From Patescibacteria group bacterium (GTDB taxonomy: Bacteria; Patescibacteriota; Minisyncoccia; Phycocordibacterales; UBA9973), in assembly GCA_038063535.1 (NCBI GenBank), contig JBBTUV010000002.1:4723-68722 (forward strand): DNA of 64,000 nucleotides, in the 5' to 3' direction. Positions 1 through 64,000 of this stretch are shown here, piece after piece. The stretch's first letter is position 1. Each line of letters begins with the position of its first letter. Both the position numbers and the translations under genes were made by a program. The notes under the pieces are model-generated. The model made no database searches. It worked only from the letters and a program-made list of their open reading frames with translations, and was not told where the DNA came from.

Positions 1-1101
1 CGCAAAAATCGCTACCGCGGCCGCGACCAGGCGAGTACTTTCCCAAGAAAAAGTTTTGGAGCCAAGGATGACACGCACTACTTGGGCACGCAGCACAATG
101 AAAAGAAAAGTAGCCGGCAAGGACCAGAAAACTATTGAGCGGGCGGCCCCTCGGAGATGTCCTTTGAATTCCGCCAATTTGCCGGCAGTTACGGATCTTA
201 CCAGAGTCGGAAACGCCGCCACGGCGTAAGAGATGCCGATGATATTAAGCGGCACGGATTGAAGATTGTAAGAAAAGTTGAAGATCGAGATCGAGCCGAC
301 CGTAAGGAGCGAGGCCAGGGCAGTAATGAAGATGAGCGACATGCTGTTCGCCGCAAGTCCGAGCGTGCGAGGCACCGAAATGAGTGCCGCGTGCTTCATC
401 TCGGAAAAATTGATGGAGAGGGAAAACTTCGGTCGAAAACCGGCCTGGCTCGATGCGAGCGCCTGCACGCCGAAATGAAGCAGTGCCCCGAGCGCCACTC
501 CTGCCCCGAGGCCATAAATCCCAAGATGAGGATAAAAAACGATGATGCCGATGATAATGCCGAGATTATAAAGAACTGGTGACAGAGAGTAGATAAAAAA
601 CTTCCTGAAAAGCTGCGTGACCGTCCCGAAGAGGCTCGAAAGGCCCATCAAAATCGGCGAAAGGAGCATGATGCGGGAAAGCGCGGTGACTTCCGCCTGC
701 ATTGCCGGCGAAAAACCCGGAGCGATCAGCTGTGAAAGATCAGGCATCAGGAAAAAAGCGACCAGGGACACCAATACGATGAGAAAAAAGAAGGCCGTAA
801 AAACGTCGCTTAAGAACTTGCGTGCTTCATCTGTCACTTGGCCATCGGCCATCTTGGCGGAAAGATATGGGATCAATACGGTGATCGAAGCCAGCGAAGC
901 GATGGAGATGAAAATGAAATCCGGCACCCGAAAAGCCGCGTAGTAGGCATCGAGCGTGGGCGACGGACCGATAAAGTGAGCGAAGGAGCGGTCGCGCAGT
1001 AGCCCGAGGACTTGCGAAACGAGTGCAAAAGAGCCGAGAAGGAGCGCTGCTTGGTTTATATTGCCGTATTCCTTCCCGAAGAACCTAAAGAGCTTTTCCA
1101 T
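1..1101 (-). CDS. murJ: Lipid II flippase MurJ, N-terminal portion (C-terminus lies beyond the window start)
   Basis: Manual reverse-complement translation from the ATG at 1101 gives MEKLFRFFGKEYGNINQAALLLGSFALVSQVLGLLRDRSFAHFIGPSPTLDAYYAAF..., matching the MurJ N-terminal signature (SRVLGFARD / DAFFVAF region). The frame stays open to position 1. It is absent from the supplied ORF track because it runs off the window edge. The + strand ORFs 157..582 and 617..943 are its antisense. Confidence 0.75.
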   Translation of the reverse strand, partial: MEKLFRFFGKEYGNINQAALLLGSFALVSQVLGLLRDRSFAHFIGPSPTLDAYYAAFRVPDFIFISIASLASITVLIPYLSAKMADGQVTDEARKFLSDVFTAFFFLIVLVSLVAFFLMPDLSQLIAPGFSPAMQAEVTALSRIMLLSPILMGLSSLFGTVTQLFRKFFIYSLSPVLYNLGIIIGIIVFYPHLGIYGLGAGVALGALLHFGVQALASSQAGFRPKFSLSINFSEMKHAALISVPRTLGLAANSMSLIFITALASLLTVGSISIFNFSYNLQSVPLNIIGISYAVAAFPTLVRSVTAGKLAEFKGHLRGAARSIVFWSLPATFLFIVLRAQVVRVILGSKTFSWESTRLVAAAVAIFA

Positions 1102-3004
1102 CCCTAAGGGTATCGAGGTAATCTTTAATTTCTTTGTTGTCGGGCAAGAGGGCCAGGGCCGCCTCGGCATAGCCGACCGCGGCGGCGGCGTCGCCGAGAG
1201 CTTGATAATCGCGCGAGAGCGCGAGCTTGATGGCTGGATTCAGCGGATTGAGTTTCTCCGCGCTAGCATAAGCCTCAACCGCTTTGCTGAAGGCGCTGGG
1301 AACCCCTAAAGAGCCCAAGGTGTCGTAAACCGCGCCGAGCGTTTGGAAATTGACGTAATTATCTTTGTTGAACTCGGTCGCAGCCGTAGCCCCATTGATC
1401 GCTTCCTTGAGAACATTTTGAAGTTCCGCCTGCTCCTCAGTTGTGAGAGTAGTTTTCTCGGCCAGAGAATTGAGCTTGAGAAGATACACCTGTGAATAAG
1501 TGCGGAGGTAAAGATCGTTCGAGTAAAGTGAGACCGTTTTGGTAACGGCTGTTTCCGCCGAGGGAACAGTCGTTGCGGAAAGAGTTCTCGTAAAAAATGT
1601 CGCCGCCGCGAACCTTTCGAGATATTTGAAACCGAAAACAACCGAGGCTCCGAGGATTATAACCAGAAGTGAAATAGCAAAAAAACTTTTTCTCGGATCG
1701 ACGAAAAAGGAAATCTCGATCTTTCGCCCCGCGGAAAGCGCGAGAAATACCCCAGAGAGCACCACCGCCAGGATAAATAGCGCCGACCCGAGCGGGTAGA
1801 AAAAAGAAGCGGTAAAAAGGAAGAAGGAAGCGGTAAAGAAAAAAGTCCCTTCGGTACTAAAACTCTCCTTTAAGCCGGCAAGTAGTGAGCGCGCCCCGGC
1901 ATAAAGGAAAAAAGCGAAAAAGGAAAGCCAGGCCAAGATGCCCAGGGCTCCGACAGTCGAAAATATGGTCGGGATGGTTCCGACCCCGGAATCAAAAGTG
2001 GCATTCCAATAACTGGATGAGTTAATCTGTGCCGGCTTGTACATCGCCCAGGCATCGGCAAACCGATTCGGCCCCGCACCGAGCAGCGGGTCTTTAAGAA
2101 GTGCCGACTTCCCTACCGCAAAAGTGGAAGAGAACGTCGGGCGGACTTCTGGGCTTTGAACCCTCAACCTCTCCGGCAATACGCCGAAAATAAACTTTCC
2201 CGAAGTCAAAAAAAGGAGCGAGCAAAGGACAACGATAAAAGTCGCGAGCGGAAAGAAGTTCTTTCTCTCAACGCCGCCTTTTAAAAGAGAAAGTTTGTAG
2301 ATCAACACCAGAAGCGCAAAAACACCGACAAGCCCCCAAACCAGGGGCAAATTTACCAAAAAAACGAAGATAATGGAGAGAAGCGCCAGACCAGACACGA
2401 GGATTTTGTAAACTCTCTTAAGATCGAAAAATTCCAGAAGGAGCAGCGAGAGTATCGTTGTAAACCCCGCAAAAATGCCGAGGTTGTACCAAGAACCGAT
2501 GAGATTTCCGCTCTTGTCCCCCAAAATCCCGAAAGAAAGAATGGCAGGAATAAAAAATCGGAGGGCCTGGAAAACGAGCACCAAGGCAGAGGCGACGAGC
2601 AGGCCAAAAATTAGCTTTCGGGCCCAGATTTGCGACTGAAAAGATAGCGAGGCTAAAAGAAATGCCACAAATCCAGCGAGGATGAACCAGAAGCTCCCGA
2701 GATCGAAGATCGTACCGAAAAAAGACATACCGCGCGAGCTTGAAAAGAGAGCGGAAAGAAGCGTCACTAAAACCACGCCGAGCCCCGCCAGGAGAAGCGG
2801 CGAGCGCGGAGCGGACATTTTTCCGTCCGAAAATCGCGCCGCCAAGTAAAAAACCAGGGAAATGACAAGGCCCACAACAAAGAGGAGGCCCTTTGAAACC
2901 TCGACGGGCATTCTCGAGTAAGGGAGAAAAAAAATCGGAAGCAAGGAGAGAGTCAAAAGGAGGGACCAGCGGGAGATCTTATCGAGCGTCTGTGACCACA
3001 TCAT
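1085..3004 (-). CDS. O-antigen ligase-like (Wzy_C-type) polytopic membrane protein with a C-terminal TPR-like helical repeat region
   Basis: 639-aa ORF with more than 10 predicted TM helices, then a soluble C-terminus containing TPR-like repeats (AEKLNPLNPAIKLALSRDYQALGDAAAAVGYAEAALALLPDNKEIKDYL). It overlaps the murJ start by 17 nt, which suggests an operon. Family assignment is from domain architecture only. Confidence 0.45.
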   Translation of the reverse strand: MMWSQTLDKISRWSLLLTLSLLPIFFLPYSRMPVEVSKGLLFVVGLVISLVFYLAARFSDGKMSAPRSPLLLAGLGVVLVTLLSALFSSSRGMSFFGTIFDLGSFWFILAGFVAFLLASLSFQSQIWARKLIFGLLVASALVLVFQALRFFIPAILSFGILGDKSGNLIGSWYNLGIFAGFTTILSLLLLEFFDLKRVYKILVSGLALLSIIFVFLVNLPLVWGLVGVFALLVLIYKLSLLKGGVERKNFFPLATFIVVLCSLLFLTSGKFIFGVLPERLRVQSPEVRPTFSSTFAVGKSALLKDPLLGAGPNRFADAWAMYKPAQINSSSYWNATFDSGVGTIPTIFSTVGALGILAWLSFFAFFLYAGARSLLAGLKESFSTEGTFFFTASFFLFTASFFYPLGSALFILAVVLSGVFLALSAGRKIEISFFVDPRKSFFAISLLVIILGASVVFGFKYLERFAAATFFTRTLSATTVPSAETAVTKTVSLYSNDLYLRTYSQVYLLKLNSLAEKTTLTTEEQAELQNVLKEAINGATAATEFNKDNYVNFQTLGAVYDTLGSLGVPSAFSKAVEAYASAEKLNPLNPAIKLALSRDYQALGDAAAAVGYAEAALALLPDNKEIKDYLDTLRDGKAL

Positions 3005-3025
3005 TATATTATATAAGCAGTCGGG

Positions 3026-6000
3026 CTAAACTACAATGTTGATAAGTTTGCCGGGCACGAAAAACCTCTTTTTTATTTCTTTACCCTTGAGCCACTTTTC
3101 CATCTCCTGCAATCTTGTTGCAATATAAAAAGCGTCTTCCTCAGTTATGTTTCTTAGAGCCCTGAATTGAGACCGGACTTTGCCGTTTATCTGCACCACA
3201 TAAATTACCTCCCCAATGTCAACTTTGGAAATATCATATAGAGGCCAAGACTCCAGTTGAATGGACTTTTTGTTGCCTAAACTCTGCCAGAGTTCTTCCG
3301 TGATATACGGAGCAAAAGGTGAAAGTAATTTCAGGAAAACTTCAAATTCGTTTTTTGATATAGATTTGGCATCATTGATAAAAATCATGAGCGCAGAAAT
3401 TGCGGTATTAAATTTCATCACCTCAATATCCTCAGAGACCTTTTTGATCGTTTTGTGGAGCAGAGACACTGAAGAATTCGCAGCGGTGTAGGACCCACCG
3501 CGTACTCGCGGAAGGGTTAAGCCGGAAGAATTTTTTAGTGTCTCTGCAATCTTCCAAACTTTTTCGAGAAATCTCCGCGGGCCGATGATCGCCTCTTCGC
3601 TCCAGGGAATCGCCTGGTCGAAGGGCCCCATGAACATCTCATATAGACGCAAGGTGTCCGCGCCGTAGCGCTTTACAATATCGTCGGGGTTAATGGTATT
3701 CCCCTTTGATTTCGACATTTTCTCCCCTCCTTCGGCCAAAATAAGCCCGTGAGAGGTTCTTTTTTGATAAGGCTCGCTGGTGGGCACCAGGCCGAGGTCG
3801 TAGAGAAATTTGTGCCAGAAACGCGAATACAAGAGGTGGAGAGTGGTATGCTCCATGCCGCCGTTGTACCAGTTTACCGGCGTCCAGTACTTAAGTTTCC
3901 TGGGGTCGGCGAATTTTTTAAAATTTTTCGGATCAACATAACGAAGGTAATACCAGGAACTCCCGGCCCAGTTGGGCATGGTGTCGGTTTCCCGCTTCGC
4001 AGGACCTTTGCAGTCAGGACACTTCGTATTTACCCACTTTGAAATATTCGCGAGCGGCGATTCGCCGCTGTCCGTCGGCTGGTAATTTTTTACTTTCGGG
4101 AGCTCAACCGGCAAATCTTTCTCCGGCACGGGCACGTAGCCACACTTCGGGCAATGCACAATTGGTATCGGCTCACCCCAGTATCGCTGCCGCGAAAACA
4201 CCCAGTCCCGCAACTTGAAAGTGGTCTTTTCCTTTCCACCGACAAACCTCACGATTTCCTTTTTTGCCTCTTCTGAATCCATGCCGTCGAATTGCCCTGA
4301 ATTTGCCATAACCCCTTCGCCAGTATAAATATTTTCGGAATTATTTAATGGCTTCCAGGTGAATAATCTCCAGATGTGCGAGGTGGATTCGTCATAAACA
4401 AACTTTTCAACTTCCTTGCGATTTACCCAGTGTACCTCGTGTTTTTCTTTTTCTTCCTCTACAACTTCTTCTCGTTTATCACTTTGCAATTCAAAATAAA
4501 GCCCGTGAAAATGTGCGAAACGATTTACTTGTTTAGGATTGTGATAAAATTTGCTGTGATATTTTCCTAATTCCTTAATAAATTTTAGATCTGTGTACCC
4601 TGTCTCTTCTCGAACTTCCATTCGAGCAGCTTGTTCGGGGGTCTGGCCTTCTTCAATCCCACCGGTAACAAAAGTTCGCCAATCAACTTTTTTCCATTGC
4701 AAGCAGAGATATTTATCTTCCTGCCAATGTTTTACAATTACATCCACTGCGTTGCGTTCTACAAATGGTAACCCTTCACGGGGCTTAGATTGTTCAGTTT
4801 TATCCACCAGAACTTGCTCAATTACTTCACTATTTGGCAAACTGTATTTCTTCGCAAATTCATAGTCGCGCTCGTCGTGCGCCGGTACCGCCATAATCGC
4901 TCCGGTACCGTAATGCGGAAGCACATAGTCGGCGATCCAAACCGGAATTTCTTCTTTGTTTGCGGGGTTTATTGCCCTTACGCCTTTTAATTCCACCCCT
5001 GTTTTTGCTTTATTTTCCGCCGTTCTTTCAATTTCTGTTTTCCTCTTCGCTACTACAGTATACTGTAGTGCCTCCTCTCGGTTTGAAGTTTTTTCTAAAA
5101 GATTTTTAACAAGCGGATGCTCGGGTGCCAGCACTAAATAGGTTGCGCCGAATATGGTGTCGGGGCGGGTAGTGAAGACCTTAATAGAATCAACCCCTCC
5201 CAAACCCTCCCCGAAGGAGAGGGCCTTGGCGACAGCGCTTGAAACTTCATTCTTCTTTTGAAACACCTCATCATTTGTAAAACGAAGGATCCTGTAGCCC
5301 AGCTGATCTAATATCTTGGTCCTTTCCTCGTCCTCATTTTCTTGGTAATCATGGATGTCGCCATCGATTTCAATGACAAGCTTCTTCTCAAGACATACAA
5401 AATCAGCTATAAAGCGATCAATGATATGTTGTCTTCTGAAGTGGTATTGAATTGCGTTCCGGCGCAATAAATCCCAAACTGTTTTTTCTCCCTCGGTTGG
5501 ATTTTTCCTCATTTCTAAGGCTCGGGCTTGCAGGGTTCGCCATAATTCGGGACGAGTAGTAAAAAATCTAGGCATTTCCCCCTCTCCTTCGGGGAGGGCT
5601 GGGGAGGGGTTTTTAATTTCAAATTCAATCTCCGCGCCCTCGCTCTTCCCTATCCAATTACGTTGCGCGAGTTTTATCTGCGGCAGGTAATCGACGGTGT
5701 CTAGGTCTTTGTCGAGCCGCTCGGCGTACTTGGTAATCGCGAGCATCCATTGTTCTTTTTCGCGCTTCTCGACTAGGGCACCACAACGTTCGCAGCAGCC
5801 GTTTACAACTTCTTCGTTGGCAAGTCCTATTTTATCCTTTGGGCACCAATTGATGACTGCTTTTGCTTTATACGCCAGTCCTTTTTTCAAAAACTGCAAA
5901 AATATCCACTGCGTCCATTTGTAATATTTGGGATCAGTTGTGTTCACCTCGTGAGACCAGTCAAAAGACATACCGAGCGATTTGAATTGCTTGCGAAAAT

Positions 6001-6322
6001 TATCGGTATTCTTTTTAGTAATGAGCGCCGGTTGTTTGCCGGTTTTGATGGCGAAGTTTTCAGTCGGAAGTCCAAAAGCATCCCAGCCGATCGGGTAAAG
6101 CACGTTGTAGCCCTCCATGCGGCGCTTGCGCGAGATTATATCCATCGCCGTGTAGCCCCGCACATGGCCAGTGTGCAGGCCATCGGCGGAAGGATACGGA
6201 AACTCCATCAGGGAGTAGTATTTTTTCTTTTTGTCAAAATCCCGAGCGGCAGAGAGTTTTTTATTTTTCTCCCAGTATGCCTGCCATTTCTTTTCTATTT
6301 TCTTATGGTCATAACTCCCCAT
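3026..6322 (-). CDS. leuS: Leucyl-tRNA synthetase carrying two in-frame domain insertions (DUF559 endonuclease-fold and NUDIX)
   Basis: HTGHVRGYTAMDIISR (HIGH motif), KMSKSKGN, TTRPDT and GTGAIMAVPAHDERDYEFAKKY editing-domain motifs, and LRDWVFSRQRYWGEPIPIV. The likely start is the M of MGSYDHKKIEKKWQAYWEKNK at 6322, because the ORF-track start at 6418 would overlap the upstream gene's stop. Total 1130/1098 aa versus about 800-900 for a typical LeuRS. Confidence 0.9.
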   Translation of the reverse strand: MGSYDHKKIEKKWQAYWEKNKKLSAARDFDKKKKYYSLMEFPYPSADGLHTGHVRGYTAMDIISRKRRMEGYNVLYPIGWDAFGLPTENFAIKTGKQPALITKKNTDNFRKQFKSLGMSFDWSHEVNTTDPKYYKWTQWIFLQFLKKGLAYKAKAVINWCPKDKIGLANEEVVNGCCERCGALVEKREKEQWMLAITKYAERLDKDLDTVDYLPQIKLAQRNWIGKSEGAEIEFEIKNPSPALPEGEGEMPRFFTTRPELWRTLQARALEMRKNPTEGEKTVWDLLRRNAIQYHFRRQHIIDRFIADFVCLEKKLVIEIDGDIHDYQENEDEERTKILDQLGYRILRFTNDEVFQKKNEVSSAVAKALSFGEGLGGVDSIKVFTTRPDTIFGATYLVLAPEHPLVKNLLEKTSNREEALQYTVVAKRKTEIERTAENKAKTGVELKGVRAINPANKEEIPVWIADYVLPHYGTGAIMAVPAHDERDYEFAKKYSLPNSEVIEQVLVDKTEQSKPREGLPFVERNAVDVIVKHWQEDKYLCLQWKKVDWRTFVTGGIEEGQTPEQAARMEVREETGYTDLKFIKELGKYHSKFYHNPKQVNRFAHFHGLYFELQSDKREEVVEEEKEKHEVHWVNRKEVEKFVYDESTSHIWRLFTWKPLNNSENIYTGEGVMANSGQFDGMDSEEAKKEIVRFVGGKEKTTFKLRDWVFSRQRYWGEPIPIVHCPKCGYVPVPEKDLPVELPKVKNYQPTDSGESPLANISKWVNTKCPDCKGPAKRETDTMPNWAGSSWYYLRYVDPKNFKKFADPRKLKYWTPVNWYNGGMEHTTLHLLYSRFWHKFLYDLGLVPTSEPYQKRTSHGLILAEGGEKMSKSKGNTINPDDIVKRYGADTLRLYEMFMGPFDQAIPWSEEAIIGPRRFLEKVWKIAETLKNSSGLTLPRVRGGSYTAANSSVSLLHKTIKKVSEDIEVMKFNTAISALMIFINDAKSISKNEFEVFLKLLSPFAPYITEELWQSLGNKKSIQLESWPLYDISKVDIGEVIYVVQINGKVRSQFRALRNITEEDAFYIATRLQEMEKWLKGKEIKKRFFVPGKLINIVV
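4349..4801 (-). other. In-frame NUDIX hydrolase domain inserted into the leuS editing (CP1) region
   Basis: Nudix box GGIEEGQTPEQAARMEVREETGY (G-x5-E-x7-REVxEETG) inside leuS, between AKKYSLPNSEVIEQVL and GVMANSGQFDGM. That position is a loop of the editing domain in canonical LeuRS. The encoding DNA is conspicuously AT/poly-purine rich relative to the rest of leuS. Confidence 0.6.
5180..5605 (-). mobile_element. In-frame DUF559 (Vsr / very-short-patch-repair endonuclease-like fold) module inside leuS, bounded by ~32-bp GC-rich terminal inverted repeats
   Basis: Protein segment LWRTLQARALEMRKNPTEGEKTVWDLLRRNAIQYHFRRQHIIDRFIADFVCLEKKLVIEIDGDIHDYQENEDEERTKILDQLGYRILRFTNDEV has the DUF559 hallmarks (FRRQ, DF.C, IE.DG..H, R-D..L...G...LRF.N). 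It is inserted exactly between the catalytic core (..IEFEIKN) and the TTRPDT start of CP1. The nucleotide flanks aacccctcccaaaccctccccgaaggagaggg (5192..5223) and ccccctctccttcggggagggctggggagggg (5577..5609) are near-perfect inverted copies. The interior is visibly more AT-rich than the flanking leuS sequence. The FTTRP peptide occurs on both sides (RFFTTRPEL and KVFTTRPDT). Confidence 0.6.
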
Positions 6323-6329
6323 TTGCAGT

Positions 6330-7367
6330 TTAAAGAGGCTTCGGGTACGGCGGATAGAGATCTTTATCGATCGTGCGTTCGAAGCATGTGCGGCCGGCCT
6401 GGTGGTCCCAGGATTCATTCATGCCTCCCCCGGGGCTGGGATACGGATATGAGACCGCCATATCCCTGCCCTCCATCATCGGCATGGGGTAAATTGGTCC
6501 GCCGGAATATTCACGCCAGCCTTTCGGTATCGGAAGTGCGAAAGTCGCACAGAGCTCAAAGGTAAGCGGGCTCTTCACGGCATATTCATATTTCTCCCCT
6601 TTCTCGAATTCCGGTGGAACAGGCAAGGACCAGCCCGAGAGCGGGTTCGCAAGCTCGGATACATCCTTCGGCAGCTTTTGTTTCAGCTGCCAGTAATTGA
6701 CTACCTGATATTGAATATTTTGTAGATCCCCCACTCGCCTGTCGTCAAGGCGAAGCTGTCTTTGTTGCCAGGGGCTCCCCATCACAATAAAACTCAAGAC
6801 GATCGCAAGAAGCACGATGAGAGAAGATTTTATGGCACCCCAAAGTCCTACTGAGAAGCCCCAGATCTTCTTCATACCCCGAAGTTCGAAAATAAAATTA
6901 AATCCGACAAACGCAGCAGTGAGGAGCGCAATGGCAACTTTCAGGATGAAACGGGTGGTTATCTCCCCGGCGATGAAGTAACGCACAAGGGTGACAAGAT
7001 CGATGACTATGACGAGCGCGGAGAGAAATAAAATTATGTAGATGACCCACTTGCGGATAGTTTCATCAAGCCGGCCGACGCCGCGCGCGTAAAGTTTCTT
7101 CCAGAAATACGCGAGAAGAAGAAAAACCGGGAAGAAGATTATGAGCGTCGAGAGCGCCCCGCGAATCCCTTCGTAATCATAAGAGTTAAAGCCGTACTGG
7201 TAAGTAGCGTTCAAGACATCCGGGAAACGCTTGTTCAGGGTTTCGAAAACGAGATTCAGGAACGAAACGACGGTAGTAACGAGTGTAATTAGCACCCCGA
7301 GCGACAAAAAGAAAAAACCGATATTAAACCTGGGCGTATTACCGCCTAAATTTTCTTGTGTTTCCAT
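6330..7367 (-). CDS. Polytopic membrane protein with a C-terminal Pro/Tyr-rich soluble tail (DUF5671-like architecture), hypothetical
   Basis: 345-aa ORF with about 6 hydrophobic helices in the N-terminal 200 aa and a soluble tail with PYPSPGGG and YPPYPKPL. Its stop at 6330 lies just upstream of the preferred leuS start. Confidence 0.4.
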   Translation of the reverse strand: METQENLGGNTPRFNIGFFFLSLGVLITLVTTVVSFLNLVFETLNKRFPDVLNATYQYGFNSYDYEGIRGALSTLIIFFPVFLLLAYFWKKLYARGVGRLDETIRKWVIYIILFLSALVIVIDLVTLVRYFIAGEITTRFILKVAIALLTAAFVGFNFIFELRGMKKIWGFSVGLWGAIKSSLIVLLAIVLSFIVMGSPWQQRQLRLDDRRVGDLQNIQYQVVNYWQLKQKLPKDVSELANPLSGWSLPVPPEFEKGEKYEYAVKSPLTFELCATFALPIPKGWREYSGGPIYPMPMMEGRDMAVSYPYPSPGGGMNESWDHQAGRTCFERTIDKDLYPPYPKPL

Positions 7368-7404
7368 GCTTACATTATACCAAATCTTTGAATAATATTA
7401 TATA

Positions 7405-7788
7405 ATGAGAGGAGTGAATAAAAAATTCGAGGATTATTCGCGGAGGATTACCCGCTGGATTGGATCTCCGCAATCCATCATCATCCATACGATTTTCTTC
7501 ATCGGGATTTTCTTCTTGCGGCTTTGGGGATACTCTGGCACCGATGTACTTCTTTTCCTAACCACCCTAGTCTCGCTTGAGGCTATTTATCTTTCAATAT
7601 TCATCCAAATGACCGTGAACCGGCACGCTGAGGAGCTTGAGGAAGTCTCGGAAGATATCGAAGAAATACAGGAAAACGTGGGCGAAATACAAGAAAACGT
7701 GGGCGAAATACAAGAAAACGTCGAAGAAATACAGGAGGACGTCGAGGAAATACAAGAAGATGAGGAAGAAAATGCTGTGTCAAATTAA
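7405..7788 (+). CDS. DUF1003-like small membrane protein with a C-terminal acidic heptad-repeat tail
   Basis: RITRWIGSPQSIIIHTIFFIGIFFLRLWGY...LTTLVSLEAIYLSIFIQMTVNRH resembles the DUF1003 core. The C-terminus is EEIQENVGEIQENVGEIQENVEEIQEDVEEIQEDEEE. Confidence 0.45.
   Translation: MRGVNKKFEDYSRRITRWIGSPQSIIIHTIFFIGIFFLRLWGYSGTDVLLFLTTLVSLEAIYLSIFIQMTVNRHAEELEEVSEDIEEIQENVGEIQENVGEIQENVEEIQEDVEEIQEDEEENAVSN
7660..7770 (+). repeat. Tandem 21-nt repeat, 5 units (gaaatacaagaaaacgtgggc and variants), encoding EIQENVG heptads
   Basis: Directly visible in the sequence: gaagaaatacaggaaaacgtgggc gaaatacaagaaaacgtgggc gaaatacaagaaaacgtcgaa gaaatacaggaggacgtcgag gaaatacaagaagatgag. Confidence 0.85.
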
Positions 7789-8595
7789 AAACTCGATGAC
7801 ATCTCCATTTTGGACGATATATTCCTTGCCTTCGGTGCGCAGCCAGCCGTGCTCGCGCGCTTTCGCATAGGAACCGGCCTCGAGGAGTTTATCCCAACGG
7901 ATGACTTCCGCGCGGATAAATTTGTCGTGAAAGTCGCTATGTATGGAGCGTCCGGCAACCGGCGCGGTCGAGTCCCGCTTACAAGTCCAAGCGCGGCTCT
8001 CCTTTTCCCCCGTGGTGAAAAAAGTAATCAGGTTAAGTAAATCGTACCCCGCCTGTATGAGCTTGTCCAAGCCTTTCCCGAAGATCGGGTCTACTTCTAT
8101 ATACGGACCGGGAAGTTTCCCGACAATGTCTGTGCGGTTTTCCGCCGCCTCGGAAGTATTCAAGACATAAAGGATAGGTTTTTCAATTCCGGCCTGTTTC
8201 AACTCGAAATTGATCACCTCGATGTCGAATAGCGGGTCGAGCTTCTCGTGCACATGGGTGATGCTCTTGTCTTCGAAAATCCGCACCACCTCGATGATCG
8301 CATCGACTTCCCGGATATGAGAGAGAAATTTATTCCCGAGCCCCGCGCCCTCGCTCGCTCCTTTTACGAGGCCTGCAATATCCACGAACTCGACCACCGC
8401 CGGTATGGTTTTCTTTGACTTCGACATCGCGGAGAGTTTCTCGAGCCTCTCGTCCGGCACGGGTACGATCCCAACCGACGGATCGATGGTGCAGAAGGGG
8501 TAATTTTCCGCCGGCACTGAGAGCTTGGTGAGCGCGTTAAAAAGCGTACTCTTCCCAACATTCGGCAACCCGACAATTCCCACTTTTAGCGACAT
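7780..8595 (-). CDS. ychF: Ribosome-binding ATPase YchF/OLA1, short form lacking the central helical insertion
   Basis: MSLKVGIVGLPNVGKSTLFNALTK...FCTIDP...EFVDIAGLVKGASEGAGLGNKFLSHIREVDAI is near-identical to the E. coli YchF G-domain. The C-terminal TGS domain ends ...GKEYIVQNGDVIEFLI. 271 aa versus about 363 in E. coli. Confidence 0.8.
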   Translation of the reverse strand: MSLKVGIVGLPNVGKSTLFNALTKLSVPAENYPFCTIDPSVGIVPVPDERLEKLSAMSKSKKTIPAVVEFVDIAGLVKGASEGAGLGNKFLSHIREVDAIIEVVRIFEDKSITHVHEKLDPLFDIEVINFELKQAGIEKPILYVLNTSEAAENRTDIVGKLPGPYIEVDPIFGKGLDKLIQAGYDLLNLITFFTTGEKESRAWTCKRDSTAPVAGRSIHSDFHDKFIRAEVIRWDKLLEAGSYAKAREHGWLRTEGKEYIVQNGDVIEFLI

Positions 8596-9656
8596 TATTT
8601 GTATTCTTCGAGCTTCTCTTTAAGCTTGCCTTCTTCCTGCCTTATGTCGCTAAGCTCCTGCGCAAGGGTCTCACTGGCGCCCTCGAGCTCGCTTATTTCT
8701 TTTTTTATTTTCTCCATATTTTGAACTCTATGAAAATGCGGCATAGGGAAATGCTGCCGGCGCAGGAGTAATATCATTATAGAGATAAAACCAATGCCGA
8801 AGAGAATATATATAGAGAGCAGTCCGAAGCTGGACTCTAGCGAGAAGAACCATGAATTGCTTGTCTTTGTCTCCCCGGGGAGAAATATCCACTTATCTGT
8901 GAGTGTCTGTCTGTCCGTCGCGCTTATTTGGGACAATCCCTTCTCAAGTATCGACTGAAGCGTTTCTTTCCCTTTTGCAAGGGAGAAGGCGGGCTTGTAG
9001 TCAAGACCGGTGTTCCCCGCGATCTTCACGCTCGAGAGCACTTGCTTGGATAGATAAAAAGATAGAGAGGCTACATCCATCACAGCCGCATCGACTTCTC
9101 CAAGAACCACCTGTTGAAGCCCCACTTCGTTATCCGTCACTCCCTCGCGCACAACCCGCGGATAATTTGTCTGCGTGAAATTTTCAATAGTGGAGCCGGC
9201 AACAAGCGCGACTTTCTTCCCCTGAAAATCATTCAGGGTAAGACCTCCGCCTGCTTTATAATCCTTCCGAACCACTATCACCACCGGCACGGTAATGTAA
9301 GACTCGGTGAAAATGAGATACTTCTCTTTTTCCGGATCTGAGGTAAGAAAGGTCACGTCTCCTTTCCCCGCCTGGAAATCTGAAAGAAGTTGGCTACGGG
9401 AGCGAGGGGTCAGATACTCGATCCTTGCGCCGATTTTCTCCGCTACAAGTTCGATGTAGTCGACCGAAAGGCCCTGCAGATTGCCTGCCGGACTTTGGTA
9501 TGAATAGGGAGGATTATTGGCCTCTGGGTAGAGGACAATAGTGTCGTTCCGGGATGATAGCCAAAGGGTTTCCTCGGGCGTAAAAAGGCCGGACGTTGCC
9601 GAAAAAGCCTGGTTCGCTAAAAGAACGAAAAAGAGTATCGAGACGATTTTCTTCAT
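8595..9656 (-). CDS. Secreted solute-binding-protein family 3-like domain protein, followed by a TM helix and a C-terminal coiled coil
   Basis: Signal peptide MKKIVSILFFVLLANQAFS (probable start at 9656; the ORF-track start at 9773 is an upstream extension). A periplasmic-binding-fold region follows (VALVAGSTIENF..., DAAVMDVASLSFYLSK). Then a hydrophobic helix LLSIYILFGIGFISIMILLL and a charged heptad tail EKIKKEISELEGASETLAQELSDIRQEEGKLKEKLEEYK. Start and stop overlap the neighbours by 1-4 nt. Confidence 0.45.
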   Translation of the reverse strand: MKKIVSILFFVLLANQAFSATSGLFTPEETLWLSSRNDTIVLYPEANNPPYSYQSPAGNLQGLSVDYIELVAEKIGARIEYLTPRSRSQLLSDFQAGKGDVTFLTSDPEKEKYLIFTESYITVPVVIVVRKDYKAGGGLTLNDFQGKKVALVAGSTIENFTQTNYPRVVREGVTDNEVGLQQVVLGEVDAAVMDVASLSFYLSKQVLSSVKIAGNTGLDYKPAFSLAKGKETLQSILEKGLSQISATDRQTLTDKWIFLPGETKTSNSWFFSLESSFGLLSIYILFGIGFISIMILLLRRQHFPMPHFHRVQNMEKIKKEISELEGASETLAQELSDIRQEEGKLKEKLEEYK

Positions 9657-10702
9657 ATGCCTGCCGCTCGCGTCTTGTCTTCCCGCTCGATATCGTGGCC
9701 GACAAGGGCAAGTTTTTCCTCTTCGAGCCCGAGCTTCCTGCCAAGCACCCTCATGCGTTTGAAAGAGTACCAAGGAATGAAGTAAATAAGTACAGCGAGC
9801 CCCACTATCGGGATGAGAAGTCCCAGAACGTTGATAAGAACCACCAGCGCTTTCACTATCTTTGAATCCGAGACGAGAAGCTGCACGCCGAGGCCGGGTT
9901 TTTCGGTGTTGCTCTCCTGCTCGACTAAAAACGGCGTCGTATTGTAAACCCCAGCCACCAGACCAGAGCCGGACTCGTATTGAAATTCGCCGGCCGGTGT
10001 GTTTTTGACCAGCACCTCATCGAGATTTTTCTTTTTCGATTGGAGAAGCGCGATGAATTTCTCGCCGATCGACTTCTCTGATATGTCCTTAAAGATTATT
10101 TTTGTGAGAGCATCCGGCTCGCCTCTTCCCTTGACATATACCGAGGTTTTCGAATCTACAAGCGGAGAATACTCGGTGATAACCGGCAGAGCTGCCAGCC
10201 TCGAGGAGGGTTGCGCTCCGGGGAGAAGGGCAAGCGAGCCTTCTCCGATATTGATCCCGTTTTGGCCAAGGCTTGCGAGAATGTTGGTGCCCTTGCCGTC
10301 GTTCGCTAGTATTGCCCCATTTGCGAAACTGAAACTGGCTCTCCCCGTTTTTTTTGCAAGATACGTTACTTGGAAAATTTTCCCGGAACTTCCCAGAAAG
10401 CCGGGGTTCAATATCACGCCTTCGAAAATTACTCCGTTTCGCCCGACGGTCGGTTCCTGTGTCCAGAGATCGATGATGCTCCCCTCCTTGGAAACGGAAA
10501 CAACTTGGAGCGTGCCTTCCGGGAATGAGAGAGTGCCGGAAACCGCATTGATCGAGTCGGTCGGCGAGCTGACTCGCACCTCAACCGTAAACTTTTCTCC
10601 GACGACGACAGCTTTCTCTGAAACACTCTGAAAAAGGCTCTGGGCCAAGGCAAGATTCGTTCCTAACAGAAAAACAACGAAGAGGCCTATGAGGCGCTTC
10701 AT
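9653..10702 (-). CDS. Secreted cohesin-like domain protein with a C-terminal TM anchor
   Basis: Signal peptide MKRLIGLFVVFLLGTNLALA. The beta-rich N-domain carries FTVEVRVSSPTDSINAVSGTLSFPEGTLQVVSVSKEGSIIDLWTQEP ... ILANDGKGTNIL. A paralog of the next gene shares the NDGKGT and SIN.VS motifs. C-terminal TM LVVLINVLGLLIPIVGLAVLIYFIPW then a basic tail. The cohesin assignment is from recollection of CPR cohesin-like proteins and is not computed. Confidence 0.45.
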   Translation of the reverse strand: MKRLIGLFVVFLLGTNLALAQSLFQSVSEKAVVVGEKFTVEVRVSSPTDSINAVSGTLSFPEGTLQVVSVSKEGSIIDLWTQEPTVGRNGVIFEGVILNPGFLGSSGKIFQVTYLAKKTGRASFSFANGAILANDGKGTNILASLGQNGINIGEGSLALLPGAQPSSRLAALPVITEYSPLVDSKTSVYVKGRGEPDALTKIIFKDISEKSIGEKFIALLQSKKKNLDEVLVKNTPAGEFQYESGSGLVAGVYNTTPFLVEQESNTEKPGLGVQLLVSDSKIVKALVVLINVLGLLIPIVGLAVLIYFIPWYSFKRMRVLGRKLGLEEEKLALVGHDIEREDKTRAAGI

Positions 10703-11550
10703 GCTTTAGATTTTAACACTTTCCAGAGAATAATTCCAGATAAGGCGAGAAGAATCAGGGCCAGCCATTTAAGGGGAAGAATTCCGGGCACCAGGATATT
10801 CGCTTCCTGGAAATTTCCGGCAAAATCATAGGCTCGCACCGTTACTTTCCGTGGGAAAAATCCGGGAGAGAGCGGCTCCGGGCTGTACGCTTCGCGGAAG
10901 CCTGATGCTCCAACTTTCATCTCATACGATTTTATCCCAGAATCAACGTCCTCCGCATGAAAAACAATGAGCGAGGGGGTACGGGAAAATATCGAAGAAG
11001 GTATGAAGGCGATTTCGACTCCCTCGGGAGGAATTTTGTCGGAGTGCACTCCGCCTCCGCCAGCCCCACTACCCCCAATCAAGACTTCTGCTTCTCCGCG
11101 AGTATGAGGGAGCGGGGTGCCTTTCCCATCGTTTTTGAGGAGAGTACTCTCCGAAACGCCGAAATACGCTTCACCGGGCCTCTCTGCGGTAAATTTGAGC
11201 TCGATAAGCGGAAGTGGCGCAAGGCCGGAAACCTCCGGATCGTAAACACCCGAGACTCCTCCGGGAATGATCCCAGAAAAACTGATTTTCCCGCTCTCCT
11301 CCTTCGGAGATTCTATCCAGACACTGAGAAGTCCGCCCGACTCGTCATAGCCCGAAAACGACACCAAGTCTTCGGGGTAGGAAACGGCGACGCTTACCGA
11401 ATTTATTGAAATTCCGTCAGGATCCGCATAGATCGTGGCCGAGAATTCTGCCCCCGTCTCCGCGCTCTTTGGTGCTGATACATACACTTCCGCTGCCTGT
11501 GCCCTTAAAGCAAAGAATAATATTGCAATAATGAAGAAAAATTTTTTCAT
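10699..11550 (-). CDS. Secreted cohesin-like domain protein (paralog) with a Gly-rich linker and C-terminal TM anchor
   Basis: Signal peptide MKKFFFIIAILFFALRAQA. FSATIYADPDGISINSVSVAVSYPEDLVSFSGYDESGGLLSVWIESP ... LLKNDGKGTPLP is paralogous to 9653..10702. GGSGAGGGGV linker. C-terminal TM LKWLALILLALSGIILWKVLKSKA. 4-nt start/stop overlap with the neighbours. Confidence 0.45.
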   Translation of the reverse strand: MKKFFFIIAILFFALRAQAAEVYVSAPKSAETGAEFSATIYADPDGISINSVSVAVSYPEDLVSFSGYDESGGLLSVWIESPKEESGKISFSGIIPGGVSGVYDPEVSGLAPLPLIELKFTAERPGEAYFGVSESTLLKNDGKGTPLPHTRGEAEVLIGGSGAGGGGVHSDKIPPEGVEIAFIPSSIFSRTPSLIVFHAEDVDSGIKSYEMKVGASGFREAYSPEPLSPGFFPRKVTVRAYDFAGNFQEANILVPGILPLKWLALILLALSGIILWKVLKSKA

Positions 11551-11816
11551 GTTATTTTCTTTTCGTAAAAATACTCCTTTAACATACGTTTTAACAGACG
11601 ACTGCCTTGGCTTGTTTTAAGATATTTTTCCCTTCTCTTTGCGTCACGTTCATTGCGGTACGCTTCGTAATGTATCAGAACCCAGGGCCTGTGTGATTTA
11701 GTAGATAAGTTAAAACCGCCATTGTGCCGCTTGAGACGCTCTTTTATGTCATCAGTATAACCGACGTATAGGTCTCCATATTTCATGCTTTGTAATATAT
11801 ATACGTAATGGAACAT
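11547..11816 (-). CDS. GIY-YIG nuclease family protein (UPF0213-like, 89 aa)
   Basis: YVYILQSMKYGDLYVGYTDDIKERLKRHN is the canonical GIY-(x10)-YIG motif plus a conserved Arg. It is a small stand-alone protein embedded in the surface-protein operon. Confidence 0.75.
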   Translation of the reverse strand: MFHYVYILQSMKYGDLYVGYTDDIKERLKRHNGGFNLSTKSHRPWVLIHYEAYRNERDAKRREKYLKTSQGSRLLKRMLKEYFYEKKIT

Positions 11817-11825
11817 GTTTTTCTC

Positions 11826-11916
11826 TTAAGACCCTGTCCACAGGGTAGTAGATTTTGGCGAAGCCCTTCAGGGCGCGCTCCGCGCATCGCCAAAATTCAC
11901 TACCCTGTCCACCAAA
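11826..11916. repeat. Compound intergenic palindromic element between the dockerin gene stop and the GIY-YIG start
   Basis: accctgtccacagggt is a perfect palindrome. tagtagattttggcga and tcgccaaaattcacta form a 16/18 inverted repeat around a loop containing gcgcgctccgcgc. The direct repeat ccctgtccac occurs at both ends. All read directly from the sequence. Confidence 0.7.
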
Positions 11917-12796
11917 ATGCCAAGATTGAAAAGTCGACCAGATTGATAATGCCATCCGAATTGGTATCCACGCATTTCGGGGGATTATTTTTCCCATACA
12001 AGAAGGCGAGGATAGAAAAATCAACCAAGTTGATTTTCTGATCCGCGTTGCAGTCCCCTGGGATGTTCTTGGTTAGCTCCGCGGAAGGGATGTTCACATC
12101 CCCGACCGTGAATTTCACCACCTTGCTTATTCGAGGATCATTTTCGTATTTAATGTAAAAGGTGTAATCCCCCTTCGCAAAGTCTCTGGTCGGAACGACT
12201 ATTTTATAGCGGCCGCCTGCGTTCGAAACTAAGCTGAAACTTCGCTCGGCTCCAGTGAGGCTGATCTGCGGAGAAACGAGCAGGAGGAGATTCCGCGCAG
12301 GCAGGCTCGAGCCGTAGATCGTAAGAAAGTCTCCGGCTTTTACCTGCGCGCGATCGGCAAGGACAGTCGGGGCAAAACGGATGCCGGAGAGGTGCGTGAG
12401 GTAACCGCTCCTGACAACCAGGGGGTAGTTGATAAGGAGCGAGCGTTCGCCGGAAGTATCCCGCGCAAAGAGAGTGTACAAGATGGTGCTGTCATAGCTC
12501 TCTTCTAGTGTGGCAGAGAATTTGCCTTGGCCGTCTGCCAAAACATCTCCGGCCGCCGCACCCTCTTTTAAAATACTCACCGTGGCAAAGGGGTACGCCT
12601 CGCCGGTGAAACGAACGGCAATATTGGGGAGTGTTCCGCCCCCGCCCCCGCCTGCTGGAGGGGGCGGGGGCGTTGTCCCTGAAACCGTGGCGCTCACTGT
12701 AACAGTCTCTGTTACTTGCGCGAGAGCCACACTGCCCTCAACAAAAAGGAGGAGGGCCAAGAGAAGAAAGAAAATTTTAGAGCGGTTAGGATCCAT
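11900..12796 (-). CDS. Secreted dockerin-domain protein with a poly-Pro/poly-Gly linker
   Basis: C-terminal tandem type-I dockerin-like repeats DCNADQKINLVDFSILAFLYG and DTNSDGIINLVDFSILAFWW (D-x-N-x-D-x-x-I-N-x-x-D...L Ca-binding pattern). Linker TTPPPPPAGGGGGGT. Signal peptide from MDPNRSKIFFLLLALLLFVEG (start at 12796; the ORF-track start at 12883 would overlap the upstream gene). Confidence 0.6.
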   Translation of the reverse strand: MDPNRSKIFFLLLALLLFVEGSVALAQVTETVTVSATVSGTTPPPPPAGGGGGGTLPNIAVRFTGEAYPFATVSILKEGAAAGDVLADGQGKFSATLEESYDSTILYTLFARDTSGERSLLINYPLVVRSGYLTHLSGIRFAPTVLADRAQVKAGDFLTIYGSSLPARNLLLLVSPQISLTGAERSFSLVSNAGGRYKIVVPTRDFAKGDYTFYIKYENDPRISKVVKFTVGDVNIPSAELTKNIPGDCNADQKINLVDFSILAFLYGKNNPPKCVDTNSDGIINLVDFSILAFWWTG

Positions 12797-13898
12797 GAGA
12801 AGGTGCAGAAGCTCTCGCCTTCTCGATGATGTATCTATTGTATCGCTCGATGAGCCACCTGCCGCCGAAGAAGAGAATCGCAAGTACGATTATCATGACA
12901 ATCACAAGCTGCCAGGGAAAGACAAAGAAAAGAACGGTATCCCCGGCCGATTCGCCGGCCGAGCCGTAAACCAAACGCAGATTCGCGACGTATAGCCCGA
13001 CGGCGAAATTTCGCCATTGGTAGCCTGCGGCGCTCCAGAATTTGCCCCAGGCCCCGGCAGGAGCGACGTAGCTCTCCGGGCGCTCGTATTTCACCCAGTC
13101 AACGCTAAATTTCCGGGTGCTATTGGGAAGCACGTTCCCTACGCTCGCGTTCGCATCGAGCTTCTCGGTTGGCCAGTAAACGCTGTTGTGGATAACGATC
13201 TTTCCTTCCGGCTTCACCCGGTCGCCTCCGCCGTTTCGGAAGCGGTATTCAAAAGCGATCGGCAAGGTATTGTAAAAAAAATTTTTGTCTTTGGTCGCGA
13301 ATCCGACCAGCCCCGCGTCTTCCCGCACTTCCCCGGGAACCGAAAGAAGCACCAAGACCCCCGTCTTTGCCCCAACTGAAACTCCGGGCCCGCTCGGAGG
13401 CGAAGTTCCCCAAAAAATTACCGCGAAGTATCCGCCTGGCTCGGCATCTTTTGGGATCTCGATGGTGAAGGGGACTGTTTTCTGTTGCCTGGCCCCTAGA
13501 GTTATAGAAGCTGATTCTGCGTGTATCCATGTACCGAGGCCGTCTTTCGGCTCGACGAACGAAGGACTTCCGGTTTCGCCTTGGGCTTCGAAATTTGCAA
13601 AGGAAGAGTAGTAAATTTCGGTGGTCTCAGTTTCGTTGATGAGGAGTATCTCTCCCGCTAGAGTGTCTCCAGGGTTTCCGGAAATTTCAAAGCGGACGGG
13701 AGTAAGAGTGAGAGCGAATGTAGTGAGAGGAAAAAGATACACCCCAAACGCAATTACCGCAAACAGCGCCAATAGTACTCTGTATTTTAAATAATTCTTC
13801 ACTATGGAGATAATACAACTAGAACGTTCCGGTTGCAATAAAGGTAAGGGTATCAGTGTAGTCAGAGTGAGCTTGAGTAGTCCCAGCCACTGCACCAT
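12786..13898 (-). CDS. Beta-rich cell-surface protein with a C-terminal TM anchor (DUF916-like architecture, tentative)
   Basis: N-terminal hydrophobic segment VLLALFAVIAFGVYLFPLTTFALTL, a long beta-rich ectodomain, then a C-terminal TM LVIVMIIVLAILFFGG and a basic tail RWLIERYNRYIIEK. The start is uncertain: ATG at 13898 overlaps the upstream gene by 80 nt, and a GTG at 13802 is an alternative. Confidence 0.35.
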   Translation of the reverse strand: MVQWLGLLKLTLTTLIPLPLLQPERSSCIISIVKNYLKYRVLLALFAVIAFGVYLFPLTTFALTLTPVRFEISGNPGDTLAGEILLINETETTEIYYSSFANFEAQGETGSPSFVEPKDGLGTWIHAESASITLGARQQKTVPFTIEIPKDAEPGGYFAVIFWGTSPPSGPGVSVGAKTGVLVLLSVPGEVREDAGLVGFATKDKNFFYNTLPIAFEYRFRNGGGDRVKPEGKIVIHNSVYWPTEKLDANASVGNVLPNSTRKFSVDWVKYERPESYVAPAGAWGKFWSAAGYQWRNFAVGLYVANLRLVYGSAGESAGDTVLFFVFPWQLVIVMIIVLAILFFGGRWLIERYNRYIIEKARASAPSHGS

Positions 13899-14919
13899 TG
13901 ACAGCTATTTCAGCATGTCCCGCGCTAACCGGAGCTCCACCGGAATTTAAAATATTTTCACCGGCTGTTGTCAATGCGTCTATAACATTTGTGTTTGAGT
14001 TAGTGGCGCATGTATTGCCTGAATATGGCGCGGCTATAGTAAAGCCAACCAAGCCAACTGTGATTACGCATAATCCATAATTTTCAGTCCCAGCTGCCAT
14101 TGTTCCAGTTGTGCTGACAATATTGTCTGCCGGAACCGAGGTAGAAACCATTCCATTTGCGCCGTTGGTGTCACTCACTGTTACCACCATACCACCAGAT
14201 GCATTTGTATCACCCTCTGCTATTATCATATTTACAGAATCCGTTGTACCTGATACTTCTACATCGCCTGTGCCTATAGTACCCAAAGCAACGGAATAAG
14301 GAGTCGTTGTTTCGCCATCAGCTACGCCTGTATCTAGGTCAAAAGTAATACTCTGGCTTACTGTTGCAGTAATAGAAACGCGGTCATCATCATTTATAGA
14401 CATTGCGGCTGTACCCGTATCTCCGAATGTTCCGGAAAGAACTAACGTCGTCGTTCCCGCAGTACCATTAGTAATCTGACGAACTCCGGTAGATTGACTT
14501 GTAGCGTTAGTACCGATTTCAATAGTTACCACACTGGTTGCTGCAACCGCCGCGCTTCCGTTGGTGAATGTAATCACTGTAGCAGAAGTCCTTACGACTC
14601 CCCAGGTTGTGCCAGATGGAGCGGCAGCCAGAGTAACATCTACCCCGTCATCCGCAAGGTCAATATCAGTAAAATCTAAAGCGGCGGCAATGCTAGTACT
14701 ATTATCAAACGTAAGTATAAGAGTAGCAGACGCTGCAATTCCTGTAGGAGTAGTAAATGTTATTGTATGGTTAGCAAGGGTAGATGCTTTTTCCCTACTT
14801 AGTGTGTCTTTAAAAGCTGTTACCGAAGCTGCCATAGCGGCCTGTGGGGCGACAAGAATTAATAGCGATAAAATTGTAATTCCGCTAACAAATCGAAAAA
14901 GTTGCTTTTTGCTTTTCAT
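13819..14919 (-). CDS. Secreted Thr/Gly/Ser-rich beta protein, paralog A, ending in the conserved motif DYTDTLTFIATGTF
   Basis: Signal peptide MKSKKQLFRFVSGITILSLLILVAPQAAMA. About 40% T/G/S/A composition. An internal segment YGLCVITVG...NTCATNS is shared with paralog B (YGLCIVSTS...DTCAANS). The C-terminal 11 residues are nearly identical to paralog B. Confidence 0.5.
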   Translation of the reverse strand: MKSKKQLFRFVSGITILSLLILVAPQAAMAASVTAFKDTLSREKASTLANHTITFTTPTGIAASATLILTFDNSTSIAAALDFTDIDLADDGVDVTLAAAPSGTTWGVVRTSATVITFTNGSAAVAATSVVTIEIGTNATSQSTGVRQITNGTAGTTTLVLSGTFGDTGTAAMSINDDDRVSITATVSQSITFDLDTGVADGETTTPYSVALGTIGTGDVEVSGTTDSVNMIIAEGDTNASGGMVVTVSDTNGANGMVSTSVPADNIVSTTGTMAAGTENYGLCVITVGLVGFTIAAPYSGNTCATNSNTNVIDALTTAGENILNSGGAPVSAGHAEIAVNGAVAGTTQAHSDYTDTLTFIATGTF

Positions 14920-14976
14920 GCTTAAATTATATCAAATTTGGCCGTTTTAACATAGAAATCGGGCCTGTGGATAACC

Positions 14977-15774
14977 CTAAAACGTCCCGGTCGCGATGAA
15001 AGTAATAGCATCCGCATAGTCATTGTGCGCCGGCGTGGTTGAGGAGATCGAGACATTTACCGATATCTGCCCCCTCCCGCCGATAACCGGAAGGCCGTTA
15101 GTATCAAAAATATTCTCCGGGCTAGTTGAGAGTGATCCGGTGTCATTAGTCTCGGAGTTGGCTGCACAAGTATCGGCGTTGTACTCACCCTCATCGTCGA
15201 GCGTGCCTGTCGTGGCCGAAGTTGAAACGATACAAAGTCCATACATCTCTGTGCCGTCGGCGACTGCGCTGTCGGCACTATCGATATCATCAGCAGGCAC
15301 GGAGGCTGAAGCCAAACCATTTGCGCCGTTTGCGTTCGCAACCGTCACCACCGCCCCGCCGGCGGCGCGGGTCTCAAGGTCGACACAGATATGGTTCACC
15401 GAGTCGGTTGCGCCGGAGACGCGAGTGTCGGTGGTAGTGATGGTGCCGAGAGAGACCGTATAAGGGGCGGCCGATTCGGTCACCCCACAAGTGTCCGCCG
15501 CGGTGGTATCAATGTCAAAAGTAATAAGTGACGCCGATTCTTCCCAATATAAAAATCCGTATCGAATTTGAAAATTGGTGGAGGTGCCGCCGATATCAGA
15601 GAGAGTTGTGTGTCCGGCGGAAATGAGGCCGTAGTTTGTGGAGGTTGACCATTCTTCTCCGAAAGTGCCGATGATCGGATCGCGAACAATAAAACTAGTG
15701 CTCGTCATGTCAAATGCTAGCGTGGAAAAAGCAAAAAGGAGTACGGGAATAAGAAAAGCCAATCTTCGCATCAA
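14977..15774 (-). CDS. Secreted Thr/Gly/Ser-rich beta protein, paralog B, ending in NDYADAITFIATGTF
   Basis: Signal peptide MMRRLAFLIPVLLFAFSTLA. It shares several collinear blocks with 13819..14919, including the identical C-terminal TFIATGTF. Confidence 0.5.
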   Translation of the reverse strand: MMRRLAFLIPVLLFAFSTLAFDMTSTSFIVRDPIIGTFGEEWSTSTNYGLISAGHTTLSDIGGTSTNFQIRYGFLYWEESASLITFDIDTTAADTCGVTESAAPYTVSLGTITTTDTRVSGATDSVNHICVDLETRAAGGAVVTVANANGANGLASASVPADDIDSADSAVADGTEMYGLCIVSTSATTGTLDDEGEYNADTCAANSETNDTGSLSTSPENIFDTNGLPVIGGRGQISVNVSISSTTPAHNDYADAITFIATGTF

Positions 15775-15801
15775 CTATATTTTAGCAAATTTCTAACGGG
15801 A

Positions 15802-16209
15802 TTAGAATTCACCGGGCGGAAGTATGCCTGCCTCACTCGGCGCTAAGGATGATTGGCCGAAATCTCCGAGATTGACCGGCGCGATATTGACGACGAGATT
15901 GAGCGACGGCCGGTAAAGGTAGGCTCGCCGGGCACCCGTATATATGAGAACCTTGTCGCCCCGCTCCGCTTCAGCAAAGAAAGCCTTATTTTTCAAGACT
16001 TCCTCATCGGAAACAGTGGCAATTATCGGCGTTTCCCCGGAGGGGAGAAGAACAAGCTTCCCTACCCGCTCGGTGAGCTCTTGCGCCGCTGCTTTAGCCG
16101 CTTGCTCTGGATCCTCATAGGAGATTTTGCTCTTGTAGAAATAACCGAGAACGATGACCAGTACAACGAGAAAAACTATGATGAAGTATCGGCGGAGAAA
16201 ATTTCTCAT
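15802..16209 (-). CDS. Small N-terminally membrane-anchored protein, hypothetical
   Basis: 135 aa with an N-terminal TM YFIIVFLVVLVIVLGYF. Its start overlaps the stop of the giant gene by 4 nt (ATGA). Confidence 0.4.
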   Translation of the reverse strand: MRNFLRRYFIIVFLVVLVIVLGYFYKSKISYEDPEQAAKAAAQELTERVGKLVLLPSGETPIIATVSDEEVLKNKAFFAEAERGDKVLIYTGARRAYLYRPSLNLVVNIAPVNLGDFGQSSLAPSEAGILPPGEF

Positions 16210-19200
16210 TCACGTTTTCTTCTAATAATCGTCGCCGCTCCGATCACTATACCCAATGTGAGTGTGAACGCCACCGGTATAGTCGCGTCGCTTGCTCCCG
16301 CTCCCGCGAATTGCCGGGAAGCCGGCAGGGCTCCCGAATCGCCTCCCCCTCCGTCGCCTGCTCCACCGCCACCCACTCCTGGGTCTGGAGTTCCCCCACT
16401 TTCGGCGCCTCCAGTTCCCCCATCAGGAGAACCCGCGCCCGCGCCAACTTGGGCATCCGGAGTAGCGGATGCCTCAACTCCGCCACCTCCGCCTCCACGC
16501 GAAACTATATTAGCTGTCCAGCAAGAGCCGTTGTTTCCGAGATTGACTGTGGTGAAAGTAGAATCTACGTTGTTCCCGCCCGAGCAAGCCGAGTCTTTGA
16601 CCGAAATATAGCTGACGGTCGCAGTGGAACTGAAGGTGGTGGTCCATTGACTGCTGGCTGTGTCGGAAGAAACCGCCAGGATGTTTCCACTTTGTCCGGC
16701 GATGTCAAATGTGCCGGCAAAAGTGTAAGTGTTCCCGGCCTTGAATTTCAAGAATTTCCCCGCACCGTTCGCGGCACTGACGGTAAAATTATTGAAAGTA
16801 ATATTGCTGGCGCCCCCTATGGTAGTAATGGTTCCACTAGCCACTTCACTTCCAACGGAATAAAAAGTGGAAGGAGAATTTTGGTTGTTGTATTCCGTGG
16901 TTATCCAGTCAGCGGAGCGAATAACATTTGAGACTCTCGCTTCATCAATTCCACCGTTGAAATAAAAAGTTGACACCCCATTTCCTCCCATACTCAATGT
17001 GAGAGTACTGTCGGCATCAAGAGAACCTGTAGGTGTCGTAACAGTGTTTGGAGAAGCAACTAAATTTCCATTAAGATAAAAGGTTGGTATTGTTAATGAA
17101 CCATTGTGTGTCACCGCGAAATGATACCATTGGCCCGTGGCAACACTTGCAGCACCAGTTCCCCATTGTCCATCAGTTCCACTAAAGCTCCTGAAAAATT
17201 CAAAATTTGTTCGTGTGCTTCTTGCTATTGATAGCCAACCGAGATCTCCTGCGGCGTTTGTTTTTCCCAAGCCGCTTCCGAACGAATTGGTGAAGGCAGT
17301 TACATACAACCATTCTTCTACGGTTATGTTAGTAAGATTATTTATATCGGTTGAAGCATTTGTATTTATAATAGCAGTGGAACCATTGAAATTTGCTCCG
17401 CCATCTATTTTGGCAGAAATTGCAGTTGCGTTAGAAACCGTACCATTAATCATACTCGTGGTTGAATCTAATGCTCCTAAAGTAGTCCCATCCGGCAAAT
17501 GCCAAACCCCTTTGTAATTAGAATCCCAAACATTTGTTTTATCCGATTGGTCAGCGGTTACACTTGAATTTCCGTAAGCCATGTAAATAACAGTGTCGGT
17601 AGCCGTTGCAACTGTCGGAACTTTAACCCAATAAATTACTTCGCCGGTTGTAGCGATATATCTTTCCGTTTCGTGTTTCAATTGAGTTGTTAAAGTTAAA
17701 TCAGAGAAGAAAGCCACGTCATAACCATTCGCATTTTGAACCAATCCGCCATTAGCTACTGTTGCCAGGTATGAATACGTTCCTGAAATTAAGACAGGGA
17801 AATTTGTCTGGTCGGTGTTTGGAACTTTTGTTTTATCAATGGTGATGGTTCTATAATACTGATAAGGAGAACCGGGGGTGAGGGTAACCGTTCCGGAATT
17901 GTGAGTGAATGTTCCGTTGTTAGTTAAATTCCCGCTTAGGTTCAAGCTGGCTGGCGCACTCAATGTACTGCCTGTAGCAATAAGTGTGGTTTTTATATTC
18001 AAAGTTGGATTATAAGTATTGGCATTTGCAGTTAGGGCGTTGGTTCCATCGCCAATTGTCAAAACACCATCAACTGTTATGGTCTGCGAAGTTCCGGTTC
18101 CTAGAGTGTAGGTCACAATACCCGCAGGAATAAGAGAGAGGTTGTAAAAAGTGGTGTTGGCGACGTTAGTAGCAGAGGTGCTGGTGTATTGAAAAGTAGA
18201 CATGCCGGCGGTAAAGGTCCCCGTTGTCACCAACGGTGTTCCGGAGCCGGAGAGAGTCCAAGTTTTGGAGCCAGCGTTTAAAGTTTGATTGAGTGCGATT
18301 GTTAATACTCCTGTAGCGGTAATGCCTCCTGTTCCCGTGGCGGTGCTTGCCGTTGCCCCCGTCCCATCGCCCAAGGTTAGAGATGAGAATGTCCAGGCGG
18401 TAGCTCCACCGAAGTTGCCAGCTCCGTCCAAGAGGAAAGTTCCACCTGTTAGATTGATTGTGCCATCACCCGTAACATCTCCCCCGTTGACAGTAATGCT
18501 ATTCGTTCCGGAAAGAGTTCCTGCGGTCATGGTGATGTCTCCCGCGATGGTATTCGATGCATCCGCGAAAGACCAGCCCCCACCGACACCGTTAAAGGTA
18601 ACATTGTCTAAGTTGCCTGTTCCGTTATCAATGGTGTGGCCTGTGGCTGTGGCGGTAAATGTTGTCACTTGGGGAGAACCAGATTCAGAGAAAGTACCAG
18701 AGTTTACGAAATCGCCACCGACGGAGAGTGCGTTTGTTCCCATAGCAAGTATGGCGGAAGTTTGAATAGTGAGGTCTCCGTCAACAGAAGAAGAGGACGC
18801 AGAGGGGTCTGTGGTAACCGTTCCTCCTGGAGTGTAGGTCTTCCCTGTCCAGATAATTACCTTGGCTCCATCTTCGTAAACAGCATCATTGGTGGTAACT
18901 GTAAACATCATATCGCTGTCGCCTACATTGTCAAATTGGTCTAGATTGGCATTGGTAATAGGTCCCGCGTCTTCATGGCTTACAATCACTCTATTCTGAT
19001 AGAGGTTAAGACCCGAGACATTCCCTCCGCTAGCAGCTCTTGTTATGAGGTTGGCTTGGTTTCCTGCATTGGTGTCCAGAAAGATTGAAACTACTTGTCC
19101 TGCCGAGACGGTAACATTGGGAATTGAGTAGACACCGGAACCGTTGGCGACAGCAGAGTAAGTTCCTCCTCCGTTTACTCGCAGTGCGACTGTCGGACCT

Positions 19201-21254
19201 GTAGTCATAAGGGTGGTGCCTTCATCGGTGTAGACTGTTCCGGAGAAAGTAGCTCCTACCGGCGTCGCCGGACTCCCCGTAGGCACTGTGCCTGCATCGT
19301 AGTTGCCATAGGAATCTTCAGTGAATATTTTGTAGTAGTAAGCTGTGCCATTGGTAAGCCCGGTGTCTTGACAAGTTGTGGCGGGTGGAGAACCAGTCAC
19401 TACACAAGCCACGGTGTTAACTGTGTTGATGATGTTGCCTACCGTGTATGTTGTTCCTTCTACTGGAACATCAGTGACCACTGATGTTTCTCGACGCAGG
19501 ACGACCACTGTTCCGCCTGTGGTGAAAGATGAATCGACTGATGATGGATTAGTCCAAGCTAGGTCAACAATGGTGTTACCCGCGGTGACGGTAGAAGAAG
19601 CAACAGCTCCAGGAGAAGCGTTGTCTACTGTGATGGTGGCAGAATCGGTGTCAGTTCCCGCAGTCGTGTTAGTTGCCGTAATTGCAGTCACTGTTGCTGT
19701 TGTCGCATAACTCGCTCCCGGAACAGCCGGCATGTTGGCGTGAGTCTTGGGAGTAATCTTGACAACATAATCTGTGGGAGTGGTGGTGACATCTATGGCA
19801 CAAGTTGTCAGAGCGACAGCGTTTGCAGATGGGGTGGCGGAACATTTCAGTGCATCGGCTGTGGTGTATACACCGACTGTGGCAATGTTTGTGTAAGCAC
19901 TTGCATCTCCTGCAAGAGTTACTGTCATGCCTGTAACTGTGTCAGTGCCAGAGCTTGTGGCAAGAGAAAATCTATCAATTTCTGTGGCGGAAGCTCCCGG
20001 ACCGATGGTGGAGTTACTGCCGTCGGTGCCGTCACCGAGGGTAGTGGTGGGTGCATATTCCACCAACCCCCAAATGGTTGAAAACCAGTTGTCGGGGTTG
20101 CCGTCAGTTACGTTTACTCCGGCTATCATTGTGTCTAAAAGAGCGGGTGTCCACGCCCCGCCTGCTTGCGGGTCGGTGTAGGAAGTTAGTTGGTAGTTTC
20201 TCTTGAAAGTACTGTCGAAGTTTGTCTGCCAAGTGGTGTCGTTTTGGGAGGTGGAAGTTCCGCTTGTGGTTGTTCCGCTAGACTGCGATTTTATTTGTGG
20301 CGTCCAAGCACCCGCAACCGCTGTTTCCATTGTTTGTCGAGTTCCAACTTGTACTAAAGTAATGCTATCGTTGGACGCTCCTCCGGCGCTCGCCCAAGAT
20401 TCAAAATTGTAGTTTGCCTGTTGACCGCCCGTATTAGTATCCACTTCAATATAATCAGTTACATCATTAGGTGTCACTTCGTCAATCGCCGAAAAAAGTC
20501 CCGCAGTAGCCGCCGCATCTCCCGCAGAATCAGGTTGCATATGTAAAATTCCACCAGCTCCAGGTAATCCATTCTGTACCGAACCAGAATTGCTGTTGGC
20601 AGCGATGTCGTCAAAATACCAAACTCCAGTAGTGTGCGCTTCGGCGCCCCCATTGCCTACAAAATAAAACTGGTCTTGAACTTTGCTTATGTCTCTAGTG
20701 GAAGAGCCGATGTTCAGTGTTCCGTCAAGATACAGATTTACAGTATCAGTTGCTCCAGCCCCAGAAGTATCTATTTCAAGTTCCAACCTGTACCAAGTAT
20801 TTAAAGAAAGAGTAGAACCCGTGCCAATGCTTCCATCTTCATCCACCAAAGACAACTGCCCCGCATTATCTACTTTCACAAAAATCTGCCTAGTGGCATC
20901 AGCATTTCCTGTCACCATAAAAGAATTAGCGGCAGTAGGAAAAGTTTCAAAGCGAACATACGCTCGATAAAACTGTACTGTTCCATATTCGTTTGGGATA
21001 ACATAACCGCCCCGCCTTGAAGAACTTCCAGTAAGAGCTATCTTTAAAGAATAGGTGCCAGTTCGGACAGTGGTGGTATCAATCGCCCCAGGAGCAATCC
21101 ATTCGTTGTATTCAACATCGTTTGTTGTTGTTCCTAATTCAAATCCTGATGACCAAAGACGCGCAGCAAAAGTTTGCGAAGGAGAAATTAGCAAGGTAAA
21201 AAATACAATCGTTAAGAAGTGAACGAGAGCTATTTTTTTAATTCGAGAAATCAT
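16206..21254 (-). CDS. Giant (about 1680 aa) Thr/Gly/Asn-rich surface protein with an FN3-like segment, Gly-rich stalk and C-terminal TM anchor with RRKRE tail
   Basis: Continuous ORF. The likely start is MISRIKKIALVHFLTIVFFTLLISPSQTFA (signal peptide) at 21254; the ORF-track start at 21356 is an upstream extension. An FN3-like signature LTNGTAYYYKIFTEDSYGNYD is present. The C-terminus is GGGGGGVEAS...GGGGAGDGGGGDSG followed by TM FTLTLGIVIGAATII and RRKRE. No LPXTG or PEP motif was seen. Confidence 0.7.
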   Translation of the reverse strand: MISRIKKIALVHFLTIVFFTLLISPSQTFAARLWSSGFELGTTTNDVEYNEWIAPGAIDTTTVRTGTYSLKIALTGSSSRRGGYVIPNEYGTVQFYRAYVRFETFPTAANSFMVTGNADATRQIFVKVDNAGQLSLVDEDGSIGTGSTLSLNTWYRLELEIDTSGAGATDTVNLYLDGTLNIGSSTRDISKVQDQFYFVGNGGAEAHTTGVWYFDDIAANSNSGSVQNGLPGAGGILHMQPDSAGDAAATAGLFSAIDEVTPNDVTDYIEVDTNTGGQQANYNFESWASAGGASNDSITLVQVGTRQTMETAVAGAWTPQIKSQSSGTTTSGTSTSQNDTTWQTNFDSTFKRNYQLTSYTDPQAGGAWTPALLDTMIAGVNVTDGNPDNWFSTIWGLVEYAPTTTLGDGTDGSNSTIGPGASATEIDRFSLATSSGTDTVTGMTVTLAGDASAYTNIATVGVYTTADALKCSATPSANAVALTTCAIDVTTTPTDYVVKITPKTHANMPAVPGASYATTATVTAITATNTTAGTDTDSATITVDNASPGAVASSTVTAGNTIVDLAWTNPSSVDSSFTTGGTVVVLRRETSVVTDVPVEGTTYTVGNIINTVNTVACVVTGSPPATTCQDTGLTNGTAYYYKIFTEDSYGNYDAGTVPTGSPATPVGATFSGTVYTDEGTTLMTTGPTVALRVNGGGTYSAVANGSGVYSIPNVTVSAGQVVSIFLDTNAGNQANLITRAASGGNVSGLNLYQNRVIVSHEDAGPITNANLDQFDNVGDSDMMFTVTTNDAVYEDGAKVIIWTGKTYTPGGTVTTDPSASSSSVDGDLTIQTSAILAMGTNALSVGGDFVNSGTFSESGSPQVTTFTATATGHTIDNGTGNLDNVTFNGVGGGWSFADASNTIAGDITMTAGTLSGTNSITVNGGDVTGDGTINLTGGTFLLDGAGNFGGATAWTFSSLTLGDGTGATASTATGTGGITATGVLTIALNQTLNAGSKTWTLSGSGTPLVTTGTFTAGMSTFQYTSTSATNVANTTFYNLSLIPAGIVTYTLGTGTSQTITVDGVLTIGDGTNALTANANTYNPTLNIKTTLIATGSTLSAPASLNLSGNLTNNGTFTHNSGTVTLTPGSPYQYYRTITIDKTKVPNTDQTNFPVLISGTYSYLATVANGGLVQNANGYDVAFFSDLTLTTQLKHETERYIATTGEVIYWVKVPTVATATDTVIYMAYGNSSVTADQSDKTNVWDSNYKGVWHLPDGTTLGALDSTTSMINGTVSNATAISAKIDGGANFNGSTAIINTNASTDINNLTNITVEEWLYVTAFTNSFGSGLGKTNAAGDLGWLSIARSTRTNFEFFRSFSGTDGQWGTGAASVATGQWYHFAVTHNGSLTIPTFYLNGNLVASPNTVTTPTGSLDADSTLTLSMGGNGVSTFYFNGGIDEARVSNVIRSADWITTEYNNQNSPSTFYSVGSEVASGTITTIGGASNITFNNFTVSAANGAGKFLKFKAGNTYTFAGTFDIAGQSGNILAVSSDTASSQWTTTFSSTATVSYISVKDSACSGGNNVDSTFTTVNLGNNGSCWTANIVSRGGGGGGVEASATPDAQVGAGAGSPDGGTGGAESGGTPDPGVGGGGAGDGGGGDSGALPASRQFAGAGASDATIPVAFTLTLGIVIGAATIIRRKRE

Positions 21255-21326
21255 AAAAACACATAAAATTATATCATTTTTCCCTTTCCAATTGAAAAAA
21301 TAATGTGGATAGGTCATAATGAATGG

Positions 21327-22055
21327 ATGACAAACGAGGAGGTTCGAAGATACCAAGACCCTGAAACCGGCAAGCAGTGGTTTTCGATGGTTGACATAAT
21401 TGCTTTAACTACCTCCAGTAAAAATCCGCAGAATTACTGGAAAGTTCTAAAAAGTCGTTTAAAGAAAAGCGCTCCCGAGTTGGTTACAAAGTGTAACCAA
21501 CTTAAAATGAAAGCAAAAGATGGGAAATATTACCTCACCGACGCCGCCGATGTGGAAACCCTGACCGAGATCATCAAACTGATTCCGGGGGCAAATGTGC
21601 ATAGCCTCGAGGAATGCGTAGCACCGTTTGTAACAACCCCTCCAACCCCCACCCCCTCTTCTGTTTCCCCCAAAGGGGGAGAAGAATTACCCTCTCCTTC
21701 GGAGAGGGTTAGGGAGAGGTCAGAAGTCCCGACGTCCGAAGGAGTCGGGACCCCGACCGAAAGCGTCGGGGCTGAACTCCTCCTCGACGCTTACGAATCC
21801 GGAAATTATATTTTCATCGAAGCCTTCATCGCCGGCGTTTCATTGGAAGATTTGAACATAGACGTTGAGCCGAGAAAAATAATCATCGAGGGAAAAAGAA
21901 CGAGATCGGGAGACGATTATTTCACACAAGAATTACAATGGCTTTCCTTCTCCCGCACACTCGATCTCCCCGCTCCCGTTGACACGGAGAGAGCGGAAGC
22001 AACTGAAAGGGACGGGCATCTTACGATCCGTCTTCCGAAGGTGATTGTTCAGTAG
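21327..22055 (+). CDS. Hsp20/alpha-crystallin domain protein with an N-terminal Bro-N-like domain and a linker encoded by GC-rich palindromic elements
   Basis: C-terminal NYIFIEAFIAGVSLEDLNIDVEPRKIIIEGKRT...FSRTLDLPAPVDTERAEATERDGHLTIRLPK is a clear alpha-crystallin domain. The N-terminal GKQWFSMVDIIALTTSSKNPQNYWKVLKSRL...DGKYYLTDAADVETLTEIIKLIP loosely resembles Bro-N (.PWFVAKDVA..LG..NP....). The linker TTPPTPTPSSVSPKGGEELPSPSERVRERSEVPTSEGVGTPTESVG is encoded by the palindromic element at 21636..21771. Start taken as the M at 21327; the ORF-track start is 21303. Confidence 0.55.
   Translation: MTNEEVRRYQDPETGKQWFSMVDIIALTTSSKNPQNYWKVLKSRLKKSAPELVTKCNQLKMKAKDGKYYLTDAADVETLTEIIKLIPGANVHSLEECVAPFVTTPPTPTPSSVSPKGGEELPSPSERVRERSEVPTSEGVGTPTESVGAELLLDAYESGNYIFIEAFIAGVSLEDLNIDVEPRKIIIEGKRTRSGDDYFTQELQWLSFSRTLDLPAPVDTERAEATERDGHLTIRLPKVIVQ
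21636..21771. repeat. Cluster of GC-rich palindromic units inserted in-frame: a core-less derivative of the leuS DUF559-element TIRs plus two cccgac-N7-gtcggg hairpins
   Basis: aacccctccaacccccacccc (like the leuS left TIR start), tttcccccaaaggggga hairpin, ccctctccttcggagaggg (like the leuS right TIR), then gtcccgacgtccgaaggagtcgggac and cccgaccgaaagcgtcgggg hairpins. All visible directly. Confidence 0.7.
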
Positions 22056-25000
22056 AAGTTTCCTCCCCGCCCTGCCCGTCCTCTGGCGTGGCTTCTGAAG
22101 GAGGGGCAGGGGTAGTTGTTTCTTCTGGCAGAGGTTCCGAAATTACTTCCGGTTCGGGAGGAGTTTCCGCCGGAGGCGGATCAGCCTCGGGCTGAGGTTC
22201 AGGTGCTGGCTCGGGAGGAGTTTCCTCTTCCGGCATCGGTTCCGGGCTCGGCGGTGGCGGTAGCGGAGCGCTTTGATAAATTATCGTTGGCGGTGGAGAT
22301 GGCGCAGCCGCAGGCTCACTCCAATCGAGCACCAACCCGTCACCCAAGCTCTCTGCGGTCCTCGCGTCTTTCACGCCAAGCGCTATCCAGGAGAAGCGAA
22401 TATTGTGCGGAGCTTTTTTGCTGAGTAGTATTGTGAATCCGGTCTCATCTTTGTCGAGGATGACCGATGAGATCTTCGCCGAGAAAATATCCGAGAGCGC
22501 GACGTCGTCGATATTATCCGTCGCTTCAAACGTGATCGAGGCGGTTACCGCCGGCGTCGCTGCATAGGCCTCGGTGAAATCCACCCGCACTCTCTGGTCC
22601 CCTTCTTTTACGATGGCAAATCCTGCAGTGTCTTCATTGAAAGTAGGCGGCATCGTAAATTCCACCGGCCCGCCGAAAGTGACCCCGTTCTCGAGGCCCT
22701 CGGTGTTGCCGAAGAAAGTAAGCCCGGCGAACTTCGCGTCTTTTGCATTTAAAGTATCAGTGTCGATCGCGTTTGCGGTAAGACTAGGTGTGACTATCGA
22801 GATAGCCGCTGCTAGTTTATCAGTGAGGAGTTCGGAGAAATCAAGCTCTTCGTTCACACCTCCCCCATTATCACTCATGAATTTGGCTAGGATCGCTTTT
22901 GCCATATTTGAAGTCGTACCATTCTCCTCACCTGGAAGCGTGAGGCCGGCGAGCTTGTTGAGCCGCTCTCCGTTCCAATACCCCTGCTCGACGTAGACCA
23001 TGACTGTGCCGGCGTCACCGACCCAAGGCTCGAGTGCCTTCCCGATGACCGTGCCTGCTTTAGTCGCCTTTGTTGCCTTGCCCTGCTCGCTCGAGGTCGT
23101 CAGATAATCACCCGCGGCGATCTCCGGAGAATCGGCAGAGATCTTCACCGGCACGCGCCCGGAGAGCGCGACCGGCATCGGGTTGTCCTCTTCCCTAATG
23201 TTGTAACCGGTCGAAGAGAAATCGCCGGTGTTGTCTGAGATTATGCCGATAACATTCGTTTGATAAGCTTTGTTTGATTTTATTAACTTAGTTATTCGGC
23301 CTTTTACTTTCTCCCAGTCGATATTGCCATCGGTCATGTCATAGGTATTGACCAGCTCACTACCAGTCACTACTATATCTCCAACTTCCATTCCCGTCGC
23401 TACCGGATACATTTCGGCATAGTCAGCAGCCGGAGCTGCGTTGCAGTCGCGGATTTCATAAGCGGTTCCCGCGGTCGGGGCGGTCGCATTTGCCAAAGAT
23501 GAACATACGGCGGTGGTGCTTGCGGTTGCGGAAAGTCCCATACTCGTTATCCCGGCATTTGTGACTTTAAATTTGGAAACACTATTATTTTGCAAATCAA
23601 TAAAGTTACCGGAAAATGTCCCACTTCCGGTCGCAAAGCTCATGAGGAGCCCGGTACCGGTGAAAGTCGAGGTGTTATGATAGAATTGCGCCATCTGCGC
23701 GGCGGAGGTCATGGTCGTGCTATAGAGGCGAAGAATGTCTCCCTGAGTGGTCCCGGTGGACTCGCCGTAAATAGCAGCTGGTAATGCTACTCCACCGGCA
23801 AGACCATTGGTAAAGGCTTGAAGACCGAAAGTCGCCCCGGTTGTGCGGATACCTGTATTGGTGCCAGCCGTATTGGAGCCAGCATTGGAAACGACTTCCA
23901 GACCGCGCACGAGATTAGCAAGAGTTGTATTGTCAATGCTTCGGACAATTTGGTTGATAGCGGTATTGGCGGTAGTGGTGGGAGCATTGTTGACGACAAA
24001 ACGGTTTCCGACCTGTGTTCCGCCGGCGGAAGGATTGAAGGTATAATTTCCAAATACACCCGCAATAGAAGTGGTGGCGCTGTTGGCAGAAATTGTGTTC
24101 TCGAGATTTACCCGAGCCGATGTCTCGGAAGATGCTTCTCCGACTGAAAGATTTCCTAAATCATTTATTACCAGACCGATGGCATTGGAGCTCAACCTGG
24201 CTGTATGTAACGCATACAAAACATCCGGAGTAGTATCGTTGGCGTTATCGGAAAACGCGACATCAACGGTTAGAGAAGTGGTGCTAGCGATGGCGGTGAC
24301 AGTTCTAGTTTCTCCTGTGACAGTAATTCTGTCGCCGACGACAAGTTCAGTGGTAAAAAGAGTACTTACTCCCGTGACGGTAGTGGAAGCCGCTGGGTCA
24401 ATAGTACCAGTAAGAACTGCAGTAGCTTTTCCTGTGGTGCGGACATTGCCCGCGACGTCCAGGCGGGTGAGAGGAGAAGTTTGGTTGATGCCTACGTTGC
24501 CGCCAAAGTAATTGGTGCCAGTCGTCGAGTAGAGCGCAAAATTGTTGGTACCGCCTATAGGAGCGCTGTCTATGTAAACGCTCGCCATGTTGGTAAAGCT
24601 CCCCGCTCCTCCTTCCGATGGCCCCCCGACCCGCAATCCCGCGCCCCAAGTACTGGCACCCGTCGGGTTGAGACTCGTCCCGCTAGAGATATTCACCATA
24701 CTTATGTCGCCGGTCCCTGATGTGTTGGCGATAGAAGATGGGCGGACAATAACCGCCGCGGTATCATTTGCGGCGGTCGCCGCAGAGGTGTATGCGAGGT
24801 CTCCTGCTCCACCGACAGCCAAAAGATATCGGAGGTTCGTCGCGCCTATTCCTACCGCGCTATTAGCAGGATCGGCGACGAATAAATTGGCATTTGCGCC
24901 TGCAATACCCGCTCGGATGACACCGTTCACGTCAAGGAGCTGCGCCGGGGCCGCCGTCCCTATCCCGACGTTGCCTAAATCATTAATGGCAAGAGCTATT

Positions 25001-26664
25001 GCTCCGGAGCTAAGTTTAGCTGTATGTAACGCATACAAAACATCCGGAGTAGTATCGTTGAGAGTATCGGTAAAAGCTGTATCTACGGTAAGAGAAGTGT
25101 TGGTTGCGATAGCCGTGACAGTTCTAGTTTCTCCTGTGACAGTAATTCTGTCGCCGATGACTAATTCGGTAGTAAACAAAGTCCCGACGCCTGTGACAGT
25201 GGTTGATGCTATAGCATCAATGCTACCCGTCAATACTGCTGTGGCTTTGCCGGTAGTACGGACATTGCCGGCAACGTCGAGAAAAGTGAGAGGGGCGGTT
25301 TGATTGATACCAACGTTGCCTGTACTTGTAATTCTTAATCGTTCGATGAGAGATGAGGTTGCTTGGGTAGCAAGAGCTAGGTACCCTGCACCATTTCCTG
25401 AAGTACCATTTTCTTTTCGTCCAGCTATGGCTGCAAACGTACTAATGACACTTGTGCCAGTCGAATTACCGCCAAGTGAAACTTGTCCACCAAGGTTTAT
25501 ACCCTGGGAGTTTGTTGTTCTTACAAAAACGTTCCCATAAGAGTCAGTAACTCCATTTGCGCTAAGAACATCTAGAGCCGTAAAAGGCGAACTTGTTCCA
25601 ATCCCGACGCTGCCTGATCCAAAAATAGCTGCGTAGTTATTTGTTCCGCCGGTTGCAGTGGCATAAAGACCGACGTTGGTTGATGTTCCAGTATGAGTAT
25701 TCGAAAAATATCCACCGTAAGTTGTTTGTGCTCCCGTTGCATTCGCGCCAGAAAGAGAAACATTAATTCCTTTTTGACCTGTTAAACCGGCGGTACCTGT
25801 TATCGCAAGGTCAATGAGTGCTCCGGAAGAAAGAGAAGAAGAAGCGGCATATATACCTGTACCCGTAGTAAGAGAGTTGCCGGCCACGCTAAGTGCGCTC
25901 GCGGTGGTCACCTGAGTGGTATTGGCTGAAGTAAGAGTCGCGCCGGTCCCTGTGAATCCTGCGGCGCAGGCGAAGGCGCCGGTAGAGTTGGTGAGCGTGC
26001 AGCCGGTTGAACCGGAGCCCCCGCCGAGCAAAATATCTCCGGTTGAAGTGTTGTTCAAATTCAAAGCTCCGGAAGCGCCGCCATCAACCGCAAGCGGTGC
26101 GGTGCCGACCGATGCGAGCCGGGCGGTTGTCGCGTGGCCTAAAAGAATTCCACCGGTAGTAAGAACCGGGATCTGGCTGTCGGTCGCCGATTGCGCCGGG
26201 GTAAATCCGCCGACGGTTTTCGAGTTGATGGCGTAGCCGGAGGAAACTACCCGCGGCCGCGGATCGAGAGTCTCGTATGACTCACCTGTACCCCCCACAT
26301 CACACGTTCCAGATTTTGCAGAGACCTGTACGTCCACATACACCGTATCTGTCGTTTGAAAATTAAAATCGAGCGTATCGACATTGCCGATGTATGCATC
26401 GAAGACGCCGTTTCTTACGACGAGAGTGTCCGGGTTCGGCGCGCCCGTAGGCCAGACTTTCGAGCCGGCTGTGGCGGCATCGTAAAGCGCAAACTTGAAA
26501 CAATAATCTGTGCCCGAGCCGCCGAGCAAACTTTCACTGGAGTTGTAGAGCCGGCCTTGGAAGTTTATGATAAGCGGGACGCCCGCCGCGGAGCGCGCAA
26601 AAAGAGGAACAAGAAAAACTGCTATGATGAGAACTGAAAAAAAAGAGACGAGTCGGTTTCTCAC
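22021..26664 (-). CDS. Giant 1547-aa secreted Thr/Gly/Ala/Ser-rich protein with large internal repeats and a Pro-rich C-terminal tail
   Basis: Signal peptide MRNRLVSFFSVLIIAVFLVPLFARSAAG. Two copies of a segment of about 110 aa (GNVRTTGKATAVLTGSIDAIASTTVTGVGTLFTTELVIGDRITVTGETRTVTAIATNTSLTVD... and its near-identical copy). The C-terminus is PSPPPTIIYQSAPLPPPPSPEPMPEEETPPEPAPEPQPEADPPPAETPPEPE. No C-terminal TM. Confidence 0.7.
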   Translation of the reverse strand: MRNRLVSFFSVLIIAVFLVPLFARSAAGVPLIINFQGRLYNSSESLLGGSGTDYCFKFALYDAATAGSKVWPTGAPNPDTLVVRNGVFDAYIGNVDTLDFNFQTTDTVYVDVQVSAKSGTCDVGGTGESYETLDPRPRVVSSGYAINSKTVGGFTPAQSATDSQIPVLTTGGILLGHATTARLASVGTAPLAVDGGASGALNLNNTSTGDILLGGGSGSTGCTLTNSTGAFACAAGFTGTGATLTSANTTQVTTASALSVAGNSLTTGTGIYAASSSLSSGALIDLAITGTAGLTGQKGINVSLSGANATGAQTTYGGYFSNTHTGTSTNVGLYATATGGTNNYAAIFGSGSVGIGTSSPFTALDVLSANGVTDSYGNVFVRTTNSQGINLGGQVSLGGNSTGTSVISTFAAIAGRKENGTSGNGAGYLALATQATSSLIERLRITSTGNVGINQTAPLTFLDVAGNVRTTGKATAVLTGSIDAIASTTVTGVGTLFTTELVIGDRITVTGETRTVTAIATNTSLTVDTAFTDTLNDTTPDVLYALHTAKLSSGAIALAINDLGNVGIGTAAPAQLLDVNGVIRAGIAGANANLFVADPANSAVGIGATNLRYLLAVGGAGDLAYTSAATAANDTAAVIVRPSSIANTSGTGDISMVNISSGTSLNPTGASTWGAGLRVGGPSEGGAGSFTNMASVYIDSAPIGGTNNFALYSTTGTNYFGGNVGINQTSPLTRLDVAGNVRTTGKATAVLTGTIDPAASTTVTGVSTLFTTELVVGDRITVTGETRTVTAIASTTSLTVDVAFSDNANDTTPDVLYALHTARLSSNAIGLVINDLGNLSVGEASSETSARVNLENTISANSATTSIAGVFGNYTFNPSAGGTQVGNRFVVNNAPTTTANTAINQIVRSIDNTTLANLVRGLEVVSNAGSNTAGTNTGIRTTGATFGLQAFTNGLAGGVALPAAIYGESTGTTQGDILRLYSTTMTSAAQMAQFYHNTSTFTGTGLLMSFATGSGTFSGNFIDLQNNSVSKFKVTNAGITSMGLSATASTTAVCSSLANATAPTAGTAYEIRDCNAAPAADYAEMYPVATGMEVGDIVVTGSELVNTYDMTDGNIDWEKVKGRITKLIKSNKAYQTNVIGIISDNTGDFSSTGYNIREEDNPMPVALSGRVPVKISADSPEIAAGDYLTTSSEQGKATKATKAGTVIGKALEPWVGDAGTVMVYVEQGYWNGERLNKLAGLTLPGEENGTTSNMAKAILAKFMSDNGGGVNEELDFSELLTDKLAAAISIVTPSLTANAIDTDTLNAKDAKFAGLTFFGNTEGLENGVTFGGPVEFTMPPTFNEDTAGFAIVKEGDQRVRVDFTEAYAATPAVTASITFEATDNIDDVALSDIFSAKISSVILDKDETGFTILLSKKAPHNIRFSWIALGVKDARTAESLGDGLVLDWSEPAAAPSPPPTIIYQSAPLPPPPSPEPMPEEETPPEPAPEPQPEADPPPAETPPEPEVISEPLPEETTTPAPPSEATPEDGQGGEETSTEQSPSEDGS
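24151..24500. repeat. Copy 1 of an approximately 350-bp near-identical direct repeat inside the giant gene
   Basis: atttcctaaatcatttattaccag...gctgtatgtaacgcatacaaaacatccggagtagtatcgttg...gtgacagttctagtttctcctgtgacagtaattctgtcgccga... recurs at 24971..25320 with roughly 85-90% identity by eye. Confidence 0.7.
24971..25320. repeat. Copy 2 of the approximately 350-bp direct repeat (period about 820 bp)
   Basis: See copy 1; ttgcctaaatcattaatggcaag...gctgtatgtaacgcatacaaaacatccggagtagtatcgttg...gtgacagttctagtttctcctgtgacagtaattctgtcgccga... Confidence 0.7.
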
Positions 26665-26706
26665 ATCGAAATTATATCATTATTTTATTTGATTTTTCCC
26701 TGTGGA

Positions 26707-27447
26707 TTACTCTAAAATTTCAAATTCATCACTCACAATTGAAATTTTTTTTCTCCTGCGAACAAAGTAAATTGCCAAGCTCCCTCCTGTAATCAAAATC
26801 AAGGTGGTTACATAGAGTAACCAACTGAAATCGTCTTGTTTAAAGGGCTCGGAGGAAATTGATGCAGGTATCTCATTTTGTAGAAGAATTTCGGGTTCCG
26901 GCTGAATTTTAGTTGAGCTCTCCTTGACAAAGAGGGGGGGCGAGGGTGAAGTAATCTTATTCTCGCCGCCGGGCGTCGGCGCATTAGCTCGCCAAGCACC
27001 TGATATTTTCCCTATTGTATTTCCATCCCCTGCGCCGCCCAGGCTCGACGAGTAGGAAACTTGATCAAGTATCTCGTCTTCATTTTTTAGCGCAAGGGTC
27101 TCCCCGGAATTGTTGAGCGAATAACTCGAATCGAAAAGGTTGCCCGCGAACGCCGGCCAGTCGGATTTGAACTTGGCGGCATCTGCGGCAATAACGGCAT
27201 AACCACCTGGAGGAACGCTCTCAAGACCTGCGACGAATACTAGCTTATGGTTCGTATCCGCTTCGAAAAATTTAAGCTCGGAGAGACCGATCGGCCCAGA
27301 GGAATCATTGAAAATCTCCACCCATTCCCTGCTCTCATCGGCACCGGATAGATCGTACATTATCTCCGAAAACTCCAGCCCGGCAAAAACGCGATATGCA
27401 GAGAAAAAGAGAATCCCCACCAAAATTAAAACAGGACATTTTGCCAT
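26707..27447 (-). CDS. Lamin-tail-domain (LTD) protein with an N-terminal signal/anchor and C-terminal TM helix
   Basis: FSEIMYDLSGADESREWVEIFNDSSGPIGLSELKF matches the LTD signature (EI..N..G.D...EWIEL.N). C-terminal TM WLLYVTTLILITGGSLAIYFV then RRRKK. Start taken at MAKCPVLILVGILFF. Confidence 0.55.
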   Translation of the reverse strand: MAKCPVLILVGILFFSAYRVFAGLEFSEIMYDLSGADESREWVEIFNDSSGPIGLSELKFFEADTNHKLVFVAGLESVPPGGYAVIAADAAKFKSDWPAFAGNLFDSSYSLNNSGETLALKNEDEILDQVSYSSSLGGAGDGNTIGKISGAWRANAPTPGGENKITSPSPPLFVKESSTKIQPEPEILLQNEIPASISSEPFKQDDFSWLLYVTTLILITGGSLAIYFVRRRKKISIVSDEFEILE

Positions 27448-27461
27448 GTTATGATAATAGC

Positions 27462-28451
27462 ATGACAAAGGTAGAATTCCTGGCGGTTGGAGATATAGTG
27501 ATAGACGCTTTTATCCGATTACGTGACGCGCATGTGCACTGCCGGATAGACACCGATTCCTGCGAACTCTGTCTTCGCTTCGGCGATAAAGTTCCCTATG
27601 AATCGGTGACCGTCGTCCCCGCTGTTGGGAACGCACCGAACGCCGCGGTCTCTGCCGCGCGTCTGGGGCTTTCCTCAGCGCTAGTTTCTAACTTAGGTGA
27701 CGATAAAGAGGGACGAGATTGCCTTGCGTCGCTAAAACGTGATAATGTGTTTACTGATTTTGTAAAGACCCATAAAGGGATAAGGACCAACTATCATTAC
27801 GTGCTCTGGTACGATATAGACCGCACCATACTCATCAAGCATGAAAAATATCCCTACGAACTAGGCGAGGTCGGCGAGCCGGGATGGGTGTACTTCAGCT
27901 CGGTGAGCGAAAGCGCCTTCCCTTTCCACAACTCTGTGGCGGATTACTTGGAAAAACACCCAGATATCAAGCTTGCATTCCAACCCGGAAAGAACGAGAT
28001 CAAATTGGGTAAGGAAAAGCTGTCACGCCTCTACGCACGCGCCGAAATATTCTTCTGTAACGTCGAGGAAGCGGAAGTGATCTTGGGTATGGAGACGAAA
28101 GACGTCCTTGCGCTTTCGCGGGGCATCAAAGAGCTGGGGCCAAAGATGGTCTCGATCTCGGACGGCCCGAACGGCGCTTACCTTTACGAAAATAACAATC
28201 TCTGGCACTTACCTATTTACCCGGACATTGCTCCGCCCTTGGACCGCACCGGCGCCGGAGACGCTTTTTCTTCCACATTCACGGCAGCTCTTGCTTTGGG
28301 TAAATCCCCTCTCGAAGCCTTCGCCTGGGGACCGATAAATTCGATGTCGGTCGTGCAAGATATCGGCGCACAGCGCGGACTCCTCTCGCGAGAGAAACTC
28401 GAGGAATATCTTGCCAAAGCCCCTCTGGAGTATAAGGCGAAGAGAATCTAA
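27462..28451 (+). CDS. PfkB-family carbohydrate kinase (ribokinase-like)
   Basis: N-terminal GDIVID and C-terminal DRTGAGDAF motifs typical of the ribokinase/PfkB family. Start taken at MTKVEFLAVGDIV. Confidence 0.7.
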   Translation: MTKVEFLAVGDIVIDAFIRLRDAHVHCRIDTDSCELCLRFGDKVPYESVTVVPAVGNAPNAAVSAARLGLSSALVSNLGDDKEGRDCLASLKRDNVFTDFVKTHKGIRTNYHYVLWYDIDRTILIKHEKYPYELGEVGEPGWVYFSSVSESAFPFHNSVADYLEKHPDIKLAFQPGKNEIKLGKEKLSRLYARAEIFFCNVEEAEVILGMETKDVLALSRGIKELGPKMVSISDGPNGAYLYENNNLWHLPIYPDIAPPLDRTGAGDAFSSTFTAALALGKSPLEAFAWGPINSMSVVQDIGAQRGLLSREKLEEYLAKAPLEYKAKRI

Positions 28452-29449
28452 GGGATTCTACGTTTCAAAACTTTTTTCACCGCTTCTTTGATGGAATTTT
28501 TTCCCATCTCGTATTCCTCGATAAGTTCCTCCGGCGTACCTGATTGGCCAAATCTATCCTTAACTCCTATAAATTCAATGGGTACAGGAAAATTCTCGGC
28601 GAGAACTTCCGCCACCGCCGAACCGGCCCCGCCCATCGTCTGATGCTCTTCCACCGTCACGATCGCCTTGCACTCTTTGGCAAGGGTGACCACGCTCCCT
28701 GCGTCCAGGGGCTTAATCGTCGCGAGGTTCATCACTTTTGTTTTTATTCCCTCCGCCTCGAGCTCGCGCGCGGCCAGAAGCGCCCGGTAGAGAAGTCCGC
28801 CGGTCGCGATGATGCCTACATCCGCGACGCCTATTTCCGGCATCCAGAAAATTTCTTCCCGGCCGAGTGCAAACGGGGTTTCCTCGGTGGTCATAACAGG
28901 AGTTTTTTCACGCAAAAGTCGCAGGTACGCGGGCTTTCCCGTTTTTGCTATCGCAAGCGTCGCCTTTTTCGCCTCGAGCGCATCGCAGGGCGAGATCACG
29001 TCCATATTTGGAAGCGCGCGCATGAGCGTGAGGTCTTCGAGCGCCTGATGAGTGCCGCCATCGGCGCCGACGGAGATCCCCCCGTGCGAGCCCACGATCT
29101 TCACCGGCACGTCGTTGTAAGCGATCGTAGTCCTGATCTGCTCCCAATTCCTCCCCGGGGAAAACATCGCATAGCTCGAGACAAAAGGAATTTTTCCCAT
29201 CGCCGCCATCCCGCTTGCTACCGTAACCAGATTCTGCTCCGCCACCCCGACTTGCACGAACCGCTCGGGAAATTTTTCGGCGAAGAGGTGCATCTGGGTT
29301 GACTCAGTGAGGTCGGCGCAAAGCCCAACAACATTCTTGTCGGCCTCCCCGGCCGCGAGTAATCCCTGTCCGAAACCTTTGCGGATCGGCACTTGCTCGA
29401 CATCGGCGCTGAAAATTTTAGGGTTTAATTTTAATTTCGGGTTAAGCAT
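28448..29449 (-). CDS. Transketolase, C-terminal (pyrimidine-binding) subunit of a split enzyme
   Basis: GFGQGLLAAGEADKNVVGLCADLTESTQM...VGVAEQNLVTVASGMAAMGKIPFVSSYAMF...GSHGGISVGADGGTHQALEDL. TAATG overlap with the N-terminal subunit gene. Confidence 0.85.
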   Translation of the reverse strand: MLNPKLKLNPKIFSADVEQVPIRKGFGQGLLAAGEADKNVVGLCADLTESTQMHLFAEKFPERFVQVGVAEQNLVTVASGMAAMGKIPFVSSYAMFSPGRNWEQIRTTIAYNDVPVKIVGSHGGISVGADGGTHQALEDLTLMRALPNMDVISPCDALEAKKATLAIAKTGKPAYLRLLREKTPVMTTEETPFALGREEIFWMPEIGVADVGIIATGGLLYRALLAARELEAEGIKTKVMNLATIKPLDAGSVVTLAKECKAIVTVEEHQTMGGAGSAVAEVLAENFPVPIEFIGVKDRFGQSGTPEELIEEYEMGKNSIKEAVKKVLKRRIP

Positions 29450-30306
29450 TATTCTTTTCTTATTTTTCCTCCGAGGGTACGCAGCTCATCGAGCGCTCGC
29501 ATGCCTTCCTCCTTATTCGGCGGTTTGCCGTGCCACCTATAATCCCTCTCGAATTCTTTTACACCCTTTCCCGGAATCGTGTGTGCGAGGATCATCGTCG
29601 GTTTTTCATATATCGCCTGCGCTTCCTCTACCGCCTCATTGAACGCACGGAAATCGTGACCGGAAACTTCGATTACGTGCCAGTTGAATGCGCGGTATTT
29701 GTCGGCAAGTGGTTCAAGCGGCATGATGTTTTCGGTAAAGCCGTCAATTTGGATGTTGTTGCGATCCATCACCGCGATCAAGTTTCGGAGCTTGTTTTTA
29801 CCCGCGAGCATTGCCGCTTCCCAGGTGTTGCCTTCATCGTGCTCGCCGTCGCTGGTGAAGCAATAAATGAACCGATCGCGGTCTTTGCCGTCCATCCGGT
29901 CCGCAAGCGCCATCCCGACCGCTTGCGAGAGCCCCGCGCCCAAGGGACCGGAAGAAGTCTCAAGCCAGGGCATATATTCGCGGTGCGGATGCCCCTGCAG
30001 GCGTGTGCCGAACTTGCGAAGGGTCATAAGCTCCGCCACGGGGAAGTATCCCGCGTGCGCCATCGTCGAGTAGTAGACCGGGCAGATGTGACCGTTCGAG
30101 AGCACGAACCTATCGCGCTCTTCCCACAATGGGTTCTTGGGGTCGTGTTTGAGAACGTGGAAAAAGAAAAGAGTGAAAATGTCCGCCATGCCGAGCGGTC
30201 CCGCCGTGTGGCCGGAACCGGCCTCCACCAGCATCTCGATGACGCTCTTCCTGATCTCATTTGCTTTCTTTTCCAGCTCTAGAATTTTTTTATCACTTAA
30301 CTGCAT
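29449..30306 (-). CDS. Transketolase, N-terminal (TPP-binding) subunit of a split enzyme
   Basis: GSGHTAGPLGMADIFTLFF...SNGHICPVYYSTMA...GPLGAGLSQAVGMALA...SDGEHDEGNTWEAAM are TPP-binding motifs. Confidence 0.85.
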   Translation of the reverse strand: MQLSDKKILELEKKANEIRKSVIEMLVEAGSGHTAGPLGMADIFTLFFFHVLKHDPKNPLWEERDRFVLSNGHICPVYYSTMAHAGYFPVAELMTLRKFGTRLQGHPHREYMPWLETSSGPLGAGLSQAVGMALADRMDGKDRDRFIYCFTSDGEHDEGNTWEAAMLAGKNKLRNLIAVMDRNNIQIDGFTENIMPLEPLADKYRAFNWHVIEVSGHDFRAFNEAVEEAQAIYEKPTMILAHTIPGKGVKEFERDYRWHGKPPNKEEGMRALDELRTLGGKIRKE

Positions 30307-30998
30307 CAGAGTTCTTGGAATCCTCTTATTGTCCCAATTATATCAGAAGAATTGAAGAGCGCCGAGCCGGCGACGAGTTTGGTCGCTCCGGCGGCGACAA
30401 GCCGCGGCGCTGTCACGGCGTTCACGCCGATATCGACAGCAATCGGAAGCTCAGGAAATTGTTTTCTTAAAGTTTCTACCCGACCGTAAACTCTCTCATC
30501 CAGCTCGACTCCCCCAAAACTTACCTTATCGTTCCCCATGCACTGCACGAAATCGATTTGCTCTCGGAGTGGAAAAATTTGCTCAAGCGCGGTCGAGGGT
30601 TTGAATGCGACTCCGATATCGATCGTATCACGCACGTATCTGTCCATGCCCTCGAGAAACTCGAGAAAGCCTTGCGCGTCACCGACAGACTCAAGGTGAA
30701 AGATAAGCCTTCGTGCGCCAAGTTTCGCGTAAATGTCAAAATTTTGAATCGCATCACTTACCATTAAGTCTAACTCGAAATCTATATCCTCCCAGAACGG
30801 CAAACCCTCTTCTTCGTTCTCTATTCTTTTGAAATGAATATCCATGCCATCGAGAGTAAAAGGCCAGGTAAGATTTTTGGCGAAGATCCCATCGCAGATG
30901 TCTATCTGCGCTATCGGCACAATTCCCCGCACCAGGGAAATTTTATTCTTGAGCTCGTCGTAAGTTTTTGTGATTATCGCCGGAATGACTTCGGTCAT
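30306..30998 (-). CDS. rpe: Ribulose-phosphate 3-epimerase-like TIM-barrel protein
   Basis: QIDICDGIFAKNLTWP ... FHLE ... VDIGVNAVTAPRLVAAGATKLVAGSALF pattern of the Rpe family. It sits in the tkt/rpiB context. The sequence is divergent, so assignment is moderate. Confidence 0.55.
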   Translation of the reverse strand: MTEVIPAIITKTYDELKNKISLVRGIVPIAQIDICDGIFAKNLTWPFTLDGMDIHFKRIENEEEGLPFWEDIDFELDLMVSDAIQNFDIYAKLGARRLIFHLESVGDAQGFLEFLEGMDRYVRDTIDIGVAFKPSTALEQIFPLREQIDFVQCMGNDKVSFGGVELDERVYGRVETLRKQFPELPIAVDIGVNAVTAPRLVAAGATKLVAGSALFNSSDIIGTIRGFQEL

Positions 30999-31795
30999 AT
31001 GCCCAGTTTCTTTTTTTGTTTTTGTACTTCCTCGACCAAAAGATCATGAAAAACACCGTTCGAGGCGATAAACTCATTATCTGGAAATTTCCACGAACTA
31101 CCATCAAGCTTGGTTATCTTTCCCCCAGCCTCTTGTACAAGTAAAACACCGGCGGCAAAGTCATAGCCATCTAAACCGAGTTCGATTCCCACTTCGACTC
31201 CGCCTTGCGCCAAAAGAGCCAAATCAAGCGCACAACATCCGAAGTCCCTGACTGTAAGCCCCGCAAAGCGTTCAGGTAAATAATGCATGAGTGCCCGCGC
31301 AAACTTTCGGTCTTCCGCGCTTTTACCTTTTCCGCTCACCAGGATGGCATGTGAAGAATTATCCTTCGACACATTAATTTTTTTGTCATTCAGATATGCT
31401 CCCTTGCCGGTTTCAGCATAAAAAAGACTTCGGGTTATGGGATTGTACACCACTCCCACAATAATTTTATTTTTATGCTCGAGAGCAATCGACAGGGCAA
31501 AAAATGGCAAGCAATTGGAAAAATTCCGTGTCCCATCTATCGGATCAATATGCCAAGTGTAATCGCCCTTATTGTTGGTGTAGCCGGTCTCTTCGCCTAA
31601 AATACAGTAACCAGGGTAAGTTTCACAGATTACTTTTTTTATTACTTCTTCGGATTCCCTATCGGCAACAGTAGTAATACTTTTATCCTCCTTAAATTCC
31701 TTCAATATCTCCGTCTCATAATACTTCTCGAGAATCTTGCCGGCTGCGAGTGCCGCTTGGATCGCCACTTCTAGTTCTCGAGATTTGCTTTGCAT
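30995..31795 (-). CDS. Inositol monophosphatase family protein (SuhB / FBPase-IMPase-like)
   Basis: ILGEETG ... WHIDPIDGTRNF ... motif set of the IMPase superfamily. Confidence 0.75.
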   Translation of the reverse strand: MQSKSRELEVAIQAALAAGKILEKYYETEILKEFKEDKSITTVADRESEEVIKKVICETYPGYCILGEETGYTNNKGDYTWHIDPIDGTRNFSNCLPFFALSIALEHKNKIIVGVVYNPITRSLFYAETGKGAYLNDKKINVSKDNSSHAILVSGKGKSAEDRKFARALMHYLPERFAGLTVRDFGCCALDLALLAQGGVEVGIELGLDGYDFAAGVLLVQEAGGKITKLDGSSWKFPDNEFIASNGVFHDLLVEEVQKQKKKLGI

Positions 31796-32269
31796 CTATG
31801 GCTTAATCGCGTCTATTTTTCCGAGCCTGCGCACGTGGCGTTCATCGCCCGAGTACGGCGTGGCGAGCCAGCGTCTCGACGCTTCGAGTACATCATCCTC
31901 GGTTAGGTATCTCGCGGCAAAGGAGAGGACGTTCGAGTCATTGTGCTCTCGTGAGCGGACGATAATATCCGCCTCGTCGTCTACAACGCAATCCGCGCGC
32001 CCGTAATAGACGACCGCGCGGACATGGGGAAATTTGTTAGCGGCCATAGCCTCACCTTGCCCGGTCGCGCCGAAAATGATACCGCGCACCGTGTCTGGGT
32101 TCTTTGACACTTCCCGGGCTACCGGAATGACAAAGTCCGGATAATCATCATGCTCGTCGTACTCATGCGCGCCCATGTCCACCACCTCGTGCCCTTGGCC
32201 AGCTAGGTACGGAACAAGCTTCTCCTTAAGCCCGAAACCCGCATGGTCGGTGCCGACGTAGATCTTCAT
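31796..32269 (-). CDS. rpiB: Ribose-5-phosphate isomerase B
   Basis: MKIYVGTDHAGFGLKEKLVPYLAGQGHEVVDMG ... GIIFGATGQGEAMAANKFPHVRAVV is the RpiB/LacAB fold signature. Confidence 0.85.
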   Translation of the reverse strand: MKIYVGTDHAGFGLKEKLVPYLAGQGHEVVDMGAHEYDEHDDYPDFVIPVAREVSKNPDTVRGIIFGATGQGEAMAANKFPHVRAVVYYGRADCVVDDEADIIVRSREHNDSNVLSFAARYLTEDDVLEASRRWLATPYSGDERHVRRLGKIDAIKP

Positions 32270-32283
32270 GCTACTATTATACT
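32270..32283. promoter_or_regulatory. 14-nt divergent intergenic region carrying a TATAAT (minus strand, 6 nt from the rpiB ATG) and a TATTAT/TATACT (plus strand, immediately upstream of the dapF ATG); apparent leaderless bidirectional promoter
   Basis: Sequence gctactattatact between the rpiB start (cat at 32267..32269) and the dapF ATG at 32284. Its reverse complement reads agTATAATagtagc-ATG. Confidence 0.4.
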
Positions 32284-33069
32284 ATGGAGTTTTATAAATA
32301 TCACGGCACCGGCAATGATTTTATTGTTGTGGATAACAGAAGCGGGAAATTTGACTCGCAGGATATAGAAAAAATCAAGATGCTCTGCCACCGGCGATTC
32401 GGAATCGGGGCGGACGGGATTCTGCTTCTTGAGGAGAGTAATACAGTCGATTTTAAGATGATCTATATTAATTCCGACGGCTCAAGAGGTTCGATGTGCG
32501 GAAACGGCGGCAGATGCATTGTGCACTTTGCCAACACGCTTGGTTTGGTGAAGGATCCAAGAAAAGTGAAATTCGAAGCGGTGGACGGTATCCACGAAGC
32601 GGAAATTCTCGACTATGATTCTTCTTTAGGCCTGATTAAACTCAAGATGCAGGATGTCGATGACATTAGCGAAAGAAATGGTCTGCCGTTTATTTGCCAA
32701 GGCACAACTCCGCACAATATTAAGTATGTGGAAAATTTAAAAGATTTCCCCGTGTTCGTCGAAGGGAAAAAGATAGCCGATTCCGATCCCGACAGAATGA
32801 ACACGAACTTCGTGGAAATAAAAAATGGGGTGTTGCACGTCCGCACCTACGAGCGGGGTGTAGAAGATGAAACTTGGGCCTGCGGCACGGGAGCGACATC
32901 GGTCGCGATCGCTTCGCACCATCTCGGGAAATTAAGGGAGAACGTCGCTCATATCAGTATGCCCGGGGGCGAGCTCACCGTAAAATTCGAGCCGCAACCA
33001 GACGGCACTTACCAAAACATCTATCTCACCGGCCCGGCCGTTTGCGTATTCAAAGGCGAGATTAAATAG
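32284..33069 (+). CDS. dapF: Diaminopimelate epimerase
   Basis: MEFYKYHGTGNDFIVVDN, catalytic Cys motifs SMCGNGGRC and ETWACGTGATS. Confidence 0.85.
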   Translation: MEFYKYHGTGNDFIVVDNRSGKFDSQDIEKIKMLCHRRFGIGADGILLLEESNTVDFKMIYINSDGSRGSMCGNGGRCIVHFANTLGLVKDPRKVKFEAVDGIHEAEILDYDSSLGLIKLKMQDVDDISERNGLPFICQGTTPHNIKYVENLKDFPVFVEGKKIADSDPDRMNTNFVEIKNGVLHVRTYERGVEDETWACGTGATSVAIASHHLGKLRENVAHISMPGGELTVKFEPQPDGTYQNIYLTGPAVCVFKGEIK

Positions 33070-34075
33070 TCTTGGCAGTTTTCAAGACGTGGTCGACGAG
33101 GGTGTAGGTGTAACCCATTTCGTTGTCGTACCAGCCCATGACCTTGACGAGGTTGCCGTCGATCACGCGAGTCAGTGCCAAGTCTGCGATCGAGCCGTAA
33201 GGCGAGCCGAGAATATCAGTCGAGACCAGCGGTTCTTCAGTGGTCGTAAAAATTCCCTCCCATCTTTTTTCTTTGGCAGCTTTTTTAAGAATTTCATTTA
33301 CTTCTTCGGCAGTCGTATTTTTCTTCGAGACGAAAGTAATGTCAACGATTGAACCCGCCACCACCGGCACCCTTATCGAAATGCCGTCGAATTTGTTCTC
33401 AAGCTTGGTGAAAGCTTTAGTCACCGCGATCGCCGCTCCGGTCGAAGAAGGCACGATGTTCTGCGCCGCCGCTCTCCCCTCCCGGAAGTCCTTCTTACTC
33501 GGTCCGTCAACGAGGGCCTGCGAAGCAGTGTACCCATGCACAGTATTAAGGATCGCCTTCTCTATCCCTAGCGCTTCGTCTAGTATCGCGATCAAGGGCG
33601 AAGCGGCGTTCGTGGTGCACGAGGCGTTCGAAGTCACGTCGCAGGTGCCGAACTTGTCTTCGTTCACCCCCATCAAAATCGTCTCTCCAGTTCCATCACC
33701 CTTCGCTGGCGCAGTTATCACAACTTTTTTGGCACCGGCTTTAAGATGCACGCTCGCCGCATCAAAAGAAGTAAAAAGGCCAGTAGCCTCCACCACTATC
33801 TCCACGCCCAAATCTTTCCAAGGCAGTTTGCTCGGGTCCTTTTCCGCCAAAACTTTCACTTTTTTCCCGTCAATTTCCAAATCTGCGCCGGCAACTTTTA
33901 TCTCATGAGGCCACTTGCCGTAGACCGTATCGTACTTAAGTAAGTAGGCCATCATTTTCACGTCGCCCAAGTCGTTGAAAGCCACAACTTCGATCTCCGG
34001 TTTCTCCCAAGCAACTTTCAAAAACGCCCTGCCGATCCTGCCGAAACCATTGATGCCAACTTTTATTCTTTTCAT
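33062..34075 (-). CDS. gap: Glyceraldehyde-3-phosphate dehydrogenase
   Basis: MKRIKVGINGFGRIGRAFLK ... SNASCTTNAASPL ... WYDNEMGY. Confidence 0.9.
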   Translation of the reverse strand: MKRIKVGINGFGRIGRAFLKVAWEKPEIEVVAFNDLGDVKMMAYLLKYDTVYGKWPHEIKVAGADLEIDGKKVKVLAEKDPSKLPWKDLGVEIVVEATGLFTSFDAASVHLKAGAKKVVITAPAKGDGTGETILMGVNEDKFGTCDVTSNASCTTNAASPLIAILDEALGIEKAILNTVHGYTASQALVDGPSKKDFREGRAAAQNIVPSSTGAAIAVTKAFTKLENKFDGISIRVPVVAGSIVDITFVSKKNTTAEEVNEILKKAAKEKRWEGIFTTTEEPLVSTDILGSPYGSIADLALTRVIDGNLVKVMGWYDNEMGYTYTLVDHVLKTAKTI

Positions 34076-35082
34076 TTGAGATGTTTTATTTTGGAAAAAT
34101 TCTTCGAGGGAAGCACTTTGAAATAATCATCGATATATGGAAACATTGTATCACAGGCCACAAAGCATGCCAACACTTCCCCTCTATGATTACGTAAACT
34201 TTTCAAGCTTTTTTTTCTTTTGTATTCCGCAAGCTTTTTTAGGAGCCCCCGATACTGCATGCCGGTCGAGGGCCCGACGAAAAGTCCCGAGCGGATAAGC
34301 TCAAGGCTGCCTCCGTATGCTTCCCGCCCATTTATTGCAACGACTTCATCCGTAGCTTTTCTCCACGGAAGTCCGAGTCTGTCTATCATCCCTTCTCCCC
34401 TAGGCCCCGGAATAGACGAGCCCTCTTTAATAGCGACCCCGACCACTTTGATTTTTTTATTTCTATCCTTCAAGTACGAACCTGCGCCCAATATTGTGCC
34501 TCCGGTACCGATAGAGGAAACGAGCAGCGAGAGGTCTCTCCCGAGTTGACTCCAGAGTTCTTTCCCGAGGTAATCTCGCCCTGCGCCCGGGTTCGCGGGA
34601 TTAATATATTGATTGAAATTGTGCCAGCCACTCTTCCGTCCGAGTTTTTTAGCATCAGCAATTCCGCCGACGGGAGAGAAAACATCAGGGGAAGGTGGCC
34701 CGTGGGAAACAAGGATGTTCGCGCCGACCAAACGTAAGAGTCTCTTTTTGTGCTCCGGCACGTCCGGGGTGATGATTGCGTGCAAATTCGGAATGCCGAA
34801 ATGCTTTGACAGCACAGAGAGAGAAAGCACGGTGTTTCCTGAAGAATACTCTACAAGATTCTTCACGCCCTTTGCTTGCATACGTTTGAGCATGAGATAC
34901 GAAGGGAGCGATTTGATGTTCGCAAGTGGGACGAACTGCATGAGTTTAATGAATATCTTCACTTTCTCGCGAGAGAAGGGATTCAAGGAAACGGGCAGCT
35001 CGACGAGCGGCGCAGGCCCGAGCGAGCCGGGTGAGAGATAATCCAGGATAGCGTCTGGCCCCTCAAAAACTCGCTCTTTCAT
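34072..35082 (-). CDS. PLP-dependent fold-type II enzyme (cysteine synthase / CBS-like family)
   Basis: SSGNTVLSLS and GTGGTILGAGSYLK glycine-rich PLP-phosphate loops. Specific function is not resolvable by eye. Confidence 0.5.
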   Translation of the reverse strand: MKERVFEGPDAILDYLSPGSLGPAPLVELPVSLNPFSREKVKIFIKLMQFVPLANIKSLPSYLMLKRMQAKGVKNLVEYSSGNTVLSLSVLSKHFGIPNLHAIITPDVPEHKKRLLRLVGANILVSHGPPSPDVFSPVGGIADAKKLGRKSGWHNFNQYINPANPGAGRDYLGKELWSQLGRDLSLLVSSIGTGGTILGAGSYLKDRNKKIKVVGVAIKEGSSIPGPRGEGMIDRLGLPWRKATDEVVAINGREAYGGSLELIRSGLFVGPSTGMQYRGLLKKLAEYKRKKSLKSLRNHRGEVLACFVACDTMFPYIDDYFKVLPSKNFSKIKHLK

Positions 35083-35085
35083 GGG

Positions 35086-35099
35086 TATAGTATACTATA
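35086..35099. promoter_or_regulatory. Perfect 14-bp palindrome TATAGTATACTATA filling a 24-nt divergent intergenic region (cysK-like gene / dnaE); symmetric -10-like boxes for both leaderless genes
   Basis: gggTATAGTATACTATAaagtgctATG. The minus-strand gene start (cat) lies at 35080..35082 and the dnaE ATG at 35107. Confidence 0.5.
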
Positions 35100-35106
35100 A
35101 AGTGCT

Positions 35107-38100
35107 ATGCCGGGCTTCACTCATCTTCATACCCATAGCCATTATTCCCTGCTCGACGGCCTCTCCAAGGTCGAGGCGCTGCTGGACCTTGCCCAGAAAT
35201 TCGAAATGAAGGCGCTAGCGCTGACCGACCATGGCAATCTCTATGGCGCGATCGAATTTTACAAACTCGCGAAAGCGCGCGGCATCAAGCCTATCATTGG
35301 CGTGGAAGCTTACATCGCCGAGCGCGGGTTAGCCGACAAGGAACCCGGCATCGACAACCGCCGCTATCACTTAACTCTGCTTGCCAAAAACCTCGAGGGC
35401 TACCGGAACTTGATCAAGCTAGTCACTATCTCGCACCTCGAAGGTTATTACTACAAACCGCGGATGGACAAGGAAGTCCTGCGCAAATATGCCGCGGGGA
35501 TTATCGCGCTTTCCGGGTGTCTGGCCGGCGAGCTCTCAAGGGCGCTCAGCTCAAGCGATGAGGAAAAGGCCCGAGCCATCATCCGCGAGCACCAGGAAAT
35601 TTTTGGAAAGGATAATTATTTTCTCGAGATTCAAAAAAATTCGAAGACCTTCGACAATGAAAAAGTCCGCGAGGGGATCAAAAAACTCGCCAAGGAGTTC
35701 GGGGTCCCGATCGTCGGCACGATCGATTCACATTATCCTTGCGAAGATGATCACAGGGCGCACGAGACCTTGCTTGCTATCCAGACTAGTTCCGACATAA
35801 AAGACGAAAACAAATTCACCTTCGGTGAAGATGATTATTCTTTCGTAGATTCCGAAAAAGCCGCAGAGCTTTTCCGCGACGTTCCCGGCGCGGTTGAGAA
35901 CACTCTTCGGGTCGCAGAGATGTGCAACCTAGAGCTCGAGCTCGGGAAATGGGTTTTTCCAGATTTTAAAATCGCTGGAGGCAAGACCCCCAATGAGCGA
36001 CTCGAGGAACTTGCGCGGGGAGGATATGAGCGGCTTGGAATAAAAGAGACGCCCGTCCTTAAAGAGCGTTTGGAACATGAGCTAAAAGTAATATTCGATA
36101 AAGGCTATTCGCCATATTTTTTGGTTGTCGCCGACCTCATGTACTACGCGAGACAGCACGGGATTCTCACCACCATCCGCGGCTCGGTGGCAGGATCGCT
36201 CGTGACTTACCTTCTCGGCATTACCAACATCGACCCGATCGAGTACAAACTTCCTTTCGAAAGGTTTTTGAACCCGTTTCGTCCCTCCGCGCCGGATATC
36301 GACATGGATTTTGCCGACAACCGCCGGGATGAGATGATCGAGTACACGAAGAAAAAGTACGGCGAGGATAAGGTCGCGCAGATCGGGACTTTCGGAACAA
36401 TGATGGCCCGCGGCGCGGTACGCGACGTGGCGAGGGCTCTGGGCTACCCCTATTCAGTCGGGGACCGGATCTCGCGGATGGTCCCCTTCGGAAGCCAAGG
36501 AATGCCGATGACGATAGATCACGCGATGGAGATCGTGGCGGAACTGAAGGAAGCATACGAGCGCGAACAAGATACGCGGGAGATCGTCGACCTTGCCAAG
36601 AAACTCGAGGGTTGCGTCCGGCATATCAGCGTACACGCTGCTGGGGTAGTGATCGCGCCGGGGCCCTTGACCGAATACGTCCCGCTTCAATACGATCCGA
36701 AGGGCGAAGCGATCATCACCCAGTACGATATGTACTCGATCGAAGACGCCGGGCTCCTCAAGTTCGATTTTCTCGGGATCAGGAATCTTGCGATCCTCGC
36801 CGATGCAATACGTCTGGTAAAAAAATTCTATAACGTCGATATCGATATCGAGCGGATTCCACTTGACGACAAGAAAACATTTTCGCTTCTGGCGCGCGGG
36901 CAAACCGAAGGGCTTTTTCAGCTTAACGGCGCGGGTATGACCCGCTATTTGAAAGAACTCCGGCCGACCACCATTCACGACATCAATGCCATGATCGCGC
37001 TTTTCCGCCCGGGGCCGATGGAAATAATTCCAGAATACATCAAGCGCAAGCACGACCCGAAGCGGGTAAAATATCTCGACCCGCGAATGAAAAAATTTCT
37101 GGGCGATTCTTACGGGCTCATCGTCTATCAGGACGATCTTCTATTCTCGGCGATCGAACTTGCCGGTTATAACTGGGAGGAAGCAGATAAGTTCAGGAAG
37201 GCAGTTGGTAAGAAGATCCCCGCGGAAATGGCCGCTCAATACGAGAAGTTCACCAAGGGCATAGTCGCGGGCGGCCAGACGCAGGAATTTGCCGAGAAGC
37301 TCTGGAAACTTTTTGAACCGTTCCAGGCGTACGGCTTCAACAAGGCTCATGCTGCAAGCTACGGCAAAGTTGCTTACCAGACCGCCTACATGAAAGCGCA
37401 TTACCCGGTCGAATACATGACCGCGATCCTTACCGCCGAGTCCGGCGACATCGAGAAGATCGCGACCATCATCGAGGAGTGCAAGAACATGAAAATTCCG
37501 GTGCTGCCGCCGGACCTGGGCGAAAGCTACGGCGGCTTCACCGTCATTCGCGAAGAAGATGTTTCCAGGAAAATTCGCTTCGGGCTTTACACGATTAAAA
37601 ATCTGGGCACGGATATCGCTGATGCGGTGATCGAGGAGCGAAAGACCAGCGGTAAATACAAATCCATCACTGATTTCCTGGACCGCATCAAACACAAAAA
37701 TCTGAACAAGAAATCAATGGAGGCTCTTATCAAATCGGGGGCGATGGATGCTCTCGGGGAGCGCGGGAGCCTGCTTGCAAATCTCGAGGAGATGCTTGAG
37801 TACAACCGCGAAGCACAGAACCAGAATCAAAATCAGACTTCCCTTTTCGGAGGGATCGCGGCGCCAGCACCGGCATTCCGCTTGCGTGAATCGTCACCGG
37901 CAACACAGGCGGAGAAACTCCTCTGGGAAAAGGAGCTCCTGGGACTTTACATTTCCGGCCATCCGCTCGATCGTATCCGCGACAAGCTCGAAAAGAGAGA
38001 TATCAACATTAAAAAAATAAAAGAAGAAGTGAAGGGGAATGTGCCGGTCACGATCGCTGGGATTATAGAGGTTTCGCGGCAAGTTATCACCAAGAACAAC

Positions 38101-38283
38101 GAGCGGATGGCGTTCCTGCGGATTGCCGACTTTACGAGCTCGATCGAAGCGGTCGCCTTCCCTTCTATTTTCAAAGCCAGTATCGATGTCCTGGTGCCAG
38201 AGAAATGCATTGCTATCTCCGGCAAAGTCTCCCTCCGAAACGGCGAAAAATCCATCATCATCGAAGCGGTGAAAGAAGTCTAG
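35107..38283 (+). CDS. dnaE: DNA polymerase III alpha subunit (short, 1058 aa)
   Basis: N-terminal PHP domain FTHLHTHSHYSLLDGLSKV...LALTDHGNLYGAIEFY, palm GVHAAGVVI, and fingers motifs. Confidence 0.9.
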   Translation: MPGFTHLHTHSHYSLLDGLSKVEALLDLAQKFEMKALALTDHGNLYGAIEFYKLAKARGIKPIIGVEAYIAERGLADKEPGIDNRRYHLTLLAKNLEGYRNLIKLVTISHLEGYYYKPRMDKEVLRKYAAGIIALSGCLAGELSRALSSSDEEKARAIIREHQEIFGKDNYFLEIQKNSKTFDNEKVREGIKKLAKEFGVPIVGTIDSHYPCEDDHRAHETLLAIQTSSDIKDENKFTFGEDDYSFVDSEKAAELFRDVPGAVENTLRVAEMCNLELELGKWVFPDFKIAGGKTPNERLEELARGGYERLGIKETPVLKERLEHELKVIFDKGYSPYFLVVADLMYYARQHGILTTIRGSVAGSLVTYLLGITNIDPIEYKLPFERFLNPFRPSAPDIDMDFADNRRDEMIEYTKKKYGEDKVAQIGTFGTMMARGAVRDVARALGYPYSVGDRISRMVPFGSQGMPMTIDHAMEIVAELKEAYEREQDTREIVDLAKKLEGCVRHISVHAAGVVIAPGPLTEYVPLQYDPKGEAIITQYDMYSIEDAGLLKFDFLGIRNLAILADAIRLVKKFYNVDIDIERIPLDDKKTFSLLARGQTEGLFQLNGAGMTRYLKELRPTTIHDINAMIALFRPGPMEIIPEYIKRKHDPKRVKYLDPRMKKFLGDSYGLIVYQDDLLFSAIELAGYNWEEADKFRKAVGKKIPAEMAAQYEKFTKGIVAGGQTQEFAEKLWKLFEPFQAYGFNKAHAASYGKVAYQTAYMKAHYPVEYMTAILTAESGDIEKIATIIEECKNMKIPVLPPDLGESYGGFTVIREEDVSRKIRFGLYTIKNLGTDIADAVIEERKTSGKYKSITDFLDRIKHKNLNKKSMEALIKSGAMDALGERGSLLANLEEMLEYNREAQNQNQNQTSLFGGIAAPAPAFRLRESSPATQAEKLLWEKELLGLYISGHPLDRIRDKLEKRDINIKKIKEEVKGNVPVTIAGIIEVSRQVITKNNERMAFLRIADFTSSIEAVAFPSIFKASIDVLVPEKCIAISGKVSLRNGEKSIIIEAVKEV

Positions 38284-38807
38284 TTGTACAGGCTCATCGC
38301 TTTTTCTTTAGATTCGGAGAAAATTACTTCGATCGCCTCGGCGATTTTTTTAGAAAGTTTTTTGAGAGTCTCAAGTTCGGCAGGCTTGAATTTGTCTAGA
38401 ATAAATTTGATAACTTCTTTCTCGCCGCGGGGCTTTTTTAATTTGCCCGAAGGAGTCGAGGGGGTTATGCCAACACGGATTCGCAAAAATTCTTCGCTCT
38501 TGAGAGCACGAATTATCGAGGCTAGGCCTCTGTGCCCCCCGGCTGAGCGGTTGAAGGAAATCTTGAATTTTCCCAAGGGCAAATCAAGGTCGTCGTAGAT
38601 GACTATCAAGCCTTTCCGATCCTTTTTTGATTTCAGAAGGGGCGCGATTGCGCGACCGGAATTATTCATGAAATTATCCGGGTAGAGAAATTTGATTTTT
38701 TTGTCATCTAATTTCTTCTCTACAAGCGCACCGACAGTTCTCCCGGTGTTGTGCCGAGTATTTTCGTATTCTTCGCCCGGGTTGCCGAGTCCCACGACCA
38801 GTTTCAT
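38280..38807 (-). CDS. pth: Peptidyl-tRNA hydrolase
   Basis: MKLVVGLGNPGEEYENTRHNTG...AGGHRGLASI. Confidence 0.85.
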   Translation of the reverse strand: MKLVVGLGNPGEEYENTRHNTGRTVGALVEKKLDDKKIKFLYPDNFMNNSGRAIAPLLKSKKDRKGLIVIYDDLDLPLGKFKISFNRSAGGHRGLASIIRALKSEEFLRIRVGITPSTPSGKLKKPRGEKEVIKFILDKFKPAELETLKKLSKKIAEAIEVIFSESKEKAMSLYN

Positions 38808-38868
38808 TTATTTAGTATCCCATGCGGTCGGCGATTGTGTCAACAGAATTTTATGCTATATTATCAGG

Positions 38869-39432
38869 ATGGATTCGAATCTAAAGACCGGCAAGCAGTC
38901 TTTCTGGGAGACTTTGCGCTTTATCGTCCTTGCTCTTGCTATCGTTATCCCAATCCGCGTCTTCGTTGCCCAGCCTTTTATTGTTTCCGGCTCCTCGATG
39001 CACCCGACGTTTGAGAACGGCGAGTATCTCATCATTGACGAGATTTCTTACCGGCTGGGAGAACCCGAGCGTGACGACGCGGTAATTTTCCGATATCCGA
39101 AGGACCCGAGCAAATTTTTCATTAAAAGGATCATCGGGCTTCCGAATGAAACTGTTGAAATAAAAACGGGCGTGGTAATGATATACAACGAAGGAAACCC
39201 TGAGGGCTTCACTCTGCTCGAGCCATACGTAAAAAACACCTCTCCTGGCGACACTCGCATCAAACTCAGGAGCGATGAATATTTCATGATGGGCGACAAC
39301 CGCAACGCCAGCTCCGATTCTCGCTATTGGGGACCGGTGAAAAGAGATCTTCTGGTCGGAAGAGCGCTCCTCCGGCTCTGGCCTTTCGGGCGCTTGAGCA
39401 TTTTCCCTGGTGCTTACAATGAAGAAAGCTAA
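38869..39432 (+). CDS. lepB: Signal peptidase I
   Basis: GSSMHPTFENGEYLII (catalytic Ser box) ... RIIGLPNETVEI ... MMGDNRNASSDSRYWGPV (box E). The ORF-track N-terminal extension (38692) is antisense to pth. The start at MDSNLK is preceded by TATATT 6 nt upstream. Confidence 0.8.
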   Translation: MDSNLKTGKQSFWETLRFIVLALAIVIPIRVFVAQPFIVSGSSMHPTFENGEYLIIDEISYRLGEPERDDAVIFRYPKDPSKFFIKRIIGLPNETVEIKTGVVMIYNEGNPEGFTLLEPYVKNTSPGDTRIKLRSDEYFMMGDNRNASSDSRYWGPVKRDLLVGRALLRLWPFGRLSIFPGAYNEES

Positions 39433-40726
39433 AACAAAAAACGCAAGCCCGGAAGTCTTCACCGCTCCTCGCGGAATGCGGGACATCATCGGCGATGATT
39501 ACTACAATTTCCAGGGATTTTTCGAAAAAGCGCAAGAGATTGGGGTCTACTACGGATTCCGTCCGATCGAGACCCCGATTCTCGAGCATGAAGAAGTACT
39601 GACCTCCTCGATCGGTGAAGGCACGGACATTGTGGATAAGGAAATGTACACGCTCCGGACAAAAGGCGGTGACCGGCTGGCTCTCCGGCCAGAGCATACT
39701 GCGCCCTTGATGCGTGCCTACCTCGAACACGGCATGCACACCTTCCCCCAGCCCGTGCTTTTCTATCAGTACGGACCGATCTTCAGACACGATAAGCCGC
39801 AGCGAGGGCGCTACAGGCAATTTTGGCAGTTCGACCTCGACTCGCTCGGCTCGGAAAAAAGCATCATGGATGCGCTGGTGATAAAAGCGGGGATGAGCAT
39901 CCTTGAAGATGCCGGAGCGCAAAACCTGCAGGTTGAGATAAATTCGATCGGAGACAAAGAGTGCCGCGGAGCGTACTTGCGAGAGCTCACCGCTTATTAC
40001 CGAAAGCACATCTCCGGGCTTGCGACAGCGGACCGCGAACGCTTGAAGACCAACCCCCTTCGTATCCTCGATTCGAAAGAAGAAAAGACTCTCGAGGTGA
40101 ACGAGGGGGCGCCCGACGCGGTCAGTTTTCTCTGCGCTTCCTGCAAAAAACACTTCAAGGAGGTGCTCGAATACCTCGAGGAGATGAACGTTTCCTTCAA
40201 CCTTAATAAAAACCTGGTGCGCGGACTTTCTTACTACACCCGGAGCGTTTTCGAAATTTACGTGGAGGACGAAGTCGACGGAGCGCCGGTGCAAGTGCAG
40301 GTAGCTTCCGGCGGCCGCTATGACTACCTGGCCCGGGGTATCGGCGGGAAACGCGACGTGCCGGCGGTTGGGATATCAATGGGAGTGGACAGGATAGTCG
40401 AATCGAAATGGTACAAGAAGCTTTCACCGCGCATTATCAAAAAGCCCAAGATCTATTTCATCCAGCTTGGAACCGAGGCGAAACTGAAGAGCTTGAACAT
40501 CATCGAGACGCTGCGCAAGGCCCACATCCCTATCGCTCAAACGATCTCTAAAGACAGCCTCTCGGCCCAGCTTGCCACCGCAGAGAAAATGTCCATTCCG
40601 TATGCCATCATTTTCGGAGTGAAGGAAGCGCTGGAAAATTCGGTGATCGTGCGCCACATGGGAAACCGTTCGCAGGAAACGGTGAAACTCGCCAAACTTG
40701 TCGACTATTTGAAAGACCTTAAGTAA
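39410..40726 (+). CDS. hisS: Histidyl-tRNA synthetase
   Basis: Class II motifs: RGMRDIIGDDY, FRPIETPILE, YGPIFRHDKPQRGRYRQFWQFDLD, GGRYDYL. Confidence 0.85.
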   Translation: MLTMKKAKTKNASPEVFTAPRGMRDIIGDDYYNFQGFFEKAQEIGVYYGFRPIETPILEHEEVLTSSIGEGTDIVDKEMYTLRTKGGDRLALRPEHTAPLMRAYLEHGMHTFPQPVLFYQYGPIFRHDKPQRGRYRQFWQFDLDSLGSEKSIMDALVIKAGMSILEDAGAQNLQVEINSIGDKECRGAYLRELTAYYRKHISGLATADRERLKTNPLRILDSKEEKTLEVNEGAPDAVSFLCASCKKHFKEVLEYLEEMNVSFNLNKNLVRGLSYYTRSVFEIYVEDEVDGAPVQVQVASGGRYDYLARGIGGKRDVPAVGISMGVDRIVESKWYKKLSPRIIKKPKIYFIQLGTEAKLKSLNIIETLRKAHIPIAQTISKDSLSAQLATAEKMSIPYAIIFGVKEALENSVIVRHMGNRSQETVKLAKLVDYLKDLK

Positions 40727-40732
40727 GCTGTC

Positions 40733-41278
40733 TTGCCTAAAAAAATTCTACAAAAGGAAAATAAGATTTTGCGCGAGGTTGCCAAAGAAGTACCTCTGGT
40801 CGAGATCGGTAAACCAAAAACTAAAAAAATTCTGAAAGAAATGTCCCAGGCGCTCGCGAGGGAGTCCGACGGCGTCGCGCTCGCCGCACCGCAGATCGGA
40901 TATCCGCTTCGGATTTTCTTGGTAACGGGGAAAATTTTTATGAAAGCCCCGACGCCCAAAGGGGTCGGGGTCCCGACCGCAAGCGTCGGGAAAAAACCCA
41001 AAGATCTTGTATTCATAAATCCGAAAATCACGAAGCTCTCACGCGAAAAAGCCTGGTTGCCGGAAGGCTGCCTCTCCGTCCGGCCATTCTACGGCAAAAC
41101 CCATCGCTCGAAGAAGGCAACGATAGCGGCCTATGATGAGAGGGGTAAAAAAATCACCAGAGGCGCCTCGGGCCTATTGGCGCAGATCTTCCAGCATGAG
41201 ACGGACCACCTTGAGGGAATTCTTTTTATCGATCATGCGAAGGACATATATGAAGAGAAACCCGAAATCAAAACTTAG
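40733..41278 (+). CDS. def: Peptide deformylase with an element-encoded insertion loop
   Basis: GVALAAPQIG (motif 1), EGCLSV (motif 2), QHETDHLEGILF (motif 3). There are 25 residues (KIFMKAPTPKGVGVPTASVGKKPKD) between motif 1 and LVFINP where canonical Def has about 7. Confidence 0.85.
   Translation: MPKKILQKENKILREVAKEVPLVEIGKPKTKKILKEMSQALARESDGVALAAPQIGYPLRIFLVTGKIFMKAPTPKGVGVPTASVGKKPKDLVFINPKITKLSREKAWLPEGCLSVRPFYGKTHRSKKATIAAYDERGKKITRGASGLLAQIFQHETDHLEGILFIDHAKDIYEEKPEIKT
40947..40990. repeat. Two tandem GC-rich hairpins (ccccgac-gcccaaagg-ggtcgggg; tcccgac-cgcaagc-gtcggga) inserted in-frame in def
   Basis: Visible directly. Same unit type as 21722..21771. Confidence 0.75.
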
Positions 41279-42068
41279 CTTCGCTTTTTGGGGAACTCCG
41301 GAGATTGCGAAGGAAACGCTTGAGATATTGAAACAATCCGGATTTTTGCCTTCGCTCATCGTCACATCTGCCGACAAGCCAAAAGGTCGGAAATTGGAGA
41401 TCACTCCCCCGCCGGTGAAAGTTTGGGCGATCGAGAACAAGATTCCTTGCATCCAGCCTGAAAAACTAGAGTCTGACATGCTAGTGCCTAGTGATTTATC
41501 CATAGTGGTCGCATACGGAAAAATAATCCCGGAAGAAATCCTGAACGCTCCCAAGCTCGGCTCGATCAATGTTCACTATTCGCTTCTTCCGAAATATCGC
41601 GGAGCCTCACCGGTCGAAAGTGCAATACTTGCTGGCGAGACAGAAACCGGCGTGACTATCCAGAAAATGGTTTACAAATTAGATTCTGGACCTATCTTGG
41701 CGCAGGAGAAAGTAAAAATAGGCCCGGATGAAACGGCCCCGGCGCTCAAAAAAAGACTTACCGGGCTTGGAGCGGAAATGCTGGTGGAATTGTTAAAAGA
41801 TATGAATAGGAAAGAAACTTCGCAGGAAGAATCGAAGGCAACGTATTGCAAAAAAATTACAAAAGCAGACGGGGAAATAGATTTAAACAATGATCCGCTA
41901 AAAAACTACAACAAATTCCGCGCCTATAACATTTGGCCGCGAACTTATTTTATGAAAAACGGAAAGAGAGTCATCATAACCAGCGCCGCACTTAAAGACG
42001 GGAAATTTTTGATAAAAAAGGTTATCCCCGAGGGAGGAAAGGAAACAGATTTTAGTACTTTCCGGTAA
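41250..42068 (+). CDS. fmt: Methionyl-tRNA formyltransferase
   Basis: FWGTPEIA..., INVHYSLLPKYRGASPVESAILAGETETGVTIQKM. Start taken at MKRNPKSK, which overlaps the def 3' end by 29 nt. Confidence 0.8.
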   Translation: MKRNPKSKLSFAFWGTPEIAKETLEILKQSGFLPSLIVTSADKPKGRKLEITPPPVKVWAIENKIPCIQPEKLESDMLVPSDLSIVVAYGKIIPEEILNAPKLGSINVHYSLLPKYRGASPVESAILAGETETGVTIQKMVYKLDSGPILAQEKVKIGPDETAPALKKRLTGLGAEMLVELLKDMNRKETSQEESKATYCKKITKADGEIDLNNDPLKNYNKFRAYNIWPRTYFMKNGKRVIITSAALKDGKFLIKKVIPEGGKETDFSTFR

Positions 42069-42450
42069 AGGGGTTGCGGCGAGATAAGCCCTTCAGCATT
42101 TTTTTGATACTGCGGGCGCCGCGAACGATGAGCGTCTGCCTTCGGTCTTTATCTTTAGAGATCTCACGGAAGAGGTTCTCTTTCACCGCATCGATCGCCG
42201 CGTAAAGGTCTTCTTCGTCCGCCTCGCCGTAATATTCTTTCCCCTCAAGCTCGATCAGGCAATCGGCGTGAAAAACTTCCCCCTTATTATGATGCCGAGT
42301 GGCCTTGGAGACTTCGAATTTCACTTTCACGTCCGCACCCTTTTCCTCCATTTTGAGAAGTAGTCTGCTTAAGTCCGTGACTTTCTTTGAGACATAATCT
42401 CCTATGGCGGCGGTAAGTTCAATGTTCTTCCCAAATAAATTTATCTGCAT
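42052..42450 (-). CDS. hpf: Ribosome hibernation promoting factor / RaiA (short form)
   Basis: MQINLFGKNIELTAAIGDYVSKKV...VKVKFEVSK...HHNKGEVFHADCLIELEG. Start taken at M50 of the listed ORF, giving a non-overlapping arrangement with glgP. Confidence 0.75.
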   Translation of the reverse strand: MQINLFGKNIELTAAIGDYVSKKVTDLSRLLLKMEEKGADVKVKFEVSKATRHHNKGEVFHADCLIELEGKEYYGEADEEDLYAAIDAVKENLFREISKDKDRRQTLIVRGARSIKKMLKGLSRRNPFTGKY

Positions 42451-42467
42451 CTCTCCATTATAACACG

Positions 42468-44090
42468 CTAGGCGAGGTGCGAGTGTTTCTCCCGCAGAGT
42501 CGGGATATAGAGTTTCTCGATATACTCCCGGAGCACACGGGCGGTGGAGAAATTCTTCAGTATCGTCTCCCGAGCGCTCTCCATTTTTTTTCTCCACTCT
42601 GCTTTATCTCGGTAAGCGGGCACGATTTCTCTTTCGAGGGTCAAAAGTAGCGCGGCGGCACTGCGCGGATCGTCCACCACCCAACCGATGTCGGCCGGTT
42701 CTACCTCGGCCACCCAGCCGTCGCGGGTAGTGAGTGCAAGCACGCCGTTCAATGCCGCCTTCATTCCACTCGTCCCGCAGGCTTCATACCCAGGAACGGG
42801 AGTGTTCAGCCAGATGTCTGAACCGGCGACGAGCATCTCCGCAAGATCGGTGCTCCAGTTCGGAAGAAAAACGGCCGTGCCACGGAGCTTACCCTCGATT
42901 ATCTTTTTTATTTTCGCGACATAGGGGTTGCCATTCTCGTCTTCGCTAGTGGGACCAGAGAAGATGAGACGGATGGGCACGGAGGAGCTCTTCGCTATCC
43001 GCAAAATCTCATCGGCATGGTCGAGAAGAAGCGTAGGTTGTTTGTATTCCACGAATCTCCTGGCCCAAGAAAGAACAAGGTCTCCTTCTTCCCATGCTTC
43101 GCCGGTTTTTTCTTTTACGAAGGCGAGAAGTTTCTTTTTGTTTTCTTTATGCGCCAAGTCGATCTCCCTCTCGCCTGTTTTGTCCCATCTCGGCAGATAA
43201 ATGCCGTTAGTGATAGATTCGAGTTTCTCTTCCGGCCAGAGAACTTTCGCTTTTTCCGCGTGTAGGCGGCTCACGGCGTTGGCACGGCTTGAGAGGCGCA
43301 GCGCAAGCGCGGTCATCGAAAGAAGGCTCGGCATGTCCGGCCGCCATCCAAGGAGCGAAATATCTTTGCCCGCAAGCCCCATCTCTTCCGCGTACTGCTC
43401 GAGGAACAGGCCTACTTTATCTTCGGCAAAAAGCTCGAGCCCTTCCGGGAGGAGCGTGTGATTCGTAAATACGATGTGCTTGTTCGCATAGCCGAGCGCA
43501 AGCGCAAAATCAGCGAGCTGATGCTCCATCTCGTGCCGCACAAGCTCAAGCGCGATGAGGGCGCTGTGGCTTTCGTTCAAGTGATATACCCCGGGGTGAA
43601 AGCCGAGAGCCTTCAACATACGGAATCCGCCGAGCCCAAGAATTATCTCTTGCTTCAAGCGCAGATCGCGGTTCATGTCATAGAGTTTTTTTGTTATATC
43701 GCGGTCGATCGGGTCGTTCGCCGGGAGATCGGTGTCGAGCAGATACACCCTTGCATCTCCTTCCTGCCACTCCCATGCTCCGATCGTAACCATCCGCTCT
43801 TCTATCACAAGCTCCGCCTGCGCGGAAACTTTTTTCAGATTTCCAATAGGCGCTTTTCCGGCAAGAATACTTTGGCCTTCTTTGTAGTAAAGACCGACGG
43901 CCAAGAGTGGAAATCCTTGCCGTGCGGCTTCGCGCACGTAGTCGCCCGCAAGCACACCTAAGCCTCCGGCATATGTAGGCAAAGCGCTATCAAGCGCATA
44001 CTCAGCGCAAAAATAGGCGACCGGCTTTTCTTTGAACTCGGTATATACTTTCTCTTTCCTAAATTGCTCGAACCATTTTTCGTTATCCAT
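42468..44090 (-). CDS. glgP: Alpha-glucan (glycogen) phosphorylase, short GT35 type
   Basis: FCAEYALDSALPTYAGGLGVLAGD ... EACGTSGMKAALNGVLALTTRDGW (PLP-Lys region). Confidence 0.8.
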   Translation of the reverse strand: MDNEKWFEQFRKEKVYTEFKEKPVAYFCAEYALDSALPTYAGGLGVLAGDYVREAARQGFPLLAVGLYYKEGQSILAGKAPIGNLKKVSAQAELVIEERMVTIGAWEWQEGDARVYLLDTDLPANDPIDRDITKKLYDMNRDLRLKQEIILGLGGFRMLKALGFHPGVYHLNESHSALIALELVRHEMEHQLADFALALGYANKHIVFTNHTLLPEGLELFAEDKVGLFLEQYAEEMGLAGKDISLLGWRPDMPSLLSMTALALRLSSRANAVSRLHAEKAKVLWPEEKLESITNGIYLPRWDKTGEREIDLAHKENKKKLLAFVKEKTGEAWEEGDLVLSWARRFVEYKQPTLLLDHADEILRIAKSSSVPIRLIFSGPTSEDENGNPYVAKIKKIIEGKLRGTAVFLPNWSTDLAEMLVAGSDIWLNTPVPGYEACGTSGMKAALNGVLALTTRDGWVAEVEPADIGWVVDDPRSAAALLLTLEREIVPAYRDKAEWRKKMESARETILKNFSTARVLREYIEKLYIPTLREKHSHLA

Positions 44091-44105
44091 TTCTCTCTGA
44101 TTTTT

Positions 44106-45596
44106 CTAGGACCCTCTTTGCTCCGGCTGACCGCCGCGGATCTCCCGATACTTGGCTTTATATTTTTCTATCGTCTCTTCCACTTCCTTGTGCGGTATTT
44201 CCACGCGCAGAAGATCGATCGCGTTTATAGTATCGTAAATATCGAGCTTGTTCTCGAGCTTGTACCTCGCGTCGCGCCAGAGGATCGCTTTTTCGTACTC
44301 GCCTCGCTCGGTGGCATCTTTCTCGAGCCTCTTCATCATATCCACGAACGCATGATACACTCCGCGCTCTGCGCCGCCGCGGCCTTCCGTACGATCTCGG
44401 AAAGGTATGCGCAAGATCGTCTTTTGTTCTTCCATCATCATTCTGATTTTGCCAGTCCTCTGCCAGTTAAACGCGGTCGAGATGATCTTTTCATAGAGGC
44501 TCCGCCCCTGCTCGAGGCTATCCTTTGCAATATCCGGAATAAATCGCAAGGTCTCAAGGAGATTGTATGCCCCGTATTCTATCATCTCGAGGCTCCACCA
44601 GGGTTTGGCAGAGGCCCACCAGAAATGGTCCGAGGCAAGAGCGATATCCATCTTCGCCCGCACCTCTGGGTAGCGAGGGTGACCTTTATCCATCCGGTAC
44701 ACTTCCGAAAGCAGAAGTTCGGTGAATTCCCACTGCCATTTGTGGATGATGTTCTCCGGGTCTTTCCAGGAAAGGAATTGTACGCCCCGCTCGATGTCCT
44801 CTTTACTCGAAGCCCAGGTGGCCGAGGCGGGAACTATCTCATTCTTTTCCCTATAATGCTTCGCCAGGTCGCTCACCTTCACAAGTTCAAAATCTTCGGT
44901 CTTGAATATCTCAAAGAGCATCTTCTCCAGTCCCGGACGGTGATGGCCGAATGTTTCCGCATCCATTGCGGTCACCACATAGTTCCCGCCCGCCAGCTCT
45001 TCGCGCATTGCATCTGCCAGGGTCTCGCGCGAGCGTACTACCGCGCTCATGATCAGATTCGAAAGCCGCCTATCGCGAAAGAACACTTTTAACTTTGAAC
45101 CTTCAACGTTGTAGATTTGACTATAGTCCACTTGCCCCACCTCACCGCCGCAGGAAATCTCATCGAGGATCATCCACTTGAAGCCGAGCTTCTCGACGAT
45201 CGGGGCGAGCTTGGGAAAATACGCCATCTCCGGCGGGAAAAATCCTCCCGGCTCCCAACTGCCGAGATAATTTTTCAAAGTTTCGGTATTCAAATTGATC
45301 TGCCGCTCGATCTCTGCCTCTCCCAAATACGGCAGTATGGGGTGATACTTTGCAGAGCCGGTTATTTCTACTCTCCCCTCCGCTACCAAGCCCTTTATCT
45401 CTTCGATCAGATCAGCGTACCCGTATTTGTGTAAGAGATCGAAGAGCGCTCCGTTTATATTGAGCGAGAGACGCACGTGCCTGTTCTTTTTTATCCCCTC
45501 GAGCACCGGCCGGTAGCTCTGCGCAACTATCGTAGCGAGAATATCCGGCTGCTGGTTGACCGGCTGGTAAAAATGAAGAAAGTTGGCCCAGCGCAT
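44106..45596 (-). CDS. Glycoside hydrolase family 57 protein (alpha-amylase / branching-enzyme-like)
   Basis: N-terminal HFYQP motif and overall GH57-like pattern. It sits between glgP and glgA. Confidence 0.55.
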   Translation of the reverse strand: MRWANFLHFYQPVNQQPDILATIVAQSYRPVLEGIKKNRHVRLSLNINGALFDLLHKYGYADLIEEIKGLVAEGRVEITGSAKYHPILPYLGEAEIERQINLNTETLKNYLGSWEPGGFFPPEMAYFPKLAPIVEKLGFKWMILDEISCGGEVGQVDYSQIYNVEGSKLKVFFRDRRLSNLIMSAVVRSRETLADAMREELAGGNYVVTAMDAETFGHHRPGLEKMLFEIFKTEDFELVKVSDLAKHYREKNEIVPASATWASSKEDIERGVQFLSWKDPENIIHKWQWEFTELLLSEVYRMDKGHPRYPEVRAKMDIALASDHFWWASAKPWWSLEMIEYGAYNLLETLRFIPDIAKDSLEQGRSLYEKIISTAFNWQRTGKIRMMMEEQKTILRIPFRDRTEGRGGAERGVYHAFVDMMKRLEKDATERGEYEKAILWRDARYKLENKLDIYDTINAIDLLRVEIPHKEVEETIEKYKAKYREIRGGQPEQRGS

Positions 45597-45598
45597 GG

Positions 45599-47079
45599 CT
45601 ACTGGCTGAATTGATTAAGCGCCCGGTGAAAAAGTTTTTCGTACTCTCGCGCCGATTTTTCCCAGGAGAAATTCACCTCCATCGCCCGCCGCGCTATCCC
45701 CCGCCAGATCTTCGGATATTTGTAAGTTTCATACGCCCTCATAAAAGTTCCCAGAAAAGCGAACTGGTCGAAATTTTCAAAAACGAACCCGGTTCCCGGA
45801 TCCGCCTCTCCGGCATGGTCATGCACGCTGTCAGCGAGACCCCCGATCTTCCGGACTATCGGCACTACCCCGTAGCGCATCGCTTCCATCTGGGTAAGCC
45901 CACAAGGCTCAAAGCGGGACGGGATCAGGATCGCATCGGCTCCGGCATAGATAGTGTGCGGCAGGATATTGTCGAAGGAAAGATGGGTTGCGACGGTCTT
46001 GAATTTTTTGTTGAGCTCATTGAAAAAGGAAATGTACTTGGAGTCTCCGGTCCCGAGCGCAACCAACTGGAAATCGAAATTGAGAAGCAGAGGTTCGAGC
46101 GTATCGAGGAGAAGATCGAGGCCCTTTTGCTCGGACATCCGCGAAACTATCGCCACCACAAACGCATTCTTGCTCTCTGGTAAATTGAACTTCTCTTGGA
46201 GGATCTTTTTATTTCTTATCTTCGCATCGAGCTCATCGGCGTTGTATTTGTACTCGACATATGGATTCTCCTCCGGATCGTAAAGCTCGTAATTGATACC
46301 GTTCAATATTCCGAAAAGTCTGGAGCGCCGCTCGGCGAGGAGATCGCCCAAGCCCTCGCCGTATTCCGGAGTGGTGATCTCCCGCGCGTAAGTGGGCGAA
46401 ACGGTGGAGATAACGTCGGCAAAACGGATACCCCGACGCATGAAATTCGCTTTGAGCATCCGCGGATCGGTGATCGCGGGAATGGCGGACTGGCCGTCAT
46501 CATAATCAAGCTCGGAAACGTGCCGGTGGTCGAAATTGCCCTGGAAAGAAAGATTGTGAATGACGAATACCGAGCCTATTCTCGAAAGCGCAGGGTCCTT
46601 GGCATAATCGGTCTTCAAATAGTTGGGGATGAGTCCCGTTTGCCAGTCGTTCCCGACGATTATGTCCGGCCGCCATTTGGGAGAGTTCCTCAAGAACTCA
46701 AGCGTACCCCTCGAAAGGAGCGCCCAACGAGCCGGATCATCGTCGTAGCCATAGACACTCCCTCTCTTTTCGAAGTATTCCTGGTTTTCAAGAAAATAAT
46801 TTACTGGCCCGGATCCATCCTTGAAGACCTTTACATTGCAAATGAGGTCTTCCCCCTCCCCGTTCGGCACGTGCAGGCCTTCGAGCTCCATCTCCATTGG
46901 GAATTCTTCGGCGCTCACGGCGGCGTATTTGGGTATCATGATCCGCACATCGTGCCCGAGTTCGGAAAGCGCTTGGGGAAGTGCGTAGAGCACCTCGCCG
47001 AGCCCTCCGACTTTGGCAAAAGGCACAGCCTCGGAGCCGACGAAAAGGATTTTCAAATTATGCTTTCTCGATAATAACA
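45599..47079 (-). CDS. glgA: Glycogen synthase (GT5)
   Basis: KILFVGSEAVPFAKVGGLGEVLYALPQALSELGHDVRIMIPKY. Start taken at MLLSRKHNLKILF (ATG at 47079). Confidence 0.85.
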
Positions 47080-47597
47080 TCGGGGTGATTTTTATAATTC
47101 GGATTTTTAATAAATTCCGGTTTCCCTTTTTTCTCAACCACGTAATACGCAAAACCTCTCATCTTCTTTACCGGTTCGTAGTCCGCATGCTTTGGCGCAC
47201 CTGCGTTGTCACCTGTGTAAACTGGAGAATCGTCAATAGTGACAAGCCAAGACGCTCCGGTGTTCACTCCCAGGTGGCCAGCACGTTTCGGAATCTCAAT
47301 CTTATCGCCTTTTTTGACAAAAACTGCTTTCACCCAGAGAACTCCACCATCAGCAATCGGGCTCTGGAGCATTATGATTCCCTCTCCCGCAAGAACTTCG
47401 TAAGTTTCGATAAAATCCGAGACGTGATAGTGCCCGAAGGTTTTGATATATTCGTCGCCGACGAGACCTGCTGCCCAGACGGTGATGTTTTTCTTTTCCG
47501 CACCCCCGCGGATCATGTAGTAATGCACAGCCGGGCCCTTCGCGCCCGGATCTTTGAGCACTTCGCGCATTTCTTCGTGCCGGCGCTCTGCTAGCAT
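47058..47597 (-). CDS. Cupin-type (archaeal-type) glucose-6-phosphate isomerase
   Basis: TFGHYHVSDFIETYEV matches the cPGI signature T.GH.H....E.Y. About 180 aa, single cupin. Confidence 0.65.
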   Translation of the reverse strand: MLAERRHEEMREVLKDPGAKGPAVHYYMIRGGAEKKNITVWAAGLVGDEYIKTFGHYHVSDFIETYEVLAGEGIIMLQSPIADGGVLWVKAVFVKKGDKIEIPKRAGHLGVNTGASWLVTIDDSPVYTGDNAGAPKHADYEPVKKMRGFAYYVVEKKGKPEFIKNPNYKNHPDVIIEKA

Positions 47598-47992
47598 TCT
47601 TTAATTCTAGCACGCAAATTAGTGCTTGAGTAGTTGTGCTCGCGGGAGTTATATATCACTTTTATGTTCGGCAAATTATCGCGTGCGTAATTGGGCTTGT
47701 CCTTCCAATCCGCCCCCATAAAACGCACGTCGGGATTTAATTTCTTGAGAAGTTCGTAAAGGCCCTTCTCTGTATCATAGACTTCTGTCTGGTCTACATA
47801 CTTGCATCCTTCGAGGCGTATCCTCCTTTCTTCAAGTGTCTCTATTGGCTTCTTTTTATCCGGCCTGTCCACTGAAGGATCAATTTGTAGCCCCACGATT
47901 AAATAATCGCACTGCGCTCGACATTCGCGAAGCATAAGCAAATGCCCCGCATGCAGTAAATCAAACGCTCCGCATGTGAATCCTTTAATCAT
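47591..47992 (-). CDS. Cytidylyl/adenylyl-transferase-like protein (TagD / RfaE-domain-II family)
   Basis: GFTCGAFDLLHAGHLLML is the HxGH nucleotidyltransferase motif. Confidence 0.65.
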   Translation of the reverse strand: MIKGFTCGAFDLLHAGHLLMLRECRAQCDYLIVGLQIDPSVDRPDKKKPIETLEERRIRLEGCKYVDQTEVYDTEKGLYELLKKLNPDVRFMGADWKDKPNYARDNLPNIKVIYNSREHNYSSTNLRARIKEC

Positions 47993-48051
47993 TTGTCTTT
48001 ATACTCTAGCAAAATAAAGCTAAAATAACAAGCCCCTTGACACATTGGAGC

Positions 48052-48080
48052 TTGCATTTTGTAGTGAAATATGATATAAT
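48052..48080 (+). promoter_or_regulatory. Sigma-70-like promoter TTGCAT-N17-TATAAT reading into the GC-rich non-coding island
   Basis: cTTGCATtttgtagtgaaatatgaTATAATcat, with an additional TTGACA at 48037..48042. Confidence 0.4.
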
Positions 48081-48087
48081 CATAGTT

Positions 48088-49075
48088 AGTAACAGGAAGT
48101 TCTTCGTAGTTTCACCCTGCATTGCATGGAGGTGGTAAGCCTATGATTCCACGGTGGTTGAAAGCTGGGCGGAGGAAGAGGGTCCGCCGCTTTGGGTCAT
48201 TCAGGGCTCTGCAGAAATCAGAGCATCTGTTCGATTCAGAACGCGGTAGGGCGGACAGGAAGAAGCTGAAGCAGAGAGGGTCACGGCGGTACCACGGTTA
48301 ACCCCTTTCGGAGGTGTGCAATGACGGAAGAAGCTCGTGCATTACCAAGCAGGGAAGCACGGACCATCAGGAGATCCGTACGGCAGCAGTGGAACAGGGA
48401 GGAGTTTCTTCCTCCCCGGGGTTTTATTCACCCCGATCCAAAAAGGCTCCGCCCTCAAATAGAGGCGGCGGAAGGCCTGGAGCCGGATTTCGCCAGGGAG
48501 GTTGAGTTTCGTCTCCTGGCGAAAAGAGTTCTGGGAACCGGCTCGAAAGGTCCTCGGTCCCGAAGGCTGCTGAGAAAGGCAGCCCGAGTTGGTAGGACAT
48601 TGACGCCAGGTGATCCGCGTCGCGAGGATTTCCGAGAACTCGGTAGGTTGTGGATGCAACTCGTGGGGGAACCCCCACCTTGTATCTGCGAGAACGGGAC
48701 CTCCGAAAGTGACCGGACTGTCTCGAACCCCGGATGTGGATTCTGCGGACTCGAGCGGAACCCAGATGATGACGAGCCGATGATGTAGTGTTGATCGTCG
48801 GTGAAGCAAAGACGAGGCTCGGGACAACGAAATGATCGTTCCGAGCCTTTACATTTTTATGGCGATAAATCGCTATTTTTTTATGTATAAAAAAAGAGAA
48901 GCGAAGGCCGAGCTGAATGCTCTCGAACCTCCGCTCGCCTCCTTCTACCCCGATTTTCCGGGGTGCCCGACTGGGTATGTTGTGCCGGTGGGGTCTTGCT
49001 TGCCGCCATCCGTTCCTTAAGCGGCAAGTTGTTGACAGCCAAATATTTTCTCCGCTCATCTGCCAGCCTCCACTC
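48088..49075 (+). ncRNA. Candidate large (about 1 kb) structured non-coding RNA of unknown family
   Basis: A GC-rich block flanked by AT-rich DNA. All ORFs are Arg/Pro-rich, overlap on both strands, and have no recognisable protein features. Dense perfect hairpins are visible: gggagga-gtttct-tcctccc; ggcgga-ggaagaggg-tccgcc; ggctgc-tgagaaag-gcagcc; gtgggg-gaac-ccccac; cttgccgc-N14-gcggcaag followed by a U-containing stretch near 49037..49075. A promoter lies upstream. Strand and ends are tentative. Confidence 0.3.
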
Positions 49076-49136
49076 GCAGAGAATAAGTGACTGCCGTATG
49101 CCTAATCCAAGATTATATTCTTCCAAATTCCCCTCC

Positions 49137-49164
49137 TTGTCAATTCACTCCGACAAGTTATAAT
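49137..49164 (+). promoter_or_regulatory. Promoter TTGTCA-N16-TATAAT with an embedded CTTGTC-N10-GACAAG inverted repeat, 6 nt upstream of the PP2C ATG (leaderless)
   Basis: cTTGTCAattcactccGACAAGtTATAATttccctATG. Confidence 0.45.
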
Positions 49165-49170
49165 TTCCCT

Positions 49171-50070
49171 ATGACATCCCCCGAATTCGGCTTCCCCAAA
49201 CCCGAAGACCAAGCACCTCTCCCTCCCGGCTCGACAATTGAGGAATTAAGATTTCAATGGGCTGCAGACTTAAGGGCTGCAGAACACCATAAAAAAATTG
49301 AAGACGCACTTATTGCCATGGCAGAAAAAATGGCTTTTGCGGTTTTTGACGGCTCGAGCCAACCGCCAGGGGGAGAGATTGCCGCAAATCTTGCAAAAGA
49401 TCACATAGAAAAATCATTAAGGGAACTTCCTAGTGGTTTATCGATGGAAGAAATAATATACAGATTTAGGGAAATGTTTGCGCAAGCGCACAAAACCATT
49501 TTGGAAGCTTCCGCGACAAATAGTGAACTGAGAGGAATAGCAACCACCGCAACCTTGATGCAAGTGATTAGAGCCCCTGGCGGAAAGAAAAGAGTCGTGA
49601 TAGCCAACGCCGGCGACAGCCGGGTATGCATTCTAAGAAAAGGTAAAAGAGTTCTGGAACAAATAACTCGCGACAATACAGTCTACAACGATATGCTGGT
49701 GGCAGGGGGCAAGACAGAAGAACAAATAATTGAGAATCAGGTTCGGATAAGTAATGTAGCTGACGGAACTACCTTGGAAAAAACCGAACAAAGGCTGCTC
49801 CGCGAGTGGGGAGATATGTTAAGTAACGGGCTGGGAGGCAGTAGTATGGCAGATTTCTCCGCCGTACCAGATATTTATACACCTCTCATAGAAGATGGGG
49901 ATATGGTTCTAATTTTTACTGACGGCGTGGGAAAAAAATATACAGACCAAGACATTGCCCAGATTGTTCTGGAGGAGAAAGACCCTGACCGGATAATAAA
50001 ACGCCTCGTGCAAGACCCTCCTTACCCAGACGATGCTGCAGCTGCTGCCTTGAAGCTTCTTGCGGCGTGA
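49171..50070 (+). CDS. PP2C-family Ser/Thr protein phosphatase
   Basis: FAVFDGSS...GG and VVIANAGDSRVCIL motifs of PPM phosphatases. Start taken at MTSPEFGF (ATG at 49171). Confidence 0.75.
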   Translation: MTSPEFGFPKPEDQAPLPPGSTIEELRFQWAADLRAAEHHKKIEDALIAMAEKMAFAVFDGSSQPPGGEIAANLAKDHIEKSLRELPSGLSMEEIIYRFREMFAQAHKTILEASATNSELRGIATTATLMQVIRAPGGKKRVVIANAGDSRVCILRKGKRVLEQITRDNTVYNDMLVAGGKTEEQIIENQVRISNVADGTTLEKTEQRLLREWGDMLSNGLGGSSMADFSAVPDIYTPLIEDGDMVLIFTDGVGKKYTDQDIAQIVLEEKDPDRIIKRLVQDPPYPDDAAAAALKLLAA

Positions 50071-50083
50071 TATAATTTTCGAG

Positions 50084-50725
50084 ATGAGCAGCAAACTAAT
50101 CTATTTCGTACGGCATGGGGAGAGCGAGCTCAATAGGCAAGGTATCCGCCAAGGGCCGGGCGGCGCGCTCTCCGAGCTCGGCCAGGCACAGACAAAGCTT
50201 GCCGCGAAAAAATTCCCGAGAAAAAGAGGACGGCCCGAGATCATCCTCTCCTCCCCTTTTGAGCGTACGCGGGAGACAGCTGGAATTATCGCGGAAGAGC
50301 TCGGCCTGCCGATCGAATTCTCCGAGCTCCTCGTCGAGCGCAGGAATCCAAGCGAGATCGTCGGGCATACCGAAGCAGAGCCCGAAACAAAAAAGATCGT
50401 GGACTTGATCGATAAAAGTTTTCATGACGACAGCTGGCGATACTCCGATGAAGAAAATTTCACCGACTTGAAAGTGCGCGCCCGAAAACTGCTCGAGTAC
50501 ATCCCGAAAAGAAAAGAAAAACGCATCCTCATGGTCACGCATAAAATCTTCTTGAAGATGATCGTGGCCTACATGCTTCACGGCGAGAAGCTCACCGCCT
50601 CGGTCTACAACACGCTTTCCTTCTTTAACCCCATCGATAACGCAGGGCTCACCATCGTGAAATACGAAGCGCATTGGTTCCGTCCGCCGGAGTGGAAAAT
50701 CCTGGTGTGGAATGACGAAGGATAG
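50084..50725 (+). CDS. Histidine phosphatase superfamily (branch 1, SixA/GpmB-like) protein
   Basis: LIYFVRHGESELN (RHG catalytic motif) ... MVTHK. Confidence 0.7.
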   Translation: MSSKLIYFVRHGESELNRQGIRQGPGGALSELGQAQTKLAAKKFPRKRGRPEIILSSPFERTRETAGIIAEELGLPIEFSELLVERRNPSEIVGHTEAEPETKKIVDLIDKSFHDDSWRYSDEENFTDLKVRARKLLEYIPKRKEKRILMVTHKIFLKMIVAYMLHGEKLTASVYNTLSFFNPIDNAGLTIVKYEAHWFRPPEWKILVWNDEG

Positions 50726-50775
50726 CTAAATGTTATTTGCCCTTGACATTTGGGTAGAAGTGCTAAAATCGAGGA

Positions 50776-51495
50776 GTGGCTTACAGAATGGAAGAAGTGG
50801 GTGTGCCGGTAGTTTTCGGAGGGGGAACTCCATCACATTTCTCCTTTATAATCAAAGACTCGGCCGGAAGGCCCATCAAATATTTCGAGCACGAGCGCGG
50901 GAAAAACGCTTATCTTGCGGTAGTTAAAAAAGATCTTTCTTATTTCCGGCATTATCCTTACCAATTCGACAAGAAGCTCGGGAGTTTCACTATCCCGGAC
51001 CTTTATTTCCCTGCAGAAGGCGACTATCGGCTGGTGGCCGATTTTTTTCCGCTCAATATCAAGGAGGAGGAAGTACCGCACGCAAAGGCGTTTTTCAATT
51101 TCTCGATTGGGGGTCCAGTAGGTGCGAAGCCGCTCGGGACACTCGAGCGGGTAAAATTCGAAGAAATCTTCAAGGTGTCGATGTGGAGCCACCCCGAGTC
51201 TCCGACACCGGGCGAAGTAACGCTTGTCTTCGAGGTTAGGATAGACGACCGGCCAGTCACAACCCTCGAGGAATACTTGGGCGGGTTCGGACAGCTCTCG
51301 ATTTTTGAGACTGAGACACTCGAATTTTTCCACGAGGTGTCGCAGAAAAGCCGCAACCCCTCAAGCGAGGCGGTGGCCGGGCAGATAGAATTTAAGGTGA
51401 AATTTCCTGCAAGCGGAATTTACAAGATGTTCCTCGAGTTCAAATTCAAGGAGAATATCACCATCACGCCCTTTTTGATCAAAGTGAAGAGATAA
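50776..51495 (+). CDS. Hypothetical protein
   Basis: 239-aa ORF with no recognised motifs and ordinary composition. Confidence 0.4.
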   Translation: MAYRMEEVGVPVVFGGGTPSHFSFIIKDSAGRPIKYFEHERGKNAYLAVVKKDLSYFRHYPYQFDKKLGSFTIPDLYFPAEGDYRLVADFFPLNIKEEEVPHAKAFFNFSIGGPVGAKPLGTLERVKFEEIFKVSMWSHPESPTPGEVTLVFEVRIDDRPVTTLEEYLGGFGQLSIFETETLEFFHEVSQKSRNPSSEAVAGQIEFKVKFPASGIYKMFLEFKFKENITITPFLIKVKR

Positions 51496-51550
51496 TCAAA
51501 GACCTATGAAAAGGTGATTTTTTTACCGGCAGGCGCTATGATTATCTTGC

Positions 51551-52540
51551 ATGCAAACAAACTCGGATAATTCCTTGGGGTTTCAATCGCTCTCCGGAAT
51601 CCTCATCACCGCCGGATTTCTCCTTGCTATCGCCCTTTATGCTTTTTTCCATTGGCAGGAGACACTCGAGCTCTTCGGCCTACTTCGGAGAGCAGACACC
51701 GGCTGGATGATACTCGCGATCCTTACCCAAATTCCCACTTATATTTTCGCTGGTATTGTCTGGGACCTCTCGGCACGCGCCCTCAACTATAGCCTGACCT
51801 TGAAATCTCTGACCGAGCTTGCGATCGAGCAGCTGGCAGTAGGCCAGATCATTCCTTCCGGAGGCCTGGCAGGAAATATCATCGTCATCCGCGCGATGAA
51901 ACGCTTCGGCCTCCCCACCACTCTGGCGATCGAGATTTTTTTCATCGAGACTCTTTCTTTCTACATTGCTTACGCCCTGGTCGCACTTGTATCGATTCTA
52001 ATCCTCTGGTGGCACAACGATATCACTTCTCTTATTTCAACCCTAGTCTCCATATTCTTTGCGATCCAGGTCACGCTTTCATTCCTCATCTACGCGGCGG
52101 TCAACCACAAAAACTGGCGAGTGCTCTTATGGCTCAAGGAAAAAAAATTCTTGCCGAAATTGTTCGGGGTAATTGAAAATATATCAAAAGACAGGGTATT
52201 CTCCGGGCGTCTCTTATTTGAAACTTCCCTTTTCCGCTTGGGGGTCTTCGCGCTCGATACGCTTACGCTTTTTGCCATATTGCGCGCGATCGGTGCCTCC
52301 GCGAGCCTGACCACCGCTTTCGTGGCCTTGGTGATCGCTTCGATTGCCGGTACTGTGGTGCTTTTGCCGGGAGGAATCGGCGGCTATGAGGCGGCCTCAA
52401 TTCTGATCTTGAACCTCTTCGGAGTTCCGGTCGGCTCCGCCATCGCAGCCACGGCAATACTGCGCGGCCTTACCCTTTGGCTGCCGCTTATCCCGGGGAT
52501 AATCCTCGCCCGGCAGGATCTCGGAATATCAAAAAAATAG
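51551..52540 (+). CDS. Flippase-like polytopic membrane protein (UPF0104 / LPG-synthase-TM family)
   Basis: 8 predicted TM helices with LLPGGIGGYEAASILIL near the C-terminus, the PgGlGv.E family motif. Confidence 0.5.
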   Translation: MQTNSDNSLGFQSLSGILITAGFLLAIALYAFFHWQETLELFGLLRRADTGWMILAILTQIPTYIFAGIVWDLSARALNYSLTLKSLTELAIEQLAVGQIIPSGGLAGNIIVIRAMKRFGLPTTLAIEIFFIETLSFYIAYALVALVSILILWWHNDITSLISTLVSIFFAIQVTLSFLIYAAVNHKNWRVLLWLKEKKFLPKLFGVIENISKDRVFSGRLLFETSLFRLGVFALDTLTLFAILRAIGASASLTTAFVALVIASIAGTVVLLPGGIGGYEAASILILNLFGVPVGSAIAATAILRGLTLWLPLIPGIILARQDLGISKK

Positions 52541-52546
52541 AATCTT

Positions 52547-52984
52547 CTAGATACGATGATTGTGGACTTTTTTCTCCAGGTCGGTGACTTTATGCTCTAG
52601 ATTCACGATTGAGTCGCGAATATCAGAAACGGCGCGGATTTCGGTTTCAACTTCGGTTTCGGTTTTTTCGGTCAAGCGCTTCTCGCCGCGCAGCCCCGAG
52701 AGAATAAGTTCGTTCCCGATGAAGCTCGAAATGAAGGAGCCGGTGAAGTATAAAATGATAACGCCAACTAAAAGCGAAAGCGGGCCGTCCCACCATGGTG
52801 ATATTGTTGCATCAATGGTCGAAGTCCCGAGGTAAGAGTACCAGTCATGTAGCCGATCTGCCGTATGCCACACTCCCCTCCAGAAAAGCACAACCCCTAC
52901 CCCCACCACCATGGCATAGAGCTTCGGCCGATGGCTCAAATAGACCGTCAATTTTTTCTCAAGTGTGTCCGCCCAGGTTTTCAT
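52547..52984 (-). CDS. Small membrane protein with a C-terminal coiled coil, hypothetical
   Basis: Two TM helices (LYAMVVGVGVVLFW, LSLLVGVIILYFTGSFI) and then a charged heptad tail. Confidence 0.4.
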   Translation of the reverse strand: MKTWADTLEKKLTVYLSHRPKLYAMVVGVGVVLFWRGVWHTADRLHDWYSYLGTSTIDATISPWWDGPLSLLVGVIILYFTGSFISSFIGNELILSGLRGEKRLTEKTETEVETEIRAVSDIRDSIVNLEHKVTDLEKKVHNHRI

Positions 52985-53057
52985 AATATTAATTTACCAT
53001 AAAAAAAGTGAGGGCGCACGATTGGTCTTCGTACGCCGCTATCACTGGCTGGGATTT

Positions 53058-53288
53058 TCAGGCATTTTTTCCTTTCCTTTCTATGGCGGCTCTCACCGCA
53101 CGAATGGCGGCCAGCTGTTCCACCTTACTGGCCAGAAAAACCTCCCGGGGGAGCTGAAGCGGAAACCCCGTCTCCGCCTCCCAGTGCTCGGGGTTCTTCC
53201 CGGAGCATAGGTCCTTGACCCTGCGACTGAGAGCCGCGAGGTCGGGATAGTTGCTATAATAAGCAACCAACCGTTCGACGGTACTCAT
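53058..53288 (-). CDS. Small hypothetical protein (76 aa)
   Basis: ORF only. Weak. Confidence 0.25.
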   Translation of the reverse strand: MSTVERLVAYYSNYPDLAALSRRVKDLCSGKNPEHWEAETGFPLQLPREVFLASKVEQLAAIRAVRAAIERKGKNA

Positions 53289-53369
53289 ATTTTTGCGCCT
53301 CCTGGCGCGATTGGGGAAAACGGAACTTCGCCTTCAACTTCAATATAGAAAAAAGAGGCGTTTTGTCAA

Positions 53370-53870
53370 TCAATATTCAATGATGATCGGAAAAGAGATG
53401 GAAGCATCATGCTCCGGCAGGCCGGAGGCGTTATCTTTCTCAAGGACCAGGGTTGCCGGGCCGATGTAGGAAGCGGGCACTGCCAGGTCGCCCTTGAAAG
53501 GCACGAACTCGCTTGTCATCCACTCACCTTGCGCCTCGGCATAGTGTTCAGCCAAAACTTTGCCATCCTTATCCAAAACTTTCAGAGGAAAACTCGCTTC
53601 GAAAAACCAATTCCCCCTCGCCCGGCCAAGAACGGAGAATTCCTTACCCACTACCGCGCCGGGAAAGGGCAGCTCCACTTCTATCAGGTCCGCCGAAGCG
53701 TTCGCGTAAGTCACGACTTCTACCTTGCCTGGCGCTTCGGGAGAAATCGCCGCTGGCACTGGAGGCGGATTGCTACCGCTTGCATCGCGCGAATTTTGCT
53801 TATCGATGTAACGGGTAATGAGAATCGCCGCGATGAAGAAGACGATGATAATTATTATGTTTCTTTTCAC
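53370..53870 (-). CDS. Gmad2 immunoglobulin-like domain protein, membrane-anchored
   Basis: N-terminal TM IIIIIVFFIAAILI. The C-terminal beta domain carries GNWFFEASFPLKVLDKDGKVLAEHYAEAQGEWMTSEFVPF, typical of the Gmad2 (spore-germination Ig-like) family. GTG start preceded by TGcTAAAAT 7 nt upstream. Confidence 0.5.
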   Translation of the reverse strand: MKRNIIIIIVFFIAAILITRYIDKQNSRDASGSNPPPVPAAISPEAPGKVEVVTYANASADLIEVELPFPGAVVGKEFSVLGRARGNWFFEASFPLKVLDKDGKVLAEHYAEAQGEWMTSEFVPFKGDLAVPASYIGPATLVLEKDNASGLPEHDASISFPIIIEY

Positions 53871-53908
53871 GAGTTCTATTTTAGCACATTTCTTGTATAA
53901 TGAAGTGT

Positions 53909-54703
53909 ATGAAGCTCAAGCTTGGGATCATCGCGCTCATCTTTTTAGCAGCGGTTCCGATTTCTATAGTCATATACTATCGCCTTGACCCTGAGCTACT
54001 TGCAAAAATCTCTTTCTACCTCGACCTTGCCAATCCGTCCGTCCGGATAGTAAAGCTCACTGAAGGCCTGCGGAAGGAAGAGGTAGCTGATCTACTTTCC
54101 CAAAAACTCGACTGGAGCGAGGGCGATAAACTCGCCTTTCTTGAGTTCTCCCGTGGAACCAAAAATCCGGAGGGGCAATATTTTCCGAAAACTTATTTAA
54201 TCCACAAGGACGAGGAGCCGGCTAAGGTCGGCGACCTCATGTTCACCGAATACCGGAGGGCGGTGGAGAAGGCAAAGCCGAAGAGCGCCAGCGCCAGCGT
54301 GCTCAACGAGGAGAACGTGCTCAAGATCGCCTCGCTCATCCAGCGCGAAGCGGCCGGTAAGGGCGATATGGCGCTCATCTCCGGAATCCTTTGGAACCGG
54401 GTCTGGAGCGAGATGAAACTGCAGGTGGATGCCACGCTCCAGTACGCGAAGGGCTCTGAAGAAAACGATTGGTGGCCTTCGGTTTCAGGGAAGGACCGGA
54501 AAATAAAATCGCCGTATAACACTTATCTCCACGACGGCCTGCCGCCCACGCCTATCTCAAACCCAGGTACTGCCGCGATCTATGCCGCCTATCACCCGGC
54601 GAAGACCAGTTGCCTCTTTTTCCTGCACGACAAAAACCGGCAGATCCACTGCACGAAAACTTACGAAGAGCATAAGAAAAATATTGAGAGATACTTGAAA
54701 TGA
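53909..54703 (+). CDS. mltG: Endolytic murein transglycosylase MltG (YceG-like)
   Basis: N-terminal TM, EGQYFPKTYLI, and SPYNTYLHDGLPPTPISNPG motifs. Start taken at M4 (53909) because the ORF-track start overlaps a TATAAT box at 53896..53901. Confidence 0.8.
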   Translation: MKLKLGIIALIFLAAVPISIVIYYRLDPELLAKISFYLDLANPSVRIVKLTEGLRKEEVADLLSQKLDWSEGDKLAFLEFSRGTKNPEGQYFPKTYLIHKDEEPAKVGDLMFTEYRRAVEKAKPKSASASVLNEENVLKIASLIQREAAGKGDMALISGILWNRVWSEMKLQVDATLQYAKGSEENDWWPSVSGKDRKIKSPYNTYLHDGLPPTPISNPGTAAIYAAYHPAKTSCLFFLHDKNRQIHCTKTYEEHKKNIERYLK

Positions 54704-54739
54704 GTTATAATATATCTGTTATTAAGTAACCAAAGAAAC

Positions 54740-55219
54740 ATGAAATATTTAATCGGCATTGTTATTTTAGCAATTTTGGGCGTAGGAATTTATTCGACTT
54801 CAAATAAAGAGAACGAGGTGGCCGCACCGGGGCCGGCTCCGGCGGAAGAAATTTCGGAAGAAGAGGAGAGCACACCAACGGAAACTCCGACACAGGGATC
54901 GCCTACTGAGCCGGGGAGCTACGAGCCGTACTCGCCGGAGAAGCTCGCTCGTGCGGAGAGTGGCGATGTGGTACTTTTCTTCCGCGCGTCTTGGTGCCCG
55001 ACATGTCGGGCACTCGACGCGAATATCCGCACGAATTCTGGCAGCATTCCCGGGGCAGTGACAGTTCTTGATGTCGATTACGACAACTCGACCGAGCTCA
55101 AGCAGAAATACGGCGTCACCTACCAGCACACATTGGTGCAAGTGGATGCCTCTGGCAACCTGATCGCAAAGTGGCAGGGCTCCCCCACTCTCTCTGACTT
55201 GGTTTCAAAAATTCGGTAG
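54740..55219 (+). CDS. Membrane-anchored thioredoxin-fold thiol:disulfide oxidoreductase (TlpA/ResA-like)
   Basis: N-terminal TM, Pro/Glu-rich linker, then VVLFFRASWCPTCRALD (WCPTC active site). Confidence 0.7.
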   Translation: MKYLIGIVILAILGVGIYSTSNKENEVAAPGPAPAEEISEEEESTPTETPTQGSPTEPGSYEPYSPEKLARAESGDVVLFFRASWCPTCRALDANIRTNSGSIPGAVTVLDVDYDNSTELKQKYGVTYQHTLVQVDASGNLIAKWQGSPTLSDLVSKIR

Positions 55220-55945
55220 ATGACGTTGCTGGCAATATCTTTCGTTGCCGGAGCGCTCACAGTGCTTGCGCCCTGTATCTTGCCGCTTCTTCCGGTCATT
55301 CTCGGCACTTCCGCAGCCGGGAGGAGTCGCGCCACGCCATACGTAGTGGTCGGGTCGCTCGCGCTCTCTATTATCTTCTTCACCTACCTACTTAAGGCAA
55401 CCACCGCCCTCATCATGGTTCCGCCGGAATTCTGGACATACCTATCCGGCGGAATTTTGTTACTCTTCGGACTTACCCTGCTTTTCCCCGGCCTATGGGA
55501 GAACCTGCCGGGGCTGGCTCGACTGTCATCGGGATCGAACAAGCTTCTGGGTGAAGGTTATCAGAAGAAAACCCTCTGGGGCGACGCGCTGGTCGGCGCC
55601 GCGCTCGGCCCGATTTTCTCAACCTGCTCGCCAACTTACTTCGTCATTTTGGCTTCGGTCCTCCCGGCAAGTTTTTTCCTGGGGAGCGTTTACCTTCTCG
55701 CCTATGTCCTCGGTCTCTCCCTGGTCCTTCTCTTAATCGCGAAGCTCGGCGAGCACTTCGCAGGGAAACTCGCCGACATCTCCAATCCTAGGAGCTCTTT
55801 TAAGCGCGGGCTCGGCATTCTTTTTCTTCTCCTTGGAATTCTTATCGCGACCGGCTACGAGAAGAAGCTGGAGACGAAGATTCTCGATAGTGGCTACTTC
55901 GATATCACAAAAATAGAAAATAAACTGCTTGAAGGTATCAAATAG
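55220..55945 (+). CDS. ccdA: Cytochrome c-type biogenesis / disulfide-bond reductant transporter CcdA (DsbD TM domain)
   Basis: TVLAPCILPLLPVILG and PIFSTCSPTYFVIL, the two conserved Cys-containing TM motifs of CcdA. Start adjacent to the thioredoxin gene stop. Confidence 0.7.
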   Translation: MTLLAISFVAGALTVLAPCILPLLPVILGTSAAGRSRATPYVVVGSLALSIIFFTYLLKATTALIMVPPEFWTYLSGGILLLFGLTLLFPGLWENLPGLARLSSGSNKLLGEGYQKKTLWGDALVGAALGPIFSTCSPTYFVILASVLPASFFLGSVYLLAYVLGLSLVLLLIAKLGEHFAGKLADISNPRSSFKRGLGILFLLLGILIATGYEKKLETKILDSGYFDITKIENKLLEGIK

Positions 55946-56097
55946 GTATTGGGCTCCCAATGCTGGATGCGTTCAGAACCCTAGATTGGACCAACATTAA
56001 GGAAGAACTGCAATTCAGCAATATTCTTGATTGGAAACAACTAGCCCCTAGTTTAGCGTAAAAACTTGATTATGGCTAGGTTGAATCCGAATCGTAA

Positions 56098-56126
56098 TTG
56101 AATAAAAAATAAGATTAAGTTATAAT
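56098..56126 (+). promoter_or_regulatory. Candidate promoter TTGAAT-N17-TATAAT upstream of tRNA-Ile
   Basis: aaTTGAATaaaaaataagattaagtTATAATgcc, about 85 nt upstream of the tRNA. Confidence 0.35.
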
Positions 56127-56210
56127 GCCACTAATGAAAGTCCGAGAATTAAAAGGAATAAAGGGTTTCAATCCCATTATCTAGGGAGTTTTATACTCCC
56201 GCCTTTTTAT

Positions 56211-56283
56211 AGTCGGATAGCTCAGCTAGTAGAGCATTCCCCTGATACGGGAACGGTCGCAGGTGCAAATCCTGCTCCGACTA
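56211..56283 (+). tRNA. tRNA-Ile (anticodon GAU), no encoded CCA
   Basis: Manual cloverleaf: acceptor AGUCGGA/UCCGACU, D-arm GCUC-AGCUAGUA-GAGC, anticodon arm UUCCC-CUGAUAC-GGGAA, variable CGGUC, T-arm GCAGG-UGCAAAU-CCUGC, discriminator A. The T-loop has G at position 55. Confidence 0.75.
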
Positions 56284-56331
56284 CTAATATTCTTTTATAC
56301 TTACCACTCCAATGTTTATTCATACATAAAG

Positions 56332-56403
56332 TGCCCTTGAGAGGAATCGGACCTCTACCTTCTCGTTAGAACCAAGAAATTCTATCCATTAAACTACAAG
56401 GGC
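56332..56403 (-). tRNA. tRNA-Arg (anticodon UCU), no encoded CCA
   Basis: Reverse complement gcccttgtagtttaatggatagaatttcttggttctaacgagaaggtagaggtccgattcctctcaagggca. Perfect 7-bp acceptor stem, D-loop with GG, anticodon arm UCUUG-GUUCUAA-CGAGA, T-arm AGAGG-UCCGAUU-CCUCU. G at position 32 and C at position 55 are non-canonical. Confidence 0.65.
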
Positions 56404-56426
56404 AAAAAGAAAATCAAGAATGGATC

Positions 56427-56717
56427 TTAGTTTGCTCTTCTTCTCGTCATAATTATGGCAATAACTGGATTTGTGATTTTTTTAACTAATGCAATAATTA
56501 AGAAAAGATAGATGGGAATAGTTATTAGTAGATAGGTAAATGCTAAATCAGTTTTATCCTCGAATATTGATTTGATGTTGTATATAATTCCTCCTTCTGG
56601 ATATAGTGGCACTAAAACCAAGACATCAAGCACCCAAAAGGTAATCCAAATACCCGAAAGTATCCAATACCATTGTTTTACCTTCTTTATTATTTGGTCA
56701 TTTATCATATCTCTCAT
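56427..56717 (-). CDS. Small two- to three-TM membrane protein, hypothetical
   Basis: 96 aa: WYWILSGIWITFWVLDVLVLVPLY, LAFTYLLITIPIYLFLIIALV. Confidence 0.35.
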   Translation of the reverse strand: MRDMINDQIIKKVKQWYWILSGIWITFWVLDVLVLVPLYPEGGIIYNIKSIFEDKTDLAFTYLLITIPIYLFLIIALVKKITNPVIAIIMTRRRAN

Positions 56718-56899
56718 CTTACTACACTAGATTAAATAAAGTAAAGAATTGGGGGGGTATAAGGCAAATCCAAAAAATGAATTAGAAATGGTTAGACATT
56801 CCCGCACACACCTTAAAAATAAAGCCGGATTAGAACTAAAAAGGTATTAAATGGTATTGGTAGCTTGTTATGGAAAACATACCATACTATAATTAAGGT

Positions 56900-57370
56900 A
56901 TGAAAAAGAATCTTCAGTTATTGGCTTATCTAGCTAAAGGACATCCTGAAGCCTCTATTACTGTGCTAATTAAACTATGCTACTTAGCTGATTTAATTAG
57001 TCTTAAGAGATTTAAAAAGAAAATCTCAACTTTTGAATATATAAGATATTATTTCGGTCCTTTTGATCCTGAGGTTTACGGTGATTTAGAATCTTTAGTA
57101 AAGGATGGGGTTTTAATTGCAACACCCGAATATACGCAAAAGGGGGCTGAGGCAATTATTTATCATTTCAATGAGACAAAAGACTTGAACATTAAAGATA
57201 TATCAAAAGAGGATAAGGTTATTCTGGACGAGCTTTTAGAATCAGTCCGAGGTTATGGAGCAAAAACTCTTACGGAAATTACATATAATACCAAACCAAT
57301 GAAAGCTCTTGGGGCAACTCTTGGAGGTAATGAAAATCTAGGAAAGGAGCTTAATTTAACTACTGCTTAG
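56900..57370 (+). CDS. Panacea-domain (DUF4065, SocA-like) putative antitoxin
   Basis: LQLLAYLAKGHPEASITVLIKLCYLADLISLKRFKKKISTFEYIRYYFGPFDPEVY follows the DUF4065 pattern (KL.YLAD ... Y....YGPf...vY). Preceded by TATAAT and aagg. Confidence 0.55.
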   Translation: MKKNLQLLAYLAKGHPEASITVLIKLCYLADLISLKRFKKKISTFEYIRYYFGPFDPEVYGDLESLVKDGVLIATPEYTQKGAEAIIYHFNETKDLNIKDISKEDKVILDELLESVRGYGAKTLTEITYNTKPMKALGATLGGNENLGKELNLTTA

Positions 57371-57382
57371 TTGTATGCTGTT

Positions 57383-57898
57383 ATGGAAATGCCAGACGGC
57401 ATATTGTTAAAAAACATAAATTTACGTAATGCTTTTTTAGATAGAAAATCTATAGAAGCAAATACTGGCAAAATTAAAGCTAAATACAAGCTTTTGACAT
57501 TTAAGGATCTTATACTTAGAGATCTTGGGGTTTTTGTTTTTCATATATTGACCACGGGCAAGGACTCATATATAAAAGAAAAAACGATGGATATTTTTCT
57601 TGCGGACTGGGAATATAGGGATGGGACACATTTAAATTCGGAATGTTCTAAGTTATGTAGTCAAAAAGTGGATATTATAAATAAAGAGGTATTACTAGAA
57701 AAAATCCGAGATACAAATAATAGATTTCCGCATACTGGCACACTTAGTCAAATAAAATTTAATGAGATTTTAAAATTCATTAGAGAAGATTTTGAGAAAA
57801 CAGATTTAAAAACGGATTTTGATGTAAAAGAGATTATTAACTCTATGTTTGACAAGAAGCAAGTGGCAAAAAATATTCTTGATAAGTTTGGGCTATAG
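57383..57898 (+). CDS. Uncharacterised 171-aa protein immediately downstream of the Panacea gene; candidate toxin partner (PanT-like)
   Basis: Starts 12 nt after the Panacea gene stop and is co-oriented. No recognisable motif. No TM. Confidence 0.4.
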   Translation: MEMPDGILLKNINLRNAFLDRKSIEANTGKIKAKYKLLTFKDLILRDLGVFVFHILTTGKDSYIKEKTMDIFLADWEYRDGTHLNSECSKLCSQKVDIINKEVLLEKIRDTNNRFPHTGTLSQIKFNEILKFIREDFEKTDLKTDFDVKEIINSMFDKKQVAKNILDKFGL

Positions 57899-58024
57899 TT
57901 CTTTCCAAATTTCAAAGGCTTCGGCTGGATCAAGATCCCATTCTTCAGCAAAAGCTTGAAGCTCCTTTGCTTCTTCAGGGCTTAGGTCGTTGTCTTTTGC
58001 TATCTCAAATGTTTCCTCATCCAT
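57893..58024 (-). CDS. Tiny acidic ORF (43 aa), hypothetical
   Basis: Reverse-complement translation MDEETFEIAKDNDLSPEEAKELQAFAEEWDLDPAEAFEIWKEL. Begins 2 nt after the stop of the 35-aa membrane ORF. Below the ORF-track size cutoff. Weak. Confidence 0.2.
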   Translation of the reverse strand: MDEETFEIAKDNDLSPEEAKELQAFAEEWDLDPAEAFEIWKEL

Positions 58025-58026
58025 AT

Positions 58027-58134
58027 CTAATTACTAAATTTCTCTAATAAAAAAACAATTAAAATAAGAAGTCCGGCTATTAGCCAAAACTTGGGGTCTT
58101 TATAATTCTTTGTGTCAAATCCCTTATATCTCAT
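58027..58134 (-). CDS. Tiny membrane peptide ORF (35 aa), hypothetical
   Basis: Reverse-complement translation MRYKGFDTKNYKDPKFWLIAGLLILIVFLLEKFSN. Lies about 30 nt downstream of res. Weak. Confidence 0.2.
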   Translation of the reverse strand: MRYKGFDTKNYKDPKFWLIAGLLILIVFLLEKFSN

Positions 58135-58164
58135 AACATCTTTTAATGCTTTTTATAATTTTCT

Positions 58165-60474
58165 CTATAAAGATTTCCATTTCCCATTTTCATAATCATA
58201 TTTTTTATCTTGGTTTAATGTCCAAATTCTGTTTTCATTATCTGATTTAGATATACCACCAAATAGTCTGTCTGCCTTATTTTCTTTAATATAGACCTGT
58301 AGTGCCTCAGCTTTCAATTTAGTATCACTGCTTGTAGCTGTTTGCCCTCCCTTAGTATCAAAAATGCCCGTCCTGCCGTCTTTGTAGTGGACAATGAAGT
58401 CTGCGTAGAAAGTGGCAGGTTTTTCCTTTTCGTCATTGTAGGGTATGCCTAGATATATTTCATTTTTAGCATCTCCATTTTTAAACCACCAAGCAATATT
58501 TTTGTTCTTCTCAAGATAGTTTTCAATAAAACCCATTTCAGTTTTCCATTTAGGGGACACATAGGTTGGGACCATTACACACCGCTTATAATTTTTTACA
58601 ACGGTATTTTTAGAGTAGTAATCTTCTTTAGGAACGTTCCATTTAGGTATTTCTTTATATTTCTTTTCTACCTTGCCTCTATATTTTGCGTATTTTTTTA
58701 TAGAATCCTGAATTATACTTTGAGAAAACCCCATATTAGTTAAAATAACTTTCTGAACATAAAGTTTGTCTATACTTTTAATTCCAAGATATTTTTCAAA
58801 AATCTGATATATTGCAACTCGTATTTTATCAAAGGATCTTGCTTGTTGGAACTCACCACAATTCTTCTTGAGAAAAGCAATAAACTTTCGTTCTACTTCT
58901 TCATCATCCATTTTTACTTTGTTTTTTTCTTCTGCCTTTATATTTTGATTTTCTTTATCTATGTCTTTTATAAGACCGTCAACGATCATTTTTTCTTCAA
59001 TTCTTTTAATATCAAGGAGCAGGCTAGTTCCGTCAGCACTCTTAAACTTTTTTAAAAGATTAAGGTTATTTCTTGCTTCTTTTTCATTTAACTTACCGCC
59101 AATTTTGTCTATAAATTCATCAAAGAAGTATTTTCTATAATCAAGCATAAGGTCATTGTATTCACCTCGCATAAGATAGACCGACTTTAGATCAATGTCT
59201 TTGTAGGACTTTATCCTTATTGCTTTTTTAACCTTAAGATATTCTAAGGCATCTTCTTCAATTTTAATTTCTTCAAGATTTGCATAGACATAAGCACGAT
59301 TTAAATCTTCTTCCTTGTAATGTTTAAACTCTGGCATTCTCATAATTCTACCGACTGTCTGTATTTCAAATATCTCACTCTTAGTCTGTCTAAATTTAAC
59401 TAATATGTGGGCTCTAGGACAATCCCAGCCAGTAGCTACAACTTGTTTAAAAATAAGAAAATCAACCCTACTGTTTAGTTTTTTAATATCTTCTAAATTT
59501 TCTTTATCATCACCTGTTAGCCATCGGGCAAGATTTTTATTCTTATAACTAAAACCCCTTTCGTCTAAGAATTTTTCAACCCAATCTCTTTTTTGTTTAT
59601 CTAAGGCACTTAGTTTTTCTCCTTCGTTTGGTAATTGGACAAGGACTAAAGGTCTTATTTTTGAACCCTCTTTTTTGTATAGTTTCTCTAATTCTTCTCG
59701 TTTTTTTAGTGCTTCTTCAAATATAATCTGATCACCACTTTTCTCACTTTTAAGGTCCTTAGACTTAATCTCAGGGTTAATAATAACCTCCTTTTTTATC
59801 ATCTGTGCATCTTTTACGGTCTGTAATTCAACATATTCTCCCTCTCTATCCCCATAAACATAACCACCGCCAATTTTGGGCGTTGCAGTCATATCTATTT
59901 GAAGGGCTGGTTTAATTATTTCCTCTATGATCTGAATCGTATTCGGTGTAATATTTAGATGACTTTCATCTACAATAAGGACAACTTTTCTGCCTTCGTC
60001 TTGAGTATTTTCACAAAACTTTCTAAGGTTTTTATCATACTCATTATCTTTCATAAATTTATTTATTGGATCACCTTTCTTTATGTCTTTGTCAGGATTG
60101 TCCTTTCCAGCCTTTGAAAAAATTTGCTCCCAGTTTATAAAAAGAACTTCATTTTCTTTTATTTCATTATCAAGAATATCCTCCAAAAATGACATCACTA
60201 TACCACCGCCTCCGATATTCTCTTCAAGACTATCTTTGCTTTGCTCTGCTAAAACACCTTTTGAAATCCATACGAAAGATAAATTGGACTCGCTCTCAAG
60301 GGCTAAGCGTTCAATGATACCAGACATCATAACTGTCTTACCCGATCCAGTCGGGGATCTGAAAAGAATCTTTTTAAAATTTACACCATCAAAAGACTTC
60401 AGAAACTTGTCTGCTTGTTCATAAATATTATCTACTGTTTCCTGTTGATATTTTTTAAAAGAAATGTTGTTCAT
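58165..60474 (-). CDS. res: Type III restriction enzyme Res subunit (SF2 helicase-nuclease)
   Basis: Walker A FRSPTGSGKTVMM, motif II VLIVDESH, helicase motif VATGWDCPR. Immediately downstream of, and translationally coupled to, the mod gene. Confidence 0.7.
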   Translation of the reverse strand: MNNISFKKYQQETVDNIYEQADKFLKSFDGVNFKKILFRSPTGSGKTVMMSGIIERLALESESNLSFVWISKGVLAEQSKDSLEENIGGGGIVMSFLEDILDNEIKENEVLFINWEQIFSKAGKDNPDKDIKKGDPINKFMKDNEYDKNLRKFCENTQDEGRKVVLIVDESHLNITPNTIQIIEEIIKPALQIDMTATPKIGGGYVYGDREGEYVELQTVKDAQMIKKEVIINPEIKSKDLKSEKSGDQIIFEEALKKREELEKLYKKEGSKIRPLVLVQLPNEGEKLSALDKQKRDWVEKFLDERGFSYKNKNLARWLTGDDKENLEDIKKLNSRVDFLIFKQVVATGWDCPRAHILVKFRQTKSEIFEIQTVGRIMRMPEFKHYKEEDLNRAYVYANLEEIKIEEDALEYLKVKKAIRIKSYKDIDLKSVYLMRGEYNDLMLDYRKYFFDEFIDKIGGKLNEKEARNNLNLLKKFKSADGTSLLLDIKRIEEKMIVDGLIKDIDKENQNIKAEEKNKVKMDDEEVERKFIAFLKKNCGEFQQARSFDKIRVAIYQIFEKYLGIKSIDKLYVQKVILTNMGFSQSIIQDSIKKYAKYRGKVEKKYKEIPKWNVPKEDYYSKNTVVKNYKRCVMVPTYVSPKWKTEMGFIENYLEKNKNIAWWFKNGDAKNEIYLGIPYNDEKEKPATFYADFIVHYKDGRTGIFDTKGGQTATSSDTKLKAEALQVYIKENKADRLFGGISKSDNENRIWTLNQDKKYDYENGKWKSL

Positions 60475-60476
60475 AT

Positions 60477-62189
60477 TTAAAAATTAAATATTGTTTTGTA
60501 AGTTTCTAATATCTTTTCTGGTATTGCTTCAATGGTAAATTTAATACCCAAATCCCCAAACTCTTCTTTGGAAAAGTCTTTTGCATACGAAAAAACATAA
60601 ACAGATACTGGTTTATCCTTCAATTTCTTTAATTGTTCAATAAAATCTTCAAAATAGAAAAGGTCAAAAAGTATAGCTGTATATCTGTTTTGACTTTGAA
60701 AAACCTTAATCCTGTTTTTCTTATAGCTATCTCCAACTAAATTAAAAGAGCCTTCTTTGAGGCAAAGAATTTCTGTTGATCCATCAACTATCTTATGCTT
60801 CAAATAATCAATAGATTTTTCCAGCTTAACAAAGTCAGTTTTAAGATATTTTAAATTACCCCCCAATCCTTTAATCTTCTTATTTTCTAAGTTTTTATAT
60901 CCCATTGAAACTTTTTTAATTCTCTCATAGGTAATATTTTCACAGAGCTTGTTTTCATTGTTTGTGCAAAGAATAAATTTACGATTGCCATTATCTTCTT
61001 TGTTTAAGCTTAAAACAGATTGACCGGTTGTCCCTGAGCCAGCAAAAAAATCTAAAATCGTTGATTCTGTATTAGTGGCAAGTTGAATAAGTGTCCTTAT
61101 CAAAATTGATGGTTTAGGATTATCAAAAATATCCTCTTCATCATTACCTATATTAAAAATATCTCGTAGTTCCTTTTTTCCTTCTGTGGTTGTTCCTTTG
61201 TTAAGAAAAACAGAATACGGGGTTATATTTCTTTCCTCGTTTATGAATATTTTTATTGACGGAACGGCATCACCCTTTTTGCCCCAATAAATTCTATTAT
61301 CTTTGTCCAATTCTAAAAACTCTTCTTGAGAGACATTAAATTGTCTTTTGAATTTTTTACCTGACGGTGATTTAACTGTATAATAATTTTCGTGATTTAT
61401 ATCTGACGCACCTTCTTTATTTGATATACTACCTGCTTTGTATGGACCTCTTTTATCATTATCAGGATTGCCATATTCATTTTGAAAATTTGGCATTTCC
61501 CTTATTTTATTTAAAACTTGACTCCTTTTAAAAACTACAAGGATATATTCGTGGTCTTTTCTAAAGCTTGTTGTGTTTTTCATTTTCCCATCCCGCCCAT
61601 CACCACTTTTTCTCCAAACAATCACATCCGATTGATTTTGACCAAAGATCTCTTCAATAAGGATTTTCAAACCAGCAAACTCATTGTCGTCTATTGAAAT
61701 AAACATTACTCCGTTTTTTGAAAGAAGGCTTTTCGCCAACTTCAATCTTTTTGACATAAAGGATAACCATTTACTATGTCTATATCTATCTTCTTTATCA
61801 ACATAATGGTCATTGTATGTAAAATCTTTACTACCGGTGTTGTATGGCGGATCAATATAAATAGCATCAACTTTATTTTTATGGGTATATGAAAGCACCG
61901 AAAGAGAATGATAGTTATCCCCCTCAATTAAAATATTAAAATCCTCATTTTTATCGGTAATAATATCAGGATAGTTATTTCCTTTTTCTCGTAAAATCGG
62001 CAAGGCATCTTTACTATCTTTATCAAATTTTTCAATTTTATTCTCCCAAACAAGCCCGTATCTTTTACGGTCTTTTAGTTTTTTTATTTTAAGCTCAAGA
62101 TTTGAAATGCGATCAAGAAGCTCTTTTTCTTTCGTATCAGTTTCCTTTGTCATAGGCACCCCTGAGGTGCCTAAAAACAAAATAGGCAT
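60477..62189 (-). CDS. mod: Type III R-M Mod subunit, N6-adenine DNA methyltransferase (beta class)
   Basis: Motif IV IYIDPPYNTG precedes motif I ILDFFAGSGTTGQS, the beta-class order. N-terminal coiled coil. About 570 aa. Confidence 0.8.
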   Translation of the reverse strand: MPILFLGTSGVPMTKETDTKEKELLDRISNLELKIKKLKDRKRYGLVWENKIEKFDKDSKDALPILREKGNNYPDIITDKNEDFNILIEGDNYHSLSVLSYTHKNKVDAIYIDPPYNTGSKDFTYNDHYVDKEDRYRHSKWLSFMSKRLKLAKSLLSKNGVMFISIDDNEFAGLKILIEEIFGQNQSDVIVWRKSGDGRDGKMKNTTSFRKDHEYILVVFKRSQVLNKIREMPNFQNEYGNPDNDKRGPYKAGSISNKEGASDINHENYYTVKSPSGKKFKRQFNVSQEEFLELDKDNRIYWGKKGDAVPSIKIFINEERNITPYSVFLNKGTTTEGKKELRDIFNIGNDEEDIFDNPKPSILIRTLIQLATNTESTILDFFAGSGTTGQSVLSLNKEDNGNRKFILCTNNENKLCENITYERIKKVSMGYKNLENKKIKGLGGNLKYLKTDFVKLEKSIDYLKHKIVDGSTEILCLKEGSFNLVGDSYKKNRIKVFQSQNRYTAILFDLFYFEDFIEQLKKLKDKPVSVYVFSYAKDFSKEEFGDLGIKFTIEAIPEKILETYKTIFNF

Positions 62190-62194
62190 CTCAA

Positions 62195-62330
62195 CATAAG
62201 ATGCCGACAGAACAACAGCTTACGCCATCAATTCTGCTATCTTAGAGGTTAAGATGCCCATTCTGGGCAGAATTGACGGCAAAAAGCTGATTTTCCTTTT
62301 ATATAAACTATTATCCTGTCGGCAATTCAA
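62195..62330. promoter_or_regulatory. Nested inverted-repeat structure (A-B-B'-A') in the divergent region upstream of mod-res
   Basis: A gatgccgacag (62197) pairs with ctgtcggcaa (about 62316). B gccatcaattctgc pairs with gcagaattgacggc (13/14). Read directly from the sequence. Confidence 0.45.
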
Positions 62331-62379
62331 ATATAACAAATTTTGACAAAGTATGCCAATGTAAAGTAAAGTTAAGTAT

Positions 62380-63180
62380 ATGAGCAAAAAGGCAAAGGAT
62401 GATTTTGGTCCGATTGATCCAAAATTTGACCCTGAAAAATACTATGACGAAAATATTAAGCCTTATATGGAAAGCAAGGGCGTGGCAAAAATGTGGAATT
62501 ACTTTATGGAAATTACAAAGACCGATTATTTCCAAAATTTTATAAAAGAAATTAGAGCGAAATATGGTATACCTGAAAACGGCTTTAAAATGCACGATGA
62601 AAAAATCGGAATTCCGGCTGAAACAATTGTGCTTCCAAGAGAGAAAAATGACGAACTGAGAGAAGAAATAATAGAAAAAATTTGTAAAAAATATCAATTA
62701 CATTACTTTGATTTTTATGATGTTATAGAATTTTATATTTATTATAATATACTAAGACCCCTAAATGATGTCGGAGCGATGGGACTATTCAGGGTTTCAG
62801 ATGTTATAGATGAAAAAGAAGAGCCATTTGGAAAGCTTTTTCAAGATAGTGATGATATGGCATACCCTATTGCCATTCGTATAAGTCCATATGCCAGCCA
62901 AAGAGACCTTATTGATTTTATTGAAAATAAAGTAGTTTGGAAAAACAGTATTAAATTTTTACAGAATAAATACAGGAAAGATAATATAAAGATTGGTAAG
63001 ATAAAAAATAAAAAGCAGTCAGTTCAAGAAAGAAATGATTTTATATGGCAAAACCGGCATTTACCCCGCAAGCAAATAATGAGCTTAATAACTGATAAAT
63101 TCGGCTATGATCGGACTGTAGATTATGGCTATATTGGCAAGATAATTTCACTAGAAAAGAGAAAGAGAAAAGAACTGTAG
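62380..63180 (+). CDS. Hypothetical 266-aa protein in the defence island
   Basis: Clean ORF, Lys/Glu/Asp-rich, no recognised motif. Antisense ORF 62311..62697 rejected. Confidence 0.45.
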   Translation: MSKKAKDDFGPIDPKFDPEKYYDENIKPYMESKGVAKMWNYFMEITKTDYFQNFIKEIRAKYGIPENGFKMHDEKIGIPAETIVLPREKNDELREEIIEKICKKYQLHYFDFYDVIEFYIYYNILRPLNDVGAMGLFRVSDVIDEKEEPFGKLFQDSDDMAYPIAIRISPYASQRDLIDFIENKVVWKNSIKFLQNKYRKDNIKIGKIKNKKQSVQERNDFIWQNRHLPRKQIMSLITDKFGYDRTVDYGYIGKIISLEKRKRKEL

Positions 63181-63406
63181 GGCAGATTTTTTCTGCCCAG
63201 CAGTAAAATCTTATACTTCACTTGGCATAAAGAATATCCTGAAGACATCCTTCGGGATTTTTTATGTCAGAAGAAGCGAAAAAAAACACAAAAGAGCAGG
63301 AAAAATTTGAATCGGGGCAAAATCTGCTCGGCTTGTTTGCCATTCTTTTGGCGGTTGATAAGAGGATCAATCCACAAAATTATGAATTTCTTAACCAGCA
63401 AAAAGA

Positions 63407-64000
63407 AAATGATTGATACTGTCAAAATAAGAATACCGAGAGAAAAAATGAGAACTTTAGCCGGTGATCGCTTCGTAGGATGGGAGCTTGTAGGGCAAGA
63501 TGCCCGTAAATATAAAAGGTTAGCCAAAAACCCAACAGAAAGCCAGAAGAAAGAGGCATACTTCCCAAAACTATGGACCTATGCAAGATGGTTAGATGAA
63601 AAATATCAGTCGGTATATATAATCATTGAATTTTCTGTCCCGAAACTTCTTTTTCAAAATAGCTTGTATGAGGTTATAGAAAATGATTTCCGAGCAGTTA
63701 TTTTAGCTCTTAAAGAAAGATTGCAAGAAATGGGTGAAATTGTGTCTATTGAAACACTTGAAAATGCGGAAGTTATGTCGCTTCACGCCTCAAAAAACAT
63801 TATTTTAAAAGAATACATAGCCATCTCTATATTGAAAGAATTGAGGAAAATAAATATAAGCAAGAAGTTTCATTTAAGCGAGGAGCAGTTCAAAAATGGC
63901 GGACACATTTTGCATATATATACCGATGTTCATTCTATCGCTTTTTATGACAAGCTCTTTGAGCTGGATCAAGGTCCGACTAAGGCATTTGATAAGGACC
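63407..64000 (+). CDS. Hypothetical protein, N-terminal 198 aa (continues past the window end)
   Basis: Manual translation from ATG 63407: MIDTVKIRIPREKMRTLAGDRFVGWELVGQDARKYKRLAKNPTESQKKEAYFPKLWTYARWLDEKYQSVYIIIEFSVPKLLFQNSLYEVIENDF..., open to the end of the window. Absent from the ORF track because it is unterminated. No family recognised. Confidence 0.4.

What the first reader, a model, noticed from the sequence alone, without database searches (positions are those of the whole stretch)
3026..6418. leuS interrupted in-frame by a TIR-bounded DUF559 endonuclease-fold element and by a NUDIX domain
The leuS ORF is continuous but 250-300 aa longer than canonical LeuRS because of two foreign modules.

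(1) At 5180..5605 a complete DUF559 / Vsr-like domain (FRRQ...IEIDGDIHDY...RILRFTNDEV) sits exactly at the catalytic-core / CP1 junction. At the nucleotide level it is bounded by roughly 32-bp near-identical inverted repeats (aacccctcccaaaccctccccgaaggagaggg and ccccctctccttcggggagggctggggagggg), each itself a hairpin. Its interior is more AT-rich than leuS. The FTTRP peptide is duplicated at both junctions, a footprint resembling a target-site duplication. This is the architecture of a miniature DNA transposon, or homing-type element, that has inserted without breaking the reading frame of an essential gene.

(2) At 4349..4801 a full Nudix box (GGIEEGQTPEQAARMEVREETGY) is inserted in a loop of the editing domain, encoded by unusually purine/AT-rich DNA.

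Neither fusion is, to my knowledge, a described LeuRS architecture. Intein-like behaviour is excluded because there are no splice-junction residues. The encoded protein presumably tolerates both insertions as surface loops, or has co-opted them, for example Nudix-mediated hydrolysis of mis-activated adenylates or Ap4A.
Basis: partly seen in the sequence, partly recalled or inferred. Interest (0 to 1): 0.85.

Follow-up and report, generated by a model that had tools for sequence, protein, structure and literature searches.

The report
In-frame endonuclease element inside leuS
The essential leucyl-tRNA synthetase gene of this Paceibacteria (CPR) bacterium carries, translated in frame, a 420-bp selfish element (a DUF559/Vsr-like nuclease gene between GC-hairpin inverted repeats) that belongs to a widespread and apparently undescribed family living inside many housekeeping proteins, plus a NUDIX domain that is a lineage-wide LeuRS accessory.

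Summary
leuS (3026..6322, minus strand) is one uninterrupted ORF with a DUF559 domain (Pfam E=6.5e-32) and a NUDIX domain (E=5.4e-14). The DUF559 part is a discrete 420-nt (140-codon) unit, 5192..5611, bounded by 32-nt inverted repeats.

Relatives show it is mobile:
- It is scattered over the Paceibacteria LeuRS tree, always at the same pre-CP1 hairpin.
- Its terminal repeats are 90-100% identical in DNA between genomes whose interiors and exons are about 70-83% identical.
- Its dS is lower than that of the surrounding leuS.
- Close relatives of the same nuclease, with the same kind of repeats, sit in frame inside RecG, MetH, acetyl-CoA synthetase, TGT, MiaB, RecJ, UvrA, UvrD, ValRS, MetRS and others, and also lie free in intergenic DNA.

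The "FTTRP" duplication is a family motif, not a target-site duplication; no duplication exists.

The NUDIX insert has no repeats. It is present in all 114 sampled relatives except seven, mostly with a canonical Nudix box, but its sequence does not track the LeuRS tree.

Most likely the element is a nuclease-driven selfish element tolerated as an extruded surface domain. The movement mechanism (homing versus transposition) is inferred, not shown.

The parts
3026..6322 (-). leuS coding sequence (1098 aa from the likely start; the mechanical ORF extends to 6418)
   Evidence: TIGR00396 975 bits; homologue N-termini. HIGH and KMSKS are present. It is the only LeuRS match in the window. Synteny YchF - methyltransferase - DUF5671 - leuS - TPR protein is shared with relatives.
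5192..5611 (-). The complete inserted element: left repeat, DUF559 ORF and right repeat. It is 420 nt = 140 codons, in frame with both leuS flanks.
   Evidence: The empty allele in the closest LeuRS relative (P0006/L049) reads EFEVK-EIKDK-IKVFTT at this place.
5580..5611 (.). Terminal inverted repeat, 5' arm in gene orientation (AACCCCTCCCCAGCCCTCCCCGAAGGAGAGGG, translated NPSPALPEGEG)
   Evidence: It is 90-97% identical in DNA to the same arm in P0120, P0064 and P0002, whose interiors are about 71% identical to this one. pLDDT is below 50 in the model.
5192..5223 (.). Terminal inverted repeat, 3' arm in gene orientation (CCCTCTCCTTCGGGGAGGGTTTGGGAGGGGTT, translated LSFGEGLGGV)
   Evidence: It is 90-100% identical in DNA across relatives. 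pLDDT is below 50.
5219..5575 (-). DUF559 / Vsr-like PD-(D/E)xK nuclease module, including its N-terminal extension (MPRFFTTRPELW...)
   Evidence: Pfam PF04480 at 110 bits. PDB 3HRL E=1.5e-16 and I-Bth0305I (3R3P) E=0.008. Family-invariant D58, E69, H75, D82 and others are retained. pLDDT is about 80-86. dN/dS is 0.08-0.20 among relatives.
4328..4765 (-). NUDIX domain insert (146 codons) in the C-terminal loop of the CP1 editing domain
   Evidence: Pfam PF00293 at 52.8 bits. Boundaries come from the empty allele P0067 and coordinates. pLDDT is 90-95. No flanking repeats. Nudix box is GGIEEGQTPEQAARMEVREETGY.
5156..5173 (-). TTRPDT editing-site motif of LeuRS, 5 codons downstream of the element. 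This is the conserved sequence next to the insertion hotspot.
   Evidence: F383, T384, T385, R386, D388 and T389 are invariant in alignment A1.
21690..21720 (+). Solo copy of the repeat unit (28/31 identical to the 3' arm), read in frame in the linker of ORF 21303..22055
   Evidence: The hairpin has z = -2.5.

Best explanation
Window 5192..5611 is one copy of a widespread family of small selfish DNA elements. Each element is a roughly 120-aa DUF559 (Vsr-like PD-(D/E)xK) nuclease gene flanked by GC-rich, hairpin-containing terminal inverted repeats whose sequence is open in all reading frames. The element can lie in intergenic DNA or inside a gene.

Inside genes, only copies that are a multiple of three in length and in frame survive. 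They are then translated as part of the host protein. The repeat arms become short disordered Pro/Gly/Glu linkers, and the nuclease folds as an extra domain pushed out of a surface loop.

Here the element occupies the variable beta-hairpin just before the TTRPDT motif, where the catalytic core meets the CP1 editing domain. LeuRS keeps all its catalytic motifs.

Shown:
- the anatomy of the element;
- its patchy, same-site distribution in LeuRS;
- DNA-level conservation of the repeats;
- purifying selection on the nuclease;
- younger synonymous divergence than the host gene;
- presence of closely related copies in many unrelated host genes and in intergenic DNA.

Inferred:
- the nuclease nicks or cuts empty sites (or the repeat hairpins), and repair copies the element in, giving homing between leuS alleles and rarer jumps to new sites;
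- the insert stays in the mature enzyme.

The NUDIX insert (4328..4765) is a separate matter. It is an accessory domain common to Paceibacteria LeuRS, exchanged between lineages as a cassette without repeats, and probably an active hydrolase in most lineages.
For: Anatomy.

Distribution in LeuRS:
- 24 of 121 LeuRS carry DUF559, all at one site, scattered over the core tree.
- For 14 of the 24, the nearest sampled relative is an empty allele, for example P0001 / P0033 at 92% core identity.
- Close LeuRS can carry different nuclease lineages: P0067 / P0045 have core 81% and DUF559 51%.
- Divergent LeuRS can carry identical ones: P0064 / P0114 have core 86% and DUF559 plus flanks 100%. This is a 600-nt tract of 99% identity inside a mosaic gene.

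Sequence evolution:
- Repeats are 90-100% identical in DNA, against 70-84% for the interior and 68-83% for exons.
- dN/dS is 0.08-0.20.
- dS is 0.63-1.0 for the element, against 1.1 to over 2.5 or saturated for flanking leuS.
- One decayed copy exists (P0011, core deletion).

Family-wide evidence:
- Of the 80 best metagenome loci, 37 are inside LeuRS, 34 inside 16 other ORF families and 9 are free.
- Host domains are split by the insert.
- All copies are flanked by hairpin-derived peptides in any of three frames.
- In named genomes the hosts include LeuRS, ValRS, MetRS, MetH and UvrA of Bacteroidota.
- Inverted repeats flank 20/37 and 30/79 copies, against 1/256 and 0/301 shifted control windows.
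- Free-standing CPR copies have the same repeats.
- The nuclease tree interleaves hosts.
- A solo repeat lies in another ORF of this window, and there are nested solo repeats in relatives.
Against: - No nuclease activity, cleavage site or movement has been observed. Everything is comparative.
- No target-site duplication and no recognisable transposase chemistry were found, so classical transposition is unsupported. Homing does not by itself explain why terminal repeats are conserved.
- The trees are neighbour-joining on short or saturated alignments. dS comparisons are near saturation and could be affected by the different codon composition of the insert.
- The hit lists are biased by the queries. 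LeuRS hits were ranked with a query that has both inserts, and metagenome loci with a LeuRS-derived profile.
- A profile search of the protein database returned almost only short proteins, so the true share of embedded copies in the whole family is unknown.
- The P0064 / P0114 comparison shows a generally mosaic leuS rather than a clean co-conversion tract.
- Only one full copy and one solo repeat are visible in this 64-kb window.
Confidence: 0.7

Rival explanations
1. The GC hairpins are REP/REPIN-like repeats moved by another enzyme, for example a RAYT-type Y1 transposase. On this view DUF559 is only a passenger trapped between two of them. The insert in leuS would then be a composite of two independently inserted hairpins plus cargo.
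For: - Y1_Tnp (PF01797) genes sit a few genes from leuS in two relatives.
- Hairpin units occur solo, in tandem, nested in each other and nested inside DUF559.
- 86 of 222 hairpins in the fetched loci are not next to a DUF559 gene, including 18 close pairs.
- Other hairpin families occupy the same LeuRS site in 'empty' alleles.
Against: - The DUF559-repeat association holds across phyla and is strong: 20/37 against 1/256, 30/79 against 0/301, and about 18-fold hairpin enrichment next to DUF559.
- No Y1_Tnp is present in this window.
- Repeat arms are in inverted orientation, with the asymmetric extension always outward. This fits one unit rather than two independent insertions.
- The nuclease is under purifying selection.
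Confidence: 0.15
2. DUF559 is a domesticated, vertically inherited accessory domain of Paceibacteria LeuRS, for example an RNA- or DNA-binding or moonlighting nuclease module, that has been lost many times. On this view it is not a currently selfish element.
For: - dN/dS of 0.08-0.20 shows the fold is maintained.
- It is always at one site.
- LeuRS of this lineage accepts many other functional domains at the same site, including NUDIX, alpha/beta hydrolase, HAD and Ham1.
Against: - The same nuclease with the same repeats is found inside at least 20 unrelated host families and in intergenic DNA.
- The repeats are conserved at synonymous positions.
- Different nuclease lineages occur in close LeuRS, and identical ones in divergent LeuRS.
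- dS is lower than that of the host.
- A decayed copy exists.
Confidence: 0.1
3. The insert is removed before the enzyme is made. Routes would be a novel intein-like reaction, RNA splicing using the long stem the two repeats can form, or ribosomal bypassing. Mature LeuRS would then be canonical.
For: The two arms are 94% complementary and could pair in the mRNA. GC-hairpin mobile elements that are bypassed by ribosomes are known in yeast mitochondria (my own recollection, not checked here).
Against: - No Rfam family matches 2800..6700 even at E<=1.
- There is no Hint or intein domain, and no Cys/Ser/Thr at the downstream junction (the sequence reads ...GGV|DSIK).
- All 71 embedded copies keep the frame through both junctions without a stop. 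That is unnecessary if the segment were removed.
- The model places it as a folded, extruded domain.
Confidence: 0.04
4. Assembly chimera or frameshift artefact.
For: None found.
Against: The same architecture appears in dozens of independent assemblies from different samples. The ORF is continuous, and gene order around leuS is conserved.
Confidence: 0.01

Closest known systems
Inteins carrying a homing-endonuclease domain
   Same: Selfish elements inserted in frame at conserved sites of essential or housekeeping proteins (aaRS, helicases, repair and cofactor enzymes). They have a patchy distribution, occupy the same site in divergent alleles, and encode a nuclease.
   Different: There is no Hint/splicing domain and no splice-junction residues (and the sequence itself). 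The element is bounded by DNA inverted repeats. It is presumably retained in the mature protein, and it also lives in intergenic DNA.
Rickettsia palindromic elements (RPE) and other in-frame prokaryotic MITEs (discussed in PMC1779305 and PMC10969869; details from my own knowledge)
   Same: [quoted passage not shown] The solo 31-39-nt repeat units seen here (window 21690-21720; nested copies in relatives) behave this way.
   Different: RPEs encode no protein of their own. This element is autonomous-looking, with a conserved nuclease gene between the repeats. The sequences are unrelated, and it occurs in many phyla rather than one genus.
Vsr-like 'EDxHD' homing endonucleases (I-Bth0305I; fractured genes) - PMC2677866, PMC3239194
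   Same: Same nuclease superfamily fold. The match to 3R3P is weak but detectable (E=0.008). Those enzymes are proven or proposed to drive homing into conserved genes.
   Different: Those enzymes are larger, have NUMOD/HTH DNA-binding regions, and sit in group I introns, inteins or between split-intein halves. They are not translated through into the host protein, and no terminal inverted repeats are described for them. The best structural relative here is the uncharacterised DUF559 protein 3HRL (E=1.5e-16).
REP / RAYT (REPIN) systems
   Same: An enzyme gene is bracketed by inverted copies of a short hairpin repeat that is also scattered through the genome as singlets and doublets.
   Different: The enzyme there is an IS200/IS605-type Y1 transposase, not a PD-(D/E)xK nuclease. 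REPs are extragenic, not translated. No Y1 gene is present in this window.
In-frame non-intein LAGLIDADG endonuclease and 'ShiLan' domain in actinophage methylases (PMC9957025)
   Same: A nuclease or domain inserted in frame without splicing machinery. It forms its own domain in predicted structures and has a patchy distribution, with insert divergence lower than host divergence.
   Different: That case involves a single host gene family in phages, a different nuclease family and no terminal repeats. Its authors found no strong evidence for transfer of the endonuclease itself.

Membership tests
Bacterial leucyl-tRNA synthetase (TIGR00396) | Full-length HMM match above the curated cut-off, plus HIGH and KMSKS signature motifs and the CP1 editing motif | tested here: met
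   975 bits against 548. HTGH, KMSKS and TTRPDT are present.
DUF559 (PF04480) / Vsr-like PD-(D/E)xK nucleases | HMM match above the gathering score, with family-invariant acidic and His residues retained | tested here: met
   110 bits against 20.6. 3HRL E=1.5e-16. D58, E69, H75 and D82 are invariant in 18 LeuRS-borne copies, including this one.
DUF559 (PF04480) / Vsr-like PD-(D/E)xK nucleases | Endonuclease activity | not testable with these tools
   No biochemical data exist for this subfamily. Activity is inferred from the fold and from purifying selection.
EDxHD homing endonucleases (I-Bth0305I type) | Significant similarity of the catalytic domain | tested here: inconclusive
   3R3P E=0.008, 19.6 bits over 77 residues.
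EDxHD homing endonucleases (I-Bth0305I type) | N-terminal NUMOD/HTH DNA-binding region, and residence in an intron, an intein or between split inteins | tested here: not met
   Pfam finds no NUMOD or Hint domain. There is no Rfam intron. The ORF reads through both junctions.
Intein | Hint splicing domain and nucleophilic junction residues (C/S/T at +1, terminal HN) | tested here: not met
   No intein or Hint family in Pfam. The junctions read ...EIK|NPSP and ...GGV|DSIK.
TIR transposon / MITE | Terminal inverted repeats | tested here: met
   32 nt, 94%. The same holds for relatives, with controls.
TIR transposon / MITE | Target-site duplication and a DDE-type (or other known) transposase | tested here: not met
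   No direct repeats flank 29 well-defined elements. The only ORF is DUF559.
TIR transposon / MITE | Multiple copies in one genome | tested here: inconclusive
   Only 64 kb of this genome is available. It holds one full element and one solo repeat.
REP/RAYT (REPIN) | The repeat-flanked gene is a Y1 (IS200/IS605-like) transposase | tested here: not met
   The flanked gene is DUF559. There is no Y1_Tnp in the window, although Y1_Tnp genes exist near leuS in two relatives.
Rickettsia-palindromic-element-like in-frame repeats | Palindromic repeat inserted in frame in coding sequence, open in several frames | tested here: met
   The repeat arms are translated in three different frames in different hosts. 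A solo copy lies in ORF 21303..22055. Sequence relatedness to RPEs was not tested.
NUDIX hydrolases (PF00293) | HMM match above the gathering score | tested here: met
   52.8 bits against 21.1. Best PDB match is 2AZW, E=4.5e-5.
NUDIX hydrolases (PF00293) | Nudix box GX5EX7REUXEEXGU intact | tested here: inconclusive
   This copy has Q for the first E and M for the R, but keeps the three metal-binding Glu. Most relatives are canonical: E 81/115, R 83/115, E/E/E 115/109/115.

The most novel reading that the evidence does not exclude
DUF559 proteins, a very large family of unknown function, are the nucleases of a distinct and so far unnamed class of bacterial mobile element. The class would consist of hairpin-TIR-bounded mini-genes whose ends are open in every reading frame. 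This lets them colonise the interior of essential genes (aaRS, RecG, UvrA, UvrD, RecJ, MetH, ACS, TGT and others) as translated, non-splicing domain insertions. Functionally that would be an 'intein without splicing' and an autonomous counterpart of Rickettsia-type palindromic elements. The Vsr-like nuclease would possibly act on mispaired (T.G) hairpins extruded from its own repeats.
Probability: 0.4. Interest if true: 0.9.

Novelty: new variant of a known kind. Interest (0 to 1): 0.8.

Why it matters
- It would give a biological role to DUF559, one of the big 'unknown function' families. E. coli YcjD is a member.
- It would add a third way, besides inteins and introns, for a nuclease-encoding selfish element to live inside essential genes: simply being tolerated in the protein.
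- Each insertion marks a naturally validated permissive site for domain insertion in enzymes such as LeuRS, RecG, MetH or ACS.
- The nucleases may be new site- or structure-specific tools.
- The elements explain odd annotations such as 'leucyl-tRNA synthetase / very-short-patch-repair endonuclease', and over-long housekeeping genes in CPR and Bacteroidota genomes.
- Separately, Paceibacteria LeuRS appears as a scaffold that has repeatedly acquired hydrolase domains (NUDIX up to three times, Ham1, HAD, serine hydrolase). That hints at a coupling between aminoacylation and nucleotide or adenylate housekeeping in organisms with minimal metabolism.

Tried and rejected
- **FTTRP as target-site duplication:** rejected. 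It is a family motif, and no duplication flanks 29 elements.
- **Intron or ribozyme:** Rfam at E<=1 on 2800..6700 found nothing.
- **Intein:** no splicing domain or junction residues.
- **Y1 transposase or a second DUF559 in the window:** none.
- **A genome flooded with hairpins:** not so. There are 9 perfect GC hairpins against 1-8 (mean about 3) in 10 shuffles, and hairpin energies of the two arms are not exceptional.
- **Repeats around the NUDIX insert:** none above chance.
- **Phage carriage:** the viral contig scan gave only 4 weak matches.
- **Genome-contig scan with the single protein:** it found no close LeuRS-borne CPR copy, only copies 33-50% identical, but these proved informative.
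- **Protein-database searches with the DUF559 segment or profile:** these listed almost only short proteins, in contrast with the DNA-level scan. I could not resolve whether this reflects candidate selection, fragments from short contigs, or a truly larger free-standing population. Two short hits that JGI named 'LeuRS' are genuine intergenic free-standing copies.
- **P0064 / P0114 as a clean co-conversion tract:** only partly. The whole leuS is mosaic between two otherwise 95-98% identical genomes.
- **E. coli ycjD flanked on both sides by repeats:** not seen. There is only a repeat pair at or after its 3' end.
- **Literature:** The library does not cover subscription journals.

Full report
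**1. What is in the window**

The minus-strand ORF 3026..6418 is uninterrupted. Its first 32 codons overlap the upstream gene (6330..7367). Homologues start at the equivalent of the Met at 6322 (consensus MKxYDHKKIEKKWQ), so leuS is taken as 3026..6322 (1098 aa).

It matches the bacterial LeuRS model at 975 bits against a cut-off of 548, but in three stretches. It keeps HIGH (HTGH), KMSKS and the editing motif TTRPDT.

Pfam finds two extra domains:
- DUF559: 110 bits, E=6.5e-32.
- NUDIX: 52.8 bits, E=5.4e-14.

A 32-nt inverted repeat, 94% complementary, lies at 5192-5223 / 5580-5611. Its 19-nt core occurs three times in the window against 0.04 expected. The third copy is at 21690. From repeat end to repeat end is 420 nt, exactly 140 codons. 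These translate as NPSPALPEGEGE - MPRFF...DUF559...AKA - LSFGEGLGGV.

Third-position GC is 0.44 in the DUF559 part and 0.33 in NUDIX, against 0.56-0.57 in the N- and C-terminal LeuRS core. CP1 is also lower, at 0.455.

Each repeat arm contains an 8-9 bp stem. Its folding energy is not better than that of shuffled sequence.

No Rfam family matches the region at E<=1.

**2. Who the relatives are**

The nearest proteins are LeuRS of Paceibacteria/Parcubacteria (Nomurabacteria, Taylorbacteria, 'Paceibacterota'). Gene order (YchF - methyltransferase - DUF5671 - leuS - TPR protein - MurJ) is shared. This is therefore the resident leuS. No second LeuRS match exists in the window.

**3. The insertion site is a hotspot**

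I aligned the query with 120 homologues. In 43 of the 121 sequences there is an insert of at least 130 aa between GAEIEFxI(K) and (I)KVFTTRPDT. The contents differ:
- DUF559 between the peptides NPSPALPEGEGE and LSFGEGLGGV (24 sequences).
- Alpha/beta hydrolase followed by DUF559, with a hairpin-derived peptide between and around the two modules in P0003 and P0004.
- A PF10706 nucleotidyltransferase plus DUF559.
- Hydrolase alone.
- Ham1-like.
- A NUDIX domain.

'Empty' alleles carry short odd peptides there, such as SPDVGRQGSPDVQRQ, that look like other GC hairpins.

The closest LeuRS relative of the query (P0006, 81% core identity) has the empty site EFEVK-EIKDK-IKVFTT in its DNA.

In the AlphaFold2 model (mean pLDDT 81.9), the two segments with pLDDT below 50 that lie in or beside the inserts are the repeat-encoded peptides (239-251 and 370-377). 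DUF559 (about 80-86) and NUDIX (90-95) are confident separate folds.

**4. Evidence that the DUF559 unit moves**

(a) On a neighbour-joining tree of 862 core columns, the 24 DUF559-bearing LeuRS are scattered. For 14 of them the nearest sampled relative is an empty allele, for example P0001 / P0033 at 92%.

(b) Nuclease and host histories disagree:
- P0067 / P0045: core 81%, DUF559 51%.
- P0064 / P0114: core 86%, DUF559 plus about 25-30 flanking residues on each side 100%.

At the DNA level, the P0064 / P0114 pair has a roughly 600-nt tract of 99% identity. It sits within a leuS that is otherwise a mosaic of 77-98% segments, while neighbouring genes are 95-98% identical. This shows recombination in leuS but is not a clean co-conversion tract.

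(c) Between genomes, identities are as follows:

| Region | DNA identity |
|---|---|
| Repeat arms | 90-100% |
| DUF559 interior | 70-84% |
| Flanking exons | 68-83% |

The repeat arms are conserved even at synonymous positions and use CCC/GGG codons. The repeats are therefore constrained as nucleic acid.

(d) dN/dS of the interior is 0.08-0.20. Its dS (0.63-1.0) is lower than that of the flanking leuS segments (1.1 to over 2.5, or not computable) among four relatives. This suggests the element is younger than the alleles it sits in. The caveats are saturation and different composition.

(e) One copy (P0011) has lost the catalytic core, and two have E for D in the ExD motif. This is expected for a gain-decay-loss cycle.

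**5. The element is not specific to LeuRS**

Free-standing DUF559 proteins from many phyla end in the same kind of peptides (PLPEGEGE......LPFGEGRGGV). They also share the N-terminal motif (F/Y)xT(T/A)(N/D)P..(W/Y).

Inverted repeats flanking DUF559 copies, compared with shifted control windows:

| Set | Criterion | DUF559 copies | Controls |
|---|---|---|---|
| 44 loci from named genomes (Bacteroidota, Cyanobacteria, Alphaproteobacteria, Myxococcota, Ignavibacteriota, Chloroflexi, CPR) | repeat score (length minus twice the mismatches) of at least 17, within 250 nt | 20 of 37 testable | 1 of 256 |
| 80 best metagenome loci | repeat score at least 14 | 30 of 79 | 0 of 301 |

Of the best 80:
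- 37 lie inside LeuRS.
- 34 lie inside other long ORFs, which fall into 16 families.
- 9 are free-standing.

Pfam on representatives shows the following hosts. In several of them Pfam matches the host domain in two stretches, as expected if the insert splits it:
- RecG (7 loci, one site)
- Acetyl-CoA synthetase (4)
- MetH (4 loci, two sites)
- TPR-SpoIIE (3)
- TGT, MiaB-type radical-SAM enzymes, M23 peptidases and IcmF (2 each)
- RecJ, iPGM, HsdM, a Type ISP enzyme, IMPase, adenine deaminase and UvrD

In named Bacteroidota genomes the hosts are LeuRS (same pre-CP1 region), ValRS, MetRS, MetH and UvrA. There are also N-terminal fusions to IspF and HisA/F.

Every embedded copy is flanked by hairpin-derived peptides. 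These correspond to the three reading frames of the same kind of GC hairpin...PKGEG...PSRRGE and ...PSPKERG on the left, and LPFGEGLGG, LPSGEVGGA and PPSGGGG on the right.

The nuclease tree interleaves hosts. For example, RecJ and iPGM copies fall among ACS copies, MiaB copies within M23 copies, and TGT, MetH and UvrD copies among LeuRS copies. This is a short alignment and low resolution.

Free-standing CPR copies between murG and gltX, or between ribBA and a carbohydrate kinase gene, have the same repeats.

No target-site duplication is visible next to 29 well-defined elements.

Across 1.15 Mb of fetched loci, 136 of 222 such hairpins lie within 150 nt of a DUF559 match. That region is about 8% of the sequence. 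The remaining 86 hairpins lie elsewhere, including 18 close pairs. Solo units are nested inside DUF559 itself in several relatives. One 31-nt solo unit, 28/31 identical to the 3' arm, is read in frame in ORF 21303..22055 of this window.

**6. What kind of nuclease**

The best solved relative is the uncharacterised DUF559 protein 3HRL (E=1.5e-16). [quoted passage not shown]

That family is known from introns, inteins and 'fractured genes' (PMC2677866, PMC3239194). It has extra DNA-binding regions that are absent here.

**7. How it most likely works**

Shown: a discrete, repeat-bounded, nuclease-encoding unit that is polymorphic among alleles. It is conserved as DNA at its ends and as protein in its middle. 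It is able to reside in intergenic DNA or, in frame, inside many genes.

Inferred:
- The nuclease makes a break at an unoccupied site, or at hairpins extruded by the repeats.
- Recombinational repair then copies the unit. Within one gene family this appears as homing to a fixed site.
- The strongly conserved repeats may serve as recognition sites and/or as homology for copying into places that already hold a hairpin pair.
- Selection then removes every intragenic copy that is not 3n long, not stop-free, or not in a permissive loop. This explains the all-frames-open repeat sequence and the surface-loop locations.

The stems carry a T.G (3' arm) / C.A (5' arm) mispair at the same position in this and two related copies. 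This is intriguing for a Vsr-like fold, but it is only a lead.

I rate 'selfish mobile element tolerated in frame' at about 0.85. I rate the specific homing-type mechanism at about 0.4-0.5.

Rivals:
- The hairpins are moved by a Y1 transposase and DUF559 is a passenger. Y1_Tnp genes lie near leuS in two relatives, but there is none in this window.
- A domesticated accessory domain.
- Removal at the RNA or protein level.
- An assembly artefact.

**8. The NUDIX insert**

Against an allele that lacks it (P0067...PKEGMP|YSGEGI...), the insert is 4328..4765 (146 codons). It sits in the C-terminal loop of CP1, between LPxxxVIE and YxGxGxxxNSGxFxG. No repeats flank it.

An exhaustive search found 557 clusters (at 50% identity) with E<=1e-3. 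Most are of LeuRS length, and some are free-standing proteins of about 150-190 aa at 40-54% identity. All eight long hits I examined are LeuRS, with one to three NUDIX copies, sometimes plus Ham1 or a serine hydrolase.

Among the 121 aligned LeuRS, NUDIX is at this site in all but seven. That list is biased by the query.

The Nudix box is canonical in most relatives: GG(I/V)ExGE....AAxREIxEETGY. This copy has Q for the first Glu and M for the Arg, but keeps the three metal-binding Glu.

NUDIX identity does not track LeuRS identity (r=0.23):

| Compared with query | NUDIX identity | LeuRS core identity |
|---|---|---|
| P0101 | 76% | 67% |
| P0006 | 40% | 81% |

The domain is therefore lineage-wide but has been swapped between lineages. 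Another relative (P0063) carries an unrelated insert at the same place. Function is untested. The best PDB matches are generic MutT/Nudix and Ap4A hydrolases.

**9. Comparison with what is known, and novelty**

The element behaves like an intein in where it lives, like a Rickettsia palindromic element in how it is tolerated, like a REP/RAYT unit in its anatomy, and probably like a homing endonuclease gene in how it spreads. It fails a defining test of each of these families (see the membership table).

The nearest published precedent I found is a non-intein LAGLIDADG domain and the 'ShiLan' domain inserted in actinophage methylases (PMC9957025). That case involves one host family, no repeats, and no demonstrated transfer of the nuclease.

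Seven completed full-text searches found no description of TIR-bounded DUF559 elements, of DUF559 inside housekeeping genes, or of NUDIX-bearing LeuRS. The library lacks most subscription journals, so prior description cannot be excluded.

I file it as a new variant of known kinds of selfish element. There is a substantial chance that it deserves to be treated as a class of its own.

Noticed in passing
window 4328-4765 and relatives P0005, P0010, P0030, P0050, P0066, P0074, P0085, P0180-P0182, P0242: Paceibacteria LeuRS repeatedly carries inserted hydrolase-type domains at several sites: NUDIX (one to three copies per protein), alpha/beta or serine hydrolase, HAD, Ham1/ITPase, and a PF10706 nucleotidyltransferase. 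NUDIX cassettes do not follow the LeuRS tree.
   Followed up: partly
window 21640-21780 (ORF 21303..22055) and 40971-40991: The linker of ORF 21303..22055 contains four consecutive in-frame GC hairpins. One is the solo TIR unit. Two belong to another family (CCCGAC..GTCGGG), which recurs at 40971. That family's peptide signature (SPDVGRQ) also sits at the LeuRS hotspot in 'empty' relatives (P0033, P0015, P0040).
   Followed up: partly
L049:1-675 and L051:1954-2607: IS200/IS605-type Y1 transposase (PF01797, RAYT-like) genes lie a few genes from leuS in two relatives. None is present in this window. They could be an alternative mobiliser of the hairpin repeats.
   Followed up: partly
window 5205-5223 and 5580-5598; same positions in L045, L053: The hairpin stems of the two repeat arms carry a T.G mispair (3' arm) and a C.A mispair (5' arm) at the same stem position in several copies. 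This is notable because the nuclease fold is that of the T:G-mismatch endonuclease Vsr.
   Followed up: no
L046 vs L048 (leuS 3001-5850): Two genomes whose neighbouring genes are 95-98% identical have a strongly mosaic leuS, with segments of 77-82% next to segments of 98-100%. This indicates frequent recombination within this gene.
   Followed up: partly
L137:3217-3241 and 3396-3420 (E. coli K-12, ycjD 3' end): The E. coli DUF559 gene ycjD has a pair of ACCCTCTCCCC / GGGAGAGGGT-type inverted GC repeats at and after its 3' end. They resemble the repeat family described here, but are on one side of the gene only.
   Followed up: no
L051:8547-8594 and L052:12007-12071: Close pairs of the same kind of hairpin, without a DUF559 gene between them, lie inside coding regions of relatives: the 3' part of leuS in P0004's contig, and a tRNA methyltransferase gene. 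They are possible non-autonomous (MITE-like) derivatives or excision footprints.
   Followed up: no
P0064, P0055, P0114, P0120 (relatives): These DUF559-bearing LeuRS lack not only NUDIX but also the C-terminal part of CP1, including the NSGxFxG segment. They also read ADDxRD instead of AHDERD, suggesting a remodelled editing domain.
   Followed up: no

What the first reader, a model, noticed from the sequence alone, without database searches (positions are those of the whole stretch)
13819..15774. Paralogous secreted T/G/S-rich proteins share an invariant C-terminal motif TFIATGTF, a possible novel sorting or assembly signal
Two adjacent genes encode signal-peptide proteins of 366 and 265 aa with very different lengths but collinear conserved islands (YGLCxxxxG, NTCATNS / DTCAANS) and an almost identical extreme C-terminus (SDYTDTLTFIATGTF versus NDYADAITFIATGTF). 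Conservation of the last 11 residues is not what drift in a low-complexity protein would give. It suggests a recognition tag, comparable in logic to WxL, LPXTG, PEP-CTERM or a beta-strand donor for pilus-like assembly. No sortase or exosortase is visible nearby. The downstream TM-anchored beta protein (12786..13898) is a candidate receptor or anchor.
Basis: seen in the sequence. Interest (0 to 1): 0.6.

Follow-up and report, generated by a model that had tools for sequence, protein, structure and literature searches.

The report
Surface-protein docking domain with membrane anchor partner
Two neighbouring secreted proteins of an ultra-small (Patescibacteria/CPR) bacterium share an unannotated 180-residue C-terminal domain that always ends in ...DYxDTLTF(I/V)AT(G/A)T(F/Y), and the next gene always encodes a membrane-anchored protein resembling the WxL-interacting protein of Gram-positive bacteria, so this looks like a CPR version of a non-covalent system that holds proteins on the cell surface.

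Summary
A (13819-14919, 366 aa) and B (14977-15774, 265 aa) both end in TFIATGTF. The similarity covers a whole C-terminal domain (the "AC domain": 51% identity over 182 aa), not just islands.

- **Family:** the domain has no Pfam or NCBIfam match. It forms at least 372 clusters (50% identity), all identifiable ones from Patescibacteria.
- **Position:** it always sits at the extreme C-terminus of proteins of 173-2955 aa, and the chain always ends in F or Y.
- **Tail:** it is the most conserved segment (75% against 41% pairwise identity) and is modelled as the last beta-strand of a confident beta-sandwich.
- **Partner:** gene C (12786-13802) lies directly downstream in 70 of 78 genome loci. In the reverse test, 69 of 69 loci chosen through C have a tail-bearing gene directly upstream.
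- **What C is:** signal peptide, two Ig-like domains, a TM helix and a basic tail. Its best solved-structure matches are E. faecium WxLIP, alone and bound to a WxL protein.

The locus therefore has the layout of a WxL cluster. A and B still fail every WxL sequence test. The tail is not a sortase or PEP-CTERM type signal. The most likely reading is a docking domain held by C through beta-strand pairing. That step is inferred, not shown.

The parts
14977..15774 (-). Gene B: small secreted protein (265 aa). Signal peptide, about 60-residue N-terminal segment, then the C-terminal AC domain.
   Evidence: ORF and translation. AC-domain HMM match over residues 80-265, E=1e-72. Mature pI about 4.05. 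No Pfam or NCBIfam hit.
14980..15537 (-). AC domain of B (residues 80-265), ending at the last codon.
   Evidence: 51% identical to the AC domain of A.
14980..15027 (-). Tail of B: HNDYADAITFIATGTF, followed by the stop codon.
   Evidence: Read directly from the sequence. Family consensus H-x-D-Y-x-D-T-L-T-F-[IV]-A-T-[GA]-T-[FY].
13819..14919 (-). Gene A: larger secreted protein (366 aa). Signal peptide (about residues 1-31), N-terminal beta domain AN (about 32-185), then the C-terminal AC domain (186-366).
   Evidence: AlphaFold2 model with pLDDT 90.8 shows two beta domains. At least 681 homologues, all unnamed and all from Patescibacteria where labelled. Mature pI about 4.05.
13822..14364 (-). 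AC domain of A (residues 186-366): about 10 beta strands and two conserved Cys (C284, C304).
   Evidence: The domain ends at the last residue in 140 of 140 instances in genome loci and, bar two that stop one residue short, in the 150 listed representatives.
13822..13869 (-). Tail of A: HSDYTDTLTFIATGTF, followed by the stop codon. Modelled as the last beta strand (E358-364).
   Evidence: It is the most conserved 9-residue window of the domain.
12786..13802 (-). Gene C: WxLIP-like type I membrane protein (338 aa from the GTG at 13802). Signal peptide, two Ig-like beta-sandwich domains, a TM helix and a basic cytoplasmic tail.
   Evidence: AlphaFold2 model, pLDDT 80.3. Top Foldseek PDB hits are 9i1y_A (WxLIP, E=3e-12) and 9i25_C (WxLIP bound to long WxL, E=8e-12). 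35 of 38 family members give sub-threshold Pfam WxLIP_PGBD hits. hhalign against Listeria and E. faecalis WxLIP gives P=0.003 over 87 columns.
13557..13595 (-). Conserved hairpin of C, NFEAQGETGSPSF (N70-F82 in the 338-aa numbering). Candidate strand that inserts into the AC domain.
   Evidence: N and two F and one G are 91-99% conserved in 75 sequences, and the following W is 100% conserved. Yet this is the least confident part of the model, with pLDDT below 50 at the tip. The role is inferred by analogy with the WxLIP hairpin (PMC10599100).
12810..12914 (-). C-terminal helix of C holding the TM segment (FFVFPWQLVIVMIIVLAILFFGG), followed by RWLIERYNRYIIEKAR.
   Evidence: Helix 287-321 in the model. 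FFVFPWQ is conserved. The tail has pI 10.3.
15802..16209 (-). Gene G: 135-aa protein with an N-terminal TM segment, upstream member of the conserved cluster.
   Evidence: Homologue present in 25 of 78 loci, in the same position and on the same strand.
9653..12883 (-). Downstream members of the conserved cluster: D (11900..about 12796, Big_6 plus dockerin), an inserted GIY-YIG ORF (11547..11816), and E (10699..11550) and F (9653..10702), which each have a signal peptide and a C-terminal TM segment.
   Evidence: Pfam. D, E and F homologues follow C in that order in 44 of 78 loci.

Best explanation
A and B are Sec-exported, acidic surface proteins with no membrane or cell-wall anchor of their own. 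Their shared C-terminal AC domain is a docking module. C is anchored in the bacterium's own membrane by its C-terminal helix, with its two Ig-like domains outside the cell. C holds AC-bearing proteins on the surface by non-covalent beta-sheet pairing: a conserved hairpin of its first Ig domain pairs with or completes the AC sandwich. The invariant terminal strand of AC (...LTF(I/V)ATGT(F/Y)-COOH) is part of, or directly supports, that interface.

[quoted passage not shown] The same AC domain at the end of proteins of up to about 2,900 residues lets one anchor display many different N-terminal working domains.

Shown:
- the domain, its strictly terminal position and the conservation of the tail
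- the obligate adjacency of the tail-bearing gene and C
- the WxLIP-like fold and architecture of C

Inferred:
- physical binding between AC and C
- which strands pair
- the surface location
For: - **Shared domain.** A and B share a 180-residue domain. It forms 372 clusters at 50% identity with E<=1e-3 among 1.84 billion representatives. It ends at the last residue of proteins of 173-2955 aa in the 150 listed representatives, bar two that stop one residue short.
- **Tail.** It is the most conserved segment, including in paralogues not selected through it. Both faces of the strand are conserved: L/F/A/G/F on one face and T/I/T/T on the other. A purely buried strand would not need that.
- **Synteny.** A C-family gene lies directly downstream on the same strand in 70 of 78 species-level genome loci, even where A is only 30-40% identical. 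In the reverse test, 69 of 69 metagenome loci chosen by C-family patterns and with enough upstream DNA have an upstream ORF ending in the tail motif. These include a divergent ...HTYVATGNF subfamily.
- **Nature of C.** Signal peptide, two beta-sandwiches, TM helix and basic tail, 338 aa. WxLIP proteins are 337-365 aa with the same parts (PMC10599100). Its top solved-structure hits are WxLIP, alone and bound to a WxL protein, followed by chaperone-usher chaperones. It gives weak but consistent sequence signals to WxLIP_PGBD.
- **Hairpin.** C has a highly conserved hairpin that AlphaFold2 cannot place confidently. The WxLIP hairpin is described as ordering only on binding WxL (PMC10599100).
- **No own anchor.** A and B have signal peptides, pI about 4 (small WxL proteins have pI 4-5, PMC1534035) and no anchor of their own.
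Against: - No complex was modelled or measured, so binding is inferred from gene adjacency and analogy.
- A and B show no detectable sequence relationship to WxL.
- The WxL chain of 9i25 is not among the 50 best Foldseek hits of the model of A.
- The model of C is only moderately confident. The best of five models has pLDDT 80 and the others about 60. Two-Ig-domain proteins are common Foldseek hits, with 547 at E<=1e-3.
- The tails of A and B show no co-variation within a genome: 77% identity within loci against 76% between loci.
- Some giant AC-bearing proteins lie in loci with no C gene nearby (L048, L064, L070, L078).
Confidence: 0.55

Rival explanations
1. The tail is only a structural element. 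It is the last core strand that closes the beta-sandwich and is conserved for folding. It has no recognition role, and C works with A and B through other surfaces, or is only co-regulated with them.
For: AlphaFold2 models residues 358-364 as an ordinary strand of a complete, confident domain in the monomer. Other core segments such as GTENYGLCV are also well conserved. There is no co-variation between tails within a genome.
Against: The tail is clearly more conserved than any other strand (0.86-0.87 against 0.76-0.79 mean top-residue frequency). Both faces of the strand are conserved. Not one of about 290 instances carries any extension after the final aromatic residue, which folding alone does not require.
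Confidence: 0.2
2. A and B are subunits of a pilus-like or sheath-like polymer built by donor-strand exchange. C acts as a membrane-tethered chaperone or assembly platform like PapD or CsuC, not as the final anchor. The C-terminal strand would be the strand that pairs with the donated strand, as in chaperone-usher pilins.
For: After WxLIP, C's best structural matches are the chaperones CsuC, CfaA and Caf1M in complex with their subunits (E about 1e-8, TM 0.5). A-type proteins are unusually conserved for surface proteins (up to 85% identity between species), as expected for a structural subunit. The tail pattern, with alternating hydrophobic residues and a terminal aromatic preceded by Y-x-D-T, recalls the last strand of chaperone-usher and spore-coat-U type pilins. 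That resemblance is from memory and was not tested.
Against: The model of A is a complete two-domain protein with no obvious missing strand. The equivalents of the PapD carboxylate clamp are not conserved in the wider C family: R at the Arg8-like position in 61% and K/Q/R at the Lys112-like position. There is no usher, and these bacteria are thought to have no outer membrane. No pilin or SCPU Pfam hits appear in 39 members. CsuA/B and other pilins are not among the top 50 structural hits of A.
Confidence: 0.15
3. The tail is a cleaved sorting signal recognised by a sortase, exosortase, rhombosortase or archaeosortase-like enzyme, in the manner of LPXTG or PEP-CTERM.
For: Only its position at the C-terminus and its conservation.
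Against: There is no hydrophobic helix or basic cluster after the motif, because the protein ends at the motif. It is modelled as an integral beta strand. No such enzyme is found among the window's scanned proteins. No NCBIfam sorting-domain model hits.
Confidence: 0.03
4. The terminal ...x-F is an outer-membrane beta-barrel insertion signal (a BamA-type beta-signal).
For: The terminal aromatic residue and the alternating pattern resemble the C-termini of outer-membrane proteins.
Against: Both domains are modelled confidently as soluble beta-sandwiches, not barrels. Patescibacteria are generally regarded as having a single membrane (established knowledge). No BamA-like gene is seen in the window.
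Confidence: 0.02

Closest known systems
WxL / Csc cell-surface clusters of Lactobacillales and Bacillales: small WxL (CscB), large WxL (CscC) and WxLIP (CscA, DUF916+DUF3324+TM)
   Same: - Gene layout: two or more secreted paralogues that share only a C-terminal domain of about 160-190 residues, always placed at the very C-terminus, next to one gene for a protein of about 340 residues with a signal peptide, two Ig-like domains and a TM helix.
- The paralogues come in a small form (domain only) and large forms (variable N-terminal domains, here up to about 2,900 aa).
- The small proteins are acidic.
- C's best solved-structure matches are WxLIP itself, with weak sequence signals to WxLIP_PGBD.
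- By eye, the tail (D-Y-x-D-T-L-T-F-I-A-T) resembles the distal WxL motif (Y-x-x-x-L-T-W-x-L), as listed in PMC1534035 supplement 7.
   Different: - There are no Trp-x-Leu motifs; the AC domain of A has no Trp at all.
- No Pfam WxL hit, no signal from an HMM built here, and hhalign probability 0.1%. The motif resemblance has no statistical support.
- The chain stops exactly at the aromatic residue, whereas WxL proteins carry 4-30 variable residues after the motif.
- C lacks the NQIDKxxxYFDLK signature and stays below the Pfam thresholds.
- No LPXTG (CscD-like) gene is present.
- The host phylum is Patescibacteria, whereas WxL is reported as over 91% Firmicutes (PMC9772566).
Chaperone-usher periplasmic chaperones with their subunits (PapD, Caf1M, CfaA, CsuC-CsuA/B)
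   Same: C has the two-Ig-domain boomerang fold (Foldseek E about 1e-8 to 1e-7, TM about 0.5). Its partner proteins carry a highly conserved C-terminal strand ending in an aromatic residue. Pairing by strand complementation is plausible.
   Different: C is membrane-anchored. There is no usher and no outer membrane. The Arg8/Lys112-type clamp is not conserved across the family. A and B are modelled as complete domains.
Cohesin-dockerin display (cellulosome-type scaffolding)
   Same: The logic is the same: a modular C-terminal docking domain on many different proteins and a membrane- or wall-bound receptor. The same operon also encodes a protein carrying a dockerin (D).
   Different: The folds and motifs are unrelated. 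Dockerin is a small Ca-binding helical module. No cohesin was detected in E or F.
Sortase or exosortase C-terminal sorting signals (LPXTG, PEP-CTERM and similar)
   Same: A conserved motif at the C-terminus of secreted surface proteins.
   Different: There is no TM segment or basic tail after the motif, no cognate enzyme, and the motif is part of a folded domain.

Membership tests
WxL domain (Pfam PF13731), for A and B | Two conserved Trp-x-Leu motifs, the first preceded by Asp-x-Arg-Gly | tested here: not met
   The AC domain of A contains no Trp. The corresponding places read ...SDTNGANG-M-V-S... and ...LT-F-I-A.... Only 2 of 146 representatives have W at position -7.
WxL domain (Pfam PF13731), for A and B | Match to the family profile | tested here: not met
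   No WxL hit at E<=10 in 39 members. An HMM built here from real E. faecalis and Listeria WxL sequences scores the family no better than shuffled copies. hhalign probability is 0.1%. A profile search of PDB sequences gave no hit.
WxL domain (Pfam PF13731), for A and B | Domain of 160-190 residues, always at the C-terminus, in small and large proteins | tested here: met
   The domain is about 180 residues. It is terminal in 140 of 140 instances in loci and, bar two that stop one residue short, in the 150 listed representatives. Host proteins are 173-2955 aa.
WxL domain (Pfam PF13731), for A and B | Encoded in a cluster with a WxLIP (DUF916/DUF3324/TM) gene | tested here: met
   A WxLIP-like gene lies directly downstream in 70 of 78 loci. 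The reverse test gave 69 of 69.
WxL domain (Pfam PF13731), for A and B | Fold like a solved or predicted WxL domain | tested here: inconclusive
WxL domain (Pfam PF13731), for A and B | Binds peptidoglycan non-covalently | not testable with these tools
   This needs biochemistry.
WxLIP (PF06030 PGBD + PF11797 HBD + TM helix), for C | Signal peptide, two tandem Ig-like domains and a C-terminal TM helix, about 337-365 aa | tested here: met
   338 aa. The AlphaFold2 model has two beta-sandwiches and a helix at 287-321.
WxLIP (PF06030 PGBD + PF11797 HBD + TM helix), for C | Structural similarity to solved WxLIP | tested here: met
   Ranks 1-3 of the Foldseek PDB search: 9i1y_A 3e-12, 9i25_C 8e-12, 9i1y_B 8e-11, with TM 0.39-0.51.
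WxLIP (PF06030 PGBD + PF11797 HBD + TM helix), for C | Pfam profiles matched above the gathering threshold | tested here: not met
   PF06030 is hit by 35 of 38 members but always below threshold (best E=1.6e-4; the window protein scores 14 bits against a cut-off of 27). PF11797 is not hit. hhalign against three WxLIP sequences gives P=0.003 but probability only 10%.
WxLIP (PF06030 PGBD + PF11797 HBD + TM helix), for C | Conserved NQIDKxxxYFDLK near the N-terminus | tested here: not met
   C has ALTLTPVRFEISGNPGD. Only the x-F-[DE]-[LI] core aligns with YFDL.
WxLIP (PF06030 PGBD + PF11797 HBD + TM helix), for C | Binds its partner domain by inserting a hairpin strand | not tested
A conserved, low-confidence hairpin does exist.
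Sortase / exosortase sorting signals (LPXTG, PEP-CTERM) | Motif followed by a hydrophobic helix and a basic tail, plus a cognate transpeptidase | tested here: not met
   The protein ends at the motif. No NCBIfam hit. No sortase-like gene is found among the window's scanned proteins.
Chaperone-usher system (C as chaperone, A and B as pilins) | Invariant basic pair (PapD Arg8/Lys112) that clamps the subunit's C-terminal carboxylate | tested here: not met
   The Arg8-like R is invariant among 38 close homologues but only 61% conserved in 75 wider members. The Lys112-like position is K 57%, Q 23%, R 8%.
Chaperone-usher system (C as chaperone, A and B as pilins) | Outer-membrane usher, and a subunit with an incomplete Ig fold | tested here: not met
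   No usher-like gene in the window or in the conserved cluster. A is modelled as complete domains.

The most novel reading that the evidence does not exclude
The AC tail is an obligatorily free C-terminal beta-strand that is captured by a membrane-tethered, PapD/WxLIP-like two-Ig protein through donor-strand complementation. On this reading Patescibacteria have a single-membrane "chaperone-anchor" system, or a fibre assembled by strand exchange, built on a domain unrelated in sequence to WxL. It would link WxL/WxLIP surface display and chaperone-usher chaperones as one ancient mechanism. It would also identify the conserved platform on which these episymbionts mount their large host-contact proteins.
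Probability: 0.25. Interest if true: 0.75.

Novelty: new variant of a known kind. Interest (0 to 1): 0.55.

Why it matters
How Patescibacteria/CPR cells attach to and interact with their hosts is largely unknown, and most of their surface proteins are unannotated.

- This work defines an unannotated C-terminal domain found in at least 372 sequence clusters, including proteins of 1,000-2,900 residues.
- It pairs that domain with one specific membrane protein.
- It places both inside a same-strand cluster of about ten genes that is conserved across dozens of species-level genomes.

If C is the anchor, the tail motif becomes a simple way to list the displayed surface proteins of these organisms, in the way LPXTG or WxL is used in Firmicutes. 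It would also show that WxLIP-type display, so far reported almost only from Lactobacillales and Bacillales, has a counterpart in a very distant phylum that uses a different docking domain. The prediction can be tested directly with complex modelling and pull-downs.

Tried and rejected
1. **Standard WxL domain.** Rejected by Pfam, by an HMM I built from real WxL sequences recovered from E. faecalis and Listeria loci L001-L003 and fragments P0241-P0267, and by hhalign. By eye the tail resembles Y-x3-L-T-W-x-L, but this has no statistical support.
2. **WxL sequences from the Siezen 2006 supplement.** The machine-read text was too corrupted to rebuild sequences, except for the C-termini.
3. **PapD-type Arg/Lys carboxylate clamp in C.** It looked convincing in 38 close homologues (R invariant). 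It fails in the wider family (61%).
4. **Co-variation of the A and B tails within genomes**, as a sign of a shared receptor. No signal: 0.77 against 0.76.
6. **Profile searches of PDB sequences** with the A and C families found nothing. A WxL C-terminal peptide also found nothing.
7. **Cohesin in E or F**, as partner for the dockerin of D. Not detected.
8. **Promoter and terminator scan of the operon.** No more sites than expected by chance for terminators, and nothing informative.
9. **Selection bias.** The genome loci were fetched using the tail motif itself as one search pattern. I therefore repeated the conservation measurement on paralogues not selected that way, on an HMM-only search and on loci selected through C.


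Full report
**1. What is there**

The window comes from a Patescibacteria (CPR) genome. All named homologues of the genes studied come from Parcubacteria, Paceibacteria, Nomurabacteria or Uhrbacteria-type MAGs.

A tightly packed run of surface-protein genes lies on the minus strand:

| Gene | Coordinates | Description |
|---|---|---|
| G | 15802..16209 | 135 aa, N-terminal TM segment |
| B | 14977..15774 | 265 aa |
| A | 13819..14919 | 366 aa |
| C | 12786..13802 | 338 aa |
| D | 11900..about 12796 | Big_6 plus dockerin |
| GIY-YIG ORF | 11547..11816 | inserted small ORF |
| E | 10699..11550 | signal peptide and C-terminal TM segment |
| F | 9653..10702 | signal peptide and C-terminal TM segment |
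| H | 8595..about 9656 | solute-binding protein with a TM segment |
| I | 7780..8595 | YchF GTPase |

A and B have typical signal peptides, a mature pI of about 4.05 and about 50% Thr+Ser+Gly+Ala. Both end in TFIATGTF followed by a stop codon.

**2. The similarity is a domain, not a tag**

- BLASTP aligns A191-366 with B84-265 at 51% identity, E=6e-52. I call this the AC domain.
- Neither protein matches anything in Pfam or NCBIfam.
- A has at least 681 homologues at 90% clustering, and every one that carries a name is called hypothetical.
- An exhaustive HMM search with the two window AC domains against 1.84 billion cluster representatives finds 372 clusters at E<=1e-3 and 253 at E<=1e-10.
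- In the 150 listed representatives the match runs to the last residue of the protein, bar two that stop one residue short. These proteins are 173 to 2955 residues long, and about a quarter exceed 600 residues.
- In 78 genome loci, all 140 AC domains end within 3 residues of the stop codon.
- One giant member carries RCC1 repeats in front of the domain.

The AC domain is therefore a modular, strictly C-terminal domain.

**3. The tail**

- The AlphaFold2 model of A has mean pLDDT 90.8. It shows a signal helix, an N-terminal beta domain (34-176), a short linker and a C-terminal beta domain (191-364). The tail forms the last strand (358-364) with pLDDT about 96.
- Across 146 representatives the consensus is H-x-D-Y-x-D-T-L-T-F-[IV]-A-T-[GA]-T-[FY]-COOH. 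Y at -13 is invariant, D at -14 is present in 145 of 146, and the last residue is F or Y in all 146.
- The tail is the most conserved stretch of the domain.
- The genome loci had been retrieved with a pattern that included the tail. I therefore repeated the measurement on 41 second paralogues that were not selected that way. The tail shows 75% mean pairwise identity against 41% for the rest of the domain.
- Both faces of the strand are conserved, and no instance has any residue after the final aromatic.
- In loci selected through gene C there is also a divergent subfamily ending ...AGSYxTxHTYVATGNF.

**4. The partner**

- C has at least 655 homologues and is even better conserved than A, with 66% mean column identity.
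- In 70 of 78 species-level genome loci found through A, a C-family gene lies directly downstream on the same strand. The commonest arrangement is [AC-only protein][AN+AC protein][C]. Variants carry two to four AC genes.
- The adjacency persists where A is only 30-40% identical and the rest of the cluster has changed.
- In the reverse test, 80 metagenome loci were chosen with C-family patterns only. All 69 with at least 600 nt of upstream DNA have an upstream ORF that ends in the tail motif.
- D, E and F follow C in that order in 44 of 78 loci, and G precedes in 25.

**5. What C is**

- The model of C has pLDDT 80.3. It shows a signal peptide, two beta-sandwich domains and a long C-terminal helix that contains a TM segment, followed by a basic tail.
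- The three best Foldseek hits in the PDB are WxLIP from Enterococcus faecium (9i1y, E=3e-12) and WxLIP bound to a long WxL protein (9i25_C, E=8e-12). RbmA and the chaperone-usher chaperones CsuC, CfaA and Caf1M come next.
- At sequence level, 35 of 38 family members give sub-threshold hits to Pfam WxLIP_PGBD (formerly DUF916), best E=1.6e-4.
- hhalign against WxLIP sequences that I recovered from Listeria and E. faecalis loci aligns 87 columns of the first domain with P=0.003.
- WxLIP proteins are described as 337-365 residues long with a signal peptide, DUF916, DUF3324 and a TM helix. [quoted passage not shown] AlphaFold2 predicts that a WxLIP hairpin, disordered on its own, becomes a strand that completes the WxL sandwich (PMC9772566, PMC10599100).
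- C has such an element. The hairpin NFEAQGxxGxPxF is among its most conserved segments (N 91%, F 99%, G 99%, F 97%, with the following W at 100% in 75 sequences). It is also the least confident part of the model, with pLDDT below 50 at the tip.

**6. What it is not**

- *Not a recognisable WxL domain.* There are no Trp-x-Leu motifs and no Pfam hit in 39 members even at E<=10. A WxL HMM built from real sequences gives scores indistinguishable from shuffled controls. hhalign probability is 0.1%. By eye the tail looks like the distal WxL motif (Y-x3-L-T-W-x-L). I could not support this statistically and treat it only as a lead.
- *Not a sortase or exosortase signal.* Nothing follows the motif, it is part of a folded domain, and no such enzyme is found among the window's scanned proteins.
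- *Not a typical chaperone-usher system.* There is no usher. The PapD-like Arg is invariant among close homologues but only 61% conserved in the wider family.

**7. Most likely mechanism**

A, B and the giant AC-bearing proteins are exported by Sec and have no anchor of their own. C sits in the cell's own membrane with its Ig domains outside. It retains the AC-bearing proteins by beta-sheet pairing between its conserved hairpin and the AC domain. The invariant terminal strand and its free carboxylate are at, or directly support, that interface.

- Shown: steps 1 to 5 above.
- Inferred: the physical interaction and its geometry, from obligate adjacency and from the WxLIP precedent.
- Confidence: about 0.55.
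- Main rivals: the tail is conserved only for folding (0.2), or A and B polymerise by strand exchange with C acting as chaperone (0.15).

**8. Novelty and verdict**

The domain and the family of C are unannotated. I found no paper linking WxL-type systems with Patescibacteria.

The system has the layout of a known kind, the WxL/WxLIP cluster, and a remote WxLIP-like partner. Its docking domain fails the WxL membership tests. I therefore class it as a new variant of a known kind.

Interest is moderate. It gives a concrete and testable handle on how CPR cells display their surface proteins.

Noticed in passing
window 56001-64000: GC content drops to 0.31-0.34 from about 0.50 in the rest of the window. 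The stretch encodes a SocA/Panacea-domain antitoxin (56900-57370), a type III restriction Res helicase (58165-60474) and an N6/N4 DNA methylase (60477-62189). It is probably a horizontally acquired defence island, or an assembly join.
   Followed up: partly
window 3026-6418 (-): The leucyl-tRNA synthetase is 1130 aa long. It carries inserted DUF559/REase-like (residues 296-400) and NUDIX (557-671) domains inside the enzyme.
   Followed up: no
window 7780-21356 (-); loci L004-L081: The A-B-C core sits in a larger same-strand cluster: giant LamG protein, G, B, A, C, D (Big_6 plus dockerin), E, F, H (solute-binding protein with TM segment), I (YchF). This order recurs in about 40 of 78 species-level genomes.
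   Followed up: partly
window 9653-12883 (-): D carries a type I dockerin. E and F (signal peptide, beta-rich region, C-terminal TM segment) are positional candidates for its receptor. No cohesin was detected by Pfam or by PDB sequence search.
   Followed up: partly
window 11547-11816 (-): A small GIY-YIG nuclease-domain ORF sits between D and E inside the surface-protein operon. It is absent from that position in most related loci.
   Followed up: no
L120, L123, L125, L126, L134, L142, L143, L149, L158 (ORF directly upstream of the C-family gene): A divergent subfamily of A-like proteins has an AC domain that falls below my HMM threshold, yet ends ...AGSYxTxHTYVATGNF. The core of the tail (Y at -13, [FY][IV]A[TS][GA][TN]F-COOH) outlasts the rest of the domain.
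   Followed up: partly
L064 8746-12033; also L019 85-7842, L048, L070, L078: The AC domain ends giant proteins of 1,100-2,585 aa. One has 13 RCC1 repeats. Several of these genes are not next to a C-family gene.
   Followed up: partly
window 54740-55945 (+): Thioredoxin and DsbD_2 genes are adjacent, suggesting an extracytoplasmic disulfide system. The AC domain has two conserved cysteines (C284 and C304 in A), which may form a disulfide.
   Followed up: no
window 14977-15774 (-), residues about 22-80 of B: The N-terminal segment of B contains three short repeats of the type S-T-(S/N)-(F/Y)-x-(I/L). It was not characterised.
   Followed up: no
L041, L043, L049, L051, L057, L079: Some loci carry two or three tandem or flanking C-family genes, and L005 has a 638-aa C-family protein. 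The anchor gene itself has therefore duplicated or fused in some lineages.
   Followed up: no
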